37,076 bases of DNA from Thiohalomonadaceae bacterium (lineage in GTDB: Bacteria; Pseudomonadota; Gammaproteobacteria; Thiohalomonadales; Thiohalomonadaceae), in assembly GCA_041555695.1 (NCBI GenBank), contig JBFFJV010000001.1, positions 1 to 37,076 on the forward strand, written 5' to 3'. How positions within the stretch are numbered: the stretch's first letter is position 1; each line of letters begins with the position of its first letter. Below, one piece after another: positions 1 through 37,076 of this stretch. The notes under the pieces are model-generated. The model did not search any database and was not told where the DNA came from. It saw only the letters and a list, made by a program, of their open reading frames with translations. Made by a program: the position numbers and the translations under genes.

Positions 1-1326
1 AGTAACGATGAAATCGGTCACATGTCCGGTGCGCTGAACAACATGCTTAAGGTAATCCACGGCGCGTTCGACGTTGTAAGCCAGGCGGCGCTCGCTGTAG
101 ATAGCAGTGCGAACGATGTGGCCGGACGCGCTTCTGCCAACCGTTCTCGTGCGCAGCAGCAGCAACAACGTGCGCAGGAGGCATCACAGGTAATCGGTGA
201 AATGGGTGCGACGGCCGGTAAGGTTCGGAACGCTACCGCAGCCCAGCAGGAGGCGGCTGTGGCATCGCAGGGACGAGTTGCTGAGCTGCTGCAGAAAATG
301 CAGCAGGTAGCCTCTACCGCCATGTCTTCCGATGCTGAGGTACAACAGACTCTTGAGCGCGTAGGCGAGATGGGTGAAACCGGTGCCAAGGTTGTGGCCA
401 GTGCGCAGACGCAGGAGCAGATGGTAGAGCGTGTTACCAAGTCTATCGAAGAGATGGTTAACTCGGTGGGTGAGATGCAGAACGCGGTAAACCAGGCCTC
501 TGAATATGGTCGCTCATCACTGGAAGCTGCCGAGGAGGGTGCCCGTTCGGTATCCGCAACGGTAGACGGTATGCGCTCCATCTCCGAGTCATCCGAGCAG
601 ATTTCTGAAATCATCGATGTAATCACCGAGATTGCCGAGCAAACCAACCTCCTTGCCCTTAACGCGGCGGTAGAGGCGGCCCGTGCCGGTGCGCACGGTA
701 AGGGTTTCGCGGTGGTTGCGGACGAGGTAGGTAAACTGGCGCAACGTTCATCCGAGGCGGCAAAAGAGATCACACAGTTGATCAAGGATTCAAGCTCCGG
801 CGTAGCCGAGGGTGTGCGACTTTCTGACATGTCACAACAGGCACTGCAGAAGATTGACGAAGGTGGTCGCGTAAACATGCAGGCCATCGAGGGTATCGCC
901 AAATCAGCGCAGAGTCTGAACGATGCCACCGGCCAGGTTCAGAACCTGATTGAGGAACTCAACGTACTGGCCCGTGAAATCGGGGGTATGGCGGGTGAGC
1001 AGGGTACACGTCGTGCTGCGGCACAGCGTGCGCTTGACATGGTGGTAGATTACTCCAAGTCGATCACCAATCTGGTTGCCGAGGCCAACGACAGCGTTCG
1101 GGAGATTAACAGCCAGATGGAAGGGGTTGTGGAACGCTCCAATGAGATGAACAAGATGACCGCTGAGCAGGCAAAACGTTCGCAGATGGTATCGTCCATC
1201 TCTGCTGAAACAGCCGAGGCTGCAGAGCAGACCGTGGAAGGTGCCGGTGTGGTGGTAACTGTAACCGGTGACTTGCAGAAGCAGTCGCAGAGCCTTACTG
1301 AACAGGTACAGCAGTTCAAGATCTAA
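1..1326 (+). CDS. Methyl-accepting chemotaxis protein, C-terminal part (5' end outside the window)
   Basis: Frame 1 is open from nt 1 ([15 protein letters not shown] looks like the end of a HAMP helix) to TAA at 1324-1326. It carries the invariant MCP hairpin-tip motif [38 protein letters not shown], flanked by long Ala/Gln/Glu-rich coiled-coil arms. Confidence 0.95.
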
Positions 1327-1418
1327 ACGGATTGCCAGGGTGCCATGTGGCCTGAGAATGACAGGCCCATGGTTTGGCAGATGTTTGCAGACTGTACCGA
1401 TATTCAGGGGATAGTGTT

Positions 1419-1961
1419 ATGGCGGAAAGAGTAGGATTTGACAAGATAGAAGAGGATGAAGATGAGGGCATGCTACAGCTTGTCGGCTTTGATATTGCCG
1501 ATGAGCAGTTTGGTGTCGATATCCTCATGGTGCAGGAGATCATCCGTTCGGCAAAGGTCACCTCAGTGCCCAACTCGCCGGAGTTTGTTGAGGGGGTGAT
1601 TAATTTGCGCGGTAATATCATTCCGGTGGTCGATCTGCGCAAACGTCTTTACCTCTACAATGAGGCATCAGAGCAGAAGCGTTCGTGGGTACTCATCCTT
1701 AATATCGGTGAGCGTGTTGTTGGCTTTATCGTCGATCAGGTTACGCACGTTATCAAAGTATCGGAAGATAGTGTGCAGCCACCACCGGAGATCGTGATCT
1801 CCGGCCTGGAGAGCCAGTACATTCAGGGTGTATGCGAGTTGGGTAACAGCCTGCTGGTGATCCTCAACTTCTCGCGTGTACTGTTTAGTGATGAGTACAA
1901 CATGTTGCAGGACCTTGAGAGCGAAGAGATCGTGCTTGATGAGGAGATGATGGTCGATTAA
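1419..1961 (+). CDS. cheW: CheW coupling protein
   Basis: CheW-domain sequence (LVGFDIADEQFGVDILMVQEIIR...VINLRGNIIPVVDLRKRL...GFIVDQV). I prefer the ATG at 1419, preceded by GGGGA, over the TTG at 1374 given in the ORF track. The C-terminal tail is acidic. Confidence 0.9.
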   Translation: MAERVGFDKIEEDEDEGMLQLVGFDIADEQFGVDILMVQEIIRSAKVTSVPNSPEFVEGVINLRGNIIPVVDLRKRLYLYNEASEQKRSWVLILNIGERVVGFIVDQVTHVIKVSEDSVQPPPEIVISGLESQYIQGVCELGNSLLVILNFSRVLFSDEYNMLQDLESEEIVLDEEMMVD

Positions 1962-1985
1962 CTCACCATCGGAGTGGATAGTGTA

Positions 1986-2333
1986 ATGGGTAAAAATGTT
2001 CTGATAGTCGAAGACTCTGCGATGATGCGAAAGATCATCACCAAGGAGTTGGTCAATGCCGGCCACACCATTATTGGTGAGGCCAGTGACGGTGCGGAAG
2101 CGGTACAGATGTACCAGAGTCTTAGACCTGAAATCGTCACCATGGACATTACGATGCGTGGCATGGACGGTTTTACTGCTGCCCAGGAGATCCTCGCCAT
2201 TGATCCGGATGCGAAGATCCTTATCCTCTCCAACCTCAATGAAGATAAGTACCGGGACAAGGCTGAAAAGCTGGGTGTCATTGGTCTGGTAAATAAGCAT
2301 AAATCGAGTGAGATTCTTGATCTCATCGGTTGA
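1986..2333 (+). CDS. cheY: Single-domain CheY-like response regulator
   Basis: Receiver-domain hallmarks: VLIVEDS, phospho-acceptor context IVTMDITMRGMDG, and a conserved Lys in LVNKH. The ATG at 1986 has GGAG upstream. The alternative start is GTG at 1974. Confidence 0.9.
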   Translation: MGKNVLIVEDSAMMRKIITKELVNAGHTIIGEASDGAEAVQMYQSLRPEIVTMDITMRGMDGFTAAQEILAIDPDAKILILSNLNEDKYRDKAEKLGVIGLVNKHKSSEILDLIG

Positions 2334-2425
2334 AAGTTCTCGTCCTGGCACTTCGTGCCTCAGCGCGCTGAGTGGCGTTCTGGGAGCCGTGGGCAATGGA
2401 ACCATTGAGCATATAGGGAATGGTT

Positions 2426-5400
2426 ATGAGTAATATCGATTTGTCACTTCTTCCCGATTTCATCGTGGAGGCGGAGGAGCATCTCGAAGAGATGGAGGCG
2501 CTGCTGCTAAGACTGGTGCAGCAACCCGATGATCTGGAAGTGCTTAACGATATCTTTCGTCCGATCCACACCATAAAAGGTGGCGCGCAATATATCGGTC
2601 TGGAAAAGATCTCTCAACTATCACATCGTCTTGAGGACTTGCTGGATCTGTTGCGAGAAGGCTCCATGGTCTCCAACAGTGAGATTGTGGAAACCCTGAT
2701 AACTGCTGCCGACAGAATCAAACTACTGGTCAGTGAGCTGGAAGCACACCAGAGTGAAGATTCTGATGTCGATGAACTGGTTTCCAGTCTTACCTACTGG
2801 ATTGATGGTGACAGTGCCAGCCCTGAGGTCGCGGTTTCTACTGAGGACTCCCGCGGCAGTGAGATGGTAGAGCAGAGCATTGCTTCACCCTATGCGGCAG
2901 AAGAAGACAAGGAACTCTATGCCATCTTCGAGGCGCATTTGCAGGAACAGTTTGGTGAGCTTTCGGTACTGCTAAATCAGCTGGCATCAGGCGGTGATGT
3001 CACAGCACTGTTGCAACAGTCACTCAACGTGCTGGAGCAGATGCGCTCCTCAGCAAACTATATGGATTACGTTGATTTGGTGCAGCGCTACCAAATCTGG
3101 AAGAGTGACCTGGAAGCCGCCTTGCATCGTAGCAACAATGGCGAGCAGCTACAGCTTGAGTCGCTGTCACGCAATATGCGGGAACTGACAGAGCTGTTTC
3201 CCATTCTTCAATCAGTAGAAGTTCCGCTCTCTAGCGGCTTGGCTGAGGCTGCCCCTGCTGCTGATGAGCAGGTGGATATAACTGATGCGGTTGCGCGTGC
3301 CTTCGCCGAGGCATCAGCGGGTGCTACAGAGGCTGATAACCCATCTAATGATGAGGCTGCAGGCAATATTGATCTTTCCCTGCTTCCCGATTTTATTGTC
3401 GAGACAGAAGAGCACCTTGATGAGATGGAGGCTCTGCTGCTGAAGTTGATGCTGCAGCCTGATGACCGCGATGTGTTAAATGACATCTTTCGTCCCATCC
3501 ACTCCATTAAGGGGAGTGCGCAGTACATCGGTTTAACCAAAATATCACGCCTTAGTCATGTGCTTGAGGACCTGCTCGACCTGCTACGCCAGGGTGATCT
3601 CGAGTCAAACTTTACTATCGTCGAAACATTGATTGCGGCACGTGATCGTATTTTGCGTATTAACGATGAGTTAAAACAGCACCAGCAGGAAGATTCAGAT
3701 GTTGCTGATCTGATCGAGGCACTGAACCGGCTGCTGCCGGCATCGACACCCGTGGCAGAAGATGCTGCTTCTTCTTCCGTAACGGCCGGGGCCCCAGCCA
3801 TCTCCTCCATTGAGTCGTCTAGTTCCGCCGTCGTCTCACCTTATCAGGAGGAGGATGATAAGGAGCTATTTGAAATCTTCCTGGGGCATTTGCAAGAGCA
3901 GTATGATGAGCTGGTCATACTGCTGCAGGATATTGCGGGTGGCGCTGACAAGGTGGCGGCGTTGACGGGTTGTTCGGAGGTGGTCGCTAAGATGTCCTCC
4001 TCGGCCAACTACATGGATTATGTCGATCTGGTGCAGCGCTACAAGATTTGGCAAAACGAGATCACCAAGGCACAAGATGATCTGCTGGCCGGGACTGAAA
4101 CCTCGATCGCCTTTATGCAGCATAATCTGGATGAACTGGCTGCACTGTTTCCGCAATTACGCTCGGCGGATGCCGCGGTCATCGGTAGCACAGAGTCCAG
4201 CATTAAAGTGGTCGTGAATGAGCCTGTGGTCGGTGGTCTGGAAGATACCCTGGCTAAGAAGGCCTCTGCTGAGCGCACCGCCGCGGCACAGAGTGCCTCT
4301 TCTGCCTTCGATGCGCAGCTATTTAATAGCCTGGCTGGTGCCCTTGACCGCTCTATGCCTCAGGCATCCAGTGATGAGTATGAAACGCTCAATCAGATCT
4401 TTGATGAGTTGGTATCGGGTGAGCCAGAGCAAAAAGCTGAATCTGTTGCAGCACCAGCGAAACCGCTGGCAAGGGCGAAGCCTGCTGCGACGGCTGAAGC
4501 ACAGAAGAAATCTGCAGAGAGCAAGATTAAGAAAAGCGTCCGTGTGGATGCTGAGAAAATCGACACCCTGATGAATCAGGTGGGTGAGCTGGTGGTCGAC
4601 CGTTCCTACTTCTTCCAGCTGATGTCAGAAATGCGCAATCTGCAGCGCCACCTCAAGGATACCCTGGGGCTGGAGCAGAAAGAGGTGAAGATGCTGCGCA
4701 CCTTTACCTATCGTCTCGGTGAGGCAATCGCCTCGTTAGGCCGCACCTCCAATGACCTGCAGGAAGGTGTGATGAAGATGCGCATGCTGCCCATCTCTCA
4801 GATCTTCAATCGTTACCCAAGACTGGTACATGACCTCACGCGTAACAGCGAGAAGAAGGTTAACCTGGTGGTCAAGGGTGAGGATACTGAACTGGATCGC
4901 ATGATTGTTGAAGAGCTGTCTGATCCGCTGATCCACATTATTCGCAACTCTGTTGATCATGGACTGGAAGTCGAGTCTGAACGGCGGGAGAAGGGCAAAA
5001 ATGATGAAGGAACCCTGGTGCTCGAAGCGTACCAGGAGAGTAACCACATTGTTATCGAAGTCACCGACGACGGTAAGGGTATCGACCCGAATAAGGTTCG
5101 CCAAAAGGCAATCGAGAAAGGTCTCTACAGTGCCGAAGAGCTGGATCGCTTTACCAGTGATGAGTTGATAGCGTTGATCATGACCGCCGGCTTCTCGACC
5201 GCGGACAAGATCACGGGTACCTCCGGGCGAGGTGTCGGTATGGATGTGGTGAAGAAGAACATCGAGAAGCTTAACGGCACACTGGAGATTGATTCCAGAG
5301 TGGGTGTCGGGACGCAAATGCGCCTGAAGATTCCGCTGACCCTTGCCATTATCCACGCGCTGATGGTTCGTGTGAGTGATGATCTCTTTACCATTCCGCT

Positions 5401-5854
5401 GGCTAATGTTGACGAGACGGTACGTATTTTCAAGGATGAGACCTTTACCGTTGAGGGCGTCGAGGTGATTCATCTACGTGGTGAGACATTGCCGATATTC
5501 CGCCTATCTACCCTGTTTGGGGCGACGGGTGTCCAGGAGGGGGAAAAGTCCTTCGTCGTGATCGTGAGTGTTGGCGGACAACGTACCGGTTTTGTCGTTG
5601 ATGAGCTGTTGGGTCAGGAAGAGGTGGTCATCAAGCCGCTGGCAGATTATGTGCAGGACAAGAGCGGGTTCTCTGGCGCCACCATCATCGGTGATGGGCG
5701 TATTTCACTCATCCTCGATGCCTATGAGATGGTGCGTATGACCGCTAACAAACAGGCGAAAAGGCAGAAGCAGCAAGCGGATATGCTCAAGTCGAAGATT
5801 CGAAGAAAGGGCATGCCATCCCGCACTGCGGTTGTTGAAGGTGCTGCCGAGTAG
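2426..5854 (+). CDS. cheA: CheA histidine kinase with two Hpt (P1) domains
   Basis: There are two Hpt H-boxes (FRPIHTIKGGAQYIG and FRPIHSIKGSAQYIG). After an Ala/Ser/Pro linker come a dimerisation region, an HATPase_c domain (HIIRNSVDHG, DDGKGID, GRGVGMDVV) and a C-terminal CheW-like P5 domain (GFVVDELLGQEEVVIKPL). The ATG at 2426 is better spaced from AGGGA than the ATG at 2420. Confidence 0.93.
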   Translation: MSNIDLSLLPDFIVEAEEHLEEMEALLLRLVQQPDDLEVLNDIFRPIHTIKGGAQYIGLEKISQLSHRLEDLLDLLREGSMVSNSEIVETLITAADRIKLLVSELEAHQSEDSDVDELVSSLTYWIDGDSASPEVAVSTEDSRGSEMVEQSIASPYAAEEDKELYAIFEAHLQEQFGELSVLLNQLASGGDVTALLQQSLNVLEQMRSSANYMDYVDLVQRYQIWKSDLEAALHRSNNGEQLQLESLSRNMRELTELFPILQSVEVPLSSGLAEAAPAADEQVDITDAVARAFAEASAGATEADNPSNDEAAGNIDLSLLPDFIVETEEHLDEMEALLLKLMLQPDDRDVLNDIFRPIHSIKGSAQYIGLTKISRLSHVLEDLLDLLRQGDLESNFTIVETLIAARDRILRINDELKQHQQEDSDVADLIEALNRLLPASTPVAEDAASSSVTAGAPAISSIESSSSAVVSPYQEEDDKELFEIFLGHLQEQYDELVILLQDIAGGADKVAALTGCSEVVAKMSSSANYMDYVDLVQRYKIWQNEITKAQDDLLAGTETSIAFMQHNLDELAALFPQLRSADAAVIGSTESSIKVVVNEPVVGGLEDTLAKKASAERTAAAQSASSAFDAQLFNSLAGALDRSMPQASSDEYETLNQIFDELVSGEPEQKAESVAAPAKPLARAKPAATAEAQKKSAESKIKKSVRVDAEKIDTLMNQVGELVVDRSYFFQLMSEMRNLQRHLKDTLGLEQKEVKMLRTFTYRLGEAIASLGRTSNDLQEGVMKMRMLPISQIFNRYPRLVHDLTRNSEKKVNLVVKGEDTELDRMIVEELSDPLIHIIRNSVDHGLEVESERREKGKNDEGTLVLEAYQESNHIVIEVTDDGKGIDPNKVRQKAIEKGLYSAEELDRFTSDELIALIMTAGFSTADKITGTSGRGVGMDVVKKNIEKLNGTLEIDSRVGVGTQMRLKIPLTLAIIHALMVRVSDDLFTIPLANVDETVRIFKDETFTVEGVEVIHLRGETLPIFRLSTLFGATGVQEGEKSFVVIVSVGGQRTGFVVDELLGQEEVVIKPLADYVQDKSGFSGATIIGDGRISLILDAYEMVRMTANKQAKRQKQQADMLKSKIRRKGMPSRTAVVEGAAE
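2432..4170 (+). repeat. In-frame tandem duplication inside cheA (two modules of about 0.8-0.93 kb, offset exactly 933 nt = 311 codons)
   Basis: NIDLSLLPDFIVE(A/T)EEHL starts at 2432 and again at 3365. Similarity continues through the Hpt domains, the SPY..E(E/D)DKEL(Y/F).IF helices, the SSANYMDYVDLVQRY(Q/K)IW block and the ...LFP.L(Q/R)S ends near 3215 and 4170. Confidence 0.9.
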
Positions 5855-5894
5855 GACGTGGCATTTCTGTGCTCAAATACAAAGCTTCGTAAAT

Positions 5895-6956
5895 ATGGCT
5901 AATAAAATAAAAGTACTCATTGTTGATGACGCCTCCTTCATGGTGAAGGCGTTACGCGACATTCTGGATTCTGATCACGATATCGAGGTGGTGGGAAGCG
6001 CGCGCAATGGGAAAGATGCAGTCGAGAAGATTAAGAAGCTGCGTCCGGATGTTATTACCCTTGATGTCGATATGCCGGTGATGGATGGTATTCAGGCCAT
6101 TCGTCACATCATGATTGAGTGTCCGGTTCCTATCGTTATGTTGAGCTCACTGTTTGCCCATGGTGATATCACCTTTGAGGCATTGCGTCTTGGCGTAGTC
6201 GATTTTTTGCCCAAACCATCAGGGGCTATTTCAACAGATATCCATACCCAGCGTGCCGAGCTGGTTGAACGCGTCAAGCTTGCGGCATCAATTAAGCTGC
6301 ACAATGTGCAACGGGTGAAGCTTAATAAAGTTGATGCCCGCGAAGATATTACCAGTCGCTACCAGTATCAGTCGCTTGATTATCTGATGGCGATAGGAAC
6401 CACTCTGGGTGGACCCGGTTCAATTATTCGCCTGCTCTCATCGTTACCGCAAGATGTGCCTGCAGCGATAGTGGCAACCCAGGATATTGAACCGAAGATC
6501 CTTCCCGAATTTGTTAATGAGTTCGACCAGTATTCACCGTGGAAGATTGAGGTTGGAACTCGGTCAACGATATTACAGCAGGGTGTTTGTTATGTCTGTT
6601 CTACCCGGGTACCGATGAAGATCGGTATCAATGAGCAGAATGAGTCGATTCTGTTGCCCTGTGAGTCAGATGAGTCACCACTGAATGCGCTGTTTTCCTC
6701 TGCGGCGGAGGTATTTGAAAACCATACGGTGGGTGTGATCATGACAGGGCATGGTGATGATGGTAAAGAAGGGTTTGCGACAATTCAGAAGCATGGTGGT
6801 TTGACCCTTGCTCAGGAAACCCAAACCTGTGTCTATCCAAACCTGACACAGTGTGCCATAGAAAGCGGGGTGGTGGATAAGATTGTCTCCATCACAGAAC
6901 TGTCCTCGCAATTGGTCGACGCGGTGATGCAGTCCGAGGGAACTGGCATGGCATAA
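5895..6956 (+). CDS. cheB: CheB-like response regulator with a divergent (probably triad-less) methylesterase domain
   Basis: The N-terminal receiver is intact (KVLIVDDASFM, ITLDVDMPVMDG, FLPKP). The C-terminal domain aligns with CheB_methylest (LMAIGTTLGGPGS, GVIMTGHGDDG), but positions that are Ser and His in E. coli CheB read Thr and Asp. I chose the ATG at 5895; the TTG at 5832 in the ORF track overlaps cheA. Confidence 0.85.
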   Translation: MANKIKVLIVDDASFMVKALRDILDSDHDIEVVGSARNGKDAVEKIKKLRPDVITLDVDMPVMDGIQAIRHIMIECPVPIVMLSSLFAHGDITFEALRLGVVDFLPKPSGAISTDIHTQRAELVERVKLAASIKLHNVQRVKLNKVDAREDITSRYQYQSLDYLMAIGTTLGGPGSIIRLLSSLPQDVPAAIVATQDIEPKILPEFVNEFDQYSPWKIEVGTRSTILQQGVCYVCSTRVPMKIGINEQNESILLPCESDESPLNALFSSAAEVFENHTVGVIMTGHGDDGKEGFATIQKHGGLTLAQETQTCVYPNLTQCAIESGVVDKIVSITELSSQLVDAVMQSEGTGMA

Positions 6957-6988
6957 GTGTGCCATCATAGAACAACATAGGTATTTTA

Positions 6989-7939
6989 ATGATTATCTCA
7001 TGCCCCAAGTGCGGGACGAAATATAACGTCGACAAAGAGCGCTTCAACAAGCCGAATCCAAAGGTTCGTTGTGTGAAGTGTAAGAGTGTTTTTGTTGTAC
7101 GTATTGTGAAGAAGAGTTCCGATTCGGCAGCCACTAATACGCCGGTAGTGGCTGCACCACGCAAGTCATTCGTGGATACCAGTCCCTGTGTCACGGTGAC
7201 GGTATGCAATCAGAAGGGTGGGGTGTCGAAGACGAGCACCTGTCTGAATCTTGGGGTATCTCTTGCCGCACAGGGAAAAAAGGTGTTGCTGGTCGACTTT
7301 GATGTGCAGGCTAATCTCACCAGCCTGTTGCACCACCATGGGGCCAGGTCCTTCTTCGATGTGATGGGGAGTAGTGAGGCGAAGATTGAGGACTATATTC
7401 TCAGTACCGACTATGGCGTATCGTTGTTGCCCTCAAACAGCAAGATGGCCCTGCTGGCAAAGAAACATATGCAGCAGGGGGATTTTGAATACCTGCTGGC
7501 AGAAAAGTTGATTGCGATTAAGCCGGAATTTGATTTTATTATTATCGATACCCCTCCCTCTGGTGACTTCTTTACCCTGAACTCACTGCTGGCCTCCGAT
7601 TTGGCGATCATTCCTACTCAATGCGAATACCTTTCGCTCAACGGTGTTGAGCATATTGTGCGCATGATTTCGGTGATCAATGATAAGCGCGGCCATGGGC
7701 TGAAGTACAAAGTGCTGGTGGCTATGTACAATAAGGAGATAACGGCGGCCAACGTGATCCTCGATAAGCTTAAGTCAAAATATACGGATAATTTACTCAG
7801 CACCACCATTACGATGGATGGGGCGGTACAGGAGTCACACATTACCCAGAAGCCTCTCTACCACTACAACAAACAGAGTAATGCGTCACAGGAATATGTA
7901 GCGCTGGCGAACGAATTGCTGGGGCTGAGTATTAAGTAA
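6989..7939 (+). CDS. MJ0042-type zinc-ribbon fused to a ParA/MinD-family ATPase
   Basis: The N-terminus MIISCPKCGTKYNVDKERFNKPNPKVRCVKCKSVF has a CxxC...CxxC pattern typical of the MJ0042 finger family. After a linker come a deviant Walker A (NQKGGVSKTS), Walker A' (LLVDFDVQANLT) and Walker B (FIIIDTPPS). It sits directly after cheB. Confidence 0.85.
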   Translation: MIISCPKCGTKYNVDKERFNKPNPKVRCVKCKSVFVVRIVKKSSDSAATNTPVVAAPRKSFVDTSPCVTVTVCNQKGGVSKTSTCLNLGVSLAAQGKKVLLVDFDVQANLTSLLHHHGARSFFDVMGSSEAKIEDYILSTDYGVSLLPSNSKMALLAKKHMQQGDFEYLLAEKLIAIKPEFDFIIIDTPPSGDFFTLNSLLASDLAIIPTQCEYLSLNGVEHIVRMISVINDKRGHGLKYKVLVAMYNKEITAANVILDKLKSKYTDNLLSTTITMDGAVQESHITQKPLYHYNKQSNASQEYVALANELLGLSIK

Positions 7940-7942
7940 TAT

Positions 7943-8710
7943 ATGAAGCATCTACTTACGAGATATTCTTATCCGCTGATCTCTTTTTCAGTGGTGCTTA
8001 CCCTGTGGGAGGTTGCCTCCAGGCTCAGTGGTTGGAGTGCGCAGGTGTTTCCTGGTCCGCTGATGGTGGCTGAAGGGGGGATTGAGCTACTGCTGAATGG
8101 CAAGTTACTGCGCGACTCTGTGGCTAGTCTGTTTCGTGTCACGATTGGTTTTGACCTGGCGGTTTTGATTGGGATTCCTCTGGGAATTGTCCTGGGCCGC
8201 ATGAGCCGGCTGAGCAAATTCGTCAATCCGCTGATTCAGTTCTTACGCCCGATTTCTCCGCTGGCCTGGATCCCGCTGGCAATGCTGTGGTTTGGTATCG
8301 GGGAGAAACCGGCGATATTTCTGATCTTCCTCTCCTGCTTTTTCCCGCTGGTGACATCGACAGTGATCGCTGTCTACTCGATAAAACCCATCTACTTTCA
8401 AGTGGCGTCTAACTTCGGTTTCTCCCGTCGTGAGGTATTGTTCAAGGTGATCTTCCCGGCCATTCTGCCTGAAGTCATTACCGCGCTTCGTATGACTATC
8501 GGGATCGCATGGCTGGTGGTGGTGGCAGCCGAGATGATTGCTGTGCAGTCCGGGCTGGGTTATTTGATCCTCGATTCACGAAATGCACTGCGTATGGACT
8601 ATGTGATGGTGGGCATGATTACCATTGGTATTATCGGCATTATGCTCGACTACCTGATGCGTCGCCTGTCTGAGATTCAAGAGGTTAAATGGCGCACTCT
8701 GGCGTCATAG
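7943..8710 (+). CDS. ABC transporter permease, NitT/TauT (nitrate/sulfonate/taurine) family
   Basis: The protein is 255 aa and multi-pass hydrophobic, with a BPD_transp_1-like EAA region (...AAEMIAVQSGLGYLI). It starts 3 nt after the ParA-like stop codon. Confidence 0.85.
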   Translation: MKHLLTRYSYPLISFSVVLTLWEVASRLSGWSAQVFPGPLMVAEGGIELLLNGKLLRDSVASLFRVTIGFDLAVLIGIPLGIVLGRMSRLSKFVNPLIQFLRPISPLAWIPLAMLWFGIGEKPAIFLIFLSCFFPLVTSTVIAVYSIKPIYFQVASNFGFSRREVLFKVIFPAILPEVITALRMTIGIAWLVVVAAEMIAVQSGLGYLILDSRNALRMDYVMVGMITIGIIGIMLDYLMRRLSEIQEVKWRTLAS

Positions 8711-8725
8711 GGACAGGTTTCGGTA

Positions 8726-9520
8726 ATGAGTAAAATTAAAATTCAAAACCTGTGCAAGCATTATATTGACCGTCGAACGCAGATGCGTAGTGACACGGAT
8801 ACCGCTGGTAAAGGCAAGTGCAGTAACGTTCTGGATAATATCGATCTGGAGATTGAAGAGGGAGAGATGGTCTGCATTCTGGGGCCTTCAGGTGCCGGCA
8901 AGTCGACATTGCTACGCATTGTTGCCGGTCACGATCAGGGAAGCTCAGGTCAGATTTTGATTAATGGTGCTGAGATTAACGGGCCCAGTCAGGATAATAT
9001 TTTTGTTTATCAGCAGAACGGCCTGCTGCCCTGGTATTCGGTGTGGGAGAATGTTGAGCTTGGTCTACGGCATATTGATGATGATGATGAGAGGAACAAC
9101 CGCATCCATGAATATATCGATATTGTGGAATTAACGGGCTTTGAGTACCACTATCCGCATCAGCTCTCCGGTGGTATGCAGCGTCGTGCCGAGCTGGCCC
9201 GTGCGCTTGCAGTCAACCCGGACATTCTTTTTATGGATGAACCCTTCACCGGACTCGATTACCTGACTCACCTCAAGATTCGCGAAGAGGTGATTAATAT
9301 GCACCCGTACTATCAGAAAACCACCTTGATGGTGACCCACTTTATTGATGACGCGCTGATTATGGCCGACCGTATCGTGGTGTTGGGGGAGCGACCTGCC
9401 AAGGTGATGATGGTGGAGAAACTCGATTATGCCCGGCCGCGCAATATTGAAAGAGAACCGGGCCTGCGGGAGTTACGTGACAAGATCTTCCTGATGCTGG
9501 GGGTCAGCTATGTTGCGTAA
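8726..9520 (+). CDS. ABC transporter ATP-binding protein
   Basis: Motifs present: Walker A GPSGAGKST, Q-loop YQQNGLLPW, signature LSGGMQRR, Walker B ILFMDEPFTGLD and H-loop MVTH. Confidence 0.92.
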   Translation: MSKIKIQNLCKHYIDRRTQMRSDTDTAGKGKCSNVLDNIDLEIEEGEMVCILGPSGAGKSTLLRIVAGHDQGSSGQILINGAEINGPSQDNIFVYQQNGLLPWYSVWENVELGLRHIDDDDERNNRIHEYIDIVELTGFEYHYPHQLSGGMQRRAELARALAVNPDILFMDEPFTGLDYLTHLKIREEVINMHPYYQKTTLMVTHFIDDALIMADRIVVLGERPAKVMMVEKLDYARPRNIEREPGLRELRDKIFLMLGVSYVA

Positions 9521-10553
9521 CAAATTCTGGTCACTAGCCTCTGCTAGTCTCTCCTCCAAGCTTTTTGTCATCCCAGTATTCTGGTTGATTGGCATCAGTG
9601 TTGCCCACTATTACCTGAACTTTGAGAGTAGTGATCGCCGGGTTTTTCGCATGGGTTATATGCCGGTGATCACCAATATGGCGGCGCCGCTTCTTGATTA
9701 CGTCTCAGAGGGTGAGGACGGTGTGCGATACAAGGCAATTAAGTACTCATCCTTTGCCGAGATGGCCGAATCGATACGCAACAACCATATCGATGCGGCC
9801 TTCATGATTGCACCACTCTCCATTGTGCTGCGCCAGCAGGGGACCGATATTAAGCTGGTTTATATCGGTAACCGTCACGAGAGCACGCTGGTGACGCGCA
9901 AGGACCTTAACATTACCGAGTTTCCGCAGCTGGCAGGTAAGACTGTTGCGGTGCCGATGCGTTTCTCCGGCCACAACCTGAGTGTGCTGCAGCTGGTGAA
10001 GAAGTATCAGCTGCAGGGTGATATCAATATTGTGGAGATGAATCCACCGGATATGGCCTCGGCCCTGGCTTCGGGCGAGCTGGATGCCTACTATGTGGGC
10101 GAACCCTTTGCCGCGAAGACCCTTAAGTCCGGTCATGCTTCACTGCTATCCTATGCAGAGGATGTATGGCCCAATTTCATCTGTAATCTGGTGATTGTGA
10201 ATAACTCCCTGATTGAATCTGATCCTGAGTTGATTCAGCAGTTCGTCAGTGCTGCAGCCCGCTCCGGACAATGGGCACAGAAGAACCCTGATGAAGCGGC
10301 AGAAATTGCCTCCTCCTACTGGAATCAGGATGTTGAACTGGTGAAATACGCTCTCAATACCCCGAAAAATCGTATCGTTTATGATCAGTTCGTACCACAG
10401 GCAGCTGAGATGCAGCAGATCGCAGACATGATGGTGGAGAATGCACTCATTGCTGATCACAGCATTGAGGGCCTGATTGATGACCGATTTGCCAGGAAGG
10501 CTGATCTTACCAGGATAGAAGGGCTGGGAAGTGTGCTGCAGAGCGGCTACTAG
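9510..10553 (+). CDS. ABC substrate-binding protein (NMT1/SsuA/NrtA-like) with an N-terminal membrane anchor
   Basis: The start overlaps the ATPase stop by 11 nt. The N-terminus is hydrophobic (KLFVIPVFWLIGISVAHYY) with no obvious lipobox. The body resembles NitT/TauT binding proteins (MGYMPVI..., AAFMIAPLSIV, YVGEPFAA). Confidence 0.75.
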   Translation: MLRNKFWSLASASLSSKLFVIPVFWLIGISVAHYYLNFESSDRRVFRMGYMPVITNMAAPLLDYVSEGEDGVRYKAIKYSSFAEMAESIRNNHIDAAFMIAPLSIVLRQQGTDIKLVYIGNRHESTLVTRKDLNITEFPQLAGKTVAVPMRFSGHNLSVLQLVKKYQLQGDINIVEMNPPDMASALASGELDAYYVGEPFAAKTLKSGHASLLSYAEDVWPNFICNLVIVNNSLIESDPELIQQFVSAAARSGQWAQKNPDEAAEIASSYWNQDVELVKYALNTPKNRIVYDQFVPQAAEMQQIADMMVENALIADHSIEGLIDDRFARKADLTRIEGLGSVLQSGY

Positions 10554-10858
10554 GGGTCTTAGCTCAAGGCGATTCTCTTTATAGATGTTTGCTCTAATCT
10601 GATTTATCATAGGCGTCTTTCGGGAGTAGCTAAAATTCGATGAAAAACCGCCACTTAGGTATTTTCATTCAGCGGCTGTCACTCTTCTGCGGGTTGCTTG
10701 CAACTGATTGAATCTGTGAGGAAAATCACGATTTCCCCTTCTTCAACCCGCTAATCTGAGTCCTCTCCCAGAACCGATTAATCCATAGCTGGCTGGCTGA
10801 TGTTCAGACCGGGCGGCTGTTTTATAAGTATTCGTTATTTGTTATTTGAGGTGTAAAG

Positions 10859-12157
10859 ATGCAGGTTTCAGTTGAGACAACCAACGGTCTTGAGCGTCGT
10901 ATGACCGTAGAGCTCCCCGTCGAGCGTATTGATGACGAGGTGCAGAACCGCCTCAAGCAGATGAGCCGTAGCGCCAAGGTGAAGGGCTTTCGCCCCGGTA
11001 AGGTGCCGCATAAGGTGCTGGCTCAGCAGTATGGAGCGCAGATCCGTGATGAGGTGGTTGGCGAGTTGATCCAGTCCAGTTATTTTGAAGCAGTAAGCAA
11101 GGAGAGCCTGCAGCCGGCGGGTATGCCGAGTATCGAGCCTAAGATAAACGAGGCCGGTAAAAACCTGGAATACACCGCTACCTTTGAGGTGATGCCTGAG
11201 GTGACTCTGGCCGATGTATCCGGTGCCAAGCTGGAGAAGCGTGTTGCCGAGGTGAGTGACGCAGACCTCGAAAAGATGATGGAAACCCTGCTCAAGCAGC
11301 GTGCGACCTGGGAAGCCGTCGATCGTGCCGCAGCCGAGGGCGACCGCTTGAATATCGACTTCAAGGGCACCATTGATGGAGAAGAGTTCTCCGGAAACTC
11401 TGGCGAGAATGTCCCGGTTACCATCGGTGCCAAGCGCATGATTGAGGGCTTCGAAGAGGGAATGGTTGGCGCCAAGGCAGGTGATGAGCTCACCCTGGAC
11501 CTCAGCTTCCCCGAGGAGTACCCCCACAAGGAGGTTGCTGGCAAGCCGGTACAGTTCGCGGTTAAGGTGAACAGCGTGGAAGAGTCCAAGCTGCCTGTGC
11601 TGGACGAAGAGTTTGCCAAGAGCTTTGGGATTGGAGATGGCAGTCTTGAGTCCCTGCATCAGGAGGTGCGCCAGAATATGGAGCGCGAAATGAAGCAGGC
11701 TCTGACCGAGGGCAATAAGCAGGCGGTGATGGATAAGCTGGTTGAGCTTAATCCAATCGAGGTGCCCCAGGCTCTGGTAGAGAGTGAAGCCGAGAACCTC
11801 AAACAGCAGATGCAGCAGCAGATGCACATACCGGATGGCAAGTCTGGGGTCGAGCTCGATAACGGGATGTTCCGTGAGCAGGCGCAGCGCCGTGTCTCTC
11901 TGGGCCTGATTCTCTCTGAGCTGATTAAGAGCAAAGGGCTGAAGGCAGATGAAGATAAGGTTCGTGCCAAGGTCGATGAGCTGGCAGCTACCTACGAGGA
12001 GCCTCAGCAGGTGATCGACTGGTACTACGGCGATAAGAGCCGCCTGTCTCAGGTGGAGAGCCTGGTACTGGAAGATGCCGTGGTTGACTGGGTATTCGAA
12101 CAGGCAGATGTGACGGAGAAAAGTGGCAGTTTCGACGAAGTAATGGGTCGAGGCTAA
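10859..12157 (+). CDS. tig: Trigger factor
   Basis: [20 protein letters not shown]...GFRPGKVP is the canonical trigger-factor N-terminus. There is an internal FKBP-type PPIase segment. GAGGTG lies upstream of the start, and the gene sits in the tig-clpP-clpX-lon synteny. Confidence 0.97.
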
Positions 12158-12186
12158 CTCAGACCAAGTTAAAGGAAACTGATGCA

Positions 12187-12828
12187 ATGATCGACAACAG
12201 CAATATGAACGGTGCACTGGATACGAAAAATCTGGGTTTGATCCCCATGGTGGTCGAGCAGACCTCCCGTGGTGAGCGCTCCTACGACATCTACTCCCGA
12301 CTGCTCAAGGAGCGGGTAATCTTTGCCGTCGGGCCGGTAGAAGACCACATGGCCAATTTGATCGTGGCGCAGCTGTTGTTCCTGGAGTCGGAAAATCCGG
12401 ATAAGGACATTCACCTCTACATCAACTCTCCAGGTGGCTCGGTTAGCGCGGGCCTGGCGATTTACGACACCATGCAGTTCATCAAGCCGAAGGTCAACAC
12501 CATGTGCATCGGCATGGCGGCGAGCATGGGGGCCGTGTTGCTGGCCGGTGGAGCAGAGGGCAAGCGTTTTGCTCTACCGCACAGCCGGGTGATGATTCAC
12601 CAGCCGCTGGGTGGTTATCAGGGCCAGGCAACGGATATTGAAATTCATGCCCGTGAGATTCTGAAGATTCGCGAACAGCTCAACGGTATTCTCGCCAGCC
12701 ACAGCGGTCAGCCGATCGAGCGTATCCAGCAGGATACCGAGCGTGACAACTTCATGAGCGGTAGCGAGGCGGTGGAATATGGCCTTATAGATCAAGTGCT
12801 TGGTAACCGTGCGGGTGAGGGGGAGTAG
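12187..12828 (+). CDS. clpP: ATP-dependent Clp protease proteolytic subunit
   Basis: [35 protein letters not shown] (catalytic Ser context) and MIHQPLGG (His context). AAGGAA lies 9 nt upstream. Confidence 0.97.
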
Positions 12829-12943
12829 TTCCTTCTCGCTCATCAGTCTGGTGGCTGATTCAATCCATAAAGAACAGGGGGTTGAAATATGACGCCAGAC
12901 TATGCATGTTTGACATATATCGATAGTAATACAGGAATAGGCG

Positions 12944-14224
12944 ATGCCTGAAAATACGACTGGCAAAGGTGATGACAACGGCAAACTGCTCTACTGCTCC
13001 TTCTGTGGTAAGAGCCAGCATGAGGTGCGTAAGCTGATCGCCGGGCCTTCTGTCTTTATCTGCGATGAGTGTGTCGAGCTGTGTAACGACATTATTCGTG
13101 AAGAGATTCAGGAGGAGTCGAGTGGTAGTGTCGGTAGTCAGCTGCCCACGCCTCATGAGATTAACGAAAGTCTTGATGAATACGTGATTGGCCAGAAACG
13201 TGCCAAGAAGGTGCTGTCGGTGGCGGTTTACAACCACTACAAGCGCCTTAATGCCGGGAAGAACAAGGACGAGGTAGAGCTGGCCAAGAGTAATATCCTG
13301 CTGATAGGTCCTACCGGTTCGGGTAAGACCTTGCTGGCCGAGACTTTGGCGCGCCTGCTAAATGTGCCCTTCACTATTGCTGATGCCACCACCCTTACTG
13401 AGGCGGGTTACGTTGGTGAAGATGTGGAGAACATCATCCAGAAGTTGTTGCAGAAGTGCGATTACGACGTGGAGAAGGCGCAGACAGGTATTGTCTATAT
13501 TGACGAAATCGACAAAATCTCGCGCAAGTCTGACAACCCTTCGATTACCCGTGATGTATCGGGTGAGGGTGTACAGCAGGCACTGCTCAAGCTGATCGAG
13601 GGCACTGTTGCCTCGGTACCGCCGCAGGGTGGTCGCAAGCACCCGCAGCAGGAGTTTTTGCAGGTCGATACCTCGAATATCCTCTTTATCTGTGGTGGTG
13701 CCTTCGCCGGACTGGATCGGGTGATTCGGAATCGTTCTGAGAAGGGTGGTATTGGCTTCTCCGCTGAGGTGAAGAGCAAGGATGAGAAGAAGAGCTACAC
13801 TGAAATGCTACTCAGCGTCGAGCCGGAGGATTTGGTGCAGTATGGCCTGATCCCTGAGTTCGTGGGACGTCTGCCGGTACACGCGACGCTGGAAGAGCTG
13901 GATGAGGATGCTCTCGTCTCAATACTTACCGAGCCGAAGAACGCGCTGATTAAACAGTATGGCAGACTCTTCGATATGGAGGATGTGGAGCTGGAGTTCC
14001 GCGAGGATGCGCTGCTTTCCATTGCCACCAGGGCGATGGAGCGCAAGACCGGTGCCCGTGGCCTGCGCTCTATCCTGGAGACAACCCTGCTCGATACGAT
14101 GTATGATTTACCCTCTATGGAAGGAGTGAGTAAGGTGGTGATCGATGCAGGTGTCATTGAAGGCGAGTCTGAGCCGCTGCTGATATACAAAAGCGCCGAG
14201 CAGAGCGTCGCTGCAGCTGACTAA
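12944..14224 (+). CDS. clpX: ATP-dependent Clp protease ATP-binding subunit ClpX
   Basis: N-terminal zinc-binding CSFCGK...CDECV, Walker A GPTGSGKT, Walker [10 protein letters not shown] and the pore-loop GYVGED. Confidence 0.98.
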
Positions 14225-14232
14225 CCCCTGTC

Positions 14233-14270
14233 GGGTGCGGTTATCGACACCGCACCCGCAACTATTTTTC
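14233..14270 (+). terminator. Hairpin plus T-tract downstream of clpX (possible partial terminator)
   Basis: A perfect 9-bp stem, GGGTGCGGT (14233-14241) pairing with ACCGCACCC (14249-14257), has a 7-nt loop. The T-run (TATTTTT) follows only after a 6-nt spacer, so this is not a textbook intrinsic terminator. Confidence 0.4.
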
Positions 14271-14303
14271 CCCTTGATTCCCGCGCGAATAGTCCGCATA
14301 ATT
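14268..14303 (+). promoter_or_regulatory. Putative sigma-32 heat-shock promoter for lon
   Basis: TTCCCCTTGATT - 14 nt - CCGCATAAT resembles the sigma-32 consensus (CCCTTGAA - 13-15 nt - CCCCATNT). It lies about 80 nt upstream of the lon ATG, where E. coli lon has its sigma-32 promoter. Confidence 0.45.
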
Positions 14304-14382
14304 AATAGCATAGTAAATAGCTTGGTTATTCTGTGCGTGCGGTATTCCGCCCGGCTAGAATGGCCCAAAGAGGTGCAATCCG

Positions 14383-16806
14383 ATGGATGCTAAGGACAAG
14401 ATTTCTGAAGTAAGCGAACAACTGCGGACGATTCCGGTGCTGCCGTTGCGTGATGTGGTGGTCTATCCACACATGGTTATCCCACTGTTCGTCGGTCGTG
14501 ATAAATCAATTAATGCACTGGAAGCTGCGATGGAAGAGGACAAGGAGATCCTGCTGGTGGCACAAAGAAGTGCCTCAGAAGATGATCCTGGTGAAGAAGA
14601 TATATACCGTATTGGTACCCTCTCGACTATCTTGCAGCTACTGAAACTTCCCGACGGTACCGTAAAAGTACTGGTGGAGGGGGGACAGCGCGCCAAGATA
14701 GTCAACTTTATCGAACAGGAAGAGTTCTTCTCGGCGCAAATATCGGTGCTGGAGGCCGAGCCCATTGAGGAGCGTGAGGCCGAGGTACTATCGCGTTCAG
14801 TGCTCAATCAGTTTGATCAGTACGTCAAGCTGAATAAGAAAGTGCCGCCTGAGGTTTTGACCTCGCTCTCCGGTATTGAAGATGCGAATCGCTTACTCGA
14901 TACCATTGCCGCGCATATGGCGCTGAAGATCGATGAGAAGCAGGAGATTCTGGCAATTACCGATCTGCGGGAGCGCTTTGAGCACCTGCTGGCGATGATG
15001 GAGTCGGAGCTGGATCTATTGCAGGTGGAGAAGCGCATCCGTGGTCGCGTTAAAAAGCAGATGGAGAAGAGCCAGCGCGAGTACTACCTCAATGAGCAGA
15101 TGAAGGCGATCCAGAAGGAGCTGGGTGACCTTGACGAGGCTCCTAATGAAATGGAGGAGCTGGAGCAGAAGATCGAAAAGGCCGGCATGTCCAAAGAGGC
15201 GAAGGACAAGGCCACTGCAGAGCTGAACAAGTTAAAGATGATGTCACCCATGTCCGCTGAAGCGACTGTGGTGCGCAATTATATCGACTGGATTGTGCAG
15301 GTGCCGTGGAAGAAGAAATCCAAGGTGAGACACGATCTGGCCTTAGCTGAAAAGGTGCTGGAAGAGGACCACTACGGTCTGGAGAAGGTGAAGGAACGGA
15401 TCCTCGAATACCTCGCAGTACAGAAGCGGGTGAAAAAACTGAAGGGCCCGATCCTCTGCCTGGTCGGACCGCCCGGTGTTGGTAAGACCTCGCTGGGTAA
15501 GTCGATTGCGCGGGCAACCAATCGCAAGTTTGTGCGTATGGCCCTGGGTGGAGTACGTGACGAGGCGGAGATCCGTGGTCACCGTCGTACCTACATCGGT
15601 TCAATGCCAGGCAAGATCGTGCAGAATCTTGCCAAGGTTGAGACCCGTAATCCACTGTTCCTGCTTGATGAGATCGACAAAATGGCTTCCGACTTCCGTG
15701 GCGATCCCGCCTCGGCGATGCTGGAGGTACTTGACCCGGAGCAGAATCACACCTTTAACGATCACTACCTGGAGGTCGATTATGACCTTTCCGATGTGAT
15801 GTTCATCGCCACCTCTAATTCAATGAACATCCCCGGCCCGCTGCTGGACCGGATGGAGGTGATCCGCATTGCCGGCTATACCGAGGATGAAAAGCTCAAC
15901 ATCGCACGCCGCTACCTGGTCTCCAAGGAGATGAAGGCTAACGGCCTGAAAGACGATGAGATCGTTATCAACGATGAGGCTCTGCTCGATATTGTGCGCT
16001 ACTACACCCGTGAGGCGGGGGTGCGTGGCCTGCAGCGCGAGGTGGCCAAGATCTGCCGCAAGGTGGTGAAGGAGCTGGTATCCGATGAGTCGCGCAAGCA
16101 GATTAGCGTCGGCAGTGATAATCTTGATGAATTCCTGGGTGTGCGTCGTTTCCGTTTCGGACTGGCCGAGGAGTCGGATCAGGTCGGTCAGGTAACGGGC
16201 CTGGCCTGGACCGAAGTGGGCGGCGAACTACTGAGTATCGAAACGGTGGTAGTGCCGGGTAAAGGTAAGCACACCGTTACCGGACAGCTGGGTGATGTGA
16301 TGAAGGAGTCGATCCAGGCTGCGATGAGTGTGGTGCGTAGCCGCGCCGCTGGCCTGGGAATTCGTCCTGATTTCTACGAGAACCAGGATATCCATGTGCA
16401 TGTGCCTGAAGGGGCAATCCCCAAAGACGGCCCCAGTGCCGGTATCGGTATGTGTACAGCGCTGGTTTCAGTGCTAACCGGTATTCCGGTGCGTGCTGAT
16501 GTGGCGATGACCGGAGAGATTACCCTGCGCGGTGAGGTGCTGCCCATTGGTGGTCTGAAGGAGAAACTGCTGGCGGCCTCTCGTGGTGGCATCAAGACGG
16601 TAATCATTCCTGAAGAGAATCGTCGTAATCTTGAGGACGTGCCAGATAACATAACAGATAATCTGGATATTCATCCTGTAAAGTGGATCGACGAGGTGAT
16701 CGACCTCGCCCTGGTGAGCAAACCCGAGCCTCTTTCTGAAGAAGAGGTAATGGAAATTGTCAAGGCGAAAAAGGAAAAGAAACCGAATAACCTGCAAACC
16801 CATTAG
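14383..16806 (+). CDS. lon: Lon protease
   Basis: LON N-domain ([23 protein letters not shown]), AAA+ Walker [10 protein letters not shown], Walker [10 protein letters not shown] and the proteolytic Ser context PKDGPSAGI. Confidence 0.98.
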
Positions 16807-16812
16807 GGTGAT

Positions 16813-16857
16813 AAAGGCGATAGATGGCGCTATAGTTTTTCCCACTGTCGCCTTTTT
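16813..16857 (+). terminator. Probable intrinsic terminator after lon
   Basis: AAAGGCGA (16813-16820) pairs with TCGCCTTT (16848-16855) and the inner stem extends imperfectly. The 3' arm runs into TTTTT. The loop is large, hence the moderate confidence. Confidence 0.45.
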
Positions 16858-16943
16858 ACATGAATAAACTAAGCTAAGTTGTTAATAGCTCGATAAGTAT
16901 CGCTTAAAGCCGCATAAAACCGCGATTTTAAGCAGTACACTGC

Positions 16944-16973
16944 TTGACAGTAGTAAGAGCCAGTTGGTATAAA
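16944..16973 (+). promoter_or_regulatory. Putative sigma-70 promoter for hupB
   Basis: A perfect -35 TTGACA (16944-16949), an 18-nt spacer, then TATAAA (16968-16973), about 130 nt upstream of hupB. Confidence 0.5.
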
Positions 16974-17102
16974 TTCGCGAAGATTTTTATTGCCGTTCAA
17001 CATAAATTAAATGGCGGCGTTTTTTGTAAGTGTTATACGTCTTATCTAAATAACTAGAGCAAGACCCAATAATCCTACCAAACGGAACGAGGGGAGAAAC
17101 CT

Positions 17103-17375
17103 GTGAACAAATCTGAAATGATTGATGCAATTGCTGAAGGTGCTGATATTTCTAAAGCTGCTGCTGGTCGTGCACTGGATGCGATGGTTGAAGCTGTAAC
17201 TGAGACTCTGAAAAAGGGTGAAACCGTAAACCTGATCGGTTTTGGTACCTTCGAAGTACGTGATCGCAAGGCTCGTACCGGCCGTAACCCGCAGACTGGT
17301 GCCACCATTCAGATCGCTGCTGCTAAATCTCCTGCCTTCAAGGCTGGTAAAGCGCTTAAGGATGCAGTAAACTAG
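17103..17375 (+). CDS. hupB: DNA-binding protein HU-beta
   Basis: [27 protein letters not shown]...[21 protein letters not shown]...[12 protein letters not shown] is a 90-aa HU-family protein. It has a GTG start with GAGGGGAG upstream and the conserved position after lon. Confidence 0.96.
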
Positions 17376-17392
17376 CGCGCCTTTGAGACATC

Positions 17393-17468
17393 GGGTGCTT
17401 AGCTCAGCTGGGAGAGCATCGCCCTTACAAGGCGAGGGTCGGGGGTTCGATCCCCTCAGCACCCACCA
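17393..17468 (+). tRNA. tRNA-Val (anticodon TAC)
   Basis: A 76-nt cloverleaf: acceptor GGGTGCT/AGCACCC, D-arm AGCTCAGCTGGGAGAGC, anticodon loop CTTACAA, T-arm GGGGGTTCGATCCCCT and an encoded CCA. Confidence 0.95.
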
Positions 17469-17487
17469 AACAAGAAAAGTAAAATTC

Positions 17488-17564
17488 GGAGCGGTAGTTC
17501 AGTTGGTTAGAATACCGGCCTGTCACGCCGGGGGTCGCGGGTTCGAGTCCCGTCCGCTCCGCCA
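17488..17564 (+). tRNA. tRNA-Asp (anticodon GTC)
   Basis: A 77-nt cloverleaf: acceptor GGAGCGG/CCGCTCC, D-arm AGTTCAGTTGGTTAGAAT, anticodon loop CTGTCAC, T-arm GCGGGTTCGAGTCCCGT and an encoded CCA. Confidence 0.95.
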
Positions 17565-17574
17565 ATATTGAACC

Positions 17575-17602
17575 AAGGGCGCATTTTTATGCGCCCTTTT
17601 TT
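17575..17602 (+). terminator. Intrinsic terminator after the tRNA pair
   Basis: A 9-bp stem, AAGGGCGCA (17575-17583) pairing with TGCGCCCTT (17590-17598), has a 6-nt loop and is followed by a T-run. Confidence 0.8.
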
Positions 17603-17649
17603 CTTTCTAGAATCCATAAACACAAAATGGCAGCAGGAACATAGCCGAT

Positions 17650-19551
17650 ATGCTTCAGATTATTCGAGATCGCGCCCAGGGCGTATTTGCCTGGATTATC
17701 GTTGGAATGATTTCCATCCCCTTTGCCCTGTGGGGTATTAACTCCTATTTCGGTGGTGGGGGCGATGACAGCATTGCCGAGGTGGACGGTGTCAAGATTT
17801 CACCGCGTCAGTTGCAAAGCGCCTATCAGCAACAGCGTGATCGTCTGCAGCAGATGTTCGGCGGTAAGATTCCTGAGAACCTTTTCTCTGAAGAGGTGAT
17901 GAAGAGTCAGATCCTTGAACAGCTGATCGAAAAAGAAGTGTTAATCAAGGCCGCGACCGATAACGGTATGCGTGTCGGTAACCAACAGCTGGCCACGCTG
18001 ATTACCGGTATTGATGCCTTCGAGCTTGATGGGAAATTTAATACCGAACAGTACGAGCGGGTACTGGCGCAACAGGGGATGTCGCCGCGTCTGTTCGAGC
18101 AGCGTGTGCGCCGCGACCTGATTGCCAGTCAGCTCACAGATGCGGTGGTTAGCACTGAATTCACGCCCGATAGCGAGATTGATGCTCTGTTGAGCCTGCA
18201 GCAGCAGCAACGTGATATCGGCTACATGATTGTCCCGGTTAAAAAATTCGAGCAGGGAATTGAGGTTTCTAGCGAAGAGGTGCGTGTTTATTACGAGGCT
18301 AACAGTGCTCGTTACATGCAGCCTGAGCAGGTTAAGGTCGACTACCTGGAAATTAAAGCTGCAGATATGGCCGCTGATATCGTGGTGGAAGAGGCGGAAA
18401 TACGTCAGCGCTACGAGTCGCAAAAGCTCAATTTTCGCACGGCAGAAGAGCGTCAGGCCCGTCATATCCTGATTCAGGTTAGTAGCAGTGCTGCGGAAAA
18501 CGAGGTGAACGAAGCTCAGGGCCGAGCTGAGGCGCTGCTGCAGCGTATTAACAGCGGTGAGGATTTTGCCGAACTGGCTATTGCTGAGTCTCAGGATCCC
18601 GGCTCTGCTAAAAATGGTGGCGACCTCGGTTTCTTCGGTAAGGGCGTGATGGATAAGGCCTTTGAAGAGGCCACCTTTGCTCTGCAAAAGGGTGAGGTGA
18701 GTGGTGTAGTACGTAGCGCCTTTGGTTTCCATATCATTAAGCTGGAAGATATCAAGGGTGGGGAAACCAAACCCTATGAGCAAGTGGCTGCCGAGCTGAA
18801 AACTGAGATACAGAACGAGCGGGCTGCCGAGATTTTCTTCGACAAGGCAGAACAACTTGCCAGCCTCACTTACGAACAGCCTGATACGCTTAGCATTGCC
18901 GCTGAGCAGCTGGAACTCAAAGTTCATAGCAGTGACTACTTTACGCGTGGTGGCGGTGCAGGTATCGCTACCGAGCCAAAGGTATCGGCAGCAGCCTTTA
19001 ATGAGGATGTGCTGGTCCGTGGTAATAACAGTGAGACCATTGAGCTGGGAGATAACCATCTAGTGGTACTGCGGATTAATGACCACAAGCCAGAGGCATT
19101 ACGCCCCTTTGAGGAAGTAAGCGGCGAGATCGAGAGTACGCTGAAGCGTGATAAGGCCGTGGCCAAAACCCTGGAACACGCCACTGCACTGTTCGCCAAA
19201 CTCCAGGCGGGTGAGAGTGCCGAGACTGTGGCCACCTCTAACCAGCTGGAGTGGAAGCAGCAGACCGGTATGAAGCGTGATAGTACTGAGGTGGATCGTG
19301 CCATCGTGCAGGCTGTTTTCCGTATGCCGCATCCAACGGAGGGGAGCTTGAGTCGTGAGCAGCTGTCTCTAGCGGGCGGTGATCAGGCGCTGGTTGTCGT
19401 TGATGGAGTTAAGGCCGCTGATGTTACTGCTGTCGAGGCCTCGGCGCGTAGTGATGCTGAGCAGCGAATTGAGCGGGCTAACGCCAATGCCGCTGAGCAG
19501 GCACTGATTGCTGGGTTGCGTGAGCGCGCGGAGATCACCACCAGGCAGTAA
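17650..19551 (+). CDS. ppiD: Periplasmic chaperone / peptidyl-prolyl isomerase PpiD
   Basis: N-terminal anchor (MLQIIRDRAQGVFAWIIVGMISIPFALWG), a parvulin-type rotamase segment (ARHILI...GGDLGFFGKGVMDKAFEEA...SAFGFHIIKLED), and the conserved position after hupB. Confidence 0.93.
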   Translation: MLQIIRDRAQGVFAWIIVGMISIPFALWGINSYFGGGGDDSIAEVDGVKISPRQLQSAYQQQRDRLQQMFGGKIPENLFSEEVMKSQILEQLIEKEVLIKAATDNGMRVGNQQLATLITGIDAFELDGKFNTEQYERVLAQQGMSPRLFEQRVRRDLIASQLTDAVVSTEFTPDSEIDALLSLQQQQRDIGYMIVPVKKFEQGIEVSSEEVRVYYEANSARYMQPEQVKVDYLEIKAADMAADIVVEEAEIRQRYESQKLNFRTAEERQARHILIQVSSSAAENEVNEAQGRAEALLQRINSGEDFAELAIAESQDPGSAKNGGDLGFFGKGVMDKAFEEATFALQKGEVSGVVRSAFGFHIIKLEDIKGGETKPYEQVAAELKTEIQNERAAEIFFDKAEQLASLTYEQPDTLSIAAEQLELKVHSSDYFTRGGGAGIATEPKVSAAAFNEDVLVRGNNSETIELGDNHLVVLRINDHKPEALRPFEEVSGEIESTLKRDKAVAKTLEHATALFAKLQAGESAETVATSNQLEWKQQTGMKRDSTEVDRAIVQAVFRMPHPTEGSLSREQLSLAGGDQALVVVDGVKAADVTAVEASARSDAEQRIERANANAAEQALIAGLRERAEITTRQ

Positions 19552-19581
19552 ACCGCGGGAAATAGGGAAGGGGGTGATACG

Positions 19582-20856
19582 ATGCTTAAGTTAAAACTTC
19601 ACTGGCAAATACTGATCGCCCTGGCCCTTGCGGTTGTCGCAGGGCTAGCAAGCGGCAAGGATGCCGGACTGTTCGGTATCACCTTCTATTCTATCTACGA
19701 GTTCTTTGGTCAGCTGTTTCTCAATGCGCTGAAGATGCTCATCGTACCGTTAATCGTCTCCTCCATTATCGTCGGTATTGCCGGTATAGGCAGTTCCGGT
19801 GCACTGGGACGACTGGGCGGCAAAACCCTGCTCTATTATGCCACCACCAGCCTGTTTGCCATTCTGGTCGGTTTAGCCGTGGTCAATGTGATTCAACCCG
19901 GTGTTGATGAGTTGGGTCCGGTTAAGGATCGTATTGGCTTCAGTGCTGATACCTCCAGCATTGAAGCCAAGGTAGAGGGTAGGGGGGCTGGTGATATCGT
20001 TGATATCTTCCTGCGCATGGTGCCGACCAATATCGTCGCCGCTGCTGCCAACGGCCAGATGCTGGGCCTCATCTTCTTTAGCCTGCTATTCGGCTTTTTC
20101 ATGACGAAGATTCAGGAGGATTACGCCGAAACGCAGTACAACTTCTGGCAGGGCATATACGAGACGATGATGCGTATCACCGACTGGGTGATGCTCTTCG
20201 CTCCGCTTGGCGTGTTTGCCCTGGTTGCCAAAGTGGTAGCCACGACCGGCTTTGATGCCTTCCAGCCGTTGCTCTGGTTTTTCCTTAGTGTGGTGTTAGC
20301 GTTGGCTGTTCACTTCTTCATTACCATGCCGCTACTGCTGCGTTTTGTCGCCGGGGTTAACCCGTTGCGACACTACCGTGCTATGGCCCCGGCACTTCTG
20401 ACCTCATTCTCTACTGCCTCCTCATCGGCAACACTGCCGATCACCATGGAGTGCGTGGAGAAGAATGCCGGGGTTTCCAATCGCACCAGCTCCTTTGTGC
20501 TGCCATTGGGGGCCACGGTGAATATGGACGGTACCGCGTTATACGAATGTGTTGCCGCCATGTTTATCGCCCAGGCCTATGGTATTGAGCTGGGCTTTGC
20601 CACCCAGTTCACCATCGTCATGGTGGCGTTGTTGACCTCCATCGGTGTGGCCGGTATCCCGGCGGCCAGTCTGGTGGCGATCTCTATTATTCTGGCGACA
20701 ATCGGTCTTCCTGCCGAAGGGATCGGACTTATTCTCGCTGTCGACCGCATTCTCGATATGATGCGCACCTCTACTAACGTCTTCTCCGACTCCTGTGGTG
20801 CGGTGATTATCGGCAAGCTGCAGGGAGAGCAGGGGATACTTGCGGATAAGAGCTAG
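19582..20856 (+). CDS. Dicarboxylate/amino acid:cation symporter (DAACS, GltP/DctA-like)
   Basis: A 424-aa polytopic protein with SDF-family motifs (FSTASSSATLP, LGATVNMDGTALYE, AAGIPAASLV, VDRILDMMRT.NV..D). Confidence 0.9.
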   Translation: MLKLKLHWQILIALALAVVAGLASGKDAGLFGITFYSIYEFFGQLFLNALKMLIVPLIVSSIIVGIAGIGSSGALGRLGGKTLLYYATTSLFAILVGLAVVNVIQPGVDELGPVKDRIGFSADTSSIEAKVEGRGAGDIVDIFLRMVPTNIVAAAANGQMLGLIFFSLLFGFFMTKIQEDYAETQYNFWQGIYETMMRITDWVMLFAPLGVFALVAKVVATTGFDAFQPLLWFFLSVVLALAVHFFITMPLLLRFVAGVNPLRHYRAMAPALLTSFSTASSSATLPITMECVEKNAGVSNRTSSFVLPLGATVNMDGTALYECVAAMFIAQAYGIELGFATQFTIVMVALLTSIGVAGIPAASLVAISIILATIGLPAEGIGLILAVDRILDMMRTSTNVFSDSCGAVIIGKLQGEQGILADKS

Positions 20857-20898
20857 AGGCTTAGGAATCGGTCTATGCGCTTGAGTAAAGGCAATGGG

Positions 20899-21204
20899 AT
20901 GAAAAAAAATATCGTTCATTATGCCGCATTGACAGTTTTACTGAATCTCGCCTGCATTGCCTCTGTGCAGTCCGCTGATGCCTTTCTTCAGGCTGATGAG
21001 GCGGTGGCGGATATCCTTTTTGATTATGACTTCGGCGCCTCTTTTGCGACATACTCGGTTAACGATAGTGGCTTTGTTAGCATCTCATTTGCGCGAAATA
21101 TGCCGGATGCGCTTTACAGTGAAATCCTTGGCCAACTGAAAAATCATTCTCAAATTAAAGGGGTTCTGGCCGGTAAGAGCGCACCACCATGTAATGCATG
21201 GTAA
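20899..21204 (+). CDS. Small secreted hypothetical protein
   Basis: MKKNIVHYAALTVLLNLACIASVQSADA looks like a Sec signal peptide. I recognise no family. The ORF fills the gap between flanking same-strand genes. I chose the ATG at 20899; the ORF track starts at 20875. Confidence 0.5.
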   Translation: MKKNIVHYAALTVLLNLACIASVQSADAFLQADEAVADILFDYDFGASFATYSVNDSGFVSISFARNMPDALYSEILGQLKNHSQIKGVLAGKSAPPCNAW

Positions 21205-21284
21205 GTGTACGGGACATCATTGAAGATGCACATTAAGCTAATCTTTTCGCTTTCAAACCATAGCCATTGCCACAGTTGAATTGT

Positions 21285-23087
21285 ATGAAATTATTTGTAC
21301 TAGCAGCATGTACCGTTATTAGCCTGTTGAGTGTAGTGAGCAGCTACGCTGCCAGCTCTCAGGCCATGGGTTATACGCCCAGGTATGCTGATAATTTTTC
21401 CCACTTCGATTACGTCAATCCTGATGCCCCCAGGGGTGGTGAACTGGTGCTTTCCGGTTTCGGCAGTTTCGATAATTTGAATCCATTCATCCTCAAGGGA
21501 GTGTCGGCCGATGGTCTTGGCAGCCTGATGTTTGAGTCACTGATGCTGAAGAGTCTGGATGAGCCCTTTAGTCAGTACGGCCTGCTGGCCGAGGATGCTG
21601 TACTGGCCGATGATAAATTGTCGGTGACCTTTCGTCTTCGCAAGGAGGCGCGCTTTAATGACGGCACACCGGTAACAGCGGCAGATGTGAAGTTCTCCTT
21701 TGACACGCAGAAGAGCGATAAGGGACATCCGCAGTATCGCTTCTACTATGCAGATATTGAGCGTGCCGTGGTGGTGGATGAACGCACGGTGCGTTTTGAA
21801 TTTTCCCGGGTTAACCCCGAGCTGCACCTGATTGCCGGAGAAATCACCATCTTCTCGCGCAGCTGGGTGGGGGATAACAGCTTTGATAAGGTGGCGATGG
21901 ATATGCCTATCAGCAGCGGTCCCTATATCATCGAAAAGTTCGATCTAGGTAAGAATATCACCTATCGCCGTAACCCCGACTACTGGGGTAATGATCTCAA
22001 TGTACGCCGCGGTATGTTTAATTTCGAACGGGTTACCTACAAATATTATCGTGATTTCACTGTGGCACTTGAGGCATTCAAGGCCGGCGAGTTTGAATTT
22101 ATCCTTGAGAATAACTCGAAGAAATGGGCTCGGGACTATGTCGGGCCCAAGTTCCGCAAGGGGCTGATCACCAAGACCCAGCTTAAGCACGCTAACAACG
22201 CCGGGATGCAGGGCTTTGTCTTCAATCTGCGCCGCCCGCTATTTCAGGATAAACGGGTACGCAAGGCGATCAGTCTGGCGCTCGATTTCGACTGGTCAAA
22301 CCGCCAGCTCTTCTACAACCAGTATGAGCGTTGCGACAGCTACTTCAGTAATAGCGAGCTGGCGGCACGTGGCCTGCCTCAGGGGGAGGAGCTGGCGCTA
22401 CTAGAGCCGTTTCGTGACCAGTTGCCAGCAGAGCTCTTTACCTCCGAGTGGCGGCCGCCGAGCACCACGCCTCCGGCCAGCCTGCGTGCCAATCTGCGCC
22501 AGGCAAAGGCACTGCTTACTGAGGCGGGCTGGTCATATAGTGACGGTGCACTACGCAATGCGAAGGGCGAGCCTTTTCGTTTCGACGTGGTGCTGGCACA
22601 AAAGGGATTTGAGCGCATCCTTGCCCCCTTTGCACGAAATCTTGGCAAGTTGGGGATTCATGTCGATTACCGTACCGTAGACACCGCACTCTATAAGCGG
22701 CGTATGGATGAGTTCGATTTCGATATGGTGGTCTCCAGTTTCGGTGCGTCGCAGTCACCGGGTAATGAGCTGATGAGCGTGTTTCATTCCTCGTCGGCCG
22801 AACAGAAGGGGACGCGTAATCTGTTTGGACTCAAGGACCCGGTGGTCGATGCCATGGTAGAGAATGTGATCTACGCCACTGACCGTGCCTCTCTGGTGAC
22901 CGCCGTCCATGCACTCGACCGGGTGCTGCAGCACGGCGAATACCTGGTACCGCACTGGTACATAGGCACCCATCGCGTTGCCTACTGGAGTGGCCGTTTC
23001 GGTCAGCCTGAGACCATGCCGCTTTATTATAGTGCGGAGGAGCTGGTGCTCTCCACCTGGTGGGATATAGAGGATAGGAGTAACTAA
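21285..23087 (+). CDS. yejA: Family-5 ABC substrate-binding protein, YejA-like
   Basis: About 600 aa with a signal peptide (MKLFVLAACTVISLLSVVSSYAA). SBP_bac_5-type sequence is followed by yejB/E/F-like genes in the E. coli order. Confidence 0.85.
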   Translation: MKLFVLAACTVISLLSVVSSYAASSQAMGYTPRYADNFSHFDYVNPDAPRGGELVLSGFGSFDNLNPFILKGVSADGLGSLMFESLMLKSLDEPFSQYGLLAEDAVLADDKLSVTFRLRKEARFNDGTPVTAADVKFSFDTQKSDKGHPQYRFYYADIERAVVVDERTVRFEFSRVNPELHLIAGEITIFSRSWVGDNSFDKVAMDMPISSGPYIIEKFDLGKNITYRRNPDYWGNDLNVRRGMFNFERVTYKYYRDFTVALEAFKAGEFEFILENNSKKWARDYVGPKFRKGLITKTQLKHANNAGMQGFVFNLRRPLFQDKRVRKAISLALDFDWSNRQLFYNQYERCDSYFSNSELAARGLPQGEELALLEPFRDQLPAELFTSEWRPPSTTPPASLRANLRQAKALLTEAGWSYSDGALRNAKGEPFRFDVVLAQKGFERILAPFARNLGKLGIHVDYRTVDTALYKRRMDEFDFDMVVSSFGASQSPGNELMSVFHSSSAEQKGTRNLFGLKDPVVDAMVENVIYATDRASLVTAVHALDRVLQHGEYLVPHWYIGTHRVAYWSGRFGQPETMPLYYSAEELVLSTWWDIEDRSN

Positions 23088-23089
23088 CC

Positions 23090-24145
23090 ATGGCCGCCTA
23101 TATTCTCAAACGTTTGTTGCTGATGATTCCGACCCTGCTCGGGGTGCTGCTCATTACCTTTGCGGTGATCCAGTTTGTGCCGGGGGGACCGGTGGAACAG
23201 CTGGTGGCGCAGCTGCAGGGGCAGGGGAGTCACGGTGAGGCAAGCAGTGGTGTGCAGGGACTCTATCGTGGTGCCAGGGGACTGGATGAAGAACGTCTTA
23301 ATGAGTTAAAGGCCTACTACGGTTTTGACAAGCCGGCGTGGCAGCGTTTTGTCGAGATGCTGGGTAACTACATTTCCTTCGATTTGGGAGAGAGTTACTT
23401 TCACCAGAAGTCAGTGCTGGAGCTGATTATCGATAAACTGCCGGTCTCCATCAGCCTCGGTATGTGGACCTTCTTCCTGACCTACCTTACCTGCATTCCC
23501 CTGGGGATCGCCAAGGCGGTGCGTGATGGCACCCCCTTTGATGTGATCACCAGCACCCTGATCCTGATCGGCTATGCCATCCCCGGTTTCGTGCTCGGTA
23601 TCGCTCTGCTGGTACTGTTTGGTGGTGGAAGCTTCTGGGAGCTCTTTCCGCTACGCGGCCTGACATCAGATAACTGGGAGCAGCTCTCCTGGTTCAGTAA
23701 GATCACCGACTACCTGTGGCATATGGTGTTGCCCGTTACCGCCATGGTGGTGGGGAATTTTGCGGTGATGACGATGCTTACCAAGAACAGTTTTATTGAG
23801 GAGCTGCGTAAGCAGTATGTACTCACAGCCCGCGCCAAAGGTCTTGGTGAAAATGCGGTCATGTATAAGCACGTGTTTCGTAATGCCATTATTCCGTTGA
23901 TCACCGGTTTTCCGGGTGCCTTTATTGGTGCCTTTTTCACCGGCTCGCTATTGATTGAGACCATCTTCTCACTCGATGGCCTGGGTCTGCTCTCCTACGA
24001 TGCGGTGATGAAGCGTGACTATCCGGTGGTGATGGGTTCGCTCTATCTGTTTACCCTGCTGGGACTGCTTGCCAAGCTGTTGACCGATATTAGTTATGTG
24101 CTGATCGACCCGCGTATTCAGTTCGAATCGGTGGGGAATCGCTGA
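23090..24145 (+). CDS. yejB: ABC permease, YejB-like
   Basis: The N-terminus MAAYILKRLLLMIPTLLGVLLITFAVIQFVPGGPVEQ matches the YejB/DppB pattern. It also has an EAA-loop region (TARAKGL.E..V..KHVFRNA). Confidence 0.88.
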   Translation: MAAYILKRLLLMIPTLLGVLLITFAVIQFVPGGPVEQLVAQLQGQGSHGEASSGVQGLYRGARGLDEERLNELKAYYGFDKPAWQRFVEMLGNYISFDLGESYFHQKSVLELIIDKLPVSISLGMWTFFLTYLTCIPLGIAKAVRDGTPFDVITSTLILIGYAIPGFVLGIALLVLFGGGSFWELFPLRGLTSDNWEQLSWFSKITDYLWHMVLPVTAMVVGNFAVMTMLTKNSFIEELRKQYVLTARAKGLGENAVMYKHVFRNAIIPLITGFPGAFIGAFFTGSLLIETIFSLDGLGLLSYDAVMKRDYPVVMGSLYLFTLLGLLAKLLTDISYVLIDPRIQFESVGNR

Positions 24146-25188
24146 TGACAACCGAGGTGCAAGCAACTCGCTCGATGACTGGATCGGCCCGGGCCTGGCG
24201 ACGCTTTAAGGCGAACAAGCGCGGTTATGTCAGCCTGTGGATCTTCTCTGCTCTTTTTCTCCTCAGCCTGTTTGCCGAGGTATTGTCCAATGACAGGCCG
24301 CTGCTTGTTCATTATCAGGGGGAGTACTATTTCCCGTTGGTTAAGACTTATCCTGAGACAGCGTTCGGTGGCGACTTTGTTACCGAGACCGATTACCTCG
24401 ACCCCTTTATTAAAGATCAGTTAACGAGTGGAGGGAACTGGGCGCTCTATCCGCTTAATCCCTATCACTACAACACCATCAACTATTTTGCCGAGTCACC
24501 TAATCCGGCTGCACCATCGAATCAGAATGTTCTGGGTACCGATGACCGCGGACGTGATGTGATGGCAAGATTGATCTACGGCTTTCGCCTGTCGGTACTA
24601 TTTGCCTTTGCGCTGACGGTGGTGGGTATCTTTATTGGTATCGTCGCCGGGGCGATACAGGGCTACTTTGGTGGCCGCGTTGATCTCTTTACACAGCGGA
24701 TCATTGAGATCTGGGGCTCAATGCCGGAGCTCTATCTGTTGATTATTTTCGCTTCGATCTTTAATCCCAGCGTGACCCTGTTGATCGTGCTGCTATCGCT
24801 GTTCGGCTGGATGGGGCTGGCAGACTATGTACGTGCCGAATTCCTCAAGGGGCGTAATATGGATTATGTGACGGCGGCGCGGGCACTCGGCCTCTCCAAT
24901 CGTCGCATTATGTGGCGTCATCTGTTGCCGAATTCCATGACCCCGGTGATCACCTTTCTGCCGTTCCGTATTAGCGGCTCGATTCTGGCTCTCACCAGTC
25001 TCGATTTTCTGGGGCTAGGCGTACCACCCAGCACGCCGAGCATTGGGGAGTTGCTGGCACAGGGCAAGGAGAATATCGAGGCGTGGTGGCTTTCGCTCAC
25101 TACCTTTACGGTATTGGTCGGAACCTTGATGTTGTTGATCTTTATCGGCGAAGCGCTTCGTGAAGCAATGGATACGAGGAAGGGATGA
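24145..25188 (+). CDS. yejE: ABC permease, YejE-like
   Basis: The ATG overlaps the yejB TGA. DppC/YejE-like features: LGTDDRGRDV, and an EAA loop YVTAARALGLSNRRIMWRHLLPN. Confidence 0.88.
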   Translation: MTTEVQATRSMTGSARAWRRFKANKRGYVSLWIFSALFLLSLFAEVLSNDRPLLVHYQGEYYFPLVKTYPETAFGGDFVTETDYLDPFIKDQLTSGGNWALYPLNPYHYNTINYFAESPNPAAPSNQNVLGTDDRGRDVMARLIYGFRLSVLFAFALTVVGIFIGIVAGAIQGYFGGRVDLFTQRIIEIWGSMPELYLLIIFASIFNPSVTLLIVLLSLFGWMGLADYVRAEFLKGRNMDYVTAARALGLSNRRIMWRHLLPNSMTPVITFLPFRISGSILALTSLDFLGLGVPPSTPSIGELLAQGKENIEAWWLSLTTFTVLVGTLMLLIFIGEALREAMDTRKG

Positions 25189-26810
25189 TGGGCACAACTC
25201 CGTTACTCGAAATAGAGAACCTCTCGGTTGCCTTTGGCCATGCCGGAGAACGTGTTGCGGTGGTCGAAGGCGTGAGTTTTTCTATGCAACCGGGTGAGAA
25301 ACTTGCGCTGGTGGGAGAGTCGGGTTCCGGTAAATCGGTAACGGCATTCTCGGTACTGCAGCTGCATGAGCGTGCTCAAACGGAATATCCGAGCGGCGCT
25401 ATTCGCTTTAACGGTGAAGAGTTGTTGCAGCGCGATGAGACGGGAATGCGGGGTATTCGCGGTCGCGATATCGCGATGATCTTTCAGGAACCGATGACGG
25501 CGCTCAATCCGGTCTATCCCATCGGTGAGCAGCTGATGGAGCCGCTGTTATTGCATGAGGCGCTGGATCGGAATGCTGCAAGGTTACAGGTGATCGAGTT
25601 GTTGCGGCGGGTCGGCATCGCCGATGCGCAGAGCCGTTTTGATGCCTTCCCCCATATGCTCTCTGGCGGGCAACGACAGCGGGTGATGATCGCCATGGCA
25701 CTGGCCTGTCGACCGAAGCTGCTGATTGCGGATGAGCCGACGACGGCACTTGATGTGACGATACAGAAACAGATCCTCGAACTGCTCGATGAGTTGCAGC
25801 ATGAATTTGGCATGGCTGTGTTGTTGATCACCCACGACTTAAATATGGTACGTCACTTTGCCGATACCCTCTGCGTGATGGAGAAGGGGCGGCTGGTGGA
25901 GCAGGGGGAGGTGCAGAGGGTATTCGCTGCACCGCAACACCCCTATACCCAAAAACTGCTCGCCTCGGAGCCTGAGCCACTGGTTAGTAGTGATGAGCTG
26001 GGGGAGTTTGAGCGCCAGCGGCCGCTACTCGACGGTAACAACGTGCAGTGCATTTTTCCTATCAAGTCCGGTTTTTTCCGCCGCACTATCGGTGAGGTAC
26101 GAGCGGTGGACGGTGTTGATATCCATATTCGTCCCGGCGAGACCCTGGGTATTGTGGGTGAGTCCGGTTCGGGTAAGACCACCCTGGGCATGAGCCTGTT
26201 GCGGCTGCAGCAGAGTCAGGGCAGGACACACTTTAACGGCGAGCGTATCGATCTGCTGAGTGAGCGGGAGTTGCGTCCACTGCGCAAGGATATGCAGGTG
26301 GTGTTTCAGGACCCCTTCTCCTCGCTGTCACCGCGAATGACGGTAGAGCAGATCGTCGGAGAGGGGCTGGCGCTGCACTTCCCTGAATTTAGCCGTGAGG
26401 AGCGTCTGGCGCGCATTATTCGAGGACTCGAAGAGGTGGGGCTGGATGAGTCCATGTTGCATCGCTACCCCCACGAGTTCTCCGGTGGACAGCGTCAACG
26501 CATCGCCATTGCCCGGGTCGTTGTTCTGGAGCCTAAGCTTGTGTTGCTGGATGAGCCGACCAGTGCGCTCGATATCTCAGTACAAAAGCAGGTGCTGGCG
26601 CTGTTGCGAGATCTACAGTTGCGTCACGGCATGAGTTATCTCTTTATTACCCATGACCTCAAAGTCATTCGCTCAGTCGCTCACCGTGTGCTGGTAATGA
26701 AGCAGGGGCGGGTGGTGGAGCAGGGGGATACGGAGAAATTATTTACCTCTCCGGAACACCCGTATACCGAAACGCTGTTGCAGGCGGCACTGTTCCGCGA
26801 GGTGGTTTGA
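25185..26810 (+). CDS. yejF: Double-cassette ABC ATPase, YejF-like
   Basis: There are two complete ABC cassettes: GESGSGKS / LSGGQRQR / [11 protein letters not shown], and GESGSGKTT / FSGGQRQR / [10 protein letters not shown]. The start overlaps the yejE stop. Confidence 0.9.
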
Positions 26811-27199
26811 TGGAGTGGACGAAATATATCCCCCTGGTATTGATCGCATTGATGACACTGTTGCAGCTCTATATCCGCTTCTCTGCCCGTTTTATGAAGG
26901 GTAAGCCCTTGCCTGAGCTGCAGGGTGTGGTCGATGCGTCGCTGCTTGGTGGCGATAAGCTGGTGCTCTATTTTTCCAGTGAATATTGTCAGCCCTGCAA
27001 GGAGATGGCTCCCATGATCAATAGGCTCGTCTCTGAGTTGGGGAATCTGGTAAAGCTCGACGCCCTGGAGCATGGTGAGCTGGCGACCAAACTGCATGCC
27101 CGTGGAGCCCCCGCCTTCGTCTTTGTTGAACAGGCGAAGGTTGCCGGTGTGCATCTGGGCTCTCTCACTGAGGCACAACTGCGCAGCCATTTGGTGTAA
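26810..27199 (+). CDS. Membrane-anchored thioredoxin-like protein (CQPC motif)
   Basis: An N-terminal TM helix (YIPLVLIALMTLLQLYI) followed by a thioredoxin-fold-like segment LVLYFSSEYCQPCKEMAP. The ATG overlaps the yejF TGA (TGATG). Confidence 0.7.
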   Translation: MEWTKYIPLVLIALMTLLQLYIRFSARFMKGKPLPELQGVVDASLLGGDKLVLYFSSEYCQPCKEMAPMINRLVSELGNLVKLDALEHGELATKLHARGAPAFVFVEQAKVAGVHLGSLTEAQLRSHLV

Positions 27200-27205
27200 C
27201 TGACC

Positions 27206-27934
27206 GTGAGTATCGATTACTCTATTATCGTTCCCGCCTATAACGAGGAACAGTGGCTACCCGCGACGCTGGATGCCTTAAATCAGGCAATGTCGAAAAC
27301 CGCCCTGGGTGGGGAGTTGATCGTGGTTGATAATAACTCCAGTGATGCCACTGCAAGAGTAGCGGAGGAGGCGGGCGCAAGGGTGGTGTTTGAGAGAATC
27401 AATCAAATATCCCGTGCCCGCAATGCCGGGGCCAGGGTTGCGATGGGGCGCTACCTTATCTTTGTTGATGCCGACACCCTTATCTCTTGTGAGCTAATAC
27501 AGCAGGCGCTGGACAATCTTGCCGCCAACTGTTGCGGCGGTGGGGTGCGGGTCGAGTTTGATCAGGAGCTGCGATTGGACGTGCGTTTCGGCCTTGCTGC
27601 ATGGAATGCGCTCTCTCGCAACCGGCGCTGGGCCGCAGGCTGTTTTGTCTATGCACGCCGCGAGGGCTTTGAGGCGGTCGGTGGTTTTAGCGAAAAGGTC
27701 TATGCCAGTGAAGAGATCTGGTTCTCCCGCGCGATGAAGCGGTGGGGACGTAGAGAAAAACAAAAGCTGCAATTCTGTATTATTGATAATCCTGCGGCGG
27801 TATCATCCGGGCGCAAGCTGGAATGGTTCAGCACCGGGAAACAGATTGGGCTGCTATTGATGTGCCTTTTTTTGCCCTTCTTTGTTCACTATAAAAAACT
27901 GTGTGGCTTCTGGTACAGACGCCCCAAGGAGTAA
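27206..27934 (+). CDS. Family 2 glycosyltransferase
   Basis: YSIIVPAYNEEQWL, LIVVDNNSSDAT, RNAGA and FVDADT (DxD) are classic GT2 motifs. GTG start. The C-terminus is hydrophobic. Confidence 0.85.
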   Translation: MSIDYSIIVPAYNEEQWLPATLDALNQAMSKTALGGELIVVDNNSSDATARVAEEAGARVVFERINQISRARNAGARVAMGRYLIFVDADTLISCELIQQALDNLAANCCGGGVRVEFDQELRLDVRFGLAAWNALSRNRRWAAGCFVYARREGFEAVGGFSEKVYASEEIWFSRAMKRWGRREKQKLQFCIIDNPAAVSSGRKLEWFSTGKQIGLLLMCLFLPFFVHYKKLCGFWYRRPKE

Positions 27935-27941
27935 TTGATTT

Positions 27942-28886
27942 ATGTCGGCCTCCGGCTCCAAAAAGGTGATCTTTGCCGCCCTGATAGGCAACACCCTTAT
28001 TTCGATCACCAAGTTTATCGCCGCTGCCATGACCGGCAGCTCGGCGATGCTCTCTGAGGGCATACACTCACTGGTTGATACCGGCAATCAGGTGCTACTG
28101 CTGTACGGAATGAAACGGGCACAAAAGCCAGCCGATGATCAATTTCCCTTTGGTCATGGCAAGGAGATCTATTTCTGGAGCTTTGTCGTCGCGATTCTCA
28201 TCTTCGCGGTAGGTTCCGGGGTCTCTATCTACGAGGGGATTCACAGTCTGTATGACCCGCAGCCGGTAGAGAATCCGTGGATCAGTTATATCGTCCTCGG
28301 TATGGCGCTGGTGTTCGAGGGCGGGGCGTGGTTCTTTGCGTTTAAGGAGTTCACCCGGGCCAAGGGAAAGTGGGGCTATATTGAGGCGGTGCAACGCGGC
28401 AAGGATCCCTCTATGTTCGTCGTGCTGTTTGAAGACTCAGCAGCAATGCTCGGCCTGGTGGTCGCCTTTGTCGGTATTCTTCTCAGTCAGCTCACCGGTA
28501 TCCTCATTTTTGACGGCATTGCCTCAATTTTGATTGGTCTTATCCTTGGCGGCACTGCGATCTGGCTCGCCTATGAGACCAAGGGACTGCTCATCGGTGA
28601 GAGTGCCAATACTCAGGTGGTAGAGGGTATTCGTGGCATTGTCGCGGGCTGTGATAGCGTTGAACATGTCAATGAGGTGCTGACCATGCATATGGGGCCG
28701 GACTTTATCCTCGCCAATATTAGTGCCGATTTTGATGATGCGGTGAGTGCCGATAAAGTAGAGCAGAATATTGCCGATATTAACCGTCGTATTAAACAGG
28801 TGTACCCGCAAATTAAACGTGTCTTTATTGAGGCGGAGAAGCGGAGTAACCATCAGGCTGCCATGGTGCAGGAGAGTCAGGTATGA
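27942..28886 (+). CDS. Cation diffusion facilitator (CDF) family transporter
   Basis: Six predicted TM segments, the CDF signature region SSAMLSEGIHSLVDTGNQ, and a C-terminal cytoplasmic domain (VEHVNEVLTMHMGPDFILANISADF). Confidence 0.88.
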   Translation: MSASGSKKVIFAALIGNTLISITKFIAAAMTGSSAMLSEGIHSLVDTGNQVLLLYGMKRAQKPADDQFPFGHGKEIYFWSFVVAILIFAVGSGVSIYEGIHSLYDPQPVENPWISYIVLGMALVFEGGAWFFAFKEFTRAKGKWGYIEAVQRGKDPSMFVVLFEDSAAMLGLVVAFVGILLSQLTGILIFDGIASILIGLILGGTAIWLAYETKGLLIGESANTQVVEGIRGIVAGCDSVEHVNEVLTMHMGPDFILANISADFDDAVSADKVEQNIADINRRIKQVYPQIKRVFIEAEKRSNHQAAMVQESQV

Positions 28887-29737
28887 GCATTCCTTTAGTA
28901 ATTTATCATGGAAATTGTCTGGATGGATTTGGCGCGGCCTATGCTGCACATCGTCACTTCCTGTCTCAGGGAATTGAGGCGGAATTTTATGCCGCCTCGC
29001 ACGGTGAGCCGATGCCGCAGTGCGATGGGCGTGAGGTCTACGTGGTCGACTTCTCTTTTAAGCGCCCGGAGATGAAGCAATTGTGTGAGCTTGCGCAGAA
29101 GGTCACCGTGCTGGATCACCATATCAGCGCACAGGAAGATCTCGATGGCCTGGAGGCAGAGCACGATAATTTGAAGGTGGTGTTCGATATGTCACGTTCC
29201 GGTGCTGTGATTACCTGGGAATATTTTCACCAGCAACCGGTACCGCAACTGTTACTGCATGTACAGGATCAGGACCTGTGGAACTTTGAGTTAGAGGGCA
29301 CCAAAGATATTAATTCGGCGTTGATGTCCCATCCCTTCGGTTTTGAGCTGTGGCATGATGTGGTGAGCTCGCCTGAGCGCTTCAACACCCTGCTAAGTGA
29401 GGGCAAGGCGATCAACCGTTTCCGTCAGGAGATGATTGATGGTTATAAGAAGCGGGCAGTGATGGGACGTATTGCCGGTTTTGATGTGCCGGTAGTCAAT
29501 TGCCCTCGCGCCATCATTAGTGAACTGGTCGGCGCGCTTTCCGAAGGCCACCCCTTTGCCGCAGGCTATCAGGATAAGGGCGATAAGCGCAGCTGGTCGC
29601 TACGCTCCAGCCGCAATGGCGGGGAGGATGTGGCAAAGGTCGCAGCGCTATTCGGTGGTGGTGGCCAAAAAAATGCCGCCGGTTTTGCGACGACCATCCC
29701 CGAATCTCTGCTGCAGCTGGAGCCCGAAGAGGGCTAG
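28883..29737 (+). CDS. DHH/DHHA1-superfamily phosphoesterase (NrnB/COG2404-like)
   Basis: DHH motifs I-IV read as IYHGNCLDG, VVDFS, LDHHIS and DQDLW. The C-terminal DHHA1-type glycine motif is FGGGGQKNAAGF. The ATGA overlaps the CDF stop. Confidence 0.75.
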   Translation: MSIPLVIYHGNCLDGFGAAYAAHRHFLSQGIEAEFYAASHGEPMPQCDGREVYVVDFSFKRPEMKQLCELAQKVTVLDHHISAQEDLDGLEAEHDNLKVVFDMSRSGAVITWEYFHQQPVPQLLLHVQDQDLWNFELEGTKDINSALMSHPFGFELWHDVVSSPERFNTLLSEGKAINRFRQEMIDGYKKRAVMGRIAGFDVPVVNCPRAIISELVGALSEGHPFAAGYQDKGDKRSWSLRSSRNGGEDVAKVAALFGGGGQKNAAGFATTIPESLLQLEPEEG

Positions 29738-29744
29738 CTACACT

Positions 29745-30251
29745 ATGCCAGGCTGTCGGGAACGTTTTCTCTGCGATGAGATGCTGGCGCGGTTGGGGCG
29801 CTGGTTACGTGCCGCCGGTTATGATGTGCTGATCGCCGAGGCCGGCGAGGCAGATAAAGAATTGCTGCAACGGGCGCGTAATGACGATCGTCTCTTGATT
29901 ACCCGCGATCGCAAGATAGAAGAGCATCGTGAAGCGGCTGGGCGTGTGGTGCTACTCGATGCTAATCAGTTGTCCGGGCAACTGAAGGAGTTAAGCTGGC
30001 TCTGTTCCATCGACTGGTTGTGTCACCCCTTTAGCCGCTGTCTGGAGTGCAATACCAAACTGGTCGTGGCAGATGATTCGGTTCGCAGGCGCGTACCGTC
30101 GCAGGCGCTACGTGCTGATGAGAAACTGCTCTACTGTCCTCATTGTGATCAACCCTACTGGCACGGCAGCCATGTCAGGCGAATGCAGAATAAACTCAAA
30201 CAACTCTCAGCGGGTATCTGGGATGGCGGTTTGGATGATGAGTTAACCTGA
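29745..30251 (+). CDS. Mut7-C (DUF82) PIN-like RNase-domain protein with a C-terminal zinc ribbon
   Basis: FLCDEMLARLGRWLRAAGYDV...LLITRDR matches the Mut7-C N-terminal pattern. The C-terminal CLECN...CPHCDQPYWHGSH is a zinc ribbon. I chose the ATG at 29745; the upstream part of the tracked ORF overlaps the DHH gene out of frame. Confidence 0.75.
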   Translation: MPGCRERFLCDEMLARLGRWLRAAGYDVLIAEAGEADKELLQRARNDDRLLITRDRKIEEHREAAGRVVLLDANQLSGQLKELSWLCSIDWLCHPFSRCLECNTKLVVADDSVRRRVPSQALRADEKLLYCPHCDQPYWHGSHVRRMQNKLKQLSAGIWDGGLDDELT

Positions 30252-30266
30252 TTAAGAGATAGAACA

Positions 30267-31298
30267 ATGACCCACACCGTTTTTGACTCGCCAGAGAATT
30301 TTTCTGCCGCCTTTATCTCCGGACTCGGGGAAATGTTGGAACATGATGGTCTGGGTGTCTTTATCCTCGTCTGTGCCAATGCCGGTTTCGATGAACGCAT
30401 TCAGCAGGCCCTGGCGGGCCGACTAAAACAGCGCTTTGATCAATACAGTCAACAGTATCGCGACGCCCTGAGCCACGGCCGAACCCTGCCCGATGCCGAT
30501 GATGATGTACTGGTCTTTCTCAAACTGATGGCGATCGGTTTCGATGCCCTGCAACCGACGCAGCGCCGTGCTGAAGGGGCGTGGGAGGTACAGTTCAACC
30601 AGCTGCGTGCCTTTCGTCCACCACGTATGGCCAACACGAAAGTCGATACGCTGCATATGCCGTTTAACCAGAACGGTTTTCATTTCAACAAACCCTTCCT
30701 GCGTAAGGAGGCCTTCTGGTCTGGTGTCTTGCAGGGGCGCGAGGTAGAGCTGCTCTACAATAAATTCCCTTTTGTGGATTATCACGCCCTACTGGTGCCG
30801 CAACGCGAGCACGAGGCACCGCAGTTTCTCACCCATGATGATCACCACTACATGTGGCGTATCAGCGAGGAGCTGGGAGCCAGCCTGCCGGGTGTCGGTT
30901 TTGGCTATAATGCCTATGGTGCCTACGCCTCAGTGAATCATCTGCATTTTCAGATGTTCCTGCGTGAGGAGCCGCTGCCACTACAGTCAGCGCAGTGGCA
31001 GCATAATGGTGGGAAGCAGGTTTACCCTTCACGGGTGGAGCGCTTCGATAATGCTGAAGCGGCATGGCGCTATATCGAGACCATGCACCGGGGAGGGGAC
31101 AGTTATAACCTGCTCTATCTGCCGGGTGAGATCTATTGCCTGCCACGTCGCCTGCAGGGGAGCTATCAGCATGAAACCTGGACTGGGGGATTTGCCTGGT
31201 ACGAGATGTGTGGCGGGATGGTGAGTTTTAGTCACGAAGAATATTCGCAACTCAGCAGCGAGATGGTTGAGGCGGAGTTTTCCAAATTGTCTCTGTAG
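30267..31298 (+). CDS. GDP-hexose phosphorylase-like HIT-superfamily protein (GalT/Apa branch, HxHxQ)
   Basis: LLYNKFPFVDYHALLVP and ASVNHLHFQ (HLHFQ at 30939-30953) are the two motifs shared by GDP-L-galactose/GDP-D-glucose phosphorylases and Ap4A phosphorylase-type enzymes. I do not recognise the N-terminal 150 aa or so. Confidence 0.65.
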   Translation: MTHTVFDSPENFSAAFISGLGEMLEHDGLGVFILVCANAGFDERIQQALAGRLKQRFDQYSQQYRDALSHGRTLPDADDDVLVFLKLMAIGFDALQPTQRRAEGAWEVQFNQLRAFRPPRMANTKVDTLHMPFNQNGFHFNKPFLRKEAFWSGVLQGREVELLYNKFPFVDYHALLVPQREHEAPQFLTHDDHHYMWRISEELGASLPGVGFGYNAYGAYASVNHLHFQMFLREEPLPLQSAQWQHNGGKQVYPSRVERFDNAEAAWRYIETMHRGGDSYNLLYLPGEIYCLPRRLQGSYQHETWTGGFAWYEMCGGMVSFSHEEYSQLSSEMVEAEFSKLSL

Positions 31299-31328
31299 AG
31301 ATAAAAAATGCTGGAGCGGGCTTTTTTA

Positions 31329-32957
31329 TTAGATACTGCCGGACTGCCGCTTCACATCCACATACAGGGTAAGCTTTTCACCTGGCTTCAGATATTTCTT
31401 TCCCTGCAGCTTTTTGTTCCAGCGCTTGAGGCTGTCGATGCTGACGCGAAACTTTCCGGAGATCAGTGCCAGCGAGTCGCCGTTGCGTACGGTGTAGCCG
31501 ATGCGTCGGGTGGTGGTTTTTTCGAAAGGGTGAACGAAGGTGGCGGGATTGATTGCCGAGACTTTCTTCTGTTTATCTTTTGTCCAGATCACCAGCTTGC
31601 TACCAGGGCGTAGTGGGTCGCGTGGTGCCATGCCGTTCCAGCTGGCCAGCTGCTGTACCTCAACGCTGTATTTCTTCGCGATATCCCACAGGGTGTCACC
31701 TTCGCGCACCTGGTACTCCAGGCGGTTGCCCTTGCGTTTGCGGCTCTGTGTGCTCTGCAGGCGCTGGTTGGCGCTAAGGCGGTAACGCGACAGGCTCTTG
31801 CGTGCTACAGGGATGATGATGGTTTTACCTGCGCGGATATTGTTGCCCTTAATACCGTTGACCTTGCGAATGAGGTCGGCATTGGTTCGGTAGTTTTCGG
31901 CGATCACGCCCAGCACTTCACCGGATTTAATCTTGTGGCGTTTCCAGCTGATGCGCTCACTCTTCGGGTATTCACTCAGGGCGTTCTGGAACTGTTCTAC
32001 CTTTTCAACCGGTACCAGCAGTTTGTGTGGCCCTTTAGGGTCGGTGGCCCAGCGGTTGAAACCGGGGTTGTAGCGGTAGATCTCCTCCAGCGTAATGCCG
32101 GCAAGTTCGGCGGCCAGATCCAGATCGATTTGTGAGCCTACATCGACATTACTCAAGTAGGGGGTATCGGGCACACTGGCCAGAATCACGTCATGTGCTG
32201 GCGGGTTGGCAACCAGCGTACTGATGGCGAGCAGTTTGGGAACGTAGCCTTCAGTCTCTTTTGGCAGGTCCAGCGACCAGTAATCAGTGGCTTTGCCCTT
32301 CTTCTTATTACGGCGAATCGCCTTTCTCACCGTGCCTTCACCTGAGTTATAGGCGGCCAGTGCATGTAACCAGTCGCCGTCGAAATATCGGTGCAGGTAT
32401 TCAAGGTAGTCTAAGGCGGCATGGGTTGAGGCGGTGACATCACGACGCCCGTCATACCACCAGGTTTGGCTCAATTTGAAACGACGACCGGTGCCGGGTA
32501 CGAACTGCCACAGTCCGGCGGCACGACCATGGGAGTAGGCGAAGGGCTGGTAGGCACTTTCCACCACCGGCAATAGTGCGATCTCCATCGGGATACCACG
32601 CCGTTCTATCTCCTCGACGATGAGGTGCAGATAGGGGGTGGCACGTTCGGTCATGCGTGCCAGGTAACTCTTGTGACGGGTGTACCAGGCGAGGTCATTC
32701 TGCACCCGCGGGTGCTGGTGAGCGCTAAGCTGAAAGCCATCGCGCAGGCGGCTCCACAGATCACGTGGTTCATTGCAGCTCTCGGCGACGGGCTCCGGCT
32801 CGGGGGCAATGACGACGGGTTCCGGCTGAGGCGCTGCAACAACGACAGCCTCAACCGGCTCCTGCAGTGACAGTTGCGATAGACAGCCGCTTAGCGTCAG
32901 GCTGAACAGGGCGCAACAGAGGAGCGCGCGAGTCCGTGTTCTTTTTGTTATAAACAT
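31329..32957 (-). CDS. mltD: Membrane-bound lytic murein transglycosylase D with three LysM domains
   Basis: Lipoprotein signal with lipobox (LTLSGC), SLT domain (ALLPVVESAYQPFAYSHGRAAGLWQF), and three C-terminal LysM repeats (HKIKSGEVLGVIA..., YQVREGDTLWDIA..., YTVRNGDSLALIS...). I chose the ATG at 32957; the longer tracked ORF would overlap gloB. Confidence 0.92.
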   Translation of the reverse strand: MFITKRTRTRALLCCALFSLTLSGCLSQLSLQEPVEAVVVAAPQPEPVVIAPEPEPVAESCNEPRDLWSRLRDGFQLSAHQHPRVQNDLAWYTRHKSYLARMTERATPYLHLIVEEIERRGIPMEIALLPVVESAYQPFAYSHGRAAGLWQFVPGTGRRFKLSQTWWYDGRRDVTASTHAALDYLEYLHRYFDGDWLHALAAYNSGEGTVRKAIRRNKKKGKATDYWSLDLPKETEGYVPKLLAISTLVANPPAHDVILASVPDTPYLSNVDVGSQIDLDLAAELAGITLEEIYRYNPGFNRWATDPKGPHKLLVPVEKVEQFQNALSEYPKSERISWKRHKIKSGEVLGVIAENYRTNADLIRKVNGIKGNNIRAGKTIIIPVARKSLSRYRLSANQRLQSTQSRKRKGNRLEYQVREGDTLWDIAKKYSVEVQQLASWNGMAPRDPLRPGSKLVIWTKDKQKKVSAINPATFVHPFEKTTTRRIGYTVRNGDSLALISGKFRVSIDSLKRWNKKLQGKKYLKPGEKLTLYVDVKRQSGSI

Positions 32958-33012
32958 TTCTCTATTATCGGCTAAAGCTGGAAATGACTTCAAGTGCTTA
33001 TTTTTCAACGGC

Positions 33013-33786
33013 TTAATCCAGGGTGTCTTTCCAGTGACGTACCACGGCCAGTACCTCGGCGGGGGAGTGCAGTTCGCGTCCGGCAAAGGCCTCGGCGGCG
33101 CTGACAAGTGAGGGGACGTGGCTGCGCAGAAAGGGGTTGGTTGCCTTCTCTAGCGCGAGGCTGGCCGGTACCGTCGCTTTGCCCTCAGTGCGTAAGCGTT
33201 TCACCTCTTCAGCGCGCGCTGTGGTCTCGCCGTTATCGGGCTCGGCCACCACGGCAAAGCCGAGGTTGGCGCTGGTGTACTCATGGGCGCAGTAGAGTTG
33301 TGTGTGGTCGGGCAGGGCTCGTAGTTTTTCCAGTGACTGGTACATCTGCTCTGCGGTTCCCTCGAACAGGCGGCCGCAGCCGGCGGCAAACAGCGTATCA
33401 CCGCTGAACAGTGCGCCGTGACCGTAGTAACAGATGTGACCGCGTGTATGACCGGGGGTATCGAATACCTCCAGGCTAAGGCCGCAGGCTTCTAGCGCTA
33501 CCCGATCTCCCTCTCGCATGGGATGGGTGAGGGCGGGAATTCGCTCGTTGGCCGGGCCGTAGACGGGGATTTGATAACGCTCCACCAGTTTGGTTACCCC
33601 GCCGGTGTGATCACCGTGGTGGTGGGTGATGAGGATGGCGTTGGGGCGTAGTCCCTGCTGCTCCACATACTCAATCACCGGGTCGGCATCACCGGGATCG
33701 ACAATCGCCACTTCAGTCTGGTCGTTACAGCCGATCAGCCAGATATAGTTGTCGTCAAAGGCATTGAGTTGATGGACTTTCATCAT
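33013..33786 (-). CDS. gloB: Hydroxyacylglutathione hydrolase (glyoxalase II)
   Basis: AFDDNYIWLI, the metallo-beta-lactamase motif THHHGDHTGG, TPGHTRGH and CAHEYT. Adjacent to mltD, as in E. coli. Confidence 0.95.
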   Translation of the reverse strand: MMKVHQLNAFDDNYIWLIGCNDQTEVAIVDPGDADPVIEYVEQQGLRPNAILITHHHGDHTGGVTKLVERYQIPVYGPANERIPALTHPMREGDRVALEACGLSLEVFDTPGHTRGHICYYGHGALFSGDTLFAAGCGRLFEGTAEQMYQSLEKLRALPDHTQLYCAHEYTSANLGFAVVAEPDNGETTARAEEVKRLRTEGKATVPASLALEKATNPFLRSHVPSLVSAAEAFAGRELHSPAEVLAVVRHWKDTLD

Positions 33787-33846
33787 GCGGGTTAACCTGT
33801 CAGGCTATCAGTAGCGGATAATCATTCGAGCGACCCTTTATACACC

Positions 33847-34638
33847 ATGAAGCGACTTCTTCAAGCCTACCAGTGCACAGATTCGGTGAAAGCCCGCGCG
33901 CAGTTGCGTCTTTGGTATGGTGAGCCGCTGGGCCAGATGCTGTTGCATCGTGAGCAGGAGATGGTCGGGAAACTACTCCCGGGGCTGTTCGGTTACCACC
34001 TGCTGCAGCTGGGTGATGTGCTGGGAGATGGCTTATTGCAGGCGTCGCGTATCCCCCACAGCATGGTGATGGCTGAGGAGCTGCCGTTGAGCAAACAGGA
34101 TTCACCGCAACTTGAATACCTTCAAGGTCGAGCAGGGCAGCTGCCACTGGCCAGTGACAGCCTCGATGTGGTGTTGTTGCCACACCTGCTGGAGTTTGAG
34201 GGGGAGCCTCATCAGGTGTTGCGCGAGGTCGAGCGGGTATTGATACCAGAGGGGCACCTGGTACTTCTCTGCTTTAACCCGTGGAGCCTGTTTGGTCTGA
34301 GGCGTATGCTTCAGGGCTGGCGCGATGATAGCCCATGGTCGGGCCACTTTTATACTCCAATGCGGCTTAAGGACTGGTTGAGCCTGCTCGGTTTTGATAC
34401 CGTACTGCTGCACCACTACTTCTTCCGTCCCCCATTGCAACACCCATCGACTATGGCACGCCTGACGCGCATGGAGAGTCTGGGGCAACGCCTGTGGTCA
34501 CCCCTTGGTGGCGCCTATATGCTGGTGGCGAAAAAGCGGGTGGCGACGATAACACCGATTAAACCGCGTTGGCGTGCTACCCGCCGCCTGATCAATGTGG
34601 GACTGACTGAACCGTCGGCGCGTAGAGACAAGACATGA
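33847..34638 (+). CDS. Class I SAM-dependent methyltransferase, YafS-like
   Basis: Divergent from gloB and overlapping the rnhA start (ATGA), the position occupied by yafS in E. coli. It has a methyltransferase-11-like core ([19 protein letters not shown]...[10 protein letters not shown]). Confidence 0.75.
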
Positions 34639-35087
34639 GTGAAACCAGGAAAATGACAGTAGAGATCTATACTGACGGTGCATGCCGTGGCAATCCCGGT
34701 CCCGGAGGCTGGGGGGCGATGCTGCGATATAACGGTCACGAAAAAACACTGCACGGCGGTGAGAAACACACCACCAACAACCGTATGGAGTTAATGGCTG
34801 CGATTGTCGCGCTGGAGAGTCTGACTCGTCCCTGTGCGGTGAAACTGACCACCGATTCCAAGTATGTGATGCAGGGCATTACCGAGTGGATGGCCAACTG
34901 GAAAAAGCGTGGCTGGAAGACCGCCGCGAAGAAGCCGGTGAAGAATGTCGATCTGTGGCAGAGACTGGATCAGGCGCTTTCGCCGCATCAGGTTAAGTGG
35001 CACTGGGTAAGGGGGCATAGCGGACATCCTGAGAATGAGCTGGCCGATGAACTGGCTAACCGAGGCATCGACGAGCTGACAGAATAA
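34635..35087 (+). CDS. rnhA: Ribonuclease HI
   Basis: [34 protein letters not shown] and [18 protein letters not shown] are canonical RNase H1 motifs. Confidence 0.96.
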
Positions 35088-35151
35088 TGGGATTGTCTAT
35101 GTTGTTATTACAGCTATTATTAAATGGATAATGACTGAAGAGGATGGGGCG

Positions 35152-35340
35152 ATGAAGCGCGAGTCTGGTGCAACGATGACCGAATATATATTGATGGTGG
35201 CCCTTATCGCTATTGCGCTGGTTGCTGGTGTTGCCCTGTTTCAGGGGGCCCTGACTGGTACAGTAAATGAGACGGTCGATTGTATGAGCAGCATCAGTGC
35301 GGGTTCTGCAGGAGATTGCGCGGCTGGATCATCGGAGTAA
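35152..35340 (+). CDS. flp: Flp/Fap-family type IVb (Tad) prepilin
   Basis: ESGATMTEYILMVALIAIALVAG matches the Flp G/xxxxEY processing motif followed by a hydrophobic helix. The ATG at 35152 has GAGGA upstream; the alternative start is 35131. The gene ends 19 nt before dnaQ. Confidence 0.8.
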   Translation: MKRESGATMTEYILMVALIAIALVAGVALFQGALTGTVNETVDCMSSISAGSAGDCAAGSSE

Positions 35341-35359
35341 GGTACAGGAATCGAATACG

Positions 35360-36082
35360 ATGACCGTCACAAGAAAGATTGTTCTGGATACCGAAACCAC
35401 GGGTCTGGAGCCGGCCTCTGGGCACCGTATTATTGAGATCGGGTGTGTAGAACTCATCAACCGCCGTCTCACCGGCAATAATTACCATGTCTACCTTCAG
35501 CCAGATCGTGAAATCGATGAAGGGGCCATCGAAGTCCACGGTATCACCAATGAATTCCTCGCGGATAAACCTCGTTTCCACGATGTGGTTGAGGACTTTG
35601 TCGCCTTTATTCGCGGTGCAGAACTTATTATTCACAATGCCCCCTTCGATGTAGGCTTTATCAATGCCGAATTGACGAGGATCGACTCACCCCACGGCAA
35701 GGTGGCGGACTTCTGCGGCGTGCTGGATACCCTGGTGATGGCGCGACAGTTGCACCCGGGGCAGAAGAATAACCTCGACGCCCTGTGCAAGCGGTATGGC
35801 ATCAATAATGCGCACCGCGAACTTCACGGGGCCTTGCTAGACTCGGAAATTCTCGCCGATGTCTACCTGGCGATGACCGGTGGCCAGACATCATTGTCGC
35901 TAGGGGGCGCTGATGATGGTTCGACACAGCAGGAGCGGGGGGTTCGTCGCCTTAATGCTGACAGGGCACCACTGACGGTGATTCGTGCGGTTGAGGATGA
36001 GCTGAAACGGCACGATGAGTTGATGCAGATTGTTGAGAAGAAAAGCGGCGGTACCAGCCTCTGGAAAGAGCTACTGAATTAG
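35360..36082 (+). CDS. dnaQ: DNA polymerase III epsilon subunit (3'-5' proofreading exonuclease)
   Basis: Exo motifs IVLDTETTG, HGITNEFL and H.ALLDSEILADVYL. The sequence is close to E. coli DnaQ throughout. The ATG at 35360 has AGGAA upstream. Confidence 0.96.
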   Translation: MTVTRKIVLDTETTGLEPASGHRIIEIGCVELINRRLTGNNYHVYLQPDREIDEGAIEVHGITNEFLADKPRFHDVVEDFVAFIRGAELIIHNAPFDVGFINAELTRIDSPHGKVADFCGVLDTLVMARQLHPGQKNNLDALCKRYGINNAHRELHGALLDSEILADVYLAMTGGQTSLSLGGADDGSTQQERGVRRLNADRAPLTVIRAVEDELKRHDELMQIVEKKSGGTSLWKELLN

Positions 36083-36107
36083 CCGCTATCTTCAGCTCAT
36101 TGCGATA

Positions 36108-36737
36108 TTACTGAAAAACTTCATCATACATATCTTCCCCGGTTCGCGTCGTGGCAAAGCTCGGTAGTGTGATACTGCCACCAATGCCATTGCCATCAGG
36201 CGAGTAGATGCCAAAGATGGAGGTAAACATCATTGGGTGGGGGATATTTTGTGCCTCGACAGTAACGATAGGCACGGTACGGGAGAGCCCTGGATCGCCG
36301 GTATCCGAGCAGGAATAGGTAATCCGCACACTGCCACCACCCGAGAGAACAGAGTTCTCACTACTTCTCAGCATCATTTGGTCCATTAATTCAACCATCT
36401 TGCACTCTGGCGTGGTGGCGGGGTTTTCGCAGCTATCCACCTGCACACTCACAGGAACGCTACAGTCGCCAAGCATAAATGGAGCAACGCAACGACTTGA
36501 GGCATTGGGTAACAGCGTGCCGTTCTCATCTCTTCGCCCAAATATATTGCATGGAGGGCTATTGGTGATGGCGTAGCGGGTGGCCGCACGGGTGGCCTCA
36601 TTCAGGCGTGAAGCATCGAAGATAACCAGCGCGAACTCAATGATGGCGAGGATAAAGATCAGGAACACGATAAACGTTATTGTGAACTCTACCAGAGCGG
36701 CTCCTTGCTGTGACTGCCTTGCAGTGTAGCTCTGCAT
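36108..36737 (-). CDS. TadE-like pseudopilin / Tad pilus assembly protein
   Basis: The N-terminus QQGAALVEFTITFIVFLIFILAIIEF fits the TadE-like domain pattern (G-A-x-x-V-E-F plus a hydrophobic helix). I chose the ATG at 36737, which lies 1 nt after the stop of the upstream minus-strand ORF. Confidence 0.7.
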   Translation of the reverse strand: MQSYTARQSQQGAALVEFTITFIVFLIFILAIIEFALVIFDASRLNEATRAATRYAITNSPPCNIFGRRDENGTLLPNASSRCVAPFMLGDCSVPVSVQVDSCENPATTPECKMVELMDQMMLRSSENSVLSGGGSVRITYSCSDTGDPGLSRTVPIVTVEAQNIPHPMMFTSIFGIYSPDGNGIGGSITLPSFATTRTGEDMYDEVFQ

Positions 36738-36738
36738 A

Positions 36739-37076
36739 TTAATAGCCAATGTAACGCTCCTCAGTTTCAGCCATAATATTGAATGTAGGAACGGAGTCCG
36801 TGTAAAGGGATGGCACGGCGATATCACCAAACAGGCCGACAAATGGCACTTCAGCGTCAACCATAATGACGCACACCGGCACATCCTCCTCAGCGGTTTT
36901 ATCGAGTAGACGCATCTCAGGTTTAATGTTTATTATGGCTTCGGGCTGATCTAAATTTGGAACCCGAGGGGTACCTGTTCCCTCTGCGTTGCCAAAGGTG
37001 ATGATATTTATCGCCGTGTCAATGTTATCTTCCCATGTCCCCTGTCTATCACAGCAATTTCCGGCTGTGGCGCAGC
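36739..37076 (-). CDS. C-terminal part of another Tad-operon protein (TadE/TadF/TadG-like; 5' end outside the window)
   Basis: My own translation of the minus strand gives an open frame from the window edge to TAA at 36741-36739 (...ITFGNAEGTGTPRVPNLDQPEAIINIKPEMRLLDKTAEEDVPVCVIMVDAEVPFVGLFGDIAVPSLY...). It is tightly coupled to the TadE-like gene. The family assignment rests on context only. Confidence 0.4.
   Translation of the reverse strand, partial: CATAGNCCDRQGTWEDNIDTAINIITFGNAEGTGTPRVPNLDQPEAIINIKPEMRLLDKTAEEDVPVCVIMVDAEVPFVGLFGDIAVPSLYTDSVPTFNIMAETEERYIGY

Follow-up and report, generated by a model that had tools for sequence, protein, structure and literature searches.

The first 10,553 nt of the window (the whole stretch of Thiohalomonadaceae DNA analysed, 37,076 nt) carry a chemosensory gene cluster followed by the genes of an ABC importer, and this che–ParA–ABC cluster is real and conserved across phyla. 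On balance, the comparison of sequences favors reading the block as one copy of a conserved, uncharacterized module whose genes are inherited together and would form a stand-alone, methylation-independent chemosensory system with its own ParA-positioned array and a functionally coupled importer. The module core comprises a PatA-like response regulator (seen in relatives but not in the window's own lineage), CheB-like 1, MCP, CheW, CheY, CheA, CheB-like 2, a zinc-ribbon ParA, permease, ATPase, and a membrane-anchored binding protein. No account of this cluster was found in the open-access literature. The window holds the following genes:

1–1326, plus strand: MCP gene, 3' part (441 codons); Pfam MCPsignal, E 8e-41
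1419–1961, plus strand: CheW, 180 aa from ATG; Pfam CheW, E 4e-37
1986–2333, plus strand: single-domain CheY, 115 aa from ATG; Pfam Response_reg, E 1e-20
2420–5854, plus strand: CheA, 1144 aa; Pfam Hpt (twice), H-kinase_dim, HATPase_c, CheW
5895–6956, plus strand: CheB-like 2, 353 aa; Pfam REC plus CheB_methylest, E 7e-36
6989–7939, plus strand: zinc-ribbon ParA/Soj-type ATPase, 316 aa; Zn_ribbon_5, E 4e-11; AAA_31, E 3e-44
7943–8710, plus strand: NitT/TauT-family ABC permease, 255 aa; Pfam BPD_transp_1
8726–9520, plus strand: ABC ATPase, 264 aa; Pfam ABC_tran, E 1e-32
9510–10553, plus strand: substrate-binding protein, NMT1/SsuA-like, 347 aa; Pfam NMT1_2, NMT1

Organization and Conservation of the Module

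The earlier note on this DNA had described a tightly packed block of seven components on a single strand. The packing and the common strand stand, but the count does not: window positions 1–10,553 hold nine genes in the order MCP, CheW, CheY, CheA, CheB-like, zinc-ribbon ParA, permease, ATPase, and binding protein, each backed by homology (Pfam, NCBIfam). The importer had been placed 3 nt past ParA, which the coordinates match exactly (ParA stop at 7939, permease ATG at 7943). An internal promoter or terminator between the ParA and ABC genes, raised in the same note, was looked for at the junction in the window, and no promoter-like or terminator-like site is seen there. The housekeeping genes tig-clpPX-lon lie directly downstream of the block.

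The question of whether the gene order is conserved in relatives can be answered in the affirmative. The order MCP–CheW–CheY–CheA–CheB–ParA–permease–ATPase–SBP was found in at least 15 loci of distant lineages with different flanks (L001, L003, L006/L085, L007, L008, L009, L010, L012, L013, L014, L016, L017, L086, L087, L088, L090, and L092). The hosts are Gammaproteobacteria, Methylococcales, cable bacteria (Ca. Electrothrix), other Desulfobulbales, and one Planctomycetota MAG; in the latter, whose assignment is that of one MAG bin, the module was also recovered by a reciprocal search from the binding-protein side. Across 16 loci, the distance between ParA and permease varies from −14 to 135 nt, with some pairs abutting directly (0 nt) and others overlapping. 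Mean identity is highest for the ABC proteins (60–67%), compared with 51–52% for CheA and ParA. Correlated distance matrices (r 0.6–0.9, Mantel p ≤ 0.0005) were obtained for the Che, ParA, and ABC proteins, which is partly expected from the common species phylogeny.

These data also bear on a doubtful alternative, namely that the ABC genes are merely co-inherited and co-expressed with che-parA as parts of a shared ecological theme, in which the cell would, for example, travel to a zone and import a solute available there, the two systems having neither physical nor regulatory coupling. Operon membership would suffice for the order and the correlated divergence, and locus L093 contains a relative of the binding protein (62% identity) together with an ABC ATPase and has no Che or ParA genes; there, the ABC genes adjoin another signaling protein, dCache-SpoIIE. 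The che–ABC link is therefore strong but not obligatory. However, retention of the order over at least two or three phyla and the very tight ParA–permease junction argue against mere co-inheritance, as do Desulfobulbales variants in which the ABC genes are lost jointly with CheB-like 2, CheW, and CheY.

The PatA-like response regulator is found upstream in relatives. Two orthologues match DUF4388 (PATAN) at an identical position, below the Pfam cut-off (E 0.004–0.006), and the PATAN-like N-terminus of the regulator reaches an hhalign probability of 75% (E 2.6e-5). Weak PATAN-REC, PilZ, and MglB-like associations occur at the loci of relatives. They hint at a surface motility output.

Receptor and Kinase

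The canonical pathway core of MCP, CheW, CheA, and CheY is complete (Pfam), and CheR and an intact CheB triad are missing in cis. The window edge cuts into the MCP gene near codon 622, so that the fragment contains the end of the HAMP domain followed by a very long signaling domain. The full-length protein of 1062 aa is seen in contig L088, whose DNA is 99.2% identical to the window, and includes two TM segments, a periplasmic dCache-type region of ~535 aa, and a HAMP domain. The hairpin tip lies at residue 231 of the window fragment; beyond it, 210 residues (30 heptads) remain until the C-terminus, and the arm between the end of HAMP and the tip measures about 204 residues. The receptor, initially described as unusually long, thus indeed falls into a very long class: its signaling domain spans ~58–60 heptads, and the ~29 heptads per arm correspond to the 58H chemoreceptor class, as judged by arm lengths. 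The C-terminus carries no pentapeptide, and the fragment has zero strict matches to the methylation-site pattern [ASTG][ASTG]xx[EQ][EQ]xx[ASTG][ASTG]; two relaxed, QQ-containing matches are located in the N-arm. The fragment aligns end to end with its orthologues (51–87% identity). The sensor domains vary by locus and lineage between dCache_1, PilJ (in L003), 4HB_MCP_1, GAF plus dCache, and none.

The CheW and CheY reading frames open upstream of the listed start codons, at TTG 1374 and GTG 1974, respectively; their orthologues are called at 172–181 and 115–119 aa. CheA is composed of two tandem units of ~270 aa and a linker, followed by dimerization, ATPase, and CheW-like domains, and each unit combines an Hpt domain with a second helical domain. 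The duplication of Hpt modules noted earlier is borne out by two Pfam Hpt matches and an internal repeat (residues 5–267 versus 316–584) of 54% identity, in which the histidine of the motif FRPIH[TS]IKG is present in both copies. The Hpt domains match CheA P1 structures, faint FimL_C/DUF6827 matches were obtained, and neither a P2 domain nor a C-terminal receiver was detected in the window CheA, which ends with the CheW-like domain (Pfam). Some orthologues contain a single Hpt unit only. For CheA and CheB, NCBIfam yields just generic matches, all below family cut-offs.

A CheA with more than one Hpt-type unit is shared with the Pil-Chp system of Pseudomonas and the cyanobacterial Pix, Tax, and Hmp systems. 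Further parallels to such type IV pilus systems are the PilJ-type sensor in the orthologous locus L003 and the gliding cable bacteria among the hosts; a tentative one is the PatA-like (PATAN-REC, sub-threshold) regulator upstream in relatives. In contrast to these systems, the CheA of the module has no C-terminal receiver, CheR (PilK) is absent, the CheB-like triads are degenerate, and ParA and ABC genes are part of the module.

CheB-Like Proteins and the Adaptation Branch

The esterase active-site residues of the CheB-like protein had been noted to appear replaced, and alignment to CheB structures agrees: in CheB-like 2 of the window, S164 and H190 (E. coli numbering) are substituted by T and D, D286 is kept, and a Thr-Asp-Asp arrangement takes the place of Ser164-His190-Asp286. 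The REC residues D10, D11, and D56 are intact. Orthologues of CheB-like 2 consistently show Thr/Ser-Asp/Glu-Asp at the triad positions. The suggestion that CheR could lie upstream has to be dropped, as the gene 5' of the MCP in relatives, including contig L088, encodes a second degenerate CheB-like protein, CheB-like 1, with Ala-Tyr/His-Asp at these positions. Both paralogues retain the phospho-acceptor residues and have a degenerate triad in every orthologue. Among the 150 best representatives at the 50%-identity level, 104 possess the canonical S-H-D triad, the nearest ones have the pattern [T/S/G]-[E/D]-D in common, and a second family is recognizable by "GAAEGG" and A-[Y/H]-D. Since the same substitutions occur in all orthologues, which are 53–89% identical over their full length, the CheB-like proteins are maintained by selection and not in decay. 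Some chemistry could still be possible with Thr or Ser as nucleophile together with an acidic residue.

Searches with E. coli CheR as tblastn query gave no match better than E 3 in 26 loci, CheZ was likewise not found by tblastn in these loci, and nine annotated loci contain no CheR or CheD Pfam domains; none of the loci has a CheR, CheZ, or CheD gene in the surrounding ~10 kb. A CheR gene could be encoded outside these loci. The altered adaptation branch proposed in the earlier note is thus supported by two pseudo-esterase CheB-like proteins and by 26 loci with no cis copy of CheR.

That the block is a conventional operon for flagellar chemotaxis, belonging to a known class and having the ABC genes as a chance neighbor and a decaying CheB, is very improbable. 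Its core Che domains are all standard and housekeeping genes follow directly, but the che and ABC genes adjoin in at least 15 differently flanked loci, the CheB substitutions follow one pattern in all orthologues at high full-length identity, and CheR and CheZ are absent from the 26 loci. The scenario of a chance neighbor and a decaying CheB is, for practical purposes, refuted by the recurrence and the uniform CheB substitutions.

Feedback by phospho-regulated or binding proteins, as proposed here, has parallels in CheV and in CheC/CheD of Bacillus, which act instead of, or besides, methylation. Unlike in those systems, the candidates in this module are CheB homologues without a catalytic triad, and CheV, CheC, and CheD are absent.

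The Zinc-Ribbon ParA

The ATPase had been described as ParA/MinD-type with an N-terminal zinc ribbon, and Pfam and NCBIfam matches concur, those of the ribbon (PF13717, PF13719, or TIGR02098) scoring above cut-offs. The MJ0042-type CxxC...CxxC ribbon (residues 1–37) is followed by a variable linker and the deviant Walker A motif KGGVSKT; its four cysteines and the Walker motifs are invariant across 20 homologues. The ParA core is closest to Soj/ParA structures, and the ribbon sequence matches PDB 2nb9, which we take to be Caulobacter ZitP, and the GltJ/AgmX ribbon 7zok. Ribbons of GltJ/ZitP-type proteins bind a polarity factor (PopZ or MglA). Myxococcus GltJ/AgmX and the presumed ZitP share the MJ0042-type ribbon family with the window ParA; however, they are membrane or motility-complex proteins, and the ribbon here is joined to a ParA ATPase.

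A dedicated ParA-family ATPase within a che operon is also known from Vibrio, where ParC of the F6 cluster (ParC/ParP) is dedicated to chemoreceptor array placement, and from Rhodobacter sphaeroides, where the ParA-like PpfA segregates a second, separate array (the cytoplasmic TlpT cluster). In contrast to Vibrio F6, the ATPase of the window carries a zinc ribbon at its N-terminus and precedes the genes of an ABC importer, CheZ is absent, the genomic context is not that of F6, and the receptor belongs to about 58H instead of 40H. Moreover, the window cluster has one ordinary-length CheW, with no ParP-type adaptor and no second CheW-domain gene. In contrast to the cytoplasmic TlpT cluster, the receptor is transmembrane, having two TM segments and an extensive periplasmic domain, and its N-terminus shows no identified ParB-like peptide.

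The ABC Importer

The permease is 63–88% identical to its orthologues, and the motifs of the ATPase as read from the translation (Walker A, signature, Walker B, H-loop) are canonical. The ATPase gene overlaps the binding-protein gene by 11 nt. The AF2 model of the binding protein (pLDDT 90.8) has an N-terminal membrane-anchor helix at residues 14–37, and the anchor motif W-L-x-L-I-S-x-x-H is kept in 16 loci. No NCBIfam equivalog match assigns a substrate: the permease (SaoP, TauC, NrtB) and the ATPase (SaoA, NrtC/D, TauB) score below all cut-offs, and all scores are far below them. The best structural matches of the binding protein (3un6, TauA, SsuA, NrtA) bind differing ligands and share 13–20% identity with it. 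With NitT/TauT importers (TauABC, SsuABC, NrtABCD/CmpABCD, ThiXYZ), the system shares an architecture of three components, the families of its permease and ATPase, and the class II fold of its binding protein. In contrast to these, the window binding protein is membrane-anchored and only 13–20% identical to binding proteins of known ligand, the gene order is permease–ATPase–SBP, and the system sits inside a che operon.

Conceivably, though this is not the likelier role, the importer serves as sensory input, with the pathway sensing transport or the liganded binding protein, in the manner of PTS-linked or binding-protein-dependent chemotaxis, and the MCP sensor acting as a second input. This is consistent with the conserved linkage and the tight ParA–permease coupling, with an anchored binding protein that would stay beside its membrane partners by means of a conserved anchor, and with the dCache-SpoIIE protein next to this ABC type in L093. 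On the other hand, no known transport-to-CheA adaptor is present, and the periplasmic domain of the MCP differs between loci (dCache, 4HB, PilJ, or none), which speaks against a conserved interface of the binding protein with the receptor. We lean toward the importer being a regulated target or co-localized partner rather than a ligand-presenting co-receptor, because the transporter is the most conserved and the receptor sensor domain the most variable part.

Proposed Mechanism and Implications

According to the preferred reading of a coupled, methylation-independent module, the long receptor, CheW, and CheA would assemble into an array of their own that is unable to mix with shorter receptors. 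The ParA ATPase would place this array, with the zinc ribbon docking ParA to a polarity or landmark protein. Phosphate from CheA may pass to CheY and both CheB-like regulators. The latter would no longer demethylate and may act as phosphorylation-dependent binders in receptor feedback, on another target, or as phosphate sinks; the proposed adaptation would therefore be methylation-independent. The importer, co-produced with ParA, would be a functional partner of the pathway, and the behavioral output is probably surface motility, by type IV pilus or gliding, reached through CheY and the PatA-like regulator. A more far-reaching and quite speculative proposal is a new class of chemosensory pathway, a transport-coupled, methylation-free "chemosensory transportosome" in gradient-dwelling sediment bacteria including cable bacteria, where phospho-regulated pseudo-CheB proteins would provide feedback or target action in place of covalent methylation, the array would be built around the importer that it controls or reads, and the zinc-ribbon ParA would tie both to a landmark.

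Chemosensory pathways are classed by their accessory proteins, and adaptation via CheR/CheB methylation is, to our knowledge, regarded as nearly universal. The module occurs widely among uncultured bacteria from sediments and vents and among cable bacteria. Should the coupling prove functional, the module would offer a test system for array adaptation without methylation, for finding docking partners of ParA-type ATPases, and for the integration of signaling and transport. In cable bacteria, the module may guide behavior in redox gradients.

Gene content and layout of the block

Pfam and NCBIfam searches identify nine closely packed genes on the + strand at positions 1-10553 of the window:

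1-1326, +, MCP, 3' 441 codons
1419-1961, +, CheW
1986-2333, +, CheY
2420-5854, +, CheA, 1144 aa
5895-6956, +, REC-CheB_methylest protein (CheB-like 2)
6989-7939, +, MJ0042-type zinc ribbon fused to a ParA/Soj-type ATPase (ZnR-ParA)
7943-8710, +, NitT/TauT-type permease
8726-9520, +, ABC ATPase
9510-10553, +, NMT1/SsuA-type binding protein

The intergenic distances in this order, from the MCP to the binding protein, are 92, 24, 86, 40, 32, 3, 15, and -11 nt. The earlier note described the chemosensory genes as running straight into an importer. In a consensus scan, nothing resembling a promoter or a terminator was present at the ParA-permease junction, and sites resembling either kind were rarer within the block than in shuffled sequence. 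A terminator scan of the window found no intrinsic terminator 3' of the binding-protein gene; the 3' limit of the module is set by comparative data. No riboswitch or leader was detected in the block by an Rfam scan, whose sole matches were two tRNAs.

The ABC importer as part of the module

Contigs carrying ZnR-ParA homologues at 87%, 82%, 64%, and about 50% identity were compared as a start set. The joint order of ParA and ABC genes, whose conservation the earlier note proposed to check, is conserved in each of them, as part of the longer series CheB-like 1, MCP, CheW, CheY, CheA, CheB-like 2, ZnR-ParA, permease, ATPase, and binding protein. Outside this shared order the flanks vary: tig-clpPX-lon is found in the closest relatives only, an ANTAR regulator flanks the module in L003, a hemerythrin in L085, and a PAS-GGDEF-EAL protein in L087. 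Using tblastn with the window proteins, the complete order was recovered in L006-L010, L012-L014, L016, and L017, and in 16 loci the distance between ParA and the permease gene is between -14 and 135 nt. The recurrence of the order amid differing flanks rules out the ABC genes as chance neighbours. The distance matrices of all nine proteins are mutually correlated (r 0.6-0.9, Mantel p <= 0.0005), with a contribution from shared species history, and pairwise distances mark the ABC proteins as the best-conserved components of the module.

Relatives of the binding protein number 1432 at E < 1e-10, and the best 120 of them are all >=57% identical. Two binding-protein loci were inspected from the transporter side. 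CheA, CheB-like, ZnR-ParA, and ABC genes occur together again in L092, a Planctomycetota MAG. The link of the ABC genes to the Che and ParA genes is strong yet not absolute, since in L093 (Desulfococcaceae bacterium HSG8) Che and ParA genes are missing beside the ABC ATPase and binding protein. In this locus (4390-11023), the binding protein is 62% identical and has its own ABC ATPase. Next to the pair are genes for a dCache-SpoIIE phosphatase, an AAA_15/AAA_21 ATPase, and another binding protein of the NMT1 type; the same transporter type is thus tied there to a different signalling protein.

In the structural model of the binding protein (pLDDT 90.8), residues 14-37 form an N-terminal helix with a motif that 16 loci share, suggesting that it serves as a membrane anchor and is not cleaved off. 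The nearest folds are 3un6, then TauA and SsuA, followed by NrtA/CmpA and ThiY-type proteins. As identity to these neighbours is 13-20%, sequence and predicted structure place the protein at family level only, and a substrate cannot be named. A nitrate reading, prompted by the ANTAR regulator and a PilJ sensor in L003, does not hold in general.

Genes following the module

The module is directly followed by a housekeeping run of tig, clpP, clpX, lon, hupB, two tRNAs, and ppiD (10859-19551), which is typical for Gammaproteobacteria and syntenic in the relatives' contigs L001 and L090. It includes:

17103-17375, hupB
17393-17468, tRNA-Val (Rfam)
17488-17564, tRNA-Asp (Rfam)

Positions 19582-27199 encode a sodium:dicarboxylate symporter, followed by an ABC system of the Opp/Dpp type that comprises SBP_bac_5, two permeases, and a 541-aa fused double ATPase, and lastly a thioredoxin-like protein. 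The first 215 nt or so of an ORF with a Mut7-C RNase domain (29520-30251) fall within a 284-aa ORF without a Pfam match (28883-29737); the Mut7-C gene probably begins further downstream than 29520. At the window end, a TadE-like protein (36108-36884, - strand) suggests a Tad/Flp pilus locus running on beyond it. Three antisense ORFs of 303-449 aa are read as composition-caused shadow ORFs instead of genes:

18-929, -, opposite the MCP
10868-12217, -, opposite tig
17941-19059, -, opposite ppiD

CheB-like proteins and the adaptation branch

The CheB-like 2 protein of the window can be aligned end to end with CheB structures and has intact receiver residues. Its esterase residues, suspected from the outset to be replaced, are indeed altered at two positions of the triad (E. 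coli CheB numbering), Ser164 to Thr and His190 to Asp, with Asp286 retained. CheR had been thought to lie possibly upstream of the MCP; instead, the first upstream gene in L088, a nearly identical contig, is a second REC-CheB_methylest gene, CheB-like 1, which occupies this position in relatives. Looking up the CheW of the window by exact sequence gave no match. A CheR or CheZ homologue was not found by tblastn in 26 loci, and none of the nine loci with Pfam annotation has a CheR or CheD domain.

Throughout the loci, position 164 of CheB-like 2 is Thr, except for Ser in three loci and Asn in one, position 190 is invariably Asp or Glu, and position 286 is Asp. The corresponding positions of CheB-like 1 hold Ala (motif GAAEGG), Tyr or His, and Asp. 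Both proteins keep every receiver residue across loci. When 1.84 billion representatives were searched, the canonical S-H-D triad was present in 104 of the best 150 matches; the closest share a [T/S/G]-[E/D]-D pattern, and a distinct GAAEGG family is discernible. Decay of the CheB genes is ruled out, since all orthologues share the same substitutions and conservation of the proteins is good. Judged by their sequences, CheB-like 1 and CheB-like 2 are two stable lineages of predicted pseudo-esterases.

Zinc-ribbon ParA, receptor, and CheA

In the ParA part of ZnR-ParA the Walker A motif is deviant (KGGVSKT), and the four ribbon cysteines are invariant across 20 homologues. Residues 1-45 match the solved ribbon 2nb9 (E 4e-4) as well as 7zok, the ribbon of the Myxococcus 'adventurous gliding motility protein X' (E 0.03). 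Polarity factors are the binding partners of zinc ribbons in this family, as in the pairs ZitP-PopZ and GltJ-MglA.

The MCP is truncated at the window edge, and the full 1062-aa protein is supplied by L088, which is 99.2% identical across 11.6 kb. It comprises two transmembrane segments, a periplasmic region of ~535 aa with a weak dCache_1 match, a HAMP domain, and the signalling domain that the window itself encodes. From the hairpin tip, 210 residues lead to the C-terminus and about 204 back to the HAMP end; the signalling domain, at about 58-60 heptads, fits the rare 58H class (heptad classes listed in PMC6943060). A motif scan of the MCP found no strict methylation-site motif and two relaxed matches only; a C-terminal pentapeptide is absent.

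The duplicated Hpt modules proposed for CheA prove to be a tandem repeat (residues 5-267 vs 316-584, 54% identical), either unit of which consists of an Hpt domain with an FRPIH[TS]IKG histidine and a second helical domain. These conserved helical domains (residues ~170-267 and ~480-584; window 2420-4200) carry the motif SSANYMDYVDLVQRY and have sub-threshold or faint matches only, to DUF6827 and FimL_C; they could be degenerate Hpt-like domains as in ChpA and FimL.

Distribution, recurring neighbours, and a reduced variant

With each species represented by one genome, a scan that gives a lower bound on the taxa found further full-length relatives in at least Gammaproteobacteria MAGs, Methylococcales MAGs, Ca. 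Electrothrix marina, Electrothrix sp. YB6, a Thermodesulfobacteriota MAG, Desulfobulbaceae MAGs, and Desulfobacteraceae MAGs. Complete genomes with the module include Ca. Electrothrix sp. YB6 (CP178758.1), GCA_041554195.1, and GCA_041546105.1. A response regulator of ~240 aa lies upstream of CheB-like 1 in L003, L006, L017, and L087; in L086 it is found downstream. Its N-terminus has DUF4388/PATAN matches, sub-threshold in Pfam and at the same position in two orthologues, and aligns with bona fide DUF4388 domains of Desulfobulbales loci (hhalign 75%, E 2.6e-5); together with the receiver, this predicts a PatA-type architecture.

Three genes recur together beside the module in four loci, one of Electrothrix, one of the Planctomycetota MAG, and one from each of two gammaproteobacterial MAGs. 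They encode a PilZ protein, a membrane protein with HAMP as its only domain (~200-228 aa), and a permease of the TauE/SafE family; the trio was not found in the window at 10.5-37 kb:

L009 13630-15387
L085 15394-17182, -
L086 15761-17117, -
L092 13631-15728

An extra HAMP-only gene, absent from the window, lies between CheY and CheA in the Desulfobulbales and Planctomycetota versions:

L009 4443-5072
L008 4277-4906
L092 321-1094
L013 5006-5623

L092 also has a Roadblock/LC7 (MglB-like) gene, a REC-HD protein, and three additional proteins:

7454-8146, 230 aa, no Pfam match, between ParA and permease
11171-12289, 372 aa, of unknown type, after the binding protein
15787-19812, 1341 aa, joining CheW and LysM domains

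A reduced variant in Desulfobulbales and Desulfobacteraceae loci (L011 at 1530-10945, L015, and L018; Desulfobulbaceae/Desulfobacteraceae) contains a divergent DUF4388(PATAN)-REC-CheB-like gene, REC-DUF4388(PATAN), MCP, CheA, and ZnR-ParA, without CheW, CheY, CheB-like 2, or the ABC genes.

Comparison with known systems and proposed working

The module resembles a che operon with a positioning ATPase of the ParC/PpfA type. Unlike Vibrio F6, however, it has neither the ParP adaptor nor CheZ, and its receptor is transmembrane, whereas that of PpfA/TlpT is cytoplasmic. It differs from the Tfp class in that its CheA has no receiver domain, and from both this class and canonical pathways in having no CheR in cis and no catalytic CheB. 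On the features testable here, the module thus lacks defining features of each known system compared. Searches of the open-access literature turned up no account of a che cluster that includes a zinc-ribbon ParA, of CheB paralogues that are pseudo-esterases, of a Che-ABC linkage of this kind, or of the whole combination.

Given the architecture of arrays, a receptor of ~58 heptads cannot pack with 36-44H receptors. The receptor of the module would therefore form its own array together with the module's CheW and CheA. By analogy with ParC and PpfA, the ParA ATPase may place this array, with the zinc ribbon as a putative docking point. CheA would phosphorylate CheY as well as CheB-like 1 and 2, with the PatA-like regulator as a further probable target; the CheB-like proteins may work without esterase chemistry, as phosphorylation-dependent binders or sinks.

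The importer would be a functional partner of the pathway. It could present ligand to the receptor, or be regulated by or co-localised with the array. We lean toward a regulated or co-localised partner, because the transporter is the most conserved part of the module and the sensor domain the most variable, and because CheB-like 2 is missing wherever variants lack the ABC genes. One output is suggested to be surface motility, given the PATAN, PilZ, and MglB-like associations and the fact that cable bacteria, which glide, carry the module.

Follow-up and report, generated by a model that had tools for sequence, protein, structure and literature searches.

A conserved CheB-like protein lacking the canonical Ser-His-Asp triad in a syntenic chemosensory module of Gammaproteobacteria and Desulfobacterota

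Adaptation in chemosensory pathways is treated as relying near-universally on the reversible methylation of receptors by CheR and CheB. Feedback proteins of other kinds include CheV, in which a CheW domain is joined to a receiver, and CheD, a Cys-His-Thr deamidase. ParA-like ATPases that position chemosensory arrays are encoded in che operons, as is the case for ParC in Vibrio and PpfA in Rhodobacter. For the Tax/Pix systems, which are cyanobacterial chemosensory systems of the type IV pilus class with PatA-type (PATAN-REC) regulators, we know of no description of CheB-like proteins or of a linked ABC transporter.

Here we describe a CheB-like response regulator, referred to as B2, that is encoded in a 37,076-nucleotide stretch of DNA (called the window below) from a Thiohalomonadaceae bacterium. 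B2 shares with the CheB proteins of Salmonella and E. coli (structures 1A2O and 1CHD) and of Pectobacterium (6YMZ) a two-domain architecture, a predicted fold (TM 0.87) and approximately 28% sequence identity; it also retains the receiver pocket, an equivalent of Asp286, and the motifs TGxGxDG and AQ, and its gene adjoins cheA. Unlike CheB, it has Thr-Asp/Glu-Asp in place of Ser-His-Asp and YPNL in place of the GMP loop, it scores under the NCBIfam CheB cut-off, no CheR was found in its cluster, and its cognate MCP contains neither consensus methylation sites nor a pentapeptide. The likeness to Bacillus subtilis CheV and CheC/CheD would be functional only, in that B2 may feed back on receptors or the kinase, depending on phosphorylation or by binding, without reversible methylation; B2 is not homologous to CheV or CheD and, unlike these systems, would be a re-purposed CheB fold. 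A full-text literature search did not turn up any account of CheB paralogues lacking the triad, or of the B2 module, a mention in a genomic survey being possible, and neither is described in PMC7184735, PMC2577667, or bioRxiv 10.1101/2021.06.11.447907.

Sequence, fold, and conservation of B2

The ATG at position 5895 agrees with the N-termini of 353-aa homologues that align over 100% of their length. An alternative, longer reading is TTG initiated and starts at position 5832. The Pfam Response_reg domain spans aa 7 to 109 (E=1e-22) and CheB_methylest spans aa 166 to 340 (profile positions 2 to 174 of 174; E=7e-36), the latter above the Pfam domain cut-off. With the NCBIfam CheB model PRK00742, B2 scores 280.5 bits, just under the cut-off of 293, and with PRK12555 it is also below (247 versus 342). 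Proteins of this kind carry the database name "CheB" or merely "response regulator," and the sub-cut-off NCBIfam scores may be the reason why many copies bear only the second name. The preliminary description, which was made by eye, had called the receiver intact based on the motifs VDDAS, TLDVDMP, and KP, and indeed D11, D12, D57, S85, and K107 are all present, align with the corresponding CheB residues, and are invariant in the best 120 homologues.

The positions of the catalytic residues were determined in three independent alignments: a phmmer comparison with the solved CheB structures 1A2O (Salmonella CheB), 6YMZ, and 7ESG; a query-derived HMM aligned with 156 domains from the nearest 50%-cluster representatives, 124 of these domains having the canonical S-H-D residues; and a profile built from these 124 canonical domains together with E. 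coli CheB. All three place Thr170, Asp197, and Asp289 of B2 at the positions of CheB Ser164, His190, and Asp286, so that the canonical triad is not present, and none of them offers a shifted arrangement with a Ser or His in the triad columns. The substitutions read by eye thus proved to be correctly placed: the AIGASTGG motif around Ser164 has become AIGTTLGG, the His190 motif reads IVATQDIEP, the S.V(V/Y)GMP segment is now TCVYPNL, and the context of the Asp, TGHGDDG, is kept. Thr170 retains a hydroxyl at the nucleophile position, and the losses in the strict sense are those of the His that acts as general base and of the GMP loop.

We examined conservation in 121 sequences, namely, the query and its best 120 homologues (56 to 90% identity). 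Residues G168, T169, T170, L171, G172, and G173 vary little or not at all, with 119 Thr and 2 Ser at position 170; Q196 is conserved and followed by Glu in 98 sequences and Asp in 23; G285, G287, D/E289, and G290 are conserved; and C312-V-Y-P-N-L317 is invariant in 120 to 121 of the 121 sequences. In a 36-sequence alignment reaching down to 40% identity, the most conserved columns of the C-terminal domain are those of the former active-site motifs. The substituted motifs and the receiver pocket are kept in this alignment and also in 89 B2-type open reading frames (ORFs) from related loci, and every B2 member lacks the catalytic His and has an acidic residue in its place. The ORF is unbroken in all relatives, and comparison of the C-terminal domain with the two closest relatives gave a dN/dS of about 0.06, an approximate value as dS is saturated. 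The loss of canonical catalytic residues combined with purifying selection of this kind is in keeping with a pseudoenzyme, although Thr/Ser with Glu/Asp may still be catalytic. The triad had been called apparently degenerate, which is misleading: the replacement residues constitute an alternative motif that purifying selection has strongly conserved, so that the former active site is re-purposed and not in decay.

An AlphaFold2 model of B2 based on the 36-sequence alignment had a pLDDT of 87.4 and a pTM of 0.86. In Foldseek searches, this predicted model matched the full-length CheB structures 1A2O and 6YMZ with a TMq of 0.87 and the catalytic domains 1CHD and 3SFT with a TMt of 0.85 to 0.88 (root mean square deviation of about 2 Å). 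The packing of the two domains in the model may have been copied from 1A2O during training.

These data bear on the reading that B2 is simply an ordinary CheB that was misaligned, or that its gene was inactivated not long ago or is a pseudogene. Beyond the overall similarity to CheB, nothing speaks for it, and we consider it extremely improbable: misalignment is ruled out by the identical columns obtained in three profile or structure-sequence alignments, decay or recent inactivation is ruled out by the invariant motifs, the low dN/dS, and the intact ORF, Gammaproteobacteria and Desulfobacterota alike conserve the substitutions, and the score of 280.5 bits lies under the NCBIfam cut-off.

When the C-terminal domain of B2 served as the query of an exhaustive HMMER search, 20,638 representatives were retrieved at E<=1e-3 and only 5 at E<=1e-30. 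The signature of T/S/G-E-D at the triad positions combined with C(V/A)(Y/F)PNL was found in about 15 of the best 150 representatives. The small number of signature carriers among nearest domains that are mostly canonical (124 of 156) indicates that the B2 proteins form a discrete clade beside ordinary CheBs. In a scan with one genome per species, 480 genomes were matched. Among the best 80 of these 480 are a Thiohalomonadaceae metagenome-assembled genome (89% identity), gammaproteobacterial genomes from the Chromatiales, Competibacteraceae/Contendobacter, Methylococcales, "Ca. Venteria," and Ectothiorhodospiraceae, and, on the side of the Desulfobacterota, genomes from the Desulfobacterales, Desulfobulbaceae, Desulfatitalea, and the cable bacteria "Ca. 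Electrothrix."

The B2 gene cluster and its receptor

B2 lies in a run of genes on one strand that extends from an MCP gene to an ABC transporter of the nitrate/sulfonate/taurine type (Table 1). From the MCP gene to that of the binding protein, consecutive genes overlap or are separated by at most 86 nt, the gaps from cheA to the permease gene being 3 to 41 nt; the ParA-like gene and the permease gene are 3 nt apart, and the genes for the ABC ATPase and the binding protein overlap by 11 nt. No terminator-like site was detected between the cluster genes in a promoter/terminator scan, which yielded fewer sites than shuffled sequence, and a domain search of the ABC ATPase revealed no extra regulatory domain. 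At the position of the single-domain CheY, relatives have a Response_reg gene of 115 to 127 aa.

Table 1. Features of the B2 chemosensory cluster in the window
Feature	Position	Strand	Remarks
MCP, C-terminal 441 aa	1..1326	+	Cut by the window start
MCP motif M-A-G-E-Q-G-T-R-R	988..1014	+	Aligns with Tar methylation site 4
CheW	1374..1961	+	Pfam CheW, E=4e-37
Single-domain CheY-like response regulator	1974..2333	+	Probable start is an internal ATG (~1986), ...MGKNVLIVEDS
CheA	2420..5854	+	Duplicated Hpt module (His50, His361), dimerization, HATPase, and CheW-like domains
CheB-like response regulator B2, 353 aa	5895..6956	+	Receiver domain and methylesterase-fold domain
Asp57	6063..6065	+	Predicted phospho-acceptor; aligns with CheB Asp56; invariant in 121 sequences; codon checked
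AIGTTLGG	6390..6413	+	Thr170 (6402-6404) at the CheB Ser164 nucleophile position; alignments and codon check
ATQDIEP	6474..6494	+	Asp197 (6483-6485) at the CheB His190 position; Glu in most relatives
TGHGDDG	6744..6764	+	Asp289 (6759-6761) equals CheB Asp286, retained
His286	6750..6752	+	CheB Met283 position, by alignment; specific to the window's lineage
TCVYPNL	6825..6845	+	In place of canonical (S/T)CVV(F/Y)GMP; family signature
ParA/MinD-like ATPase	6989..7939	+	N-terminal MJ0042-type zinc ribbon
Deviant Walker A KGGVSKT	7214..7234	+	In the ParA-like ATPase
ABC transporter	7943..10553	+	Nitrate/sulfonate/taurine type; same operon, syntenic with the che module
ABC permease	7943..8710	+	
ABC ATPase	8726..9520	+	
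NMT1/SsuA-like binding protein	9510..10553	+	

This arrangement recurs in 88 loci from Gammaproteobacteria and Desulfobacterota, which have in common the order [RR]-B1-MCP-W-Y-A-B2-[ParA]-perm-ATPase-SBP. In related contigs, the region upstream of cheW starts with a response regulator that has an unknown N-terminal domain, followed by a second CheB-like gene, B1, and an MCP of 680 to 1080 aa with a variable dCache, PilJ, or 4HB sensor. B1 was found in 39 of the 43 loci having enough upstream sequence. Where enough downstream sequence was available, the ABC genes were present in 66 of 70 loci, covering two phyla, and the ParA-like gene was present in 52 of 70, the Competibacteraceae versions lacking it. 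Rather than standing alone, B2 belongs to a set of two or three CheB paralogues without the triad, encoded in a syntenic module that is widespread. At the triad positions, B2-type ORFs in these loci have T/S-E/D-D, rarely with N or G at the first position, and B1-type proteins contain GAAEGGY, (L/M)(Y/H), and SGxGxDG, corresponding to A-Y/H-D; the Desulfobacterota loci add a third, more degenerate triad-less type. All of these types keep the phospho-acceptor pocket, and a canonical S-H-D set was present in just 1 of the 174 CheB-like ORFs of related loci, this one belonging to a separate neighboring cluster.

Two other components recall described systems. As with ParC and PpfA, the gene for an ATPase of the ParA/MinD family, here with a deviant Walker A motif, lies inside a chemosensory operon; unlike them, this ATPase has an MJ0042 zinc ribbon, and it is missing from the Competibacteraceae modules. 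The gene for the upstream regulator is located outside the window and is known from related loci. Similar to the Tax/Pix systems, these related loci encode one REC regulator that may be PATAN-like, one plain CheY, an MCP, CheW, and CheA, and no CheR was found in them. However, matches of the N-terminal domain of the regulator to DUF4388/PATAN were obtained for 9 of 14 members and were all below the cut-off (best E 8.7e-4), and the Methylococcales regulators have a different N-terminus. The type IV pilus motor is a binding partner of the PATAN-REC regulators found in cyanobacterial chemosensory systems (bioRxiv 10.1101/2021.06.11.447907). By analogy, the PATAN-like regulator might connect the B2 module with type IV pili, which we regard as a lead and not as a result.

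A phmmer search with E. coli CheR (E<1e-4) gave no match within 10 kb on either side in the 88 loci, a search with E. coli CheZ gave none in the same loci, and CheR is absent from the Pfam-annotated contexts of related loci as well. In module-bearing genomes, a CheR could be encoded beyond this distance. We also searched the receptors for methylation sites with the consensus [ASTG]2-x2-[EQ]2-x2-[ASTG]2, which recovered 4 of 4 sites in Tar and two Tap sites as a control. In this strict form, the consensus matched neither the 441 C-terminal residues of the MCP that are encoded in the window nor most of the cluster MCPs. In an alignment with Tar, no conserved E/Q pairs are found at the positions of sites 1 to 3, and at that of site 4 there is a nearly invariant I-x-x-M-A-G-E-Q-G-x-R-R-x-A-A sequence; among 59 sequences, the counts are M in 57, A in 58, G in 51, E in 46 or Q in 8, Q in 58, G in 58, and R in 59 at both positions. 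This E-Q-G-x-R-R segment may be a docking or modification site. The C-terminal arm of the MCP has 30 heptads, compared with 18 in the Tar control, which implies a signaling domain of about 60 heptads. The cluster MCPs end in QFK(I/V/F/L), QFKI in the window, without a pentapeptide. We considered this end as a tethering peptide and rejected it, as it is the normal end of the signaling helix, ending AFRL in Tar.

Possible functions of B2

The preliminary description had suggested a pseudoenzyme or a changed chemistry, with receptor binding or a phosphate sink in place of demethylation as examples, and this suggestion is supported by the triad alignments, the conservation of the substitutions among orthologues, the lack of a nearby cheR in the related loci, and a receptor without consensus methylation sites. 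Sequence data cannot decide between binding, a phosphate sink, and altered chemistry. The combination of an intact switch, a CheB fold that has lost its His, a constrained acidic site, no CheR within 10 kb, and no consensus sites fits best with a phosphorylation-gated, non-demethylating, receptor-directed protein. It is thus quite possible, and our tentative preference, that B2 is a non-esterase CheB paralogue, gated by phosphorylation, that provides methylation-independent receptor feedback. CheA would phosphorylate Asp57, and by analogy with CheB, this would free the C-terminal domain, whose re-modeled and now acidic former active site would bind the adaptation region of the receptor without hydrolysis. 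The best candidate for the binding site would be the invariant E-Q-G-x-R-R sequence at the Tar site 4 position, with the acidic pocket perhaps pairing with the Arg-Arg beside E-Q. Binding to the receptor would alter kinase output, B2 and B1 together would produce methylation-independent feedback, and as a side effect, B2 would act as a drain on the phosphate of CheA. Such a role in receptor feedback does not account for the strict linkage to an ABC transporter. A broader proposal, which we consider rather unlikely as a whole, would include this linkage: CheB pseudo-esterases gated by phosphorylation (B1, B2, and in Desulfobacterota the third type) would compete for a single invariant E-Q-G-x-R-R site on the unusually long receptor and replace the CheR/CheB cycle in a methylation-free form of adaptation that is coupled to a dedicated ABC transporter.

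Alternatively, B2 might be a hydrolase with a new chemistry that uses Thr/Ser170, Glu/Asp197, and Asp289, for example, to deamidate the glutamine of the MCP E-Q pair without CheR. Sedolisins, with a Ser-Glu-Asp triad, provide an analogy for such a Thr/Ser-Glu/Asp-Asp set, and the Thr-Tyr-Glu set of L-asparaginases provides one that would involve the invariant Tyr314 of B2. Consistent with this alternative, conservation within the domain is highest around the former active site, all B2 members have an acidic residue where CheB has His, and the Gln of the E-Q pair is invariant; Thr or Ser is kept at the nucleophile position in about 90% of the members, and the Asp is kept as well, which leaves room for a hydrolase with Glu/Asp as the general base. 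However, some lineages that retain Glu and Asp have Asn or Gly in place of the nucleophile, which favors binding over catalysis, the GMP loop beside the active site is replaced, and a catalytic set of this type would, to our knowledge, be without precedent in the CheB fold. His286 co-occurs with Asp197 in the clade of the window and might serve there as a relocated catalytic His, but it is limited to this one clade (72 to 100% identity), so that the covariation of the two residues may simply reflect shared ancestry, and we set it aside as a minor possibility. Overall, we regard a changed chemistry as doubtful.

It is likewise improbable, though worth bearing in mind, that the phosphorylated C-terminal domain has a different partner and binds or regulates the ABC transporter or the ParA-like ATPase, thereby controlling transport or array positioning. 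The position of the ABC genes directly downstream on the same strand in nearly all loci of both phyla, the frequent presence of the ParA-like gene, the operon-like spacing, and the lack of a terminator-like site between the genes point in this direction. Against it, the ABC ATPase has no additional regulatory domain, the PATAN-like response regulator and CheY could already serve as outputs, and the retained receptor-directed fold, together with the invariant receptor motif, points to the receptor. A pure phosphate sink, in which B2 would function through its receiver alone and carry the C-terminal domain as structural ballast, would agree with the invariant receiver pocket and with the four to five receivers per module that compete for one CheA. 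Yet a ballast domain would not be expected to show the constraint observed here, i.e., a low dN/dS and specific, invariant motifs centered on the former active site, and we therefore judge this reading to be very unlikely.

In summary, a large clade with matches in 480 species-level genomes from two phyla has kept the CheB fold and its phosphorylation switch and has given up the esterase triad. Should B2 function through binding, it would provide a clear case of a bacterial signaling pseudoenzyme and would represent a new route of adaptation or feedback, and if it is catalytic, it would contain a new triad in the CheB fold. Genome-based inferences on adaptation would be wrong for the B2 module in its hosts, which include methanotrophs, sulfur oxidizers, Competibacteraceae, and cable bacteria.

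CheB-like proteins and their substituted residues

The triad-less CheB-like response regulator under study, B2, carries an aspartate (Asp197) at the position of the CheB catalytic residue His190 and a histidine (His286) closer to its C-terminus. Their co-occurrence is restricted to the clade to which the window belongs (20 sequences with 72 to 100% identity). They could form a compensatory pair, or His286 could be a relocated histidine. B2 is accompanied in related loci by a second triad-less paralogue, here referred to as B1, which has an intact receiver and conserved noncatalytic motifs of its own, GAAEGGY, (L/M)(Y/H), SGxGxDG, and CL(Y/H)K. Desulfobacterota have, in addition, a third and more degenerate CheB paralogue, in which the triad positions read G-S-G or G-T-G.

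Coordinates of features in the window and in related loci (L001, L004, and L006)
Feature	Location	Remark
Head response regulator	L001 1197-2030; L004 253-1041; L006 1534-2256; others	At module head
B1	L001 2039-3079; L004 1116-2174	Upstream of window start; equivalent position in 39 of the 43 loci with enough upstream sequence
MCP	window 1-1326	M-A-G-E-Q-G-x-R-R motif at 988-1014
CheA	window 2420-5854	Copies of the internal repeat: 2885-3100, 3836-4051
B2 Asp197 codon	window 6483-6485	Glu in most of family
B2 His286 codon	window 6750-6752	Position of CheB Met283
ParA/MinD-like ATPase	window 6989-7939	Inside che operon; N-terminal MJ0042-type zinc ribbon; deviant Walker A, KGGVSKT
ABC transporter (permease, ATPase, NMT1/SsuA-like binding protein)	window 7943-10553	Nitrate/sulfonate/taurine type; directly downstream, same operon
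Housekeeping block (tig, clpP, clpX, lon, two tRNAs, PpiD/SurA-like chaperone)	window 10859-19551	Typical of gammaproteobacteria
tRNA-Val(TAC)	window 17393-17468	
tRNA-Asp(GTC)	window 17488-17564	
ORF	window 28883-29737	284 aa
Mut7-C RNase-domain ORF	window 29520-30251	Overlaps the 284-aa ORF in a different frame
ORF	window 30267-31298	343 aa

Farther along the window, the 284- and 343-aa ORFs had no match at an E value of ≤1e-5 in a Pfam search, and the gene calls in this region are uncertain because of the overlap between the former ORF and the Mut7-C RNase-domain ORF.

Head regulator, receptor, and CheA

The N-terminal domain of the head response regulator spans approximately 120 aa, and in 9 of 14 members it weakly resembles DUF4388/PATAN, with subthreshold scores; in Methylococcales, the N-terminus is instead Cys rich and TPR-like. 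The MCP signaling domain comprises about 60 heptads, with 30 in the C-arm versus 18 in Tar, and its M-A-G-E-Q-G-x-R-R motif, which aligns with Tar methylation site 4, is nearly invariant in the cluster MCPs. Eight Competibacteraceae MCPs (L001, L008, L022, L025, L027, L028, L030, and L032) run past the helix end and terminate in (N/Q/H)W(Q/H)A(G/S), a Trp-containing peptide that resembles the NWETF tether yet differs from it.

The window CheA gene is internally duplicated in tandem: the period is 951 nt (317 aa), the detected segments share 72 to 82% DNA identity, and the protein has two Hpt modules (His50 and His361) as a result. Among relatives, CheA lengths are 807 aa (one Hpt match listed), about 1140 to 1156 aa (two Hpt matches listed for the 1137-aa member), and 1293 aa; thus, the module copy number probably differs from lineage to lineage.

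ParA-like ATPase and ABC transporter

Synteny of the ABC transporter with the che module was observed in 66 of the 70 loci (among L001 to L088) with enough downstream sequence, spanning Gammaproteobacteria and Desulfobacterota, and its binding protein has a hydrophobic segment at the N-terminus. The ParA-like gene was found in 52 of these 70 loci and is missing from Competibacteraceae, including the genomes that encode the Trp-containing MCP C-terminus. By analogy with ParC or PpfA, this ATPase may position the receptor array. In one relative (L006), the MCP sensor is of the PilJ type and an ANTAR response regulator is encoded downstream, which hints at nitrate.
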